Source: an uncultured Candidatus Saccharibacteria bacterium (GTDB lineage Bacteria; Patescibacteriota; Dojkabacteria; J137). Taken from it: a stretch of DNA of 37,973 bases. The notes below the pieces were generated by a model. It was given only the letters and a program-made list of their open reading frames with translations. It made no database searches and had not been told where the DNA came from. Of this stretch, positions 1 through 37,973 are shown piece by piece. Positions within the stretch are counted from its first letter, which is position 1. Each line of letters opens with the position of its first letter. Both the position numbers and the translations under genes were made by a program. The DNA is taken from contig CAYUKX010000001.1 in assembly GCA_964445405.1 (NCBI GenBank), forward strand, positions 1-37,973. Reading direction: 5' to 3'.

Positions 1-85
1 CAATAATAAGATAACTCCCTTATAGGTAGTAATTATCGTTATTATTGTTATTAAACTTTGTGTTCATAGTTTTGTTTTAATTGTT

Positions 86-266
86 GGGGTCAGGTGCAAA
101 GGATCTCCCCGTGCACCCGACCTTTGGTCCATATGTCCTTGGCATCTCGCCTTGGACGGCTTTGTCCCCCTTCTGTACAGGGAGGACCCTCGAAAAGCGC
201 GACAGCTAGTCAGAAAGGACCGATACGGATCGCGCACCCCTGTGCGACCCGTTACCATGTAGGCAC
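86..266 (-). ncRNA. Putative structured ncRNA 3 of tandem array, ~180 nt, family unknown
   Basis: GC-rich island directly downstream of a TTGCGA-17-TATAAT promoter. Minus-strand stems ACGGGUCGC/GCGAUCCGU, GGUCC/GGACC, GUCCUCC/GGGGGAC, GCC-GUCCAA-GGC and terminal hairpin GGUCGGGUGCA/UGCACCUGACC (88-122). Mismatches read as G-U pairs only on the minus strand. Confidence 0.7.
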
Positions 267-270
267 CTGA

Positions 271-299
271 ATTATATGAAGAAATTTTAATATTCGCAA
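271..299 (-). promoter_or_regulatory. Sigma70-type promoter for ncRNA 3
   Basis: Minus strand TTGCGA (299-294), 17-nt spacer, TATAAT (276-271). Confidence 0.8.
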
Positions 300-341
300 C
301 AAAAATTTATTTTTTTAGTAATACTTAGTATGGAATTTAGT

Positions 342-482
342 GACAAGTTGGAGGCTAACACGATTGTGCCGACCTCCAACTCCGCTAGTGTGGCCTAGCG
401 CTAAACATTGCCTACCAGGTAGTCTGCCATAAATGCAGCACCAATAGTTAATGTTACCCCAATGACGAAGTACATGGGGCAC
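342..482 (-). ncRNA. Putative structured ncRNA 2 of tandem array, ~140 nt, family unknown
   Basis: Minus-strand 5' hairpin GCCCCAUG/CAUUGGGGU, nested stem AACAUU/AAUGUU enclosing CUAUUGG/CUGGUAG and CUGC/GCAG, hairpin CGCUAG-GCCACA-CUAGCG (383-400), and a long terminal hairpin at 346-381 with G-U pairs. Confidence 0.7.
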
Positions 483-486
483 AGCA

Positions 487-515
487 ATTATATATATTAA
501 TATTAATTCAGGCAA
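487..515 (-). promoter_or_regulatory. Sigma70-type promoter for ncRNA 2
   Basis: Minus strand TTGCCT (515-510), 17-nt spacer, TATAAT (492-487). Confidence 0.8.
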
Positions 516-574
516 TATATAAAATAGGAATAGAACTAACCTGCTTGAATTTGATTTTATTTTCTGGATTATTT

Positions 575-749
575 GGGTAACTTGGAGATGAGTTTTCGAT
601 CATCTCCAAGTTTGGTGCCTAGGGTTGGGACCCTAGTGCGATGTGCACTCCGTGGTTGCCGGCTTTTATACAAGGGAATTACGGCTTTCGCCTCCCCCGG
701 CAGGAGTGCATTACTCATGAACCTCTGAGGGGTTAGAACAGAGGTATTC
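575..749 (-). ncRNA. Putative structured ncRNA 1 of tandem array, ~175 nt, family unknown
   Basis: Minus-strand 5' hairpin ACCUCUG/CAGAGGU (721-745), nested stems UGCACUCC/GGAGUGCA and UGCCGG/CCGGCA around a GGC-GAAA-GCC GNRA tetraloop, hairpin CUAGGG-UCCCAA-CCCUAG (619-636), terminal hairpin AACUUGGAGAUGA/UCAUCUCCAAGUU (579-612). Confidence 0.72.
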
Positions 750-754
750 CTTGG

Positions 755-783
755 ATTATATGTCCAAAAGTCGTTTTATACAA
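755..783 (-). promoter_or_regulatory. Sigma70-type promoter for ncRNA 1
   Basis: Minus strand TTGTAT (783-778), 17-nt spacer, TATAAT (760-755). Confidence 0.8.
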
Positions 784-814
784 TATACTTATATATCTAT
801 TAAATTTAACAATC

Positions 815-1303
815 ATGGATAAAGGCGACAATATAGCCCAAGCTATTAAAGATTTTTTAACACAACACAATATTGAATTCACATATTTAGAGCATGAACC
901 CACTCCAACAAGTGAGGATGCAGCCAGAGTAAGAGGTACAAAACCAGAGGAAGGCGCCAAAGCTATAATTTTAAAAACATCTAAAACAAAACAGAATGTA
1001 ATGGTTGTATTACCAGGGAACTTAAAAATAGATTCTAAAAAAATAAAGAGTTACTTAACTCAAGATATAAGTTTTGAAGATCCAGAAGTTATATTACAAA
1101 AATTTGGATTAATAATTGGTGGAGTTCCACCGTTTGCAAATTTAATAGCTCAAGACATTCAATTTTTAATAGATGAGAAATTATTTTTAAACGAGAATAT
1201 TTCTTTTAACTGTGGAAAAAGAACTGCATCAATAACAATGAGTGCAAAAGATTACAAAAAAATAACAGAAGCAATATCTGTGATTGGAGACTTTACAAAA
1301 TAG
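815..1303 (+). CDS. YbaK/ProXp-family aminoacyl-tRNA deacylase (trans-editing domain)
   Basis: 162 aa; H-x-P-x-x-T-S-E-x-A-A-x-x-R-G, catalytic-type Lys in GAKAII, GGVPPF motif, and FN-x-G-x-R-T-x-S. Confidence 0.88.
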   Translation: MDKGDNIAQAIKDFLTQHNIEFTYLEHEPTPTSEDAARVRGTKPEEGAKAIILKTSKTKQNVMVVLPGNLKIDSKKIKSYLTQDISFEDPEVILQKFGLIIGGVPPFANLIAQDIQFLIDEKLFLNENISFNCGKRTASITMSAKDYKKITEAISVIGDFTK

Positions 1304-1725
1304 TGTCAGAAAATGCACTCAAAAGTACATCGAATAATATGCTTTGCAGCATACGTAAATTGAAGATTATTGAATATCCAAGGCCTTGGTGTTCCGGAAT
1401 AATTTAACAAACGGTTCGCGTACATACCTTAAATACACAAATGATTTTATGGATTTAAAGCAACTTACTGTTTCTAGATATTCCGAAACTATTCGACATA
1501 ATCTTACCAATATTTCTCAATCTATTCAATACTCAAAACGACCTCAATTTACATAACGATTGTCTGTATCAAAATTATTTAATAAGAAATTTAGTTATAA
1601 GATATTTTTTGTCCTATAGTTTTAGCAATAACATTGCACAATAAATTTAAATTGATTCTATTCTTCTTTTTTTAATATAAAAAATCAATTAGAATAGTAA
1701 TCGTATTACACACATTTAATTTAAG

Positions 1726-2955
1726 ATGAAAAAGTTTTTAATTGTATTTCTATTTTTGATTTTAGCTATACCGGTATATGCTCAAAATTTAAATTCAACA
1801 ACATATACATTAATTGCTCCATCAATTGATTCTACAAGTGGTATCACTAACTCTACCAACTACTCTATATTACATGACTCATCACCTGTAGATGACTACA
1901 TTACATCAAGTACAAACTATAGCTTTAAAGGCGGTACTGCTGAATTCATAGAAGCGAAAGTTCCATCAATAATCTGCTTTGAAACTTCTACAAATAGCGG
2001 ATCTACAACATGTACAGGCATACCTGGCGGAGACGGAATGCGTGGTGTGTGCTCAAGTCCCGGTTGTTACGATCGTGCAAAGATAGAAATTAACACGCAA
2101 AATAATAGCGATGATGTGAAATATGCAATTCAAATTGCTACAAATGCATCTTTTACAACTGGAGTTCAATATATAGGTGGCGCTAATCGAATTCCTAAAG
2201 CGACATTAACATTATCTGATTTTTTATATAAATGCGAATGGGAAGGAACAATATATTCAACATATTGTGTATCAGCAAATACAACCTATCAAAAGTTTAA
2301 TATTCTTGGTTTAACACCAGGTACTTTATATTACATTAGAGCTGCAGCATTAAAAGGATCGACTTCGGCTGCACAGTTTACACAAAGTGATTGGAGCGTA
2401 TCTGCAACAGCAACAACACAAAATACAACACTAAGTTTTGACATTGATATTGCACCAAATACTGCTACATCGACTAATCCACCATACATACTAAACAATA
2501 TAAATATTATTCCAGAAAGTACTTTTGTAAGTAGTGATTACGTTGTATTCAAAACAACAACAAATGCTTTAAATGGAATTATAGTTAGTGCATCATCTGC
2601 TGCAACAACACTTAACAATAACTTAACAGCTGATACAATTCCTGCATACACAGGAGATCTTGATACGCAAAGTAATGGATGGGGAATAATAAATATTACT
2701 GCAACAAACGCTGCAAGCAATACTGCCAACCTTGGCAGTATAAATATTTATTCTACACCTACTGACTTTACCGAGGCTGGAGCAGCAAATAAGATTGGTG
2801 GATTATCAACAACAGAAGTTGGATTATTTAATTCTAATTCATTACCTTTATATAACGGTGTAAGTGGTTTTAAACTTAAAGTTAGAACAGATTTTAGTAA
2901 ACCAGCGGGTGAATACAGTCAAATAATGTACGTAAATGTAGCAACTCTTAATTAA
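1726..2955 (+). CDS. Secreted Thr/Ser/Asn-rich protein with FN3-like domain and beta-rich C-terminal domain
   Basis: Signal peptide MKKFLIVFLFLILAIPVYA; FN3 signature GLTPGTLYYIRA; C-terminal PAGEY motif. Confidence 0.65.
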   Translation: MKKFLIVFLFLILAIPVYAQNLNSTTYTLIAPSIDSTSGITNSTNYSILHDSSPVDDYITSSTNYSFKGGTAEFIEAKVPSIICFETSTNSGSTTCTGIPGGDGMRGVCSSPGCYDRAKIEINTQNNSDDVKYAIQIATNASFTTGVQYIGGANRIPKATLTLSDFLYKCEWEGTIYSTYCVSANTTYQKFNILGLTPGTLYYIRAAALKGSTSAAQFTQSDWSVSATATTQNTTLSFDIDIAPNTATSTNPPYILNNINIIPESTFVSSDYVVFKTTTNALNGIIVSASSAATTLNNNLTADTIPAYTGDLDTQSNGWGIINITATNAASNTANLGSINIYSTPTDFTEAGAANKIGGLSTTEVGLFNSNSLPLYNGVSGFKLKVRTDFSKPAGEYSQIMYVNVATLN

Positions 2956-2976
2956 TTTATATTTTATATTTTTTGT

Positions 2977-3891
2977 ATGATAGAAATGGGAATAGGAAAA
3001 GCTTTTACAAGCTTATTCAAAGAAAGAAGATGGTGGGTTAAGTTTGGTATTATATTTTCAATTAGCTACCTTGCAATAGCATTGTCGCTAATTACAGGAG
3101 TAATGGATTTAGGCAAGAATGCGAATAGCATTAAATCTTATACGACCCTAGAGCTTACAACAACGTTATTAATTGGATTAGTTGCTTTAATAGTTTCGAT
3201 AATACTCGTAGTATTTTCGCTGTGGTATAACTACGAAAATACACAGGCGGCAATTCAGAATAGACAAACAAAACTTATTTGGGAATATTCATTTTCAGAT
3301 TCTGTAAAAAAGACAGCAAAATACGGAGTTGCTTCTATAGTATATGGATTAATTAGTTTTGTAATTTCGATGGTTGTAATAGGCATTCCTGTTTTTGCAA
3401 CAATAATATTAATGGGTTTTATTTACGATAGCGCAACAGTGTCAAAGGAATACGGGGTGATTATTGGCTTAGGATTTATTCTACTTTGCTGCATATTTAC
3501 AGTAGTCGTACTCGGTTTAATGGCATTTGTATATGCACTAACAACACCTGGTTACCTTAGACTTGTAGCCTCAAATACTTTTTCAGAAGCATTTCACTTT
3601 AGATCAAATTTAAGAATTGGGAAAAAATACTTTGGTTATTTTATAGCGGCGATTTTAATACTACTTGTTTTTAGTTTTGTATTGGGATTTGCTACTAGCA
3701 TTTTTAGTGCAGTTAGTACTGCAGTAAGCCTTACGAATCCTGTATTTGGACTTATACTCCAGTTAATAATACAGATTCCAGCGACCATAGTAACTACATA
3801 CCTAAGCTACTTTGTGTTCCCTAAAATATTAGGAAATATATATAGAGGTATTATTAGCAAAGAAGATGAGCTAAAGTTCCTTAGAAAGTAA
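2977..3891 (+). CDS. Multi-pass membrane protein, DUF4013-like
   Basis: About 6 hydrophobic helices, N-terminal KAFT-x-LFKE-x-x-W, and an FSEAF motif. Confidence 0.6.
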   Translation: MIEMGIGKAFTSLFKERRWWVKFGIIFSISYLAIALSLITGVMDLGKNANSIKSYTTLELTTTLLIGLVALIVSIILVVFSLWYNYENTQAAIQNRQTKLIWEYSFSDSVKKTAKYGVASIVYGLISFVISMVVIGIPVFATIILMGFIYDSATVSKEYGVIIGLGFILLCCIFTVVVLGLMAFVYALTTPGYLRLVASNTFSEAFHFRSNLRIGKKYFGYFIAAILILLVFSFVLGFATSIFSAVSTAVSLTNPVFGLILQLIIQIPATIVTTYLSYFVFPKILGNIYRGIISKEDELKFLRK

Positions 3892-3905
3892 CCTTTAAAG
3901 GCAGA

Positions 3906-4133
3906 CTACTGAGCAATCTCGGTATATCTGCCTTTTTTTATAATTATAGGTCCCCTAGGGCCGTCAACTTCCGTTTCAAGCTCTTCTTCCCAAAGCCACT
4001 CAATATCATCTTCCTCAGAGTCTTCTTCTTCCTCAATAAAGCCTTCTTCTAGCTCTACTTCGTCATCGGAACCTCCATCTGGAATAAGATATGCACATGG
4101 GTAATTGTTGTATTTTATTAGAGTTTCTATCAT
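3906..4133 (-). CDS. Small highly acidic hypothetical protein
   Basis: 75 aa with ATG start, long D/E tract, and upstream TTGACG-18-TAATAT (4186-4157); it fills an otherwise empty gap. Confidence 0.5.
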   Translation of the reverse strand: MIETLIKYNNYPCAYLIPDGGSDDEVELEEGFIEEEEDSEEDDIEWLWEEELETEVDGPRGPIIIKKGRYTEIAQ

Positions 4134-4217
4134 AGAGTTAATTGGTAAGTCCTAAGATATTAACTCTACTTTTTAAAAATCGTCAATTGGCTAAATAGCA
4201 AATACGTAACACTTTTT

Positions 4218-5072
4218 TTATGTTACTTTTTTTATACTTTTGTAATTTTCGCGTAGATATTCGAACAAGAATTGACCTGCATAAGCTGTATGCTCTCCAA
4301 AATAATCAAAGTACCATTTTCTTAATTCAGAATACTTAAACTTAATATTTAAATTATAAAATTCTAATAAAACTCTTTGTGCCCAAATATCAATTGGTGT
4401 AACCGTATAAAATCCTAAAGCAAAAGTTAAAATGCAATCTGCAACTTTGTCACCTATACCATTGAATTTTAAAAGTTCTTGTCGTGCATCTTGTTCTGTT
4501 TTTAACATTAATTCCCGTTCAATATTCTTATTTGCTGATAATACTTTTGCGGCTTGAATTAAATATTTTGCTCTAAAACCTGCACCGCACTCTTTTATTT
4601 GTTCCTCACTTAATGTTGCAATTACTTCTGAAGATGGGAAAGTATAAAATTCTAAATCATCTATTAAATATTTTGTGCCGTATTTTCTTGAAAGTTGTCT
4701 AACAACTTTACGAACTGCTTTAATATTTTTATGTGCAGTTAAAATAAATGAAAATAGTGTTTGTTCAAAGTCTTGTTTTAATATTTGAACATTCTTAATC
4801 GATTCAATTGCTAGAGCAATTTGGGGATCTTTATTAATGCTAGTCAGAATCGTATCAAAATTATCTTTAGAATTTAATAGATTTTTAATATATAGGGTAT
4901 TGTCCTTTTCGGGGTACGTTTGCCAAAAAATGCCATCTGTAGCTGGAGTTATTTTAATAATCCTGCTCGTGGTAAAGCCATAAAAAGACCCATTTATATA
5001 ATCCCAGTTAAATGCTTGGCCGCCTAGTAAGGTACTTTCTAGATTGTAATTGGGTAATTTCATGAAATTCAT
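4218..5072 (-). CDS. ogg: 8-oxoguanine DNA glycosylase/AP lyase (OGG1-like, HhH-GPD); likely start at ATG 5072 or 5063
   Basis: OGG N-domain TL-x-GGQAF-x-W, G-x-GFRAKY, HhH motif GIGDKVADC, P-x-D-x-W, and AYAGQFLF. Confidence 0.88.
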   Translation of the reverse strand: MNFMKLPNYNLESTLLGGQAFNWDYINGSFYGFTTSRIIKITPATDGIFWQTYPEKDNTLYIKNLLNSKDNFDTILTSINKDPQIALAIESIKNVQILKQDFEQTLFSFILTAHKNIKAVRKVVRQLSRKYGTKYLIDDLEFYTFPSSEVIATLSEEQIKECGAGFRAKYLIQAAKVLSANKNIERELMLKTEQDARQELLKFNGIGDKVADCILTFALGFYTVTPIDIWAQRVLLEFYNLNIKFKYSELRKWYFDYFGEHTAYAGQFLFEYLRENYKSIKKVT

Positions 5073-5194
5073 GCTTAAATTATAGCTTAAGGTCTCAAAT
5101 ATAGAGCATATATACCTAAACACAAAAAAATATAGTATAATTTCACCTGCATTTAGAGTAGTTCAGATTGAACTTTGCAAATTGTATTGACCCT

Positions 5195-5266
5195 TCGGGG
5201 TTCGTCTAATGGTAGGACAGCAGCCTTTGAAGCTGTCGATTGGGGTTCGAGTCCCTGACCCCGAAG
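5195..5266 (+). tRNA. tRNA-Gln(TTG), CCA not encoded
   Basis: Acceptor TCGGGGT/ACCCCGA, D arm GTCTAATGGTAGGAC, anticodon arm GCAGC-CTTTGAA-GCTGT, T arm with GGTTCGAGTCC. Confidence 0.95.
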
Positions 5267-5310
5267 AGTCAATATAATTCCACTCTTTATTTACTTCTAT
5301 TAATATTTCA

Positions 5311-6270
5311 ATGTTTAAAGATTTAACTACAGCAAAACTTAAAGCAGGAAAAGGCGGAGACGGAAGAGTATCTTTTGTGTCTAGAAACGCCCGAAAACTT
5401 TCTGACGGAGGCGTTGGTGGTCCTGGTGGTGACTTTTACGTTGAAGGAACTACAAATCTTTATGATTTAAGTTACATTAAAAAAGATGAAGTATTTAAAG
5501 CAGAAGATGGCCAAATAGGTGGAACAAACAATTCTACTGGTAAGAACGGTATGGATTTTACGCTTAAATTACCTGTAGGAACGAGCATATATAACTTTAA
5601 TGGAGATTTAATACACAGAATTGAAGAGCCAAATATTAAAGTCAAACTATTAACTGGTGGAAAAGGTGGAAAAGGGAACTTATCGTTTAAATCTCAGGGT
5701 CTAGATGCATTATATGAACATACAGATGGAACTCCAGGCCAAGAACTAGACGTTAGACTTGAACTTGAACTAATAAGTGATGTTATTTTTATTGGCTTAC
5801 CAAATGCTGGAAAGTCATCTGTGCTTAACGAAATTACCAATGCGAATGCCAAAGTTGCATCTTATGCGTTTACAACTTTAATTCCACAATTAGGTAGACT
5901 AGACGAAATCACACTAATGGATTTACCAGGATTAATTGAAAACACATTCGAAGGCAAAGGTCTTGGAACAAGATTTGTTAAACATACAAAATCTGCAAAA
6001 CTAGTATTACATTTTGTAAGTCTTGAAAATCCTGATTTAATAGAAGCTTACAACACTATTCGCGAGGAGCTTAAGAATATTGATATTAGATTATTTGAAT
6101 TACCTGAAATAATAGTACTTACCAAAACAGATACTATCGACGATCCAAAGCTAATTCAAAAAGCAGAAAAAACACTTGAGAAACTTGGCAGACAAGTTAT
6201 ATCAGTTTCTATTGCCGATGATAAGAGCCTTGAGGTCTTAAAATCAGCTATCAAATCTAGCCTAAAGTAA
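5311..6270 (+). CDS. obgE: GTPase ObgE/CgtA, short form without C-terminal OCT domain
   Basis: Gly-rich Obg fold (AGKGGDG, GG-x-GG-x-GG), G1 GLPNAGKS, G2 YAFTT, G3 DLPG, G4 TKTD. Confidence 0.95.
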   Translation: MFKDLTTAKLKAGKGGDGRVSFVSRNARKLSDGGVGGPGGDFYVEGTTNLYDLSYIKKDEVFKAEDGQIGGTNNSTGKNGMDFTLKLPVGTSIYNFNGDLIHRIEEPNIKVKLLTGGKGGKGNLSFKSQGLDALYEHTDGTPGQELDVRLELELISDVIFIGLPNAGKSSVLNEITNANAKVASYAFTTLIPQLGRLDEITLMDLPGLIENTFEGKGLGTRFVKHTKSAKLVLHFVSLENPDLIEAYNTIREELKNIDIRLFELPEIIVLTKTDTIDDPKLIQKAEKTLEKLGRQVISVSIADDKSLEVLKSAIKSSLK

Positions 6271-9200
6271 TTACATCTCAAACTTTCCTAGAACTTCACT
6301 TGATTTCTTCATTGGGAATTCAATAGTAATTTGTTCTTTCTTTTTTACAGTTATTTTAATCAGAGTTTGACCTATAGAACTTTCTAGTCTATCGTATCTC
6401 TTGCTTAATTTAGCTTTATCTAATTCGTACCCTGCAGCATTTACTTGTAAGTGATAGCTACCTGGTTCTAATGTAAACCCAAATCTACCCTCGGCATCAG
6501 TTAGTAGAACATCTATTTGTCTACCTTGTTTAATATCGAATACTCTTACACTTGCACTCTTAATTCTTTTATAATTTGCGCTGTCGTATACATAACCCCA
6601 TTCACGCTTTCTTGCATTTAAAAGTATTAATACAAGTAACTGTATTAAATAAATACTTGCTACAAAGTAGTTAAAGAAACTTGGAGTTACTACTAGTGCA
6701 ATTGCTGAGATTATAAATCCAATAACAACAATAGAATTATTAATCTTTGGTAAATTCTTCTTTATACTCTCTCTAAATCGCAATAACGCTTCCTTAATTG
6801 TATTTTTCTTAAGTGATAGTTTCTTTAAACCAATGTTTTTTGCAGCAATTCCCTCGTTTTCGCTAATCTCTATTTCAAATTTTTCAAAGTGATAGTCTGA
6901 ATGCTTTGCTTCAAGTGTGTACGTGCCTTTATTAACCAAGAATCCATATTTACCATCAAAGCCTGTAACAATTTGTTTTTGAATCTTACCTACTTCGTCG
7001 TAGATTCGTACTAATACAAATGGAATTGGCTCTTTTGTTGATTCGTCAAAGATTACACCCCATGTACTTTTTCTTCTTTTTTTACCTATCCAAGGTATTG
7101 CATACATTACCATTCCTGGGTAAGTAATAATGTTCAGTGCACCAGTAGCAATTGTTGTAATCGTCAATATTAATGGGACTGTATCTTCAGTTACTTGTAT
7201 TGTAAATGGTTTTTCAGGGTAATAATTAATGTACCTAGAAATTGGAATTACTCCACTTTGTACACATGTTTTTTCGGTGTTTACACAATCTACCTTATAG
7301 TATAAGTCGTTAACACCATCTAAATTAGCCAGTTCAAGAATAGCAGTGTGGTTGGTAATCTTTTGTTTATCTTCATACGAAAAGATCATGCTATCTGAAG
7401 CGTTACCATAGTGTACTTTACAGAAAGATTCACTATCCGTTTGATAGTTTATTACTACTTGGCCATTTGAATTAAATGAATAGTTTTCGAAGTTATTAAT
7501 ACATTGTCTTGGATCACTAACTTGAATTACTTCCCCGTTTAGTGTTGTGAATGAATCATTATAATCATCACTCTTTCCTGCATTAGATGTTGCATGAATA
7601 TTGAATATGTATTGAGTACTCTCATCTAAATTTTCAATTACCTGGCAATGGTTTTCGGCATATTCTGCCTCTACTGGTGTAGCATTTGTATACTCACTAC
7701 CTGCAGCTAGTCCATAACTTATGTTTCCGATAGTAGAAATATTTGTTTCCCAACAGATTCTTTGAGCTGTTAGTCCAATGTTTTCTGTTGTTACATTTGT
7801 AATTTGAACATCTGCAATACAATCAACACTTTCAGGATTATCCTGACAGTTGTTTTCTGGGTTTACAATTATGTTTTGCGATGTTGCATTCAAGTTTGAA
7901 ATATTTTTATCTTGCACCTTAATTGTATAGATTCCTGATTCAGCAAACTTTACGCTATTGGTAAATACTCGTCTACCTGAATCTCCACTTATAAAAGTAT
8001 AGTCACTTGGTAACAAAGCCGATGCAGATGTTGAGGTAAAATTAACAGAACCTCTATACAAAGGATCATTATTATTTTGAGTATTAAATGCATCTACTGT
8101 TAAATCAATCACTTCACCAATTCTTACAACATATTTACTTGGTGTAATTCCTAACGTTTTAGCCGAACTTGTAACTTGTATTGTAATTGTATCTGTTAAA
8201 TCACTATAGATTACATCTCTTACAGTAACGGTAAATGTACCTTCTTTTAAGAATGTAAGTTCATTACTAAATTCATGAACCCCACTATTCGATAGCGTGA
8301 ATTGATAATTGTTTGGTAGTGTTGCGTCAGGAGATGCAGAAGATGTAAATGTAACAGTACCGTTATAGTTAGTTACGATTGCGTTAAGGTCGTCTTTTGC
8401 TCTTACAGTCAATGATAATTGTTCGCCAACATTGGCTTCAATTTTATTTGATTCTAATTCGATTGCAGTTGCTGTTGTAGGTGCAGGTTCTGTAACTGTT
8501 ATTGGAACAGAAGTTGCAGTAATTGAATTATTTATAGTATCTGTTACAGTTACCGTATACGTACCTGCTTGAGTAAATACTAATCCATTTGTGAATAGTT
8601 TTTCTGCGTCATCTAACTCAGTGAATGTGTAGTTGCTTGGCAAAATTGTATTATTGTTGCCTGTTGTTGTAAATGTAACAGTTCCTCTGTAATAAGTGTC
8701 TGGTTGTAATGTATCTGTTAACGCACTAACAATTAATGATATTGGATCACCTGCGGTTACATTTGTTGAGCTTGGAACAATTGATAAGCTATCAATTGAT
8801 GCTTCGACAGTTATTTGTACACTTGTTGCAGTTAATCCACTATCAGCAATATCTGTAACTGTAATTGTGTAAGTACCAACCTGGCTAAACAGAACCGAAT
8901 TATTAAAGTCATGCGAACCATTATCACCGCCTACATAAGTGTAATTACTTGGAATTGTTGCATTTGATCCTGCAGTAGAACCAAATGTAACTGTACCATT
9001 ATAAGAACTAAATATATCTGAATATTGATCTAGAATACTAACGCTTACACTTAGTTGTTCACCTTGCTTAACAGTTGTTTTGCTAGGAGTAATGGTTATA
9101 CTATTTGCATTTGCTGGTGGTAGGTTTACTGTTATCTGTTCTGTGGTTGCAGTTAAACTACCCGCAACTGTATCAGTTACAGTTACGGTATATGTTCCAG

Positions 9201-12200
9201 CCTGCGAGAATGATAATTGATTATTAAATGTAGCTGTACCATTATCAGAACCAGAGAATGTGTAATTACTTGGTAAGTTAGAGTTTGCCGATGGGTTACT
9301 AGTAAATTGTACAGTGCCTCGGTAAGTACCGTCAGTGTTATTAGAGCCATCTTTTGCATTAACAGTTAATGTTATAGTTTCGCCAACTAAAACATTAGTT
9401 TTATTTGTTGTTATTTCTAGACCTGTTGTATTAGACACAATAAAGTCAGCTTGATTACTTGAATTGTTACCAAACTCTGTCCATGATCCTGCTACAGAAG
9501 TATCTTCATTCAAGACTCTAGCTCTCCATTTATATTCTTCTCCTGGTATTAATCCCGATACATTCACCTCTGAGACTAATGGAACGCCACCACTAAATTC
9601 TGTTGTTGGGCTATTATAAACTCCAGCAAATATTGTGTTTTTGTAATCTGGAACAACTTTACCTTTTAATGTATACGCAGCTGTAAAGGATTCATTTAAA
9701 CCTACAACTTCAAATTCTGCTACTAAAGACTGTGGGTTTAGATTATCTGCACCAGGATCACTTACACTTGCTTTTAAGTTAACAGACTGTTCAGGTGTAA
9801 CACCTCCAACAGGAATTGCAGTTTCACCATCTATTTTATATTGATCTTTAAACAGTGGAGTTGACGGAATACTACTAATTGTTGGGAATGTACCAACCTG
9901 ACCACTTTGACCGCCTGCAGAAGTACCATTGGCTACCGTAACTGTTCCCGTAGATTCACAAGGTCCTTGAGTATATAGAATTGAAATTCTTCCACCACCA
10001 CCTCCTCCTCCATCAAATGCATCATCTCCACCTGATCCTCCTTGAGCATTTAATGTTCCGCTAATTGAACATGTTTGACCTTCAATTAATATTGAACCTC
10101 CTGCACCACCTCCTCCGCCTGGTGAAGCAGTCTTTCCATTTTCACCACTAACATCAATTGTACCTCGTATAGTCACATCACCACTTCTTACTCTTAATGC
10201 AACTGCTCCACCTCCAGCGCCTCCGCTTGCACCTGTGCCGGCTTGTCCACCTCCTGAACCTAGTGTAAATGGTGTTCTTTGATTACCATAAAATGTTCCT
10301 CCTTGTGGCGCTGTATTACCACCATCACTTTCGCCCGTACCTCCAGTTCCTCCGTGTCCTCCTCCTGCTCCACCGGATTGACCTGCACCCCTTACACCTC
10401 TTCCAACACCAGTTTCACTTGGGAAGCCTAATGCCTTACCTGTTAGTAATGCATTTGTATCAATTAGTAAATTACCTGTTAAGTTTAAAACAGGACCTCT
10501 ACCCCTTTTATTGTTGTATTCATTCCAAGAATAGGTCCTTTCGTAAATATTAATTTCAGTTGAGCTTAGTGCTCTTGGGTATAAGAAGACTTCATCTATA
10601 AGACCTACAAAACCTGTTGATGACCCCAAGCCTCCTTTACCGATTGATATTTTTGATAGAGGTAGTGAATAGTTTGTACCTAAGTTTAATGAATTAACTT
10701 CTGTACCATTTACATATATTTTTCTTATTCCTGTAGTTGAATCGTATGAAGCTACAACATGTTGCCATTGATTATCAGGTAAGTATGTAGTTGACTCAAA
10801 TACCTGAATCTCAGCTAAATTTAATAGGTTATTGTTTATTTTTGTAACTCTTAAGTATCTAGCATTTGCAGGTGCAAACGAATATTCGCTTGGGAACCCA
10901 ACATTTTGACCTGTTAAATTTACAACCTGACTTTGCTCACCACTAAAACTACCCGTATTCGAAACTTCAATTTTAAAGTCAGTGAATCTATCCTGACAAC
11001 AATCTGATCTATTCCAAATATTTACTTTACTGATGTTTTTTACAGCACCTAAATCAATTTGAATCCAGTCATTTGCACCTACAGTTGCGCCTTGGCATAA
11101 ATTAGAAGTATTACCGTCAACACAATTGGCTGGTGGGTAACTTGGATTATTATTTGCCATGGTAACAGTTTTACCCTGTGATACCAAACCTGTAACCAAT
11201 TTTGATGGCCACTCAAACCTTAGCTGTCTACTACCATCAATATCTAAACTACTTGTAGTAGCAACATTATTAAAGTTAATTAGTTCCTCAGCCTCTGAAC
11301 CGTTTGCTGTAAATTGCGAAAGCTTTGCCCACATACCAACAGTAAAGCTAGTAACAGTTAAGTCACTTACATCAACTTCTGCATAGTTACTTCCATTTAA
11401 TTCTAAAGCGTTACCTACTTTGCCATTTGCATTTCTTGAACTTCCAAAACTATTTAAGCTTCGGTTGTTGCCTGATGCATCACAATAGTCAGCTGCACCA
11501 CTACAAGAATCATCATTTTCTTCTTCAAAATTCCAAATAGCAATTGCATCTCCCAAGTTTTCTACGTTACCACCTTCAGCAACTGTTTCTTCTGATCTTA
11601 AAGCTAGTAAATCTTGTTTTAAATAAGCAGTTACATTTGAACCAATAAAAACATCATCAAGATTGTAATCAATTGCTTCAAAATCCATAGCTCTACCTGC
11701 TAAGCCATTGTTTTCAAGATATAAACTACCTTGACCAGGAGAATTTAAACCTGTATTTTCTATGTAAATTGTACCTGGTCCTGCATCTCTACCTGCATAG
11801 TTATCAGAAGCAGCACCAAAAGCTTGTATATAATTTTTATTATCTGTTTGAAAATCTCCATTGTTTTTATAAATAGCAATTCGTCCACCAGTTCCACCTT
11901 TGCTAGCACCATTTGCTCGTATTAATCCACTTCCATTCAATGTAGCAGCATTAATGTAAACACTTCCTCCCGAACCTCCTGTATTTCTATAATCACCAGT
12001 TGGATTACCATTAGTTGTTATAGTACCGCCAACAGATAAGGTATCAGCGATATTTAATGTAACTGCACCACCTCCAGACGCACTTCCATAATTACCACCA
12101 CTTCCTAAATCGCTTGGCTCTCTAAAGTCGCCGTATGGAACATGATCGCTGCTATATCCTCCATAAACTCCTCCGTAATTACCACCACCTGCTCCACCAG

Positions 12201-15200
12201 GACCCGCATTAGCTCCATATCCTCTTCCGTCTGCATTTATAGAGCCTCCAGAGATAACATTTAAGTTAGTGGAATTAATGGTTACTCCGTAATCATTTTT
12301 ATCTTGTGCATTATTATCCGCAGTTGTTGCTGCACTTCCAACATAAGATTGTAAATACAATATTGAAGCATTCTGAATCGTTAATGAATCAAAGTTATAA
12401 ATATCTTGGTTAGGGAATAAATCTGTTTGTCTTTTTTGAGTTAATGCATATAAGGTAACTCTTGCAGGATTTGTTCCATCGCCAATTGTTAGTGTGTTAG
12501 CTCCTTGCATACTACCTATTACATCAAGGTTTACTCTATCTACTGTAAATGTTGTTGGTAATTGTATTAAACCTTCAGATGAGATACTAGGTGTAGTATT
12601 GTCACCTTCAATTCCCGTTTCGCTATCAATTTGAAGTGTTGAAGCAATTCCATATGCTCTTAAATTTCCGTATTCTTTAAGATATATTTTACCGAATTGT
12701 TGTACTGGATTATTACTGTCGTATGGAATACCTGCGTAATATCCACTTGCCCCATTATTATTTATGTATAAATCACCACTTCCGCCAAGATCTCCATCCT
12801 CATCAATAAAGATTGTTCCTGGTGCATAACCAAAAGATTGAATATTAACTTTTGAGTTTATTGGATAGGTACCTGATTTTTTGTAAACGGCTATTCTACC
12901 ACCACTACTATATCCACCTGATGCATAACCATCTGCACCTGAATTAGCTCTAATTAAACCAGAACCATTAAATGTATCTGTTACTATAAAAATACTTCCA
13001 CCGGAACCACCACCATTTCTATAATCGCCTGTGTCACCACCCTTTGCACTAATTGTTCCATTATTTGTTAGTGTCCCACTTGTTGTTAGTTTAATTGAAC
13101 CTGCACCTGCTCCCCAGTTTCCACCACTACCTAAATCTATAGGTTCTTTTACACTTCCGTATGGAGTATCAGATCCATTAAATCCACCATAACCGCCACC
13201 TGCGGCTGCTCCTGGACCTGCACCAGCAGAATATCCAAAGGAGTCTGCGTTAATATTTCCACCGTTGTCAATTGTAATATTGATTGCATTAAGTTCAACA
13301 CCGTAATCGTTTAGGTTTGCTGAATTATTATCAGTAGTTACTCCACCATTACCAACGTAAGACCTTAAATAGACAATTGCTGAATTTTTAACTGTAAAAT
13401 TATCAAAACTATATAAACTTTGATTTGGATACAAATCATCTTGTCTTTTTTGTGTTCTTGCATATAAAGTTAACCTTGCAGGATTTGTTCCATCCCCGAT
13501 TGTTAAATCACTCGCCCCTTGAATTCCTCCTATTATATCTAGATTTATTCTATCGATAGTAAATGTTGAAGGAAGTTGTAATAAACCTTCGGTTGATATA
13601 CCTGGTGTAGTATTATCACCTTCAATTCCAGTTTCACTACTTACAACCAATGTAGAACTAATGCCATATGCTCTTAAATGACCGTACTCTTTTAAGTAAA
13701 CTTTATTAAACTGTTGTGTTGGAGCATTACTATCGTATGGAATTCCTGCATAATAACCATTAGAGCCATTATTATTTATATATAAATCTCCATTACCACC
13801 TAAATCACCATCTTCATCAATATAGATAGTTCCTGGCGAATACCCAAAGGCTTGAAGGTTTACCTTTGTATTTATTGGATAATCTCCGTTGTGTCTGTAA
13901 ATTGCAATTCTTCCACCTGTACCTATTCTTCCTGTAGGTGTATAGGCGCTTGCTTTAACAACTCCTGAACCATTAAATGTATCTGATATTATCCAAACAC
14001 TACCTCCAGCTCCACCAGAATTTCGATAATCACCAGATCCACCTGAAAGTGAACTTATTATTCCATTATTTGTTAATACTCCAGATACATTTAATTTAAT
14101 TGCACCTCCTCCATACGAAGTTCCATAGTTACCACCACTACCTAAACTTACAGGTTCTTTTACACTTCCGTATGGAGTATTACTACCATTGTATCCACCG
14201 TAGCCTCCACCGTTAGCTCCACCTGCTCCCGGGCCCGCATTTGGACTATATCCTCTACCTTCAGCATTTATGACTCCTCCATTTTCAACTGAAAGTGTTG
14301 TTGCATTAATAGAAACTCCATATTCATTCAAATTATCGACGTTATTATCTGCAGTAGTAGACCCACTGCCGACATAAGATTGTAAATATAAATTTGTATT
14401 ATTCTTTAATGTTAGAGTGTCAAAGTTATACTGATCTTGATTTGGATATAACTCATTTTGTCTTCTTTGAGTACGTGCATAGAATGTTAATTTAGCTGGA
14501 TCTGTACCATTACCTACAGTTAGTGTTTCTGCACCTGAGTAATTTCCTATTATATCTAGATTTACTCTATCTACCGTAAATACCGCTGGCAATTGTAGTA
14601 AGCCTTCAGTTGCAATTGACGGAACAGTTGTGTCACCTATAACACCAGCTTCGTTTGCTATTACAAGTGTAGAATCAATACCATATGCCCTTAAATGACC
14701 ATACTCTTTTAGATAAATAGTATTAAACTCTTGGATTGGATTTAATACATCGTATGGTATTCCTGCATAGTAGCCATTAGAACCATTATTATTTATGTAT
14801 AAATCTCCATTTCCACCAAGATCACCATCTTCATCAATGTAGATTGTTCCCGGAGCATAACCAAATGATTGTAGATTTGTTTTTGAATTCAAAGGATAAG
14901 TACCATCTTTTTTGTAAATTGCTATTCTTCCGCCTGTACTATAACCACCGGAAGCATAACCATTCACACCAGAATTTACCTGCATTAAACCAGCACCATT
15001 TAATGTGTTTGCCACTACCAAAATACTTCCTCCAGAACCTCCACCATTTCTATAATCTCCTGTGTCTCCACCTTTTGAGCTAATTGTTCCGTTATTTGTT
15101 AATGTATTTGTTGCAGTTAACTTGATTGCGCCTGCGCCTGCTCCCCAATTACCACCACTACCTAAACTTACAGGTTCTTTTACACTTCCATATGGAGTAT

Positions 15201-18200
15201 CAGATCCATTAAATCCACCATAACCACCTCCTGCAGCGGCTCCTGGGCCCACATTAGCAGAGTAGCCTCTTGAATCTGCATTAATAAATCCACCTGAATC
15301 AACCGTAATATTTTCAGATGTTAAATCCACACCATAATCGTTTAGATTTGCAGCATTGTTATCTGTAATTACTCCCGCATTCCCTACATAAGATTGAAGA
15401 TACAAATACGATGTATTCTTAACATTAAGTGTTGTAAATGTGTATTTATCTTGGTTTGGATACAGATCATTTTGCCTTTTTTGATTTCTGGCATACAGTG
15501 TTACCCTTGCAGGATTTGTTCCGTCGCCGATAGTCAGATTATTTGCTCCTTGAATGTTTCCAATAACATCTAAATTTACTCTATCTACTGTAAATGTTGT
15601 TGGCAGTTGAATTGACCCTTCTGGAGATAGACTTGGAGTAGAATTATCACCTTCAATTCCAGTTTCGCTACTTATAACTAAAGTTGAATTAATTCCGTAA
15701 ATTTTAAGATGACCATATTCTTTAAGATAGATTTTATTAAACTGTTGTGTAGGATTATTCGCGTCGTAAGGAACACCAGCTGCATAACCATTAGAGCCGT
15801 TATTATTTGCATACAAATCTCCATTTCCACCTAGATTACCATCTTCGTCTATATATATTGTTCCTGGCGATCTACCAAAAGATTGTATATTAGCCTTATT
15901 GTTAATTGGATAGCTACCAGAATGTCTATAGATTGCTATTCTACCTCCAGTACTATAACCACCAGATGCATAACCATTTGTACCACCATTAGTTCTTATC
16001 AATCCATTTCCATCAAGTACATCGGTAACTATAAATATACTTCCACCTGCACCTCCTCCATATCTGTAATCTCCTGTGTCACCTCCATTTGCACTTATGA
16101 TTCCGTTATTAGTAATGGTACCAATAACATCTAATTTTAATGCTCCAGCACCTGCTCCCCAGTTACCACCACTACCTAAACTTATTGGTTCTTTTACACT
16201 TCCGTATGGTGTGTCTGAACCATTAAATCCACCATAGCCACCACCAACTGCTGCACCTGGTCCAGTATTTCCTGTGTAACCTCTTGAATCAGCATTTATA
16301 ATCCCTGTAGGTTCAACTACAATATTTTGGGCAAGTACCACTACACTTATTTCATTATCGTAATTTGAATCACTAACTATGTAGCTAGCAAGAACTAATG
16401 TAGAACCACTCTTAATTCTAACTTCACTTACATTTGTACAATCAAAAATACCATGATTATTTGTGTCAGCTGCCCAAGTTTGATTAGTATCAATTATCCC
16501 GTCAACATCTGGACACGAACCAAGCGATGTAACTATCGCAATTATATTTGAAGTTCCAATTGCAGAGCCGTCTGTGACTTTTATTCTTACACTTGCCTGA
16601 GTATCAAATGTTAATGTGATTGATTTAACACCCAAGTCGCCAGATTGGAATTGATAACTAGTTGGATCAAGAACACCTGATACAACTGTATTTATATTAT
16701 CGGGATTAACTGCACTTAAACTTGGATTACCTATGTAGTCAGTTTTAATATTACTGTACTGATCGTAAGCTGTAATGTTTACTGTAAACGCTTCGTTTAT
16801 TAAAGAATACGAAGAGGTTGAAACACCAAAGCTCGCAACTAAATCAGGTGTACTAACAAAATCAAAAGTAATCGGACTATCTACCAATCCAGAGCCTATT
16901 GCTCTTACCTGATTATTAATGCTTTTTGTGCCTAATGTATAGTATCTAGAGCTATAACCATCATCGTCGGTAATTGCATTTCCACCGGAAAATCTACCAC
17001 CAACACCGCCGTTACTTATGGACCAATTAACTGTATAACCTGGGACTGGGAATCCGACGCTATCTACTACTCTAATTACTAATGGATCAACAATTTGAGT
17101 ATTCACTATTCCTGTCTGATTATTCCCGCTAATATATTGAATATTTGCTGGTGTACCTGTTACTAATACATCCCTGTCGGTTTCAAGATTATTGCCATAA
17201 CTAACCCAGTAACTATACCCACCTTTGTTATCTCTAACTCTTGCCCTCCAGTGATATTCTTTAGATCTTGTAATACTGCTTACTGTTATTTTTCCGCAAT
17301 CTGCAACAGGTGTGTTACAACTTTGGGGATTAGCAATATTTGATGATTGTGTATGTGTTGGAACACCTGTAAAGTCTTGCCCTAGCTCTCTAAATTCAAT
17401 CTGTAGCGATAACGTATCGGATGCATCTACATCGATTAAATTACTTGCAAAAACTACTGTAGTTTCTGTTGTAATGCCATTTACAAAGATTTCATTTGTT
17501 TGATTTGATTTAAATTGTTTTAATACGGTAGGTGCATTTGGCCTACATGTTGGACCTATAATTGTACCAATACCTCCATCTTGTGAGCTGCCAGTAATGC
17601 CTGGTGCAACACTCGCTGTCCCGTTAAAGGTGTTACTTGCTGTACAAAGTACAACAACTCTTCCACCTCCACCACCTCCACCTTGGTACTGAACATCTGC
17701 AGCAGATCCACCTCTCGCTTCAATTAAACCAGATCCAGACAAGCTATCTGCTTCTATCCATACGCTACCTCCAGCTCCACCTCCACCTGAGGTTGCACCT
17801 GATGCCTGACCATCTAATCCATTTGCAGATATCTTTCCATTAACCACAACAGATCCAGTTGCAGTAATTCGAATCGCGCCTCCACCAGCACCACCGAATG
17901 AACTACCTGCTTGTAAAGAAGTTCCTGATACTTGAATAGAGTTTATTTTTGGAGTATCAGTAACATCAATGCCTGTATCAATGTAAGCCTTTATTCTATA
18001 GTAAGTATAATAAGATGTAATGCTTGCAGATAGATCTAATGGCATAGAATCTTGTATTGGATATTCACCACCAGACTGATAATAATTATCTACAGCTGGG
18101 AAAGTTGTTTGCTCGCCAGTAAATTCACCTGTAAGTGAGGCTTCAATTTGAAATTTAGGATTAATGTTATCTGTACCATCTAATTCCCAATCTGCTACTA

Positions 18201-20247
18201 TACTAGATAAATTTAATGATCCAAGACTGGTTGCATCGATAGTCTCTGAAGTCCAGGACTGTTCTCCGCTGGTGTACTCTGTAGGTGGAATATAGTTATA
18301 AATTTGCTGAACTTCTGCCTGTGATAAATCCCTATTATATAATCTAAAATCATCTATCAATCCATTGAAGCCCCAAATGTAACCGTTATAACCTGTATTC
18401 CCGATTGTAAGATCTGATTCGCTGTTCGGTAGACCACCTGTTGTACTCCTAAAATCATTTATTAATAGCTCTCCATTTAAATACACTTTCATAGCATTAT
18501 TTTCGTAAACTGCTACCAAATGCACCCATTCGTTTGTTGGCAACCCACTTGCAGTTCGCTCTGATTCTAGAATATCAAAAGCTACACCACCACTTCCGAA
18601 AGCGTAAAAAACGTATTCCCCATTTTCGTGCCTTGCAATCATATCGTAGTTAGATGTGCTGTTTGCATATACCCATGTAGAAATTGAGACTGTATCATTA
18701 ATGCCAACTTGGTGAATGTCGGGAACTGTCACATAGTTATTTGTGCCATTAACCGAAAGCGCTCTACCAAATTTTCCTGCTTCTGTTGTGTTTATATCGT
18801 TACCTGGCGTTGCATTTTTTGCACTTAAGCTTGAATCTATTACCTGACCAGGAGTATTACTATAACTAGCTTCATCAAACTTATAATATGCAACAAGTCC
18901 GTTGTTTACATTACTGCCTGTAGTATTATCTGTAAGTACAATTTGATCATTATCGTTTGCCTTAGTACCAGTTAAAACTGTTCCATTAGCCGTAAATTCA
19001 TCTTTTGAGTCCCAAGTTTTAGAATATAGATCAGAAGTTCCCGCACCACTTCCCCCAGCACCACCAAGAGTATGTGGAGATTCAATACTGCCATAAACAC
19101 TTCCTCCAAAACCTGAAGGGTTACTTACATCTTCAATACCTTGACCTCCTGCACCTCCATGTCCACCTCCTGCACCTCCAGTTTGTCCTGCAGAGTTGCC
19201 ACCTTGACCAATTGATTCTGTTTCAATAACTTGATAACCATTTCCATCGGCAGTTATTTTGCCTCCATTTTGAACTGTAAGATTATTTACCAATAAAGTA
19301 ACACCCCAATCACCATCTGTAGATGAGTTCTCTGTTACATATCTATCAATAATAATTTCTCCTGTTGGGCCAACAATAATATCTAAAGATGCACAATCAA
19401 TAATTCCATCTATGTTATCTGGTGTAAGAGTTACTTGATTATTTATTACAGAGGGTGATGATGGCAACGGACAAGAAGTTTGTGCGACCAGCTGTCTTAT
19501 ATTGTAGTTTAATACTGCAAAGCCACTAGCAACAAACACACCAAGTTGGAATAAGAATAATATTAAACCTACTATTAACGTTGTAATGGTTGGGTAATAC
19601 CTTACTCTATAGAAAGTTAAATCCTTACTACTTTGTGGATTAGCTTCTTTTACTTTGCCTCCGCCAAAAATATATAGAAATGTTAATAAAAAGCTTAAGT
19701 AAATTTGATTAAAAAGCCATTTAATCCAACTAATACTATTTAAAATAAAATTAGATCGCTTTTGAATCTTGTGCATTAAAACATCACAGTGATTACTTAC
19801 TTTTAAAACTTTCTTAATAATTTTGTTTTGAATACTTGTTCTATATGTTGGTATAACTTCAACACTAAATGTATACGATAAATAACTAATAAAATTATCT
19901 ACAAAGTTATTATCGTTTTTATTTAGGATAACGATTGCTGGGTCATTTAATTGAGGTAGATTTTCATCTTCGTGAATCAAAATAATTCGCCTTTTCTTAC
20001 CGAAGCCTTCTTTATCTTTTATTGATTGTACTAATTCAGCGCCTGCAAACTCTGGCAGTGTAGAATCGACAACTAACAAATCTGGATTATATAATTCTAT
20101 TAAGCCTAAACCTTTAATCCCATTATCTGAAGTGATTATAGAGATATCATTAAAGGCTTGAGTTAGTAGTTTTTTTATTGATTCTCTTATTGTGAAATCA
20201 TCATCTACTATCAAGACTTTTATTTGATTTTCTTTTTTTGAAGACAT
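6271..20247 (-). CDS. Giant (4658 aa) surface protein: N-terminal receiver domain, TM segments, LamG domains, Gly-rich repeats, F5/8C/F-type lectin, Ig-like and FN3 repeats, C-terminal TMs with two carboxypeptidase-regulatory-like domains
   Basis: Uninterrupted 14-kb ORF; VLIVDD...PDLLVVD-x-x-LP; LamG W-x-H-x-V-x-x-Y...GLID; RSDCCQDR; repeated Y-x-GTV-x-F...LP-x-x-Y-x-F; WG-x-x-x-D...VRI...T-x-x-x-G-x-YGF. Confidence 0.85.
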   Translation of the reverse strand: MSSKKENQIKVLIVDDDFTIRESIKKLLTQAFNDISIITSDNGIKGLGLIELYNPDLLVVDSTLPEFAGAELVQSIKDKEGFGKKRRIILIHEDENLPQLNDPAIVILNKNDNNFVDNFISYLSYTFSVEVIPTYRTSIQNKIIKKVLKVSNHCDVLMHKIQKRSNFILNSISWIKWLFNQIYLSFLLTFLYIFGGGKVKEANPQSSKDLTFYRVRYYPTITTLIVGLILFLFQLGVFVASGFAVLNYNIRQLVAQTSCPLPSSPSVINNQVTLTPDNIDGIIDCASLDIIVGPTGEIIIDRYVTENSSTDGDWGVTLLVNNLTVQNGGKITADGNGYQVIETESIGQGGNSAGQTGGAGGGHGGAGGQGIEDVSNPSGFGGSVYGSIESPHTLGGAGGSGAGTSDLYSKTWDSKDEFTANGTVLTGTKANDNDQIVLTDNTTGSNVNNGLVAYYKFDEASYSNTPGQVIDSSLSAKNATPGNDINTTEAGKFGRALSVNGTNNYVTVPDIHQVGINDTVSISTWVYANSTSNYDMIARHENGEYVFYAFGSGGVAFDILESERTASGLPTNEWVHLVAVYENNAMKVYLNGELLINDFRSTTGGLPNSESDLTIGNTGYNGYIWGFNGLIDDFRLYNRDLSQAEVQQIYNYIPPTEYTSGEQSWTSETIDATSLGSLNLSSIVADWELDGTDNINPKFQIEASLTGEFTGEQTTFPAVDNYYQSGGEYPIQDSMPLDLSASITSYYTYYRIKAYIDTGIDVTDTPKINSIQVSGTSLQAGSSFGGAGGGAIRITATGSVVVNGKISANGLDGQASGATSGGGGAGGSVWIEADSLSGSGLIEARGGSAADVQYQGGGGGGGRVVVLCTASNTFNGTASVAPGITGSSQDGGIGTIIGPTCRPNAPTVLKQFKSNQTNEIFVNGITTETTVVFASNLIDVDASDTLSLQIEFRELGQDFTGVPTHTQSSNIANPQSCNTPVADCGKITVSSITRSKEYHWRARVRDNKGGYSYWVSYGNNLETDRDVLVTGTPANIQYISGNNQTGIVNTQIVDPLVIRVVDSVGFPVPGYTVNWSISNGGVGGRFSGGNAITDDDGYSSRYYTLGTKSINNQVRAIGSGLVDSPITFDFVSTPDLVASFGVSTSSYSLINEAFTVNITAYDQYSNIKTDYIGNPSLSAVNPDNINTVVSGVLDPTSYQFQSGDLGVKSITLTFDTQASVRIKVTDGSAIGTSNIIAIVTSLGSCPDVDGIIDTNQTWAADTNNHGIFDCTNVSEVRIKSGSTLVLASYIVSDSNYDNEISVVVLAQNIVVEPTGIINADSRGYTGNTGPGAAVGGGYGGFNGSDTPYGSVKEPISLGSGGNWGAGAGALKLDVIGTITNNGIISANGGDTGDYRYGGGAGGSIFIVTDVLDGNGLIRTNGGTNGYASGGYSTGGRIAIYRHSGSYPINNKANIQSFGRSPGTIYIDEDGNLGGNGDLYANNNGSNGYAAGVPYDANNPTQQFNKIYLKEYGHLKIYGINSTLVISSETGIEGDNSTPSLSPEGSIQLPTTFTVDRVNLDVIGNIQGANNLTIGDGTNPARVTLYARNQKRQNDLYPNQDKYTFTTLNVKNTSYLYLQSYVGNAGVITDNNAANLNDYGVDLTSENITVDSGGFINADSRGYSANVGPGAAAGGGYGGFNGSDTPYGSVKEPVSLGSGGNWGAGAGAIKLTATNTLTNNGTISSKGGDTGDYRNGGGSGGSILVVANTLNGAGLMQVNSGVNGYASGGYSTGGRIAIYKKDGTYPLNSKTNLQSFGYAPGTIYIDEDGDLGGNGDLYINNNGSNGYYAGIPYDVLNPIQEFNTIYLKEYGHLRAYGIDSTLVIANEAGVIGDTTVPSIATEGLLQLPAVFTVDRVNLDIIGNYSGAETLTVGNGTDPAKLTFYARTQRRQNELYPNQDQYNFDTLTLKNNTNLYLQSYVGSGSTTADNNVDNLNEYGVSINATTLSVENGGVINAEGRGYSPNAGPGAGGANGGGYGGYNGSNTPYGSVKEPVSLGSGGNYGTSYGGGAIKLNVSGVLTNNGIISSLSGGSGDYRNSGGAGGSVWIISDTFNGSGVVKASAYTPTGRIGTGGRIAIYRHNGDYPINTKVNLQAFGYSPGTIYIDEDGDLGGNGDLYINNNGSNGYYAGIPYDSNAPTQQFNKVYLKEYGHLRAYGISSTLVVSSETGIEGDNTTPGISTEGLLQLPSTFTIDRINLDIIGGIQGASDLTIGDGTNPARLTLYARTQKRQDDLYPNQSLYSFDNFTVKNSAIVYLRSYVGNGGVTTDNNSANLNDYGVELNAINITIDNGGNINADSFGYSAGAGPGAAAGGGYGGFNGSDTPYGSVKEPIDLGSGGNWGAGAGSIKLTTSGTLTNNGTISAKGGDTGDYRNGGGSGGSIFIVTDTFNGSGLIRANSGADGYASGGYSSGGRIAVYKKSGTYPINSKVNIQSFGYAPGTIFIDEDGDLGGSGDLYINNNGASGYYAGIPYDSNNPVQQFGKIYLKEYGNLRAYGIASTLQIDSETGIEGDNTTPSISSEGLIQLPTTFTVDRVNLDVIGSMQGANTLTIGDGTNPARVTLYALTQKRQTDLFPNQDIYNFDSLTIQNASILYLQSYVGSAATTADNNAQDKNDYGVTINSTNLNVISGGSINADGRGYGANAGPGGAGGGNYGGVYGGYSSDHVPYGDFREPSDLGSGGNYGSASGGGAVTLNIADTLSVGGTITTNGNPTGDYRNTGGSGGSVYINAATLNGSGLIRANGASKGGTGGRIAIYKNNGDFQTDNKNYIQAFGAASDNYAGRDAGPGTIYIENTGLNSPGQGSLYLENNGLAGRAMDFEAIDYNLDDVFIGSNVTAYLKQDLLALRSEETVAEGGNVENLGDAIAIWNFEEENDDSCSGAADYCDASGNNRSLNSFGSSRNANGKVGNALELNGSNYAEVDVSDLTVTSFTVGMWAKLSQFTANGSEAEELINFNNVATTSSLDIDGSRQLRFEWPSKLVTGLVSQGKTVTMANNNPSYPPANCVDGNTSNLCQGATVGANDWIQIDLGAVKNISKVNIWNRSDCCQDRFTDFKIEVSNTGSFSGEQSQVVNLTGQNVGFPSEYSFAPANARYLRVTKINNNLLNLAEIQVFESTTYLPDNQWQHVVASYDSTTGIRKIYVNGTEVNSLNLGTNYSLPLSKISIGKGGLGSSTGFVGLIDEVFLYPRALSSTEINIYERTYSWNEYNNKRGRGPVLNLTGNLLIDTNALLTGKALGFPSETGVGRGVRGAGQSGGAGGGHGGTGGTGESDGGNTAPQGGTFYGNQRTPFTLGSGGGQAGTGASGGAGGGAVALRVRSGDVTIRGTIDVSGENGKTASPGGGGGAGGSILIEGQTCSISGTLNAQGGSGGDDAFDGGGGGGGRISILYTQGPCESTGTVTVANGTSAGGQSGQVGTFPTISSIPSTPLFKDQYKIDGETAIPVGGVTPEQSVNLKASVSDPGADNLNPQSLVAEFEVVGLNESFTAAYTLKGKVVPDYKNTIFAGVYNSPTTEFSGGVPLVSEVNVSGLIPGEEYKWRARVLNEDTSVAGSWTEFGNNSSNQADFIVSNTTGLEITTNKTNVLVGETITLTVNAKDGSNNTDGTYRGTVQFTSNPSANSNLPSNYTFSGSDNGTATFNNQLSFSQAGTYTVTVTDTVAGSLTATTEQITVNLPPANANSITITPSKTTVKQGEQLSVSVSILDQYSDIFSSYNGTVTFGSTAGSNATIPSNYTYVGGDNGSHDFNNSVLFSQVGTYTITVTDIADSGLTATSVQITVEASIDSLSIVPSSTNVTAGDPISLIVSALTDTLQPDTYYRGTVTFTTTGNNNTILPSNYTFTELDDAEKLFTNGLVFTQAGTYTVTVTDTINNSITATSVPITVTEPAPTTATAIELESNKIEANVGEQLSLTVRAKDDLNAIVTNYNGTVTFTSSASPDATLPNNYQFTLSNSGVHEFSNELTFLKEGTFTVTVRDVIYSDLTDTITIQVTSSAKTLGITPSKYVVRIGEVIDLTVDAFNTQNNNDPLYRGSVNFTSTSASALLPSDYTFISGDSGRRVFTNSVKFAESGIYTIKVQDKNISNLNATSQNIIVNPENNCQDNPESVDCIADVQITNVTTENIGLTAQRICWETNISTIGNISYGLAAGSEYTNATPVEAEYAENHCQVIENLDESTQYIFNIHATSNAGKSDDYNDSFTTLNGEVIQVSDPRQCINNFENYSFNSNGQVVINYQTDSESFCKVHYGNASDSMIFSYEDKQKITNHTAILELANLDGVNDLYYKVDCVNTEKTCVQSGVIPISRYINYYPEKPFTIQVTEDTVPLILTITTIATGALNIITYPGMVMYAIPWIGKKRRKSTWGVIFDESTKEPIPFVLVRIYDEVGKIQKQIVTGFDGKYGFLVNKGTYTLEAKHSDYHFEKFEIEISENEGIAAKNIGLKKLSLKKNTIKEALLRFRESIKKNLPKINNSIVVIGFIISAIALVVTPSFFNYFVASIYLIQLLVLILLNARKREWGYVYDSANYKRIKSASVRVFDIKQGRQIDVLLTDAEGRFGFTLEPGSYHLQVNAAGYELDKAKLSKRYDRLESSIGQTLIKITVKKKEQITIEFPMKKSSEVLGKFEM
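11700..16400 (-). repeat. Intragenic tandem repeat, ~1015-nt (~340-aa) unit, about 4.5 copies
   Basis: TACACTTCC(G/A)TATGG (YGSV) recurs at 16195, 15181, 14161 and 13150, with a divergent copy near 12130; spacings 1014, 1020, 1011 and 1026 nt. Confidence 0.9.
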
Positions 20248-20330
20248 ATCGCAAGAAATTAGCTCTCGTTATTTATAGTTCTAGTTTATAGAAATTGTAT
20301 TTTTAATTCAATATCATAGTTCACTAAAGT

Positions 20331-21836
20331 TTAAATTTCTTTATGCACATCTTTAGGATCCTTATCGTCACGCAATCCTAAAAAAATAGCTTGCCTTAAA
20401 TTACCTGATTCTGTCCACTCAGCAAATTTAATTTGTGCAACAAATTTCGGAGAGATCCACGCAGCAACATTTTTATCATCTTTAAAATTATCAAATGGAG
20501 AATTTTTTAAAATATGTTTATCGAACTTCGTTTTAAGTTCATTTATTAAATCTGAACTAAAGCCGCTACCAGTTCTTCCAACATAAATAAACTTATTATT
20601 CTGATACATCCCTACAAGTAATGCGCCAAAACCTTCGCGCAAACCTTCAGGAAACGTATAACCACCAATTACCACTTCCTGTTCATGAACTGCTTTAATC
20701 TTTTTCCAGTATGAACTCCGCTCTTGTATATACTCGCTATTAATTTTTTTTGCCACAATACCTTCGAATAGTCTTTCTTTAGCCTTTGTGAAAGCAGTTA
20801 TTCCTTCTTCTAGAATATAATTTGTTTTCTTTACAACTGAGTTATTTTTTATTAATTTTTTTAATGTGTTTTTTCTTTCTATAAGTGGCAATTTAGTCAA
20901 ATCTAAATCGTTCAATTTCAAAATATCAAATACGTAATATATTAAATTACCAGCTCTTGAGTCATTGTAATTTTGCAATGCTTGAAATGATGGAATACCA
21001 TTTTGATCTTCAACTACAATTTCCCCATCTAGAATTATGTTTAGTCCTAGCTTTTCGAGCTCTTCAATTATTTTTGGATACTTACTGTTTAAAGTAATAT
21101 TGTTTCTTGAATACAATCTTACGTTTCCATTAGAAATATCTGCTATCGCTCTGTACCCATCGAGTTTTTCCTCGAATAACCACTCTTTATCATTGAATGG
21201 TTTATCGATTAACTCCGCAAGCATCGGCTTTATTACTGTACTTGTCCACTCTCTTGAATCATTACTTTGTTTAATATCCTCGAGAGTTTTCTCAGTTAGG
21301 ACAGATCTTTCATCGTCTAGTAAATTTGAACCGACATAGTCATCTTTTTCTTTTAATAATAACCATGCGTTATCGCCTGCGCGTTTAAAACGCACAAATG
21401 CGTATCTTCCTTTTGCCTTTTGGCCATTCAATATTAGTTTTATATCACCACTTTTAATACCTTCTAATACTTTTTGATCAACCTCTTTTTTTGTAGTGGC
21501 ACCTTCCACTGTATAAGTTCCTGTATCCCATACTATAACTTCTCCTGCACCATAATTGCCCTCGGGAATAACTCCCTCAAAATCTTTATAACTGTAAGGG
21601 TGATCTTCTACCATCATGGCTAAGTGTCGTTCTTTAGTATCTGTTGATAACCCTTTTGGCACCGCCCAAGATTTTAGAACTCCTTCAACCTCAATTCTAA
21701 AATCATAGTGCAATCGGGTGGCATTGTGTTTTTGAATTACAAAAATAGGGAATTCACTTTTGGAAGTTTCGATTTTACCTTCAGGTTCTTTGGTATTACT
21801 AAAATCCCTTTTTTTATTATATTGTTCTAGTTTCAT
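20331..21836 (-). CDS. ligD: NHEJ DNA ligase D (3'-phosphoesterase plus ATP-dependent ligase; no polymerase domain)
   Basis: PE motifs QKH-x-A-x-RLHYDFR, SWAVPKG, EDHP, YGAG; ligase motif I EKLDGYR, LDGEIV, YYVFD, EGIVAK. Confidence 0.93.
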   Translation of the reverse strand: MKLEQYNKKRDFSNTKEPEGKIETSKSEFPIFVIQKHNATRLHYDFRIEVEGVLKSWAVPKGLSTDTKERHLAMMVEDHPYSYKDFEGVIPEGNYGAGEVIVWDTGTYTVEGATTKKEVDQKVLEGIKSGDIKLILNGQKAKGRYAFVRFKRAGDNAWLLLKEKDDYVGSNLLDDERSVLTEKTLEDIKQSNDSREWTSTVIKPMLAELIDKPFNDKEWLFEEKLDGYRAIADISNGNVRLYSRNNITLNSKYPKIIEELEKLGLNIILDGEIVVEDQNGIPSFQALQNYNDSRAGNLIYYVFDILKLNDLDLTKLPLIERKNTLKKLIKNNSVVKKTNYILEEGITAFTKAKERLFEGIVAKKINSEYIQERSSYWKKIKAVHEQEVVIGGYTFPEGLREGFGALLVGMYQNNKFIYVGRTGSGFSSDLINELKTKFDKHILKNSPFDNFKDDKNVAAWISPKFVAQIKFAEWTESGNLRQAIFLGLRDDKDPKDVHKEI

Positions 21837-22618
21837 TAAGATTTTCTTGATTCTTCAATTTCTGCAAGACTTTTTTGCAACTGCTCCATAATTTCTGTTA
21901 CATCAGTTTGTTTAGGTGCAGTCTTCGGCTCTTTAATTGGTTTTTTATTAATTTTTGCATCAATAATCCTTTTTAAACCCTTTAAATAGTCATCTTGAAA
22001 ATCTGATGGATCGAATTGCTCCGACATTCCTTCTATTAATTGTTCTGCCATTTGCACTTCTTTATCTGATAGTTTTATATTCTTAGGCAAATTCAATTTT
22101 GTTGCAGGTTTAATTTCTGATTCATACCTTAATTGATTAAGTATAAGCATATTACCTTCTGGCTTTACAATACATAAATGCTCTCTATTTTTTAGTACAA
22201 ACTCAGCAACACCAACTTTATTAGATTTTTTTAAAGCTTTAATTAATAACATGTAGGTTTTTTCTGCACCTTTTGCAGGCTCTAAGTAATAAGGTTTATC
22301 AAAATAAATTGGATCAATATCTTCTTTATCAACAAAACAAGAAATCTCTATGCTGTTACTTCTATGAATATCTACTTTTTCAAAGTCTTCATCGGTTAAT
22401 ACAACATAATCGCCCTTTTGATACTCATAACCTTTCACAATGTCCTTCCATGGAACTTCCTTTTCAGTTTCTGTGTCAATTCGCGCGTATCTAATTGGAG
22501 CTTTATCTTTTTTGCTAAGCATATCCAAATCAAGTTGTACGCTTTGTGTTGCTGTATATAGATTTACTGGAATGTAAATTAATCCAAAGCTAATCCCACC
22601 AGTCCACATTGCTCTCAT
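21836..22618 (-). CDS. ku: NHEJ Ku protein
   Basis: MRAMWTGGISFGLIYIPV, IVKGYEY and YFDKPYYL-x-P are bacterial Ku hallmarks; its stop overlaps the ligD start (TAATG). Confidence 0.95.
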   Translation of the reverse strand: MRAMWTGGISFGLIYIPVNLYTATQSVQLDLDMLSKKDKAPIRYARIDTETEKEVPWKDIVKGYEYQKGDYVVLTDEDFEKVDIHRSNSIEISCFVDKEDIDPIYFDKPYYLEPAKGAEKTYMLLIKALKKSNKVGVAEFVLKNREHLCIVKPEGNMLILNQLRYESEIKPATKLNLPKNIKLSDKEVQMAEQLIEGMSEQFDPSDFQDDYLKGLKRIIDAKINKKPIKEPKTAPKQTDVTEIMEQLQKSLAEIEESRKS

Positions 22619-22703
22619 AATACGTAATAAAAGATATTCATACTATATTAAACAATAATACGTTAATCGTAAAATGGTAGTAAATTATTCGTAAAGATTG
22701 CTC

Positions 22704-22731
22704 TTGAAAATTTAAGTTGGTGATTTATAAT
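22704..22731 (+). promoter_or_regulatory. Sigma70-type promoter
   Basis: TTGAAA (22704-22709), 16-nt spacer, TATAAT (22726-22731). Confidence 0.65.
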
Positions 22732-22734
22732 CGT

Positions 22735-22925
22735 GTTGATAGACACAAAGTCTGTCTTCAACGGATAAAAGAAAGGACGCCCAATATGAAAAATCAAAAT
22801 TTCAACTTCCTTGCTTCCCAGCAGGGAGGGGGTGATCCAATTCGAGTCGCCTGATGAAAGTCAGACGCTGTTAGGCCTAATCCACCTAACCAGGGGTGAG
22901 GGGGCGCAATGCCCACTCACCTTTT
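22735..22925 (+). ncRNA. Putative ~190-nt structured small RNA, possibly dual-function with a 22-codon ORF (22786-22854)
   Basis: GC-rich, lies between a promoter and a terminator, has successive hairpins (GUUGA..UCAAC, CUUCCUUGCU/AGCAGGGAGG, CUGA/UCAG, GUUAGG/CCUAAC), and AGAAAGGA sits 8 nt before an ATG. Confidence 0.55.
22893..22925 (+). terminator. Intrinsic terminator-like hairpin
   Basis: GGTGAG-GGGGC-GCAAT-GCCC-A-CTCACC followed by TTTT. Confidence 0.6.
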
Positions 22926-22989
22926 GAGTTACTTCAGATTATTCAAGATTCAGATTTACCAAAATAAACTTTAATACTATCATCTGATT

Positions 22990-23799
22990 ATGAACGAATA
23001 CGAACAGATAAAAAAAGCATTAGTTTATATTGCTGAAAACTATAAATCTCAACCTTCTTTACAAGAATTAGCCAATGCAGTGAATCTGAATCCATATCAA
23101 TTTCAAAAATTATTTACACTTTGGGCAGGTATAAGTCCTAAACAATTCTTACAATACATAAATATTAATTACGCAAAAGAGATCTTATTAAGTAATGGTA
23201 GTATTACAGATGCTACATACAATATAGGGCTTTCGGGAACCAGTAGGTTGCATGATCTTTTTGTAAATTTAACTGCGATGACACCCGCGGAATATAAAAA
23301 TAAAGGTAAAAATCTAAAGATAGAATACAGTTTTAATAATAGTAAATTCGGAAGCTACTTGGTGGCTTCAACTAAAAAAGGAATTTGTGAATTACTTTTT
23401 GGAGAAAATAAATTAACTCTTTGGGAACTTAATCATAAATGGACGAATGCAAATATAGTTGAAAAAACAAATGAACAGCATAAATTAGTAGCTGATTTTA
23501 TTAATAACCAATTACACAAAGGTGAAAAAATTAAATTACATTTAAAGGGTACTAATTTTCAAATAAAAGTTTGGGAGGGACTCCTAAAAATACCTGAACA
23601 ACAATTATGCAGCTATTCGCAAGTTGCAAACAGTATTGAGTCAAACGCATATAGGGCAGTTGGAACAGCTATAGCCAATAATCCTATCGCATACATAATT
23701 CCATGTCACAGAGTTATAAAATCTACCGGTGAATTTGGGAACTATAGATGGGGTAAGGAAATAAAGATTGCAATGATTGGTCTTGAACAAGTTAAATAG
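22990..23799 (+). CDS. Ada-like protein: AraC HTH plus O6-methylguanine-DNA methyltransferase
   Basis: N-terminal AraC-type HTH (WAGISPKQF), GT-x-FQ-x-x-VW, RAVG-x-A, and active site PCHRV. Confidence 0.9.
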   Translation: MNEYEQIKKALVYIAENYKSQPSLQELANAVNLNPYQFQKLFTLWAGISPKQFLQYININYAKEILLSNGSITDATYNIGLSGTSRLHDLFVNLTAMTPAEYKNKGKNLKIEYSFNNSKFGSYLVASTKKGICELLFGENKLTLWELNHKWTNANIVEKTNEQHKLVADFINNQLHKGEKIKLHLKGTNFQIKVWEGLLKIPEQQLCSYSQVANSIESNAYRAVGTAIANNPIAYIIPCHRVIKSTGEFGNYRWGKEIKIAMIGLEQVK

Positions 23800-23961
23800 C
23801 AAAGGAATATTACAATATGAAGCGGCAAGAAGTTTAAGTTTATTTTTATTTACGAAGAATTTCTCGAAGATTATATTGTAAATATTCCCTTGATCAACTT
23901 AAATTTAGTATCTACTTTTTTATTAAATTGTAAGTAAAGGAGATGTAAATATTCTGTAAAT

Positions 23962-23992
23962 AAAAAGGGCTCAACTGAGCCCTTTACTTTTT
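23962..23992. terminator. Bidirectional intrinsic terminator
   Basis: AAAAAGGGCTCA-AC-TGAGCCCTTTACTTTTT between convergent genes. Confidence 0.75.
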
Positions 23993-24006
23993 GGTATATT
24001 AAATTA

Positions 24007-24579
24007 TTAAAAATTCATTGGACCATGTCCTTTTCCAGATCCACCCATTCCTCTTTCACCAAAACCGCCCATTAATCTTACTTCAGCGGATTTAGCAGCT
24101 TCTTGTGCAGCTTCCAGTTCATCAACTGTAGTATTTAAGCCTGATTCATTCAATTGATCAACAATTGATTGATGTCTTTCTGCTCTCATTTGCTCCATTT
24201 GAGACTGTCTTTCTTCATGTGTAGAGTTTCCCTGACCTGCATTTTCTGGTCTACCTGCTTCAGCTGGTGGATTCATCTCTAGATTTTGAACGGCAGTTAG
24301 AATATCAGCTTGTCTTTGGGTTAATGTTCCTGCAGTAACTGCATTCACAATTTCTGTAGTTACTTCTGCTTTTACTTCTGATCTAATTTGTGTGTGAGTT
24401 GAATCAAATGCTGATTGAACTACACTTTGATCTAATCCTAAATTACCTGCAAGTTTTTGTACAAAACCTGAGACATCGGTTTCTGTTGTATCATCAGCAG
24501 AAATAATAATTGGAACCGAAATTGCACCTGCAAGACCCAATGTTCCTACTAAACCTAACGCAACTAATCTTTTATTCAT
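24007..24579 (-). CDS. Secreted helical hypothetical protein with Gly/Met-rich C-terminal tail
   Basis: Signal-like N-terminus, G-x-LT-x-x-QAD motif, and GGFGERGMGG tail. Confidence 0.6.
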   Translation of the reverse strand: MNKRLVALGLVGTLGLAGAISVPIIISADDTTETDVSGFVQKLAGNLGLDQSVVQSAFDSTHTQIRSEVKAEVTTEIVNAVTAGTLTQRQADILTAVQNLEMNPPAEAGRPENAGQGNSTHEERQSQMEQMRAERHQSIVDQLNESGLNTTVDELEAAQEAAKSAEVRLMGGFGERGMGGSGKGHGPMNF

Positions 24580-24740
24580 ATTAGTTTATTAAAAAATATT
24601 AACAGCAAGATTACAAATTTTTAGCGCCTGTAACAATTGCTTATTTGTAGGATATCAATTGATAGGTGAAGTAATAGTGAACGCAAGGGGAATTGAATGT
24701 GAGCTACTGTGGCGCGGCCTTAAGGCCGCGCCAATAAAGT

Positions 24741-25511
24741 TTAAGGTCGAAGTGTACCAGCGAATACCTGCCAAGCTAACAAAGATTTAGCAACCAAACT
24801 TAATATTATATAAACTCTTTCACCATATAAATAATCTTTCCAAGGTCCAATCTTTTTGTATTGTAATATCATGTTTATTGCAAATGAATTAAAGAATACA
24901 AAAATACTTACATAAATCCAATATACAAAATCAGGAATATTACCACCTCCATAAGTTCTTGCCCCGTATACATAAATTCCAAAAACAATCCAAGGAACAA
25001 TACCAGCTACGCAGCCTAAAATATATGTAAGCCAGTTTACATTTTTATGATCCTGATTATGAACTTCCATAGCTAATCCTAGAAGATTCATTAAAGCATC
25101 TAGTGTGAATATCATTAACAAACTAGAAATATCATAAATTCCTGAAAGCAAGCTGATTGCAACCATCATTACACTGGCGCTTAATGCATATTCAAACCAT
25201 CTAACTTTATTAATTCCTTTTTCAACATTCTTTTCGTAGTTCTTTTTATAGACTGTACCTATAAATAGGTGTGCTAAAGAACTTAAGAAAAAGAATAACA
25301 CTACAAACCAAGCAAGATTAACTTCACCTAATGTAGTTACAGTTGGTAAAAGTTTTTGTGTAGAAACTTCAAACTTTAAATAACTAATTGTAATAGGAAC
25401 AACACCTTTTGAAGGATCACTGATAGCTAAAACTAGAACACCTTGCAAAAAATGCAGCATGGCCATGAACAGATTGAATCTGTTTAGACCTTTTAGTTTT
25501 GCTTGCAACAT
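24741..25511 (-). CDS. heR: Heliorhodopsin
   Basis: 7 TM helices; TM1 N...LH-x-LQ, TM2 His (SSLAH), TM3 N-x-x-RW-x-EY-x-x-SAS-x-M, FFNSFAIN, and TM7 LSLVAKSLLAW with the retinal-binding Lys. Confidence 0.95.
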   Translation of the reverse strand: MLQAKLKGLNRFNLFMAMLHFLQGVLVLAISDPSKGVVPITISYLKFEVSTQKLLPTVTTLGEVNLAWFVVLFFFLSSLAHLFIGTVYKKNYEKNVEKGINKVRWFEYALSASVMMVAISLLSGIYDISSLLMIFTLDALMNLLGLAMEVHNQDHKNVNWLTYILGCVAGIVPWIVFGIYVYGARTYGGGNIPDFVYWIYVSIFVFFNSFAINMILQYKKIGPWKDYLYGERVYIILSLVAKSLLAWQVFAGTLRP

Positions 25512-25580
25512 AAAAGGATATAGTAATGGATAAATACCATTACTATATCAGAATGCAAGACTTTGTAAAGTTTTAGTAAA

Positions 25581-26423
25581 TCAAGATGCTGATTTAGCCT
25601 TTAATGTTTTTAGAACTTCATCAAGTTTTTCTAGTGTTTCTGAATCTGTTACAGTTGTTGATATACCAAACTTGTAAGCATTTGCAGTGTATACTGGATT
25701 ACTACCATCTTTAATAGTAAAGCTTAACTCATCAAGTTTTATAAACTGTGCATTAATTCCACATGCAGTATTAAAGAACAATGAATAATCACCAGCATAA
25801 TACAATACATTGTTTACTCTTCTAAAAACATGGTTAAGTGTTTCAATTTCTGTGTAATCGGTATTTGTAAAGTCTAATACTGTTGTTGCAGTAAATCCTA
25901 GAGCATCTGTTTCATCTTTTACTGATTGTATATAACTTGCCTGTGTATCACTGAATCTAGCAACTGAAGAACAACCGCCTGCACCACCTATACCATCAAT
26001 ACCTTTAAAGCTAAATACAACTTTGCTATTTTCATTTAAAACTTCTAGCCCTGTTAATCCGCTAAAAGTAACTGCTCCTGTATCAGCAAATCCTGCCATT
26101 CCATCTTTATTAGAATACTCTACAATTGACCAATTCAATGGAATAGTTGCTGTTACATATTTTCCTACAAATGTTTCAGTTGTTGGTTCCTCAATAACTT
26201 CTTCTTGTGTTTGATTAGAAGTGTTACTTGTTGATTCTGAGTCAGTACTATTAATTGAAGTTTCATTGGTATTTTGTGAATTATTTGTTGTTACATTGTT
26301 ACCCCTGTAAGTGAATACACCTAACAGACTAAGCACAACTAATATAATTAAGCACGCAAAACAAATTACAATTGTTATTGCCACTAAAAGAATTATTTTA
26401 GTATTTTTACTCAGGTTTTTCAT
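25581..26423 (-). CDS. N-terminally membrane-anchored hypothetical protein with Thr/Asn/Ser linker
   Basis: One long N-terminal TM, low-complexity linker, then a globular domain with P-x-x-W and GIGGAGGC. Confidence 0.6.
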   Translation of the reverse strand: MKNLSKNTKIILLVAITIVICFACLIILVVLSLLGVFTYRGNNVTTNNSQNTNETSINSTDSESTSNTSNQTQEEVIEEPTTETFVGKYVTATIPLNWSIVEYSNKDGMAGFADTGAVTFSGLTGLEVLNENSKVVFSFKGIDGIGGAGGCSSVARFSDTQASYIQSVKDETDALGFTATTVLDFTNTDYTEIETLNHVFRRVNNVLYYAGDYSLFFNTACGINAQFIKLDELSFTIKDGSNPVYTANAYKFGISTTVTDSETLEKLDEVLKTLKAKSAS

Positions 26424-26604
26424 ATGAATTTGATTAATAAATTAAGTAAGTATAAAACATATAAATATTTTATAAAAGAACTTAAATCACACTTACCAAA
26501 CTGTCAATTCTTACTTTATTGAATATTTCGTAATAATTTTGTAAACTTAAAAGGGTTCTCTGCGAATTGTACTCCCCAAATCCATATTTTTTACAAATAT
26601 TCTA

Positions 26605-27225
26605 ATGAGTATTACTTCACAGCTAGATGGTTCACAAGAAAATTTAGACGTACCCGTGGATGTAAAATTTATCTATCAGCAAAGCCAAGCACCCAACATA
26701 AGCGTAGCAAGAAGAGTAGACTTAGCTATTAGAAGCTCCCAACTTAATGATCTTTTTAATAACCGATATCCTGTAATAGTTAATGGTGGAGATCTAGTTT
26801 CTATTATTGAACAAGAACATGCAAGAACATTTTTTTCTGAGTGGTTTTGTAATCAAAATCTACCAAATATACTAAGGAATTTAGTTAGGCTAGACCGAGC
26901 AAAAATACTACAGCATACTCAAAGTGCTAAACAGCAGGGTGAATTAAACTCCACATTTACAAACTTATTAGACGGTCAGGCAGTTATTAGAAACAGTTTA
27001 CTTACCGATATCCTAAAAGAAGTTGCATTAGCGCTAAAATCAGAACTAGGATTGCCATATTCAAGAATTTATAGAATCTGTTTTGTATTAGCTTTAACTC
27101 CTAATCAAAGAGCTATTCACTTTGGATCCATACCTGTACATCAAGATCTAGAAGTTCATTCAATGTTGGTGGATCTTGTACGACATAGATTAGTGGAAAA
27201 GCTACTGGAACACCACGAGAATTAA
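26605..27225 (+). CDS. Hypothetical protein
   Basis: 206-aa ORF with ATG start; no motif recognised. Confidence 0.5.
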   Translation: MSITSQLDGSQENLDVPVDVKFIYQQSQAPNISVARRVDLAIRSSQLNDLFNNRYPVIVNGGDLVSIIEQEHARTFFSEWFCNQNLPNILRNLVRLDRAKILQHTQSAKQQGELNSTFTNLLDGQAVIRNSLLTDILKEVALALKSELGLPYSRIYRICFVLALTPNQRAIHFGSIPVHQDLEVHSMLVDLVRHRLVEKLLEHHEN

Positions 27226-27249
27226 ACAATACTTAACTAATTAAAATAT

Positions 27250-27537
27250 ATGGACATATTTCTTGCTCTAGCCGAACCTACACGCCGCAGTATTATTGAA
27301 ATCCTTGCAAAACGTAATCATTTATTTGCATCTGAGATTTATAAATCATTTAATGTAACAGAGTCAGCAATTTCCCAACATTTGAAAGTATTAAAAGAAG
27401 CAAATCTTGTGATTGTTGAAAAGCAGGCACAACACAGAATTTACAAATTAAACCCACTGGCAATTAAAGAGCTTGAACATTGGACAAATAAACTTCACCA
27501 ACTAGAACAGGTATCCACAGAGTATAAAAAAATTTAA
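27250..27537 (+). CDS. ArsR/SmtB-family transcriptional regulator
   Basis: F-x-ALAEPTRR-x-I, AISQHLKVL, and R-x-Y-x-L. Confidence 0.9.
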   Translation: MDIFLALAEPTRRSIIEILAKRNHLFASEIYKSFNVTESAISQHLKVLKEANLVIVEKQAQHRIYKLNPLAIKELEHWTNKLHQLEQVSTEYKKI

Positions 27538-27567
27538 AGAGCTAGCACTTAGCTCTTTATTGTTTTT
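27535..27567 (+). terminator. Intrinsic terminator after the ArsR gene
   Basis: TAAAGAGCTA-GCACT-TAGCTCTTTA followed by TTGTTTTT. Confidence 0.6.
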
Positions 27568-27613
27568 AACATAAAGTGTAATATTTAGAGTTTAGTTTAG
27601 CTCACACTTAATT

Positions 27614-27901
27614 ATGTGTAGAAACATAAAGAATTTATTTAACTTTGACCCCCCAGCTACCGAACAGGAGTTGCGAGATGCTGCACTTCAATTTGTAAGA
27701 AAATTGTCAGGCTTTCATACACCTTCTGAAAAAAACTCTGACGTATTTTATGCAGCGGTTGATCAAGTAGCTGTTGCAGCAAGCGGATTAGTAAATAATC
27801 TTGTTACAGATTCGAATCCCAAAGATAGACAAATAGAAGCATTAAAAGCAAAGGCCAGAAATGCAAAACGATTTGGGAATACAAATCTTGTTATTCTATA
27901 A
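27614..27901 (+). CDS. DUF2277 family protein
   Basis: Signature MCRNIK-x-LFNF-x-PPAT...AALQFVRKLSG. Confidence 0.88.
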   Translation: MCRNIKNLFNFDPPATEQELRDAALQFVRKLSGFHTPSEKNSDVFYAAVDQVAVAASGLVNNLVTDSNPKDRQIEALKAKARNAKRFGNTNLVIL

Positions 27902-27903
27902 AA

Positions 27904-28179
27904 ATGGAATGCGAACATTTAAAAGTAAAAAATATTACCAATATTATTCCTAAATCAAATTTTATTAAATTTGAATGTGAAGAATGTAGAAAGATAAATA
28001 GTTGGTGGGTACATTTAAGAATCTGTCAGGAATGTGGCAAGATGCTCTGCTGCGATTCTTCGCCTAATCAGCATGCTCGTAAACACTACAATAAAGAAGA
28101 TCATAAGATAATTAGTTCAGCTGAACTAGGTGAAAATTGGCTTTATTGTTATGAAGACGACCAAACTAAGAACTATTAA
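27904..28179 (+). CDS. Stand-alone UBP-type zinc finger protein
   Basis: C-x-H...CEEC...WVHLR-x-C-x-x-CG...CCDSS...HA-x-x-H...GE-x-W-x-YCY. Confidence 0.88.
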   Translation: MECEHLKVKNITNIIPKSNFIKFECEECRKINSWWVHLRICQECGKMLCCDSSPNQHARKHYNKEDHKIISSAELGENWLYCYEDDQTKNY

Positions 28180-28188
28180 ATTAAAAAT

Positions 28189-29499
28189 ATGAAAGTCTTC
28201 TACAATCTATTAGTAAACACAGTAATTTCTTCAGTCACAAACTTTACAGTTTGGTTCGCAATAATCTTTTTTGGATATATACAAACTCAATCAGTGATTG
28301 TAACTTCGGTTATGTCAGGTATATATTTAGTTGCAACAGCTGCAACAGGGTTCTGGTTTGGGGAATTGGTAGACAATAATAAAAAGAAAAAGCTGTTGGT
28401 TGTTTCGGGAATATTCTCATTAATAATGTACTTAATATGTTTTATTATTTATATAACAGTAGGTGCCGATGCATTTAAAGATGTATCAAATCCAATATTG
28501 TGGGTATTTATAATATTTATATTACTTGGAGTTATTGCGGGTAACATAAGAGGAATTATATTACCTGTACTTATTCCTGTATTGGTAGACAAAGATAATA
28601 TAGATAAGGCCAATGGCTTGGCAGGAACTGCATCTGGGGTATCTTTTTTAATAGTATCGGTAATTAGTGGGTTATTAGTAGGATTTGGAGGAATGTATTG
28701 GGTATTAATTCTAGCTATAATGCTAATTTTAGCCTCTACTCTTCATTTACATTTTATAAAAATTCCTGAAAAAGAAATTATTCATACTCAGGAAGAACCA
28801 AGAAAAATAAATATTAGGGCAACATTAAAAATTATTTTAGGAGTTCCCGGTTTAATGTCACTGATATTCTTTACAACTATAAACAATTTCTTGGGAGGCG
28901 TATTTATGTCACTAATGGATGCTTATGGGTTGTCGTTGGTCTCGGTTGAGGTATGGGGAATAATATGGGGTGTACTAAGTTGCGCATTTATTATTGGTGG
29001 ATTAATGATTGCTAAAAAAGGTTTAGGAAGAAATCCATTGAAGGTAATATTTATGGTTAATATTCTTATTTGGATTATTTCCAGTTTATTTACTATTCAG
29101 CATTCAATACTGTTATTAATGGTTGGAATGTTCATATATTTAATGTTTGGACCATTTATTGAAGCTGCAGAACACACGGTTATTCAAAAAGTTGTTCCTC
29201 AAGATAAATTAGGAAGAGTATTTGGTTTTGCACAAAGTGTGGAGCAAGCTGCATCTCCAATAACATCGTTTGCTGTTGGCCCGATAACTCAATTAATATT
29301 TATACCATTCATGACTACAGGAGAAGGTGTTAGGTTAATTGGAAGTTGGTATGGAACTGGATCTGCAAGAGGAATTGCACTTGTATTTACATTAACTGGG
29401 ATTATTGGACTAGTAATAACACTTATAGCTTATAGGTCAAAATTTTATAAACAATTATCCAAAAGGTATTTACAAATAAATACTAATATCGAAAATTAA
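28189..29499 (+). CDS. MFS transporter (DHA3/macrolide-efflux-like)
   Basis: About 12 TM helices; G-x-LVD motif A variant, KANG, and Q-x-x-VP-x-x-x-LGRVFG. Confidence 0.88.
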   Translation: MKVFYNLLVNTVISSVTNFTVWFAIIFFGYIQTQSVIVTSVMSGIYLVATAATGFWFGELVDNNKKKKLLVVSGIFSLIMYLICFIIYITVGADAFKDVSNPILWVFIIFILLGVIAGNIRGIILPVLIPVLVDKDNIDKANGLAGTASGVSFLIVSVISGLLVGFGGMYWVLILAIMLILASTLHLHFIKIPEKEIIHTQEEPRKINIRATLKIILGVPGLMSLIFFTTINNFLGGVFMSLMDAYGLSLVSVEVWGIIWGVLSCAFIIGGLMIAKKGLGRNPLKVIFMVNILIWIISSLFTIQHSILLLMVGMFIYLMFGPFIEAAEHTVIQKVVPQDKLGRVFGFAQSVEQAASPITSFAVGPITQLIFIPFMTTGEGVRLIGSWYGTGSARGIALVFTLTGIIGLVITLIAYRSKFYKQLSKRYLQINTNIEN

Positions 29500-29525
29500 T
29501 ATATTTTATTTTTTATAAAAGATGC

Positions 29526-29888
29526 ATGCTTAATTTAAACTCAATAATGATAGGCTCATCTCAGCCAAAAGTATTGGCGGAATTATATACCAAGATTTTT
29601 GATAAGAAACCAGATTCAGAAGAAGGTGGATGGTATGGTTGGCAAGTTGGTAGTTGTTATTTATCCATAGGTGAGCACTCAGAAGTTCATGATTCTTCAA
29701 AAGAACCGCAAAGAGTAATGTTTTGTTTAGAAACCGATAATGTGAAAGAAGAATTTGAAAGGATAAAGAAGTATGGAGCTACAGTAATTAAAGAACCATA
29801 TGACATGGAAGGTTACGAAGGCTACTATATTGCAACCTTTGCTGATCCAGATGGCAATTACTTTCAACTGATGTCTAAATGGGATTAA
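29526..29888 (+). CDS. VOC/glyoxalase family protein
   Basis: GA-x-VI-x-EP and F-x-DPDGN-x-FQL. Confidence 0.88.
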   Translation: MLNLNSIMIGSSQPKVLAELYTKIFDKKPDSEEGGWYGWQVGSCYLSIGEHSEVHDSSKEPQRVMFCLETDNVKEEFERIKKYGATVIKEPYDMEGYEGYYIATFADPDGNYFQLMSKWD

Positions 29889-29919
29889 CGTAACAAACAA
29901 ATAAAATTTAGTATTTTTA

Positions 29920-29935
29920 GGTGACCCGAGTCACA
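29920..29935. promoter_or_regulatory. CRP-type operator
   Basis: GGTGA-CCCGAG-TCACA is a 9/10 match to TGTGA-N6-TCACA and lies upstream of the Crp-family gene. Confidence 0.6.
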
Positions 29936-30001
29936 ATCAAAGTTTGAAATTTAGGCCTGTAAGGTTATTATTAGCTGTAACTGCAGAATAAATATTCGGT
30001 A

Positions 30002-30655
30002 TTGTTACTTTTTACAGGTTACATTACAACTATTAAAGACATAAGCTTTAATACATATCCCATAAAGTACTTTAGGGCAAAGCAATTGATACTCTCTCCT
30101 GGCGAAGGTTCAGGCAATTTGTATATACTCGAGAGTGGTTTTGTAAAAGTATATAGAATTACAGGAACAGGATTGGAGATTGTATTTACTATACTAAAAT
30201 CTGAAGCATTTATTCCTTTATTGGTAGCATTAGGGGATACAAAAAATGATTTCTATTTTGAGGCTCTGACGGATTGTCGAGTAAGGGTAGTAGAATTTGA
30301 ACAATTCAACAAAATGGTTAGAGCAAATAGACAGATGCATGACTTTCTAAAAGAGAAAATGATCAAAGGGTACGGGAATTTGGTTGAAAGACTTGAAATG
30401 CTAAATACTTGTGATGCGCTTACTAGAGTTGCTACAGCTATTGTTTATCTTAATTCATTATTTGGGCAAGAAGTAGATGGACGCATTAGTTTCCCAGTTA
30501 AATTTTCTCACGAATTAATTTCAGGATTAGCTTTTACTACAAGAGAAACAGCCTCACGTAAAATTGAAGAACTTAATACTAAAAAGATTATCACAACTGG
30601 CTATAACAATATGCAAATATTGAACTTAGAGGCTTTAAAACGCATCGCCAATTAA
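30002..30655 (+). CDS. Crp/Fnr-family transcriptional regulator (TTG start uncertain)
   Basis: cNMP-binding fold (LYILESGFVKVY...G-x-E) and HTH TTRETASR. Confidence 0.88.
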   Translation: MLLFTGYITTIKDISFNTYPIKYFRAKQLILSPGEGSGNLYILESGFVKVYRITGTGLEIVFTILKSEAFIPLLVALGDTKNDFYFEALTDCRVRVVEFEQFNKMVRANRQMHDFLKEKMIKGYGNLVERLEMLNTCDALTRVATAIVYLNSLFGQEVDGRISFPVKFSHELISGLAFTTRETASRKIEELNTKKIITTGYNNMQILNLEALKRIAN

Positions 30656-30661
30656 GTAATT

Positions 30662-31300
30662 CTATAAACTTGCGAGAAGATTTTTTACTGTATCGTTATC
30701 TGGATTAATTTTAAGAATCTCGTTGTAGGTGTCTTTAGCCTTTTCTTTAAGTCCCGCATCACGATATGCATTAGCCAATGTTAATAAAAGTGACTCCTTG
30801 TTATTTGGACTATTCTCAATTCCTTTTAGATAAACTCCATAACCCATCTCAGGTTGTTGTAAAACATATATGTAAAGGTTAGCAAGATTTACATAAACAT
30901 TTAACTGAGATTTATCTAAATCAATAGATTTTTGATAAGAATCTACCGCTTTTTGATACTCGCCATTATCTCTATAAATATTACCTAAATTATTATATAG
31001 GACAGCATCGCTGGGGTTTACTTCAAGCTCGCGTAAGTATTGCTCTTTGGCACCTTCTAAGTCTCCGGTTGCATATAAAGCTACAGCGTAATTTCTTATT
31101 GATTTTGAATCACTAGTTTGAGCTTTTTGTTCAAGCGCTGGTAAATCATTTTTATATGATTCTATAATTGGATTAGTATTTGTTGTATTAAGCGCAGGTG
31201 CAGCAACTTTATTATTCGATGAAATATATATTATTACACTTATAACTACTAGTGTTACCAAACCTATCGCAATTAATATTTGTTTTGTTTTTGTTGTCAT
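30662..31300 (-). CDS. Membrane-anchored TPR protein
   Basis: N-terminal TM; TPR repeats LYNNLGNIY...A...Y-x-K-x-I-x-L and YVNLANLY. Confidence 0.85.
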   Translation of the reverse strand: MTTKTKQILIAIGLVTLVVISVIIYISSNNKVAAPALNTTNTNPIIESYKNDLPALEQKAQTSDSKSIRNYAVALYATGDLEGAKEQYLRELEVNPSDAVLYNNLGNIYRDNGEYQKAVDSYQKSIDLDKSQLNVYVNLANLYIYVLQQPEMGYGVYLKGIENSPNNKESLLLTLANAYRDAGLKEKAKDTYNEILKINPDNDTVKNLLASL

Positions 31301-31318
31301 ATGTAAATATTGTACAGC

Positions 31319-34300
31319 TTAATTATTGAAAATCAAATCATATAAATATTCCCCAAACGATCTAGGTTTAAAGTCAAATGTTAATGGAGCTGTTGAAACA
31401 TTTGTATTATAGACTGTTGCGGTAATTGTACCCTGATCAGTAAAAAATTTATTTCTACTTACGAATAACTTCCAGTATCCATTATTATCCGAAGTAACTG
31501 AACCTAAAATATTATTTTGTTCATCCTTTACAACCACTATCTGATTTGGAATTGAGGTACCAGATATATTTACGTGTCCGTTACTTAGTATTAAAGAACC
31601 TTGTCTAGGAGATAGAATTGAAACTACTGGAACTTCAATAGTAACCTCTACTGTACCTTCATCGTCACTAAAGTAGTCTTCATCTACATTAATAACAACT
31701 GGTGTTGTTGGAATATTAGGCACTACTACTGGCACAGATGGTGTAATTTGCGGTTGCTGTGGTGTTACAACAGGCTGTTGAGGTGGTGTTGGAATCACAG
31801 GTGCTGGAGTAACTGTAACTGTAGGTGTTGAGTGAGCAATAATACCACCAAAGCTTACTTTAATTGCATTCTCGTAAGTTCCAGCAACCTTAACAGGTGT
31901 ATACAATCCATTTTGAGTAATTGTTCCTGCATTCGTATTTTCCATTTCCCAGACAACAGTTACATTTGTCATAGATTTACTAAATTGATCATAAACTATT
32001 GCACTTAGTTGCTGACTATTGTTTTCGTTTATGGTAAAGCTCGATGGGTTAACTACAATTGTTGTTGGAGTAAGTGCGGCCACTACAACTGAACTTGTAG
32101 CAGTTGTTAATCCGTTACCAGAAGCACTAAATGTAAAGTTGCCTGATCGAGTATCTTTATAGTAAATATTTACGCAAGATTGACCTGTTTGAATATCAGC
32201 TGAACCAATCCCCCATTGTCCTGCAACTTCTGTTGCAAACTCACCAGTATTTGATGTTGAATTAAGATTTATACTTCTTGGTAAATTAGTAACAACCTGA
32301 TTACCAAATTGATCATGTAAACATACATTAATTGCTTCAGTTGAATAACCTACGTAAGTTGCAATTGAAAGTGGTGCGATTGTAATTAAAGATGCACTAT
32401 CGGCTACTGCTGTAGCATTAAATGTAATTGTGGTCTGAATACCATCTACTGATGCGACAACGCTTTGGTTACCTACAGCTGTGCCTAAAGTCCATGTTGT
32501 ACTTGTTTCTCCAGTTTCTGGATTAAGCGTATTCGGTACGCCTACACTTCCATTACCTGTTGTTACTGTAAACAAAACCGTTTTGTCTATTGCTGGTTGG
32601 CCTTGGTTATCTAAAACAATTACTTTTATTGGTTCTTCAAGTGTTTGACCCGCAACTCCTACTTGATTATTACCTGAAACATAGTAAATAACGTAATCAG
32701 CATATGTAACTGTTATTGCATTTGAAGTTCCTTCGATTGATCCATCTTTTACCGTAATTGCGACTGTTTCGGCTTTAAATAATGTTGTTGATAGCGTTGT
32801 GGTTGATGCACTACTACTAAAACTAACCGTTGTTGTGTAAATTGGCGTGCTACCTGTAACGGGATCTGCTGTTGGTCCTGAATAAGTTAACGTTTTAGAA
32901 CCTGTATAATCATTACTAATATTTGCGAACTGATCTATTGTTGTTACAGAAACAAGATTAAAGCTTACTCCAGATTGAACTGTTGATGGTGCCACAACTT
33001 GAAAGCTGTGTGTTGTAGCGGCTGAAACATTTATAGGATCTGCAGTTCCAGATAAATTATCTTCTGCAATTGTTAAACTTAATAATGCACTTTCTGCTTT
33101 TACCAACGTAATTGGGATAGTTGCAGAACCATTAATAAATTCTACAGATGTATTTAATGTTGGATTTGTATTATTAGCACTTGCGTTTGCTCCGGAATAT
33201 TCAATTATCTTAACACCACTGTAATCTGTAATTAAATTACCTTCTTCATCTAGCACCGAAAGTGTTAAATTAAATTCTTGACCGGCAACTGCACTCAATG
33301 GAGAATCTATAACTAGATTTGTTGGATTATTAGGAGTTGCAGTTGCCGTAAATACAATTGGCGAACCAGCAGCACCATTAATCTGAGCTTGAACTTCATC
33401 CGAATCTGTTCCTGCTGTGGAACCTAATCTGAATGTTTGACTAGCTACTCCCTCGTTGTTTGTAACAGGGTCTGCTATAGATAAGTACCCGTCACTTTTA
33501 GTTACAACAAATAAAACTGGATAATTATTTTTTGGATTTCCAAATAAATCTTTTACTGCAACAACAAGCGGCTCTGCTACAAAACTATTTATTTGTGCAG
33601 TTTGATTATTACCTGAAACATATTCAATGCTTCCCACTTGTCCAGCAGCTACATTAATATATTCAGATAGGCCGGTAATCAGACCATCAGTAATAGTTAT
33701 TTGTATTGATTCTTTTTTTACTAATTGAGTTGTTAATGTTGTAACTGAAGACCCATTATCAAATTCAACTTCTGTTGTGTACGTTGGACTTCCTGAAGAT
33801 GGACCATTTGCTGCACCACTATAGCTTAAAGTTTTGACACCAGTATAATTAGTATCTATGTTGCCATAGTGATCATAAGCAGTAATGGAATTTAAATTAA
33901 ACTCTACTCCAGCTGTTGCACTTGTAGGTGAATCAATCAAAAAGTATTCTGCTGTAGCTGGGTTTACTGTAAATTCATTTGATATTCCAGTTAAATTCTC
34001 TACTTCAATGTTTAAACTTGTAGTTTCTGCTTTAACCAAAATAGTATTTAATGCTGTAGTCGAAACACCATTAGTAAAATTTACACCAGTCGTAAATACA
34101 GGTGTTGTACCTGTAGGACCGTTTGCGGCACCAGAGTATGTTACTAACTTGTTTCCATTAAAACTTGTATCCACATTGTTAAACTCGTCCAATGCAGTAA
34201 TGGAAGTAATATCAAATTGTGTACCAGCAGTTACATTTGTAGGTACATTAATACTTAAATGTGTAGCTTGCGCTGGGTTAATTAGCACTGATGGGCTTAT

Positions 34301-35830
34301 AGCAACCTTTCCAGAAGAGGAAGTGGCCGTAAAACTATGATATCCCGATGTTCCAGAGAAAGTTAGTTTACCAGTCAGATCAGCTACTCCATTTACAAAA
34401 TCATCTGCACTAACTAACTGAGTTCCAGTACCACTTAATCCAGTAATAGAGCCATCATTTGGACTAACAGTAATTGAAATATTTTCTGTAGCTGCATTAA
34501 AATTTTCTTTTATATTTAGAAAGCTATCGTATGCAACAATGTTATTAATTCCGCTAAATGCAACTTTGTTATTCTGGGTTGTTTCTAGATTAAATTCTAA
34601 ACTAGTAAATACTCCACTCCGTACAATAATATTTTGAGTCCCATCAATCCAATCGCCTTCTGGTGGATTTGTTTTATGTGCGGTTAATGTCCAACCTGTT
34701 AAATTTGCTACCTCATCGTAGTAACAAAATTGTGCTGTCGAATTACCTGAGGTGATTATTACATTTGTAATTATGTTAGATGTGCAAGAACCATTTTGAA
34801 CTTGAAAAAAGGTTTTGTTAGGACTGGTTGAATTTGAGCTTAGTTCAATTGTGGTATTAACCTGAACTGGGGTATCGTTACCACCATCATCACGAGTTTG
34901 AATTGTCATTAAATTTGATACTGTCCCTGCGTTAATTGTTTGTTCTTCAGTTGTAAACGCAATTCTATCAGGGTTTGGAATAGCTGGTGACATATCAATT
35001 GACTCTGCACTTTCGCCAGAACTTTCAAGATAACTTGGTGAATGTGCACTCCACTCAAATCTAACTTTTAATTTATATTTATATGAATGGCCTAAAATAA
35101 CTGAAGAATCGGTAAAAGTTAACCGTTGCCCCGCATTCTGATTGACCGTGCCTACAAGTTCATAACCAGCACCATTATCGTTTCTATAAATTGAATATCC
35201 AGTTATGGCACCATTTAAAGTTCCACCACTTAATCCGGAGTTATTATCCCATAAAGCATTCCACGCTATATCTATAGATGTAAATGTAGCTGATTCAAAT
35301 TCAGGTGTTGGTATTTTTTCCATGACTGCACTTGCAGCGGCATAATCAATTCCATTAGTATTTAAATCATTTTGTGTAATTGTTTTTTTTACTCCGGCAA
35401 CATATGCGTCTCCACTCCAACCATTTAATCCAGGGTATGTTTCAAGAATTACAATAGAGTTATCACCAACTGTAGGTTTTGGTGTCCATGATGAACTGCC
35501 CACATCAAAAAGAAAGTATGCTGGATCACCTGCACTTGCATAACCAGCTGGGTAAATTTGATTATTGCTAGGCTTATTGGATACCACTCCATTGATATTT
35601 AAATTGGACCTGTACGCTGTTGCTCTTGCAAAGCTATTCGGCGATAGATTATCTCCATTAATTGTTGAACTTCCGTCTGTATATTTAACAACTCCCATCA
35701 GATTAAATATTGATTCAGCTGAAACATGCAGAATACCTGCGTTAGTTATAGAAACAAGTGCAAAAAACAGAACTAGTGTTTGCTTTAGTCTTATTAATAT
35801 TTTTTTGTTTTTTGCACTATTAAGTCTCAT
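31319..35830 (-). CDS. Large secreted Ig-like/FN3 repeat surface protein (1503 aa)
   Basis: Signal peptide, FN3-like GYSIYR...Y-x-Y, repeated D-x-x-x-N...Y-x-G-x-K-x-x-x-YSG units, YVSGNNQ invasin-like Ig units, and a Pro/Thr/Gln linker. Confidence 0.8.
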   Translation of the reverse strand: MRLNSAKNKKILIRLKQTLVLFFALVSITNAGILHVSAESIFNLMGVVKYTDGSSTINGDNLSPNSFARATAYRSNLNINGVVSNKPSNNQIYPAGYASAGDPAYFLFDVGSSSWTPKPTVGDNSIVILETYPGLNGWSGDAYVAGVKKTITQNDLNTNGIDYAAASAVMEKIPTPEFESATFTSIDIAWNALWDNNSGLSGGTLNGAITGYSIYRNDNGAGYELVGTVNQNAGQRLTFTDSSVILGHSYKYKLKVRFEWSAHSPSYLESSGESAESIDMSPAIPNPDRIAFTTEEQTINAGTVSNLMTIQTRDDGGNDTPVQVNTTIELSSNSTSPNKTFFQVQNGSCTSNIITNVIITSGNSTAQFCYYDEVANLTGWTLTAHKTNPPEGDWIDGTQNIIVRSGVFTSLEFNLETTQNNKVAFSGINNIVAYDSFLNIKENFNAATENISITVSPNDGSITGLSGTGTQLVSADDFVNGVADLTGKLTFSGTSGYHSFTATSSSGKVAISPSVLINPAQATHLSINVPTNVTAGTQFDITSITALDEFNNVDTSFNGNKLVTYSGAANGPTGTTPVFTTGVNFTNGVSTTALNTILVKAETTSLNIEVENLTGISNEFTVNPATAEYFLIDSPTSATAGVEFNLNSITAYDHYGNIDTNYTGVKTLSYSGAANGPSSGSPTYTTEVEFDNGSSVTTLTTQLVKKESIQITITDGLITGLSEYINVAAGQVGSIEYVSGNNQTAQINSFVAEPLVVAVKDLFGNPKNNYPVLFVVTKSDGYLSIADPVTNNEGVASQTFRLGSTAGTDSDEVQAQINGAAGSPIVFTATATPNNPTNLVIDSPLSAVAGQEFNLTLSVLDEEGNLITDYSGVKIIEYSGANASANNTNPTLNTSVEFINGSATIPITLVKAESALLSLTIAEDNLSGTADPINVSAATTHSFQVVAPSTVQSGVSFNLVSVTTIDQFANISNDYTGSKTLTYSGPTADPVTGSTPIYTTTVSFSSSASTTTLSTTLFKAETVAITVKDGSIEGTSNAITVTYADYVIYYVSGNNQVGVAGQTLEEPIKVIVLDNQGQPAIDKTVLFTVTTGNGSVGVPNTLNPETGETSTTWTLGTAVGNQSVVASVDGIQTTITFNATAVADSASLITIAPLSIATYVGYSTEAINVCLHDQFGNQVVTNLPRSINLNSTSNTGEFATEVAGQWGIGSADIQTGQSCVNIYYKDTRSGNFTFSASGNGLTTATSSVVVAALTPTTIVVNPSSFTINENNSQQLSAIVYDQFSKSMTNVTVVWEMENTNAGTITQNGLYTPVKVAGTYENAIKVSFGGIIAHSTPTVTVTPAPVIPTPPQQPVVTPQQPQITPSVPVVVPNIPTTPVVINVDEDYFSDDEGTVEVTIEVPVVSILSPRQGSLILSNGHVNISGTSIPNQIVVVKDEQNNILGSVTSDNNGYWKLFVSRNKFFTDQGTITATVYNTNVSTAPLTFDFKPRSFGEYLYDLIFNN

Positions 35831-36861
35831 TAAGTTAGTTGTGTATTAGCTACTCCACCAATAAATGGAGGATTAGTATTTGGCGTTTGAACAAGTGGAT
35901 GTTGAATAATATTAGGAACAACCCGTTGTTGTGTTTGTTGAACATCTGGTTGTGGTTGAGTTTGCTGCACAGCTTGCGGCTGCGTAACAGGTACAATATT
36001 AACTGGTCTTGTTGGAACTGTTTGAATTGGTATTTGTTGTGGAGCAAAAACTTGCTGTGGCAACTGGTTTTGTTGTTGAGGTATTACATTATTTACTGGC
36101 ATTGTTTGTTGAACATTTGGTTGCTGATATTGTACATTATTATATGCAGGCTGTGGCATAACAATAGTTGGCTGTGCAACTTGGAATGCTTGTTGAGTAC
36201 CAATATTAATCATAGGTTCATTTAATGGAACAATTTCAACAATATTATCTTCAACGATTTCTCGGACTGGAATATCTCCTGCAGTCGTGTGTAAGTATAT
36301 TCTTCTTTTTTTATTGCCTGTTATTCTAAATACAATAACAATTACTGCAATTATTAATACAGAGAAAATGATAATTAATGTAGAGCCTGGAATAGCAAAC
36401 CAAGAGGTTGCACCCGCATCATCTGCAACTGTGAAAAATATTTTTTCTGTCCCTATGCTTCCTGTAGTTTCATTTTGAAATGCTGCAACCACAGAATATT
36501 TTCCCGGAACTAAATTTTTAGAAGGAATATATACCCAATCACCATTTCTATCACTTGTTGTTGTCGCATTAGTGATTAGATTTTGTTCATGCACTTGAAA
36601 TACTTTTTGATAATCTTCGTCTTGAAGAGTTACAGTTATTAAAACTCCTGCTGGAGCTTTACCAGAAACTGTAAATCCTTCGGTTACTATAACTTGAGAT
36701 TGTGACGGCTTTGTAATTGAAATTGTCAAAGGCGTAGCAGGATAAGACACTGTATTAGCTGCCGTTATTTTTACACAATAAAAAGTAGACAGGGCAAAAG
36801 TGGCTATTAAAAATGTTTTTAGAAAATGTTTTCTGTTCATTGTTCTATTTAGCCTTATCAA
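35830..36861 (-). CDS. Single-pass membrane protein with Ig-like ectodomain and Gln/Pro-rich cytoplasmic tail
   Basis: Signal peptide, SG-x-A...D-x-x-G-x-W...L-x-x-G-x-Y Ig-like domain, TM followed by KKRR, and a Q/P-rich tail; its stop overlaps the next start (TAATG). Confidence 0.75.
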   Translation of the reverse strand: MIRLNRTMNRKHFLKTFLIATFALSTFYCVKITAANTVSYPATPLTISITKPSQSQVIVTEGFTVSGKAPAGVLITVTLQDEDYQKVFQVHEQNLITNATTTSDRNGDWVYIPSKNLVPGKYSVVAAFQNETTGSIGTEKIFFTVADDAGATSWFAIPGSTLIIIFSVLIIAVIVIVFRITGNKKRRIYLHTTAGDIPVREIVEDNIVEIVPLNEPMINIGTQQAFQVAQPTIVMPQPAYNNVQYQQPNVQQTMPVNNVIPQQQNQLPQQVFAPQQIPIQTVPTRPVNIVPVTQPQAVQQTQPQPDVQQTQQRVVPNIIQHPLVQTPNTNPPFIGGVANTQLT

Positions 36862-36930
36862 GATAATATATCAGAATTAACCTACGATAACAATTTACTT
36901 GAGCTGTATTGCCTTTAAAGCTTTTCATAC

Positions 36931-37973
36931 TTATTTATTTGGATTAATAATTAAGTATGGAGTCCAAGTAACATTCGATGAACCTCCAGATAAATTTATA
37001 GATATTCCATCTCCTGGATTAATTGCAAAGTCATTTCCTTCCCAAATTCCTAAGTCACTATTATAAACAAATGATTCAGCAGTTTGATTTAATGCATTCC
37101 AAACATATATTCCATTTATTCTTTGATTTGTACTTAACCCACCTTCTATGTTGTTAACAACATCAGATGCACTACCAAATATTGTAGAATATGGCACGGA
37201 TAACCAATTATTATTTGGTTTATCAAGGTTTAGTGCAAATGCTTTTTGAGCAACAATATCGTTACCTGCAACAGTCCAATCAAAGTTATTTGTATTACCC
37301 GAAAGTATTAATGATATTCCATCTCCTGCTGCAATGTTAAAGTCTGTACCAACCCATTTATTTAGTAAAGGATTATATTTATAAGATTCAACATCTTGCG
37401 AATTAGCTCTCCATAAAGTAACAGTATTTATTTTTTGATTTGTGTTTGAACCAGTTCCACCTTCTATTTCAGTTACAATATCAGATGCTTTTGCATAATT
37501 TGATTCATAAGGAATAGAAATCCAGTTTGTATTTGCCAAACTTGCATTAAATGCATAACTTCTTCTTGAGGAATAAACCATTGTTGAATATGCACTTTCG
37601 CCAGATTCATTTTCTGCTCTTAAGATAAAGTAGTAAGTACCACTTGTTAATTCACTTTGAACTTGTGACCAAGGAATTGCATAAGTTGTTGCTGGACTTT
37701 CAATTGTTGCCATTTTTACCCAAGATGTAGTGTCATCCACATTTATAATTTGCGATATTACAGCATCACAGAATGGTTCAGTTGATCCTAAATCTCCAAA
37801 TCTATGTCCACTTTCAATTTCTTGAACACTACAATTGTCCTGGAATAATTGGGTAAATCTGTTTGTACTTCGGTACAAATTATAATTTAGTGCAAATTGT
37901 GAACTATCCCAGTTAAAGTTTAAGTTGTAATTCTCCGTTGCAGGTGCACTTGATGTTAATTCTTTGCTAATAA
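36931..37973 (-). CDS. 5'-truncated surface protein with FN3-like domain and two ~100-aa C-terminal repeats
   Basis: Frame stays open to the window edge (ISKELTSS...LNYNLYRS); FN3-like YYF-x-LRAEN-x-x-GES; duplicated NW-x-S-x-PY...ASD-x-V-x-x-IEGG...W-x-G-x-DF-x-I-x-x-GDGIS. Confidence 0.75.
   Translation of the reverse strand, partial: ISKELTSSAPATENYNLNFNWDSSQFALNYNLYRSTNRFTQLFQDNCSVQEIESGHRFGDLGSTEPFCDAVISQIINVDDTTSWVKMATIESPATTYAIPWSQVQSELTSGTYYFILRAENESGESAYSTMVYSSRRSYAFNASLANTNWISIPYESNYAKASDIVTEIEGGTGSNTNQKINTVTLWRANSQDVESYKYNPLLNKWVGTDFNIAAGDGISLILSGNTNNFDWTVAGNDIVAQKAFALNLDKPNNNWLSVPYSTIFGSASDVVNNIEGGLSTNQRINGIYVWNALNQTAESFVYNSDLGIWEGNDFAINPGDGISINLSGGSSNVTWTPYLIINPNK

What the first reader, a model, noticed from the sequence alone, without database searches (positions are those of the whole stretch)
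86..783. Array of three independently promoted, highly structured non-coding RNAs of unknown family
Seen: three GC-rich islands (86-266, 342-482, 575-749) in AT-rich DNA. Each begins about 5-7 nt after its own minus-strand promoter with exact 17-nt spacing (TTGTAT, TTGCCT or TTGCGA, then TATAAT). Each folds into several stems and ends in a ~35-nt hairpin. G-U pairs and a GAAA tetraloop give the same strand as the promoters. I see no tRNA, tmRNA, RNase P, SRP, group II intron or CRISPR hallmarks, and no credible protein is encoded. Inference: a cassette of sequence-divergent small RNAs (guide, scaffold, decoy or ribozyme) whose partner protein may lie just left of the window. This is the best candidate here for an undescribed system.
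Basis: partly seen in the sequence, partly recalled or inferred. Interest (0 to 1): 0.88.

Follow-up and report, generated by a model that had tools for sequence, protein, structure and literature searches.

The report
Three orphan RNAs heading tRNA-Asn operon
Three small, tightly folded non-coding RNAs, each with its own promoter, sit in a row in an ultra-small (Dojkabacteria-type) bacterium; the last one is kept in sister species and runs straight into an asparagine-sensing switch for the tRNA-Asn and AsnRS genes, but none belongs to a known RNA family and no partner protein lies beside them.

Summary
Three G+C-rich islands lie on the minus strand: R1 575-755, R2 338-486, R3 80-270. Each sits behind an exact TTGNNN-N17-TATAAT promoter and folds far better than shuffles. 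None matches Rfam, on either strand.

R2 and R3 are non-coding: their open frames are not kept in orthologues. R3 has positional orthologues in 3 of 3 same-genus genomes, in one metagenome contig and in one co-occurring strain. Its hairpins are kept through pair-preserving changes. R2 recurs in 1 of 3 sister genomes. R1 is unique.

The partner-protein idea fails. Contig C107 overlaps the window's left end by 55 bases. It carries an Asn-codon leader peptide, a classic attenuator, tRNA-Asn and AsnRS.

R3 ends 20 nt before that leader peptide, with no U-tract terminator and no conserved promoter between. I read it as the structured 5' leader of an Asn-attenuated operon. I read R1 and R2 as younger units of similar build feeding the same transcript. 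Their function is unproven.

The family is genus-restricted and evolves fast. This scan has noted G+C-rich promoter-driven cassettes in Dojkabacteria before, but sequence look-ups found no look-alike of these RNAs. Interest is moderate.

The parts
755..783 (-). P1 promoter: TTGTAT, 17 nt, TATAAT
   Evidence: One of 46 exact TTGNNN-N17-TATAAT sites in the genome. Not listed by the generic scan.
575..754 (-). R1, about 175-180 nt, four hairpins: H1 745-721, H2 710-644 (GAAA tetraloop), H3 639-617, H4 612-579. No orthologue found. Holds a 49-aa frame (718-569).
   Evidence: fold, z -7.3; no similar DNA; the frame has no relatives
487..515 (-). P2 promoter: TTGCCT, 17 nt, TATAAT
338..486 (-). R2, about 140 nt, four hairpins: H1 481-455, H2 454-405, H3 400-383, H4 382-345. 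Orthologue in G003 (L037:4766-4935, minus strand).
   Evidence: fold, z -4.6; G003 RNA has the same four-hairpin plan, z -6.3; similarity z 9.4; no frame of 15 aa or more in the G003 copy
271..299 (-). P3 promoter: TTGCGA, 17 nt, TATAAT. An exact TTGC(G/A)(A/T)-N17-TATAAT stands before all 5 sequences read.
88..270 (-). R3, about 180 nt: 5' hairpin 252-225, variable middle, then a conserved 3' module of hairpin b (187-164), hairpin c (157-135; 2x2 purine internal loop, GAGAU loop) and hairpin d (122-88)
   Evidence: fold, z -3.9; orthologues in G001, G002, G003, L081 share b-c-d; strain variant: 6 of 7 stem changes keep the pair; hairpin-c motif only in this genus
68..87 (-). A-rich single-stranded tail between hairpin d and the leader AUG (CCCCAACAAUUAAAACAAAACU). 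A UUAAA(A/G) core is kept in all orthologues. No U-tract.
   Evidence: no terminator-like site here
20..67 (-). Asn-codon leader peptide MNTKFNNNNNDNYYL plus stop
   Evidence: kept in 4 of 4 species
1..19 (-). Start of attenuator segment 2 (GGGAGUUAUCUUAUUAUUG). The rest (antiterminator/terminator, tRNA-Asn, AsnRS) is on contig C107.

Best explanation
Window 1-783 (minus strand) is the long, modular head of an asparagine-attenuated tRNA-Asn/asnS operon. It is not a guide-RNA cassette.

Shown:
- Three consensus promoters each drive a G+C-rich, multi-hairpin RNA.
- R2 and R3 are non-coding.
- R3 is kept at this position throughout the genus. Its 3' module (hairpins b, c and d plus an A-rich tail) is preserved by pair-keeping substitutions.
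- R3 ends 20 nt upstream of a 15-codon leader peptide with an NNNNNDN run. A 1:2 / 2:3 / 3:4 attenuator with a U7 terminator follows, then tRNA-Asn and AsnRS.

Inferred:
- R3's terminal hairpin has no U-tract and no conserved promoter follows it. Transcripts from P3 therefore run into the leader peptide, so R3 is that transcript's 5' leader. Transcripts from P1 and P2 probably read through as well.
- I think R3 works in cis. Its self-contained, very stable hairpins keep about 200 nt of untranslated RNA folded. That would leave the RNA a poor substrate for Rho (rho is present) and for nucleases, and unable to pair with the attenuator segments. It would also leave the A-rich tail open as the ribosome landing site in a genome whose ordinary genes reportedly lack Shine-Dalgarno sites (earlier scan note, not checked here).
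- Hairpin c is the only sequence-conserved element. It is a candidate protein-binding site that could add a second input to the switch.
- R1 and R2 are younger, strain- or species-specific units of similar build (promoter plus four hairpins) that add transcription input or give extra stable RNAs.
For: - Islands, promoters and folds.
- No known family.
- Non-coding: the frames in R3 orthologues differ in start, peptide and reading frame across hairpin c. The G003 copy of R2 has no frame of 15 aa or more. G001 and L081 differ by indels that are not multiples of 3.
- Orthologues at the same site in 3 of 3 genus genomes, plus L081.
- Shared b-c-d-tail module.
- Sequence similarity z: 12.3 (G000/G003), 6.8 (G003/G001), 4.5 (G000/G001), 3.4 (G001/G002).
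- Co-occurring strain in run X4, 20 substitutions inside R3: 7 keep a pair (one U-A to G-C double change), 8 are unpaired, 5 break MFE pairs. In the four robust hairpins 6 of 7 stem changes keep pairing. The seventh lost its partner to a deletion. Hairpin c is unchanged.
- Left neighbour: 55-nt exact overlap of C1 with C107; same gene order in G001 and G003, and in G002 as far as tRNA-Asn.
- Attenuator: with a ribosome stalled on the Asn run, the 2:3 antiterminator forms in 4 of 4 species (-13.7 to -15.9 kcal/mol). Without a ribosome, 1:2 forms in 3 of 4. Weak Phe_leader resemblance, 24.9-27 bits against a cut-off of 55.
- No terminator-like site at the 3' hairpin of any of the three RNAs.
- Rho found in 5 of 5 genomes searched.
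Against: - There are no RNA data. None of the 5 runs that hold the stretch is an RNA run, so co-transcription, 5' ends and 3' ends are all inferred.
- In G002 a TTGCAT-N17-TAAAAT motif lies inside hairpin d, so a second start site is possible there.
- Other G+C-rich cassettes of this genome also end in hairpins without U-tracts. Such hairpins may therefore terminate or set 3' ends in this organism, which would make R1-R3 discrete RNAs.
- AsnRS genes of other genera (G004, G019, G007, G010) have no G+C-rich RNA upstream (their regulation was not studied), so R3 is not tied to asnS outside this genus.
- R3 varies from about 175 to 290 nt within one genus. This fits loose constraint.
- G001's RNA folds only modestly better than shuffles (z -2.3; 1 of 200 shuffles as good).
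- R1 has no comparative support, and its fold does not favour the minus strand.
Confidence: 0.45

Rival explanations
1. R1, R2 and R3 are three free-standing small RNA genes that act in trans, as base-pairing regulators or as protein-binding or protein-sequestering RNAs. Their position before the Asn attenuator is incidental.
For: - Each has its own consensus promoter and a long terminal hairpin.
- Other cassettes in the genome also end in hairpins without U-tracts.
- The R2/G003 pair conserves the sequence of stems H2 and H4, as a protein site would.
- The R2 region varies between co-occurring strains.
Against: - No U-tailed terminator.
- No conserved single-stranded seed: the conserved parts are stems.
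- The three RNAs share no sequence, unlike known sibling sRNAs.
- The leader peptide has no conserved promoter of its own, so at least P3 transcripts must read on.
Confidence: 0.25
2. They are fast-turnover G+C-rich cassettes (promoter plus hairpins) of the kind scattered through Dojkabacteria genomes, gained and lost at a hot spot next to tRNA-Asn. They have little or no function for the cell, being selfish or decaying mini-genes.
For: - The genome holds other G+C-rich islands with a promoter-like motif. In six I read a promoter, an SD, a small ORF and a hairpin without a U-tract.
- R1 is present in 1 of 4 species and R2 in 2 of 4.
- Strain contigs diverge or break off upstream of P3.
- Earlier scan notes describe such islands.
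Against: - R3 is kept in all genus members.
- Stem changes preserve pairing and hairpin c is invariant.
- Promoters are exact consensus in 5 of 5 sequences read.
- No flanking direct repeats beyond chance-level 10-30-nt matches.
Confidence: 0.12
3. R1 (and perhaps the others) is a small-protein gene like the neighbouring G+C-rich mini-genes. R1 would encode a 49-aa basic peptide (718-569).
For: - ATG preceded by AGAGG.
- Other cassettes of this genome encode small ORFs of 27-71 aa, two of them basic peptides (27 and 49 aa).
Against: - The SD-ATG gap is only 3 nt, and the SD is paired in H1.
- The frame runs through hairpins H3 and H4 (window coordinates). In the other cassettes whose ORF I read through (C19, C45, C57, C22, C21) the stop codon comes before the hairpin.
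- No paralogue in the genome and no relative among 5.8 billion protein clusters.
- Frames in R2 and R3 are not conserved.
Confidence: 0.08
4. One reading: guide, scaffold or decoy RNAs (or ribozymes) serving an effector gene beside the array.
For: Only the general look of the array: several structured RNAs in a row.
Against: - Both flanks are housekeeping genes: a YbaK-type tRNA-editing protein on the right and the Asn leader, tRNA-Asn and AsnRS on the left.
- TROVE found in 0 of 5 genomes.
- No ribozyme or other Rfam hit at E up to 10.
- No repeats or spacers.
Confidence: 0.02

Closest known systems
Ribosome-mediated attenuation leaders (trpL, hisL, and pheM before pheST in E. coli; recalled from textbook knowledge; Rfam Phe_leader RF01859)
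   Same: A short ORF rich in the codon of the controlled amino acid. Overlapping 1:2, 2:3 and 3:4 hairpins. A U-tract terminator. A cognate aminoacyl-tRNA synthetase downstream. Weak RF01859 resemblance.
   Different: About 180-290 nt of G+C-rich structured RNA (R3) precedes the leader peptide, where the classic cases have a short leader. The operon starts with the tRNA-Asn gene. The organism is a CPR bacterium. One search found no paper on an Asn leader peptide before asnS (listing only).
Orphan structured-RNA candidates from G+C-rich intergenic regions (GC-IGR/DIMPL pipeline: PMC11109978, passages read; PMC6429828 and PMC8723152, search listing only)
   Same: Found as G+C-rich islands in an A+T-rich genome, structured, with no known function. 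With 5 sequences read they would rank as a 'low-ranking candidate' by that paper's definition.
   Different: Each unit has an exact consensus promoter, and the units stand in tandem. That paper does not mention CPR or Patescibacteria (0 occurrences). Its supplementary motif lists could not be seen.
Tandem sibling sRNAs (such as Listeria LhrC1-5, Pseudomonas PrrF1/2; recalled, not tested)
   Same: Several separately promoted small RNAs in a head-to-tail row.
   Different: Siblings share sequence and seed regions and end in U-tailed terminators. R1, R2 and R3 share no detectable sequence and have no U-tails.
G+C-rich autonomous mini-gene cassettes of Dojkabacteria ('moron'-like; earlier notes e1-859714, e1-3799600, e1-3799601)
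   Same: A strong promoter, high G+C in a 33% G+C genome, and a terminal G+C-rich hairpin without a U-tract.
   Different: Those carry a GGAGG-type SD and a small ORF that stops before the hairpin. R2 and R3 have no conserved ORF.
T-box leaders of aminoacyl-tRNA synthetase genes (Rfam RF00230)
   Same: A long structured leader upstream of an aaRS gene and a tRNA-related gene.
   Different: No hit to any Rfam family, T-box included, at E up to 10 or 5. I saw no T-box sequence. The terminator choice is made by a translated leader peptide.

Membership tests
Known housekeeping or Rfam RNA families (tmRNA, RNase P, SRP RNA, 6S, riboswitches, ribozymes) | A match to the family covariance model at or near its gathering score | tested here: not met
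   Gathering scan of the window finds tRNA-Gln only. At E up to 10 on 1-1000 there are five chance-level hits of 8.7-19.9 bits against cut-offs of 35-72. Nothing falls on the orthologous RNAs. RNase P RNA is on C90. tmRNA is elsewhere in 5 of 5 relatives.
Ribosome-mediated attenuator (applies to window 1-67 plus C107, the element R3 leads into) | A short ORF enriched in the regulatory codon, directly before alternative hairpins | tested here: met
   A 15-16-codon ORF with NNNNNDN or NNNNDNN in 4 of 4 species.
Ribosome-mediated attenuator | Mutually exclusive antiterminator and U-tract terminator, chosen by ribosome position | tested here: met
   The 2:3 antiterminator forms with a stalled ribosome in 4 of 4. 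The 1:2 hairpin forms without a ribosome in 3 of 4. The terminator is followed by U6-7. This is folding only, not an experiment.
Guide or partner-dependent RNAs (omega RNA of TnpB/IscB, retron msr-msd, Y RNA with Ro60) | The RNA is encoded next to its partner gene | tested here: not met
   The neighbours are a YbaK-type editing protein and the leader, tRNA-Asn and AsnRS. TROVE is in 0 of 5 genomes. RT, TnpB and IscB were not searched genome-wide.
Hfq-type trans-acting sRNA | An intrinsic terminator with a U-tail and a conserved single-stranded seed | tested here: not met
   No terminator-like site at the 3' hairpins. The conserved parts are stems. Presence of Hfq was not tested.
Dojkabacteria G+C-rich mini-gene cassette | Own promoter and a terminal G+C hairpin without a U-tract | tested here: met
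Dojkabacteria G+C-rich mini-gene cassette | A Shine-Dalgarno site plus a small ORF that ends before the hairpin | tested here: not met
   R2 and R3 have no conserved frame. R1 is inconclusive: a 49-aa frame with AGAGG that runs through H3 and H4.
Type I toxin mRNA (raised by R2's 24-aa hydrophobic frame MYFVIGVTLTIGAAFMADYLVGNV) | A conserved small hydrophobic ORF | tested here: not met
   The G003 orthologue has no frame of 15 aa or more.
T-box riboswitch | A T-box sequence or antiterminator bulge and a Stem I specifier, as scored by RF00230 | tested here: not met
   No RF00230 hit at E up to 10 or up to 5 in four orthologous loci.

The most novel reading that the evidence does not exclude
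R3's invariant hairpin c is a new cis-regulatory RNA element that binds a protein such as AsnRS, giving the Asn attenuator a second input. More broadly, R1-R3 would be RNA-only members of a fast-evolving class of autonomous G+C-rich expression cassettes seen so far only in Dojkabacteria. That class would sit on a continuum with the small-protein mini-genes and serve the symbiont's dealings with its host or its phages.
Probability: 0.12. Interest if true: 0.7.

Novelty: new member of a known kind. Interest (0 to 1): 0.35.

Why it matters
Very little is known about RNA-level regulation in CPR/Patescibacteria.

This locus gives a concrete, testable case. It has a textbook-style Asn-codon attenuator in front of tRNA-Asn and asnS, preceded by an unusually long, G+C-rich, structure-conserved leader and two extra promoter-RNA units.

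It also shows that the 'G+C-rich island behind a perfect promoter' pattern in Dojkabacteria includes RNA-only units as well as small-protein genes.

It is not a new defence or guide-RNA system, so it should not be ranked as one.

Tried and rejected
- **Rfam.** Gathering and E-value scans of the window and of four orthologous loci gave nothing on the RNAs.
- **ARAGORN.** No tmRNA in the window or the genome.
- **BLASTN.** The 741-nt region against 60 relatives gave only short matches at E 7.5e-4 or weaker. The G003 hit (E 0.0014) later proved to cover R2's H4 and the spacer with P3; the G001 hit (E 0.002) lies just before that genome's YbaK gene.
- **Paralogues.** None in the own genome by blastn or nhmmer.
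- **Housekeeping RNAs.** SRP RNA, 6S and tmRNA were considered as identities for R1-R3 and rejected.
- **H4 motif.** The pattern TTGGAG...CTCCAASTT across 201 class genomes gave 35 genomes with hits, about as many as the backwards control. I inspected 4 hairpin-like hits and none resembled R1 or R2.
- **Covariance models.** Abandoned, because MAFFT misaligned the hairpins. Structure conservation therefore rests on per-sequence folds and on the strain variant.
- **Expression.** No RNA holder is listed among the 5 runs, so expression could not be checked.
- **R1's 49-aa frame.** No relative found.
- **Earlier findings by sequence.** No look-alikes.
- **Integron attC.** The terminal hairpins do not fit the R''/R' consensus as I recall it. 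This was checked by eye only.
- **Target-site duplications.** Direct repeats around the cassettes gave only short, chance-level families.
- **Common origin of R1, R2 and R3.** No significant similarity.
- **Papers.** None found on Dojkabacteria non-coding RNAs or on Asn leader peptides before asnS (listings only). Supplementary tables of the GC-IGR papers could not be read and might list similar candidates.
Full report
**What is in the sequence**

The window is the first 37,973 bases of contig C1 of a 1.04-Mb, 114-contig, 33% G+C genome that is 85% complete. Public records of sister genomes are titled Candidatus Dojkabacteria, or Patescibacteria group.

Three islands stand out from A+T-rich spacers: 575-755 (52% G+C), 338-486 (50%) and 80-270 (58%).

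On the minus strand each island lies directly behind an exact TTGNNN-N17-TATAAT promoter:
- P1 at 783-755
- P2 at 515-487
- P3 at 299-271

That exact motif occurs only 46 times on both strands of the whole genome, and three of those are here. The generic promoter scan is less impressed. It finds 4 sites in 1-1400 against 4.9 +/- 2.1 in shuffles, and it lists P2 and P3 but not P1.

The RNAs fold much better than dinucleotide shuffles, with z of -7.3, -4.6 and -3.9 and 0 of 200 shuffles as good in each case. Each ends in a 34-38-nt hairpin. G-U pairs favour the minus sense for R2 and R3, but not for R1.

**Not a known RNA**

- ARAGORN and Rfam find only tRNA-Gln at 5194-5266 in the window.
- A permissive Rfam scan of 1-1000 gives five chance-level hits.
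- The same scan on four orthologous loci finds nothing on the RNAs.
- RNase P RNA is on another contig.
- tmRNA is elsewhere in 5 of 5 relatives.

**Homologues come from synteny, not from BLAST**

BLASTN against 60 relatives gave only short, weak hits. The neighbouring YbaK-type editing gene (815-1303) has orthologues in 23 of 27 family genomes.

In all 3 same-genus genomes, G+C-rich islands lie between that gene and tRNA-Asn:
- G003 has two RNAs. One is an orthologue of R2 (similarity z 9.4) and one is an orthologue of R3 (z 12.3).
- G001 and G002 each have one longer RNA of 278-299 nt (the cut used, which includes the A-rich tail). G001's shares the 5' start and the 3' part with R3 (z 4.5 with G000, 6.8 with G003); G002's is tied in by position, by z 3.4 with G001 and by the shared 3' module, having no detectable similarity to G000 or G003.
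- A metagenome scan added one strain-level relative of G001, locus L081.
- Contigs of a co-occurring strain in run X4 gave a sixth R3 variant.

R1 has no relative anywhere. R1, R2 and R3 share no detectable sequence with each other.

**Non-coding**

The longest frames in the R3 orthologues are 64, 52, 54 and 44 aa. They differ in start codon and in peptide. Read by hand from those sequences, they cross hairpin c in three different reading frames.

G001 and L081 differ by indels that are not multiples of three. The G003 copy of R2 has no frame of 15 aa or more, so R2's 24-aa hydrophobic frame is not conserved.

R1's 49-aa frame has an AGAGG only 3 nt from the ATG, and that AGAGG is paired in H1. 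The frame runs through H3 and H4 and has no relatives. It is probably fortuitous, but this is not proven.

**Structure is conserved while sequence is not**

R2 and its G003 orthologue both form four hairpins. H1 and H3 have unrelated sequences. The outer stem of H2 is replaced. The inner stem of H2 and the stem of H4 are kept.

All five R3 sequences share a 3' module:
- hairpin b
- an A-rich linker
- hairpin c, which is 3+3 bp around a 2x2 purine loop with a GAGA(U) loop, and is the only sequence-conserved element
- hairpin d, which is 10-14 bp and has a different sequence in each species
- an A-rich tail

In the X4 strain there are 20 substitutions inside R3:
- 7 keep a pair, including one U-A to G-C double change
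- 8 are unpaired
- 5 break MFE pairs, mostly in the poorly supported middle region

Within the four robust hairpins, 6 of 7 stem changes keep pairing. The seventh lost its partner to a deletion. Hairpin c is untouched.

The hairpin-c motif occurs in 3 of 201 class genomes, all in this genus and counting G000, with no control hits. Formal covariation statistics could not be run, because MAFFT misaligned the hairpins.

**What lies to the left**

Contig C107 overlaps the reverse complement of window 1-55 exactly. It continues with the rest of an attenuator, tRNA-Asn (GTT), a 58-aa Cys-rich ORF and AsnRS. G001 and G003 have the same order. G002 keeps the RNA, the leader and tRNA-Asn, but its AsnRS lies about 11 kb away.

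Window 67-20 (minus strand) encodes MNTKFNNNNNDNYYL. The other species have NNNNNDN or NNNNDNN runs.

Folding gives the classic scheme:
- The Asn codons (segment 1) pair with segment 2.
- When a ribosome is stalled on the Asn run, segment 2 (GGGAGUU...) pairs with segment 3 (...AACUCCC) in 4 of 4 species.
- Otherwise segments 3 and 4 form a terminator followed by U6-7.
- Rfam's Phe_leader gives a weak echo at 25-27 bits, against a cut-off of 55.

No RT, TnpB/IscB, IS110 or Ro60 gene was seen in the flanks I read. TROVE was found in 0 of 5 genomes.

**Interpretation**

R3's last hairpin is followed 20-35 nt later by the leader AUG, with no U-tract. No promoter is conserved in between. Only G002 has a TTGCAT-N17-TAAAAT motif there.

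P3 is an exact consensus promoter in all 5 sequences read. So P3 is most simply the promoter of the attenuated operon, and R3 is its 5' leader.

I propose that R3 acts in cis:
- It locks a long untranslated leader into self-contained hairpins. This protects it from Rho, which is present in 5 of 5 genomes searched, and from nucleases, and keeps it away from the attenuator segments.
- It presents an open A-rich landing site for the ribosome.
- Hairpin c may be a protein site.

R1 and R2 would be younger add-on units that read through into the same transcript.

The main rival is that all three are discrete trans-acting or protein-binding sRNAs. Hairpins without U-tracts also end the genome's small-protein cassettes, which favours that reading. 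No RNA run is available to decide.

AsnRS genes of other genera have no such RNA upstream. Together with the size range of about 175-290 nt, this argues for a loosely constrained, genus-specific element rather than a conserved sensor.

**Context and novelty**

Earlier notes of this scan describe G+C-rich promoter-driven mini-genes in this genome and in another Dojkabacteria genome. I saw several myself. R2 and R3 show that RNA-only units exist beside them.

By the criteria quoted from PMC11109978, this would be a low-ranking candidate, with five or fewer unique representatives. I file it as a new member of a known kind: orphan structured leader or small RNAs. Interest is moderate. The guide-RNA or new-system reading is not supported.

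Noticed in passing
window 1-67 (minus strand) plus G000 contig C107:1-1730: A ribosome-mediated attenuator. An Asn-codon leader peptide (MNTKFNNNNNDNYYL) is followed by 1:2 / 2:3 / 3:4 hairpins and a U7 terminator, in front of tRNA-Asn(GTT), a 58-aa Cys-rich ORF and AsnRS. The leader and attenuator are kept in 4 of 4 genus genomes. One search found no paper on such an asnS/tRNA-Asn attenuator.
   Followed up: yes
whole genomes G000-G004, G008 and 81 genomes of the class: The SRP pathway was not found. The Ffh M domain (PF02978) is in 0 of 5 and 0 of 81 genomes. The SRP54-type GTPase domain (PF00448, Ffh and FtsY) is in 0 of 4. Small SRP RNA was found in 0 of the 6 genomes searched and large SRP RNA in 0 of 5. 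The same searches ring in 14 of 14 control genomes for the two protein domains and in 10-13 of 14 for the two RNA models. In G000 no single frame carries both of two recalled GTPase motifs. If real, a whole CPR class lacks SRP. I did not find this in print (listing only).
   Followed up: partly
G000 contig C45:1-174 (minus strand): A second Asn-rich mini-ORF (MRNFSNNNSNNARMIVTNNN) lies behind a promoter-like motif and a GGAGG site, followed by a G+C-rich structured stretch that runs to the contig end. It may be another Asn-responsive leader.
   Followed up: no
window 22700-22950 (+ strand): Another promoter-driven G+C-rich unit: a 22-aa mini-ORF (MKNQNFNFLASQQGGGDPIRVA), then hairpins and a U-tailed terminator, just upstream of an AraC-HTH/methyltransferase (Ada-like) gene at 22990.
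   Followed up: no
G000 contigs C19:11144-11398, C45:256-472, C57:3562-3719, C22:3302-3495, C21:7935-8195, C24:11483-11740: Stand-alone G+C-rich mini-genes: a consensus-like promoter, a GGAG/GGAGG SD, a small ORF (27-71 aa where I read it through; basic or membrane peptides) and a G+C hairpin that mostly lacks a U-tract (C19's and C24's are followed by short U runs). They match the earlier notes e1-3799600 and e1-3799601.
   Followed up: partly
window 237-430, contigs of runs X2 and X4: Co-occurring strains differ sharply here. One contig follows R3 and then becomes unrelated upstream of P3, at 311. Another carries a diverged R2 region: 72 nt of the same length but diverged sequence at 311-384. 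This is a hot spot of turnover.
   Followed up: partly
G000 contig C21:14454-14645 (minus strand): Another island with a promoter-like motif (TTGAAT-N18-TATAAT) and only a 28-aa frame. It is a candidate further non-coding RNA.
   Followed up: no
window 6271-26423: Gene content nearby: a 4658-aa ORF (6271-20247, not analysed), a Ku plus LigD pair (20331-22618, end-joining repair), and a heliorhodopsin (24741-25511).
   Followed up: no

Follow-up and report, generated by a model that had tools for sequence, protein, structure and literature searches.

Some very large surface proteins carry N-terminal export leaders in which extra conserved parts influence the place or speed of secretion; examples are the YSIRK-G/S signal peptides of Gram-positive cocci and, in autotransporters, the extended signal peptide region. 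These leaders measure 40–60 residues and lack a folded domain. In the LapD-LapG-LapA system a giant adhesin is controlled from within the cell: its fate depends on an intracellular signal passed on by a transmembrane relay that bypasses transcription. LapD is a separate protein that senses c-di-GMP with GGDEF/EAL domains and works, in a diderm, through a periplasmic protease (PMC3032553). In staphylococci the two-component system ArlRS-MgrA governs giant surface proteins and adhesion via a cascade of DNA-binding regulators (PMC6548404). Archaeal response regulators with the MetOD3 output domain, which occur in methanogens, are rare and lineage-specific; whatever follows the receiver (REC) domain in them is anchored in the membrane, and the passages on them in PMC5847659 describe very few members, from one or two genera.

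The stretch of DNA analysed here (37,973 nt, called the window below) contains on the minus strand (6271..20247, stop codon 6271-6273) a single uninterrupted ORF of 4658 aa headed by a REC domain; all features discussed below lie on the same strand. The DNA comes from a tiny Dojkabacteria-type bacterium, and the product is read as a giant adhesin-like cell-surface protein. A preliminary description covered positions 19480-20247, i.e. residues 1-256 of the 4658-aa protein, and claimed that no stop occurs between the REC domain, the hydrophobic segments and the ectodomain; indeed all 4658 codons are open under translation table 11. The frame spans 13,977 nt in DNA of 35% G+C, which far exceeds the chance expectation.

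The receiver domain

The first ~127 residues of the protein are a true REC domain (residues 9-127, 19867..20223, according to Pfam PF00072, AF2 and Foldseek), in agreement with the preliminary assignment of the N-terminal ~125 aa. Pfam Response_reg (PF00072, cut-off 30.2 bits) matches residues 11-93 with 41.6 bits when the 296-aa N-terminus is searched and 38.1 bits for the whole protein, the match spanning only profile positions 1-79 of 111; the profile search of the whole genome gave 43.6 bits (positions 1-80). Foldseek aligned the AF2 model of the N-terminal REC piece (pLDDT 80.5, pTM 0.71) with Spo0F (6ifh: target TM-score 0.81, rmsd 2.2 A) and with the PhoP receiver (1mvo: target TM-score 0.80). 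The order of elements in the model is beta1-alpha1-beta2-alpha2-beta3-alpha3-beta4-(no alpha4)-beta5-alpha5: a 12-residue loop replaces alpha4 between beta4 (87-92) and beta5 (105-109), so that the (beta-alpha)5 fold is incomplete, while the rest of it overlays solved receivers. The modelled strands 9-14, 57-61 and 105-109 end at D15/D16, D61 and K110, respectively, the residues of the receiver pocket. The acidic pair D15/D16 (in VLIVDDD) and the acceptor D61 (in LLVVDSTLP) are the residues singled out earlier from these motifs; K110 is the beta5 Lys. The position of the beta4 Thr/Ser is occupied by His92 (IILIH), and the suspicion that it may be atypical proved justified: among 150 representatives taken from 50%-identity clusters of the REC-headed family only 35 have Ser or Thr there, and His is the commonest residue (50/150). 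The same representatives retain D61 in 147, K110 in 143 and P65 in all 150 sequences; position 15 is Asp in 131 and Glu in 14, and position 16 is Asp in 125, Asn in 13 and Glu in 3. This alignment supports the view that the phospho-acceptor machinery is under strong constraint across the family.

Membrane segments, ectodomain and C-terminal module

In the 250-aa head the REC domain is followed by a linker helix, a hydrophobic helix (H1), a basic conserved loop and TM2; the two hydrophobic segments of the preliminary description correspond to residues ~170-195 and 221-247. The linker is a basic amphipathic helix (AF2 helix 135-163, 19759..19845; mean hydrophobicity -0.03, hydrophobic moment 0.30). 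H1 (AF2 helix 167-195, 19663..19749) is more amphipathic than TM2; the insertion energy of its best 19 residues has a mean of +1.9 kcal/mol and falls below zero in just 5 of 43 modules. The helix is marginally hydrophobic and probably membrane-associated or re-entrant rather than spanning. The juxtamembrane loop (residues 196-220, 19588..19662) ends in the motif FRVRYYP(T), with R214, Y218 and P219 present in 134, 129 and 136 of the 150 representatives, P219 being invariant in alignment A1. TM2 (residues 221-247, 19507..19587), with a mean insertion energy of -1.2 kcal/mol (negative in 37/43 modules), is the predicted membrane-spanning signal or signal-anchor segment. Lys and Arg residues number on average 3.2 ahead of H1, 5.3 in the loop and 0.84 in the 15 residues past TM2, where the mean net charge is -1.0. 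Two full passes would leave the "ectodomain" inside the cell; by these sequence heuristics, which use hydrophobicity scales, TM2 alone looks membrane-spanning, which would place REC inside and the ectodomain outside. The originally described fusion of a giant ectodomain behind two hydrophobic segments stands, but charge and hydrophobicity favour a single pass by TM2 over two full ones. Basic stretches, KKRRK and NARKRE, border the C-terminal helices in a pattern that likewise places the large middle part outside.

The ectodomain (residues 257-4327, 7267..19479), delimited by Pfam and internal repeat BLAST, has a Gly-rich head and includes, by the same methods, a Laminin_G_3 domain (residues 500-647, 18307-18750; Pfam), five Gly-rich repeats of ~340-390 aa (residues 1291-2853, 11689-16377), an F5/8 type C domain (residues 3032-3138, 10834-11154; Pfam) and five Ig-like repeats of ~100 aa (residues 3591-4113, 7909-9477), which agrees with its original description as a giant lectin/Ig ectodomain. 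Pfam detected no DNA-binding or enzymatic cytoplasmic effector after REC; past the membrane segments there are just lectin, Ig and beta-sandwich types, placed outside by charge and hydrophobicity. The 4658-aa protein also lacks Pfam matches to HisKA and HATPase_c, and is therefore not a hybrid histidine kinase.

The C-terminal membrane module (residues 4328-4658, 6274..7266; two stretches of Pfam PF13715, AF2) consists of a TM helix, KKRRK, WGxxxD, a beta-sandwich (CarbopepD_reg_2), a TM hairpin and a second beta-sandwich. The AF2 model of the 330-aa C-terminal piece (pLDDT 71.9) has helices at 28-47, 155-192 and 196-217 (piece numbering) and two beta domains. This module occupies the extreme C-terminus in 38 of the 150 representatives, which is 38 of the 71 that are at least 1300 aa long.

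Distribution of the module and conservation of the fusion

Three genomes of the same genus have orthologous open frames of 4660, 4681 and 2451 aa (complete ORFs of 4656, 4672 and 2448 aa), and among relatives, three of which are represented by single-contig genomes, the module stands at the front of open frames of 4660, 4681, 2451, 2446, 2328, 2589, 2579, 2341, 3638 and 2395 aa. The family comprises at least 183 protein clusters at E<=1e-30, found almost exclusively within the class to which the window belongs, and in all 150 members listed the start of the module falls no later than residue 59. The genome itself encodes a 607-aa paralog (G000:C25) with 30.5% identity over REC, linker and both helices, and relatives also have the module alone, as free-standing proteins of 255-296 aa whose end lies just past TM2. 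Identity to two orthologs is 73/65% for REC, 72/64% for the loop, 70/67% for TM2 and 71/76% for the C-terminal module; the protein as a whole reaches 57/54.5%, and LamG 31/28%. On these comparisons, the 250-aa head is a self-contained and lineage-specific "receiver leader", a predicted export and anchor module carried by many surface proteins. The fusion of REC to an ectodomain had been called unusual, and in the literature searched we found no published description of a REC-membrane-giant ectodomain architecture; it is not a one-off, since at least 183 clusters share the module.

The joining of separate REC and adhesin genes by mis-assembly or a missed frameshift is almost certainly not the explanation. 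Public contigs aligned on 18800-20400 show no indels or joints. What speaks for an artefact is that these contigs are short and that 19740-19763 lies under none of the pieces listed. The junction is open and in-frame in all three congeneric genomes, where REC and the ectodomain could have been separate genes, it recurs in independent genomes including single-contig ones, and it is found in proteins P0002 and P0003 from other assemblies. Since congeneric genomes carry the same open frame, the artefact reading is effectively refuted, and the comparisons support a real and conserved fusion.

Phosphorylation, export and relation to known systems

The statement in the preliminary description that the window contains no histidine kinase holds: none was found among the 22 further ORFs scanned, and none of the 7 HATPase_c matches of the genome lies on contig C1. 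Histidine kinases do occur elsewhere in the genome, which has five genes of the HisKA/HATPase type, none adjacent to the giant gene, and 9 REC domains. One kinase, with a PAS domain, closes the pilus operon of this genome; it has no match at E<=1e-20 in the congeners G001 (95% complete) and G002 (97% complete), both of which possess the giant ortholog. At 5 loci a PilC-pilin operon ends with a REC-headed giant gene, which in the loci checked starts 4 nt past the last pilin.

From the sequence and models we infer phosphorylation and a regulatory output, and as a tentative overall explanation, which may be correct, we propose phospho-control of the adhesin at the protein level through the REC-headed leader. 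The cytoplasmic REC without alpha4, the linker helix, H1, the loop FRVRYYPT and the one true TM segment would constitute the "receiver leader", TM2 acting as a Sec-type signal or signal-anchor that carries the 4,000-residue ectodomain outside, while the far end of the protein would be fixed in the membrane by the second conserved module. Asp61 would be phosphorylated by a histidine kinase encoded elsewhere or by a small phosphodonor, and the change could be relayed via alpha5, the linker helix and the juxtamembrane loop to TM2, with an effect on the timing, site or mode of the surface protein's export, retention or presentation. The outcome would be inside-out control of the adhesin that does not pass through transcription. 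This explanation is favoured by the genuine REC with its conserved active site, by the large family with its conserved fusion and the paralog in the same genome, by the charge and insertion-energy profile, by the higher conservation of head and C-terminal module, and by the link to adhesion machinery in the pilin operons. It is weakened by the absence of a kinase from the window and the lack of a match to the PAS kinase at the above threshold in both congeners, by the loss of the beta4 Thr/Ser, which normally couples phosphorylation to output, and of alpha4, part of the usual output face, by the heuristic basis of the topology, and by a potential cleavage site past TM2. As the module is common to many surface proteins of this lineage, the cells may control such proteins directly by phosphorylation.

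By the rule of von Heijne, small residues occupy positions -3 and -1 of a signal peptidase cleavage site. A signal-peptidase-I-like site of this kind, L253-V-A255 / Q256 (19480..19491), appears in the module alignment: the rule is satisfied in 34 of 38 fused modules and in 115 of 124 fused representatives, and Ala occupies -1 in 33 of the 38, standing out against adjacent columns that reach at most 47% identity. The head may therefore be cleavable, and the receiver would then possibly be cut off the ectodomain; in that case the mature adhesin could not be under its direct conformational control. It is possible, if rather unlikely, that TM2 and L-V-A/Q are a true signal peptide, that signal peptidase I frees the ectodomain, held by its C-terminal module, and that REC-H1-TM2 stays as a membrane-tethered receiver whose phospho-state gates or reports export and does not steer the mature adhesin. 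The ordinary signal peptides of the window end similarly (VSA/E, ITA/A, VYA/Q), the genome has three S26 signal peptidase genes, the free-standing modules end just past TM2, and the long members with a C-terminal module have an anchor of their own. With the basic loop as n-region, hydrophobic TM2 and small residues at -3 and -1, the segment has Sec signal-peptide features; however, ~220 predicted cytoplasmic residues precede it, its hydrophobic core of ~25 residues exceeds the 7-15 of a short h-region and has the length usually seen in uncleaved signal anchors, ~8 residues separate the core from the site, and the 607-aa paralog and other members without the C-terminal module would be released by the cut. 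A further, unlikely elaboration is that the receiver within such a cleavable ~255-residue signal sequence makes the leader phospho-switchable, a kinase setting for each molecule whether, when or where the giant adhesin is threaded through the membrane; the cut leader would persist as a tethered receiver, may feed the export status of surface proteins back to a small phosphorelay or pilus network, and would be encoded alone in the free-standing forms. If true, such a leader would form a new class among regulated secretion signals and give two-component signalling a new type of output.

Signalling in the opposite direction, in which the ectodomain, once bound to a host surface, would alter the access of a kinase or phosphatase to REC and make the protein a contact-dependent phosphate sink or phosphorelay docking site, e.g. 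linked to the type IV pilus, is improbable. A receiver tethered beside a conserved loop, the members encoded in pilus operons and the excess of REC domains over kinases are compatible with it, but no partner was identified in our analysis, the potential cleavage would disconnect the two parts, and we know of no route by which the single-pass anchor of a flexible 4,000-residue ectodomain could transmit binding. In pseudo-receivers the acceptor Asp, the acidic pair or the Lys has usually been lost. It is improbable that the REC fold, without ever being phosphorylated, merely heads the anchor as a structural element, a dimerisation domain or a scaffold: the missing Thr/Ser and alpha4, the partial Pfam match and the lack of an adjacent kinase would fit, yet D61 and K110 are nearly invariant and position 15 is acidic in 145 of the 150 representatives.

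The REC domain of the giant protein shares the fold and the Asp/Asp-Asp/Lys phospho-acceptor pocket with the CheY, Spo0F and PhoP receivers (PF00072), but lacks alpha4 and the beta4 Thr/Ser, and instead of being soluble with a cytoplasmic output domain it is predicted to be membrane-tethered and followed by an extracellular giant part. The proposed mechanism has the same inside-out logic as LapD-LapG-LapA, but here the sensor would be a REC fused to the adhesin precursor itself, and a Pfam scan of the whole 4658-aa protein revealed no GGDEF, EAL, HAMP or LapG-binding periplasmic domain, which separates it from LapD-type proteins. Unlike the ArlRS-MgrA cascade, the present system has its receiver on the surface protein itself or on the leader of that protein. 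MetOD3 resembles the giant in its membrane-anchored part after REC and is set apart by its description, which in the passages concerned gives no sign of a giant ectodomain (PMC5847659). The n-h-c logic of the YSIRK-G/S and autotransporter leaders has its counterpart in the basic loop, TM2 and the (-3,-1) site, in a leader that is here ~255 residues long and includes a phospho-receiver domain. New in our analysis are the predicted REC-in/ectodomain-out topology, the conserved (-3,-1) site past TM2, the C-terminal module on about half of the long members, and the finding that some copies close type IV pilus operons.

The receiver domain and its fusion to the ectodomain

The giant gene (window 6271..20247, minus strand) is a single ORF of 4658 codons without interruption. 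The preliminary description placed a receiver (REC) domain at the N-terminus of its product, and Pfam bears this out: Response_reg matches residues 11–93 (41.6 bits for the first 296 residues, cut-off 30.2; only profile positions 1–79 of 111 are spanned), and Laminin_G_3, F5/8 type C, Ig-like and CarbopepD_reg_2 domains follow downstream. The acidic pair (D15/D16) and the phospho-acceptor (D61) are present as named there, and the suspected deviation at the beta4 Thr/Ser position is real, His92 being found in its place. An AF2 model of residues 1–280, with 19 family sequences as input (pLDDT 80.5, pTM 0.71), predicts a beta1-alpha1-beta2-alpha2-beta3-alpha3-beta4 fold, a 12-residue loop in place of alpha4, and beta5-alpha5, followed by three long helices (residues 135–163, 167–195 and 205–247). 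According to Foldseek the REC part matches solved receivers, e.g. Spo0F (6ifh: target TM-score 0.81, rmsd 2.2 A), and the helical half of the module has no informative structural match. The ESM Atlas returned generic REC clusters and nothing else, and NCBIfam gave only sub-threshold generic matches for both the N-terminus and the C-terminal module.

Among 150 family representatives, D61 is kept in 147 (Asn in the remaining three), the beta5 Lys K110 in 143 and P65 in all 150; the D15 position holds Asp in 131 and Glu in 14, and the D16 position Asp in 125, Asn in 13 and Glu in three. At the beta4 position Ser or Thr occurs in 35/150 and His is the commonest residue (50). The active-site pattern agrees in 43 non-redundant modules from genome loci (82 collected sequences, minus those shorter than 240 aa or duplicate over the first 240 aa). 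Judged by these residues, the receiver looks live yet atypical, a member of the REC superfamily that fails two usual features, the Thr/Ser and alpha4.

The preliminary description held that the fusion would fall if reads or orthologs revealed REC and ectodomain as separate genes; the orthologs display the same in-frame fusion instead. The head (the first ~250–255 residues) opens frames of 4660, 4681 and 2451 aa in congeners of the window genome and, outside the genus, of 2446, 2328, 2589, 2579, 2341, 3638, 2395 and 1161–1365 aa, single-contig genomes included. In P0002 and P0003, proteins from other assemblies, a head 67–68% identical runs on into the same ectodomain. Short pieces of Logan contigs from three DNA runs of one study, compared with window 18800–20400, contain no indels or joints, but among the pieces listed none spans 19740–19763, and they are not independent proof; the question is therefore settled by the orthologs rather than by the reads. 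That the REC-adhesin joint is an artefact has a negligible probability. Misassembly and a code-25 reading were both dropped; long ORFs are clean under table 11 across the window.

Membrane topology and the C-terminal module

With the REC domain in the cytoplasm, two complete membrane crossings would leave the lectin/Ig part inside the cell; both hydrophobic segments, H1 (residues 167–195) and TM2 (221–247), were therefore checked for spanning in the 43 modules on a hydrophobicity scale. The mean best 19-residue insertion energy of H1 is +1.9 kcal/mol (negative in 5/43) and the mean energy of TM2 is -1.2 kcal/mol (negative in 37/43); H1 is the more amphipathic of the two. Lys and Arg number 3.2 ahead of H1 and 5.3 in the H1–TM2 loop, and the 15 residues past TM2 contain 0.84 with a net charge of -1.0. 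The positive-inside rule predicts a cytoplasmic loop, with TM2 as the sole crossing and the ectodomain outside. A FRVRYYP(T) motif closes the loop (R214 in 134/150, Y218 in 129/150 and P219 in 136/150 representatives).

Comparison of the giant protein with its two full-length orthologs gave identities of 73/65% for REC, 72/64% for the loop, 70/67% for TM2 and 71/76% for the C-terminal module, against 57/54.5% for the whole protein and 31/28% for LamG; thus, the intracellular and membrane parts are the most constrained. A complex prediction for the N-module (residues 1–262) with the C-terminal module returned no verdict (score 0.00).

The C-terminal module (window 6274–7266, minus strand) occupies the last 330 residues and consists of a TM helix, KKRRK, WGxxxD, a beta-sandwich, a TM hairpin and a second beta-sandwich. 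Under the positive-inside rule, both beta-sandwiches would lie in the cytoplasm, an unusual place for CarboxypepD_reg-like folds. An HMM built from seven copies places the module at the very C-terminus in 38/150 representatives, i.e. 38/71 of those of at least 1300 aa; many of the others may have lost it at contig ends. Eight more ORFs of the same genome carry it (C23:6471–16313, C40:2–8263, C22:3590–5071, C15:7635–15206, C35:2780–3820, C82:3–2945 and, weakly scoring, C15:6474–7580 and C25:5978–10882). Several giant proteins in this genome, the REC-headed one among them, terminate in it.

Family distribution and genomic neighbourhood

The genome (1.04 Mb, 114 contigs, 84.85% complete) has nine REC matches, seven of which span the full profile; a match ending near profile position 76–80 occurs only in the giant gene and in a gene on contig C25, whose 607-aa product is 30.5% identical to giant-protein residues 21–247, covering REC, linker and both hydrophobic helices. 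The paralog count proposed in the preliminary description is one in this genome, and the module has matches (E<=1e-6) in 20 of 41 genomes, comprising this one and 40 relatives; by family, the numbers are 14/24 for the window's own, 3/5 for another within that order and 1/1 for each of two further ones in the class. Directly after the C25 paralog (G000:C25:4170–5990, locus L099) lies a gene (5993–10882) whose 1630-aa product has a signal peptide of its own and a weak copy of the C-terminal module; the same two-gene layout, with a REC-headed protein in the 607–625 aa range followed by one of ~1630 aa, is found in a complete relative genome (L037:5944–7818 and 7822–12822). This layout looks like a split form of the giant architecture.

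In a profile search, 1.84 billion cluster representatives yielded at least 183 proteins at E<=1e-30; in the best 150 of these the module always starts at or before residue 59, and 78 are at least 1000 aa and 38 at least 2000 aa long. Of 300 other genomes sampled evenly across the phylum, only one had a match at E<=1e-15, and it is from the window's own family. The related loci are labelled Candidatus Dojkabacteria, apart from a few under Saccharibacteria or Doudnabacteria. One copy, listed as both L033 and L072 (G010:C14:54316–55058), lies in two overlapping frames (residues 9–185, then 180–250) and is probably frameshifted or broken.

The giant gene abuts Obg and lies on the same strand as, and directly downstream of, the Ku and LigD (phosphoesterase-ligase) end-joining pair (window 20331–22618, minus strand), opposite which an AraC-type HTH is fused to a methylguanine methyltransferase in an Ada-like protein (22990–23799, plus strand). 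Promoter and terminator scans at both ends of the gene gave nothing above shuffled expectation. A heliorhodopsin gene (24741–25511, minus strand; PF18761, E 3.3e-94) is also present in this ultra-small genome. A second surface-protein cluster (31319–37878, minus strand) encodes an Ig-like protein of 1503 aa that has an ordinary signal peptide. Ahead of it lie two ORFs of 343 and 315 aa without Pfam match, the former opening with a signal-peptide-like hydrophobic stretch that ends ITA/A; the REC head is absent from all ORFs of this cluster.

In five Dojkabacteria loci, which are kin and not five independent cases (L052, L060, L061, L064 and L066, ~100–12800 each), a REC-headed giant gene closes an operon of a PilC-like protein, three pilins and a large pilin of ~914 aa, at a distance of 4 nt from the last pilin where this was checked. 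The end position of the pilus operon in the window's own genome is taken by a PAS-HisKA-HATPase kinase. At E<=1e-20 this kinase is unmatched in two congeners with the giant ortholog, and as a query (one of five kinases) it found kinase paralogs in 35/41 genomes, without informative pattern. Within the window itself there is no histidine kinase, as the preliminary description had noted.

Possible roles and known systems

The reading we rank first, tentatively, is that of a phosphorylatable, membrane-tethered receiver within an export/anchor module of giant surface proteins, which would exert inside-out control over their deployment at the protein level. Its main rival, which we consider possible though doubtful, is a cleaved leader whose receiver regulates or reports export and afterwards stands alone. 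A255, eight residues past TM2 at the putative A255/Q256 site, is Ala in 33/38 fused modules, with neighbouring columns at no more than 47% identity, and the -3 position is small or aliphatic without exception; the (-3,-1) rule is satisfied in 34/38 fused modules and 115/124 representatives. The site resembles the ends of the window's ordinary signal peptides (VSA/E, ITA/A and VYA/Q), three genes of the genome encode S26 signal peptidases, and relatives possess complete free-standing REC-H1-TM2 modules of 255–296 aa that end just past TM2 (L091:793–1557, L092:406–1185, L093:6291–7178, L094:261–1079 and L095:1611–2456). Taken together, these features suggest that the head may be a cleavable leader; the long hydrophobic core of TM2, however, points to an uncleaved anchor. 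Outside-in contact sensing is improbable, and a pseudo-receiver scaffold, favoured by the two failing REC features but opposed by the retained D61, slightly more so. By eye, three of the five free-standing modules adjoin a putative family-2 glycosyltransferase gene; a 434-aa protein bearing a signal peptide is encoded after one of the five.

Ultra-small CPR/Patescibacteria are thought to live attached to hosts; they have few transcription factors, and giant surface proteins take a large share of their ~1 Mb genomes. If the receiver is wired into the export/anchor module, attachment would be regulated at the protein level, cheaply for a reduced genome, and a membrane/secretion output would join the known response-regulator repertoire. 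The family of at least 183 clusters offers testable parts (D61, the FRVRYYPT loop, the A255/Q256 site and the co-occurring C-terminal module) and a sequence handle on Dojkabacteria adhesins in metagenomes.

In the literature searched, we found no description of a REC-membrane-giant ectodomain architecture. A preprint lists CheY-like receiver domains among giant-protein domains of Actinobacteriota and Omnitrophota, though not in the present layout, and an archaeal census gives MetOD3 as a rare membrane-anchored response-regulator output (PMC5847659). By its Pfam domains the giant protein is neither a canonical response regulator nor a hybrid kinase nor a LapD-type receptor. Specialised signal peptides exist on very large surface proteins, and the head may work in a similar way. 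Alternatively, it may act in a manner akin to the inside-out control of LapD-LapG-LapA (PMC3032553).
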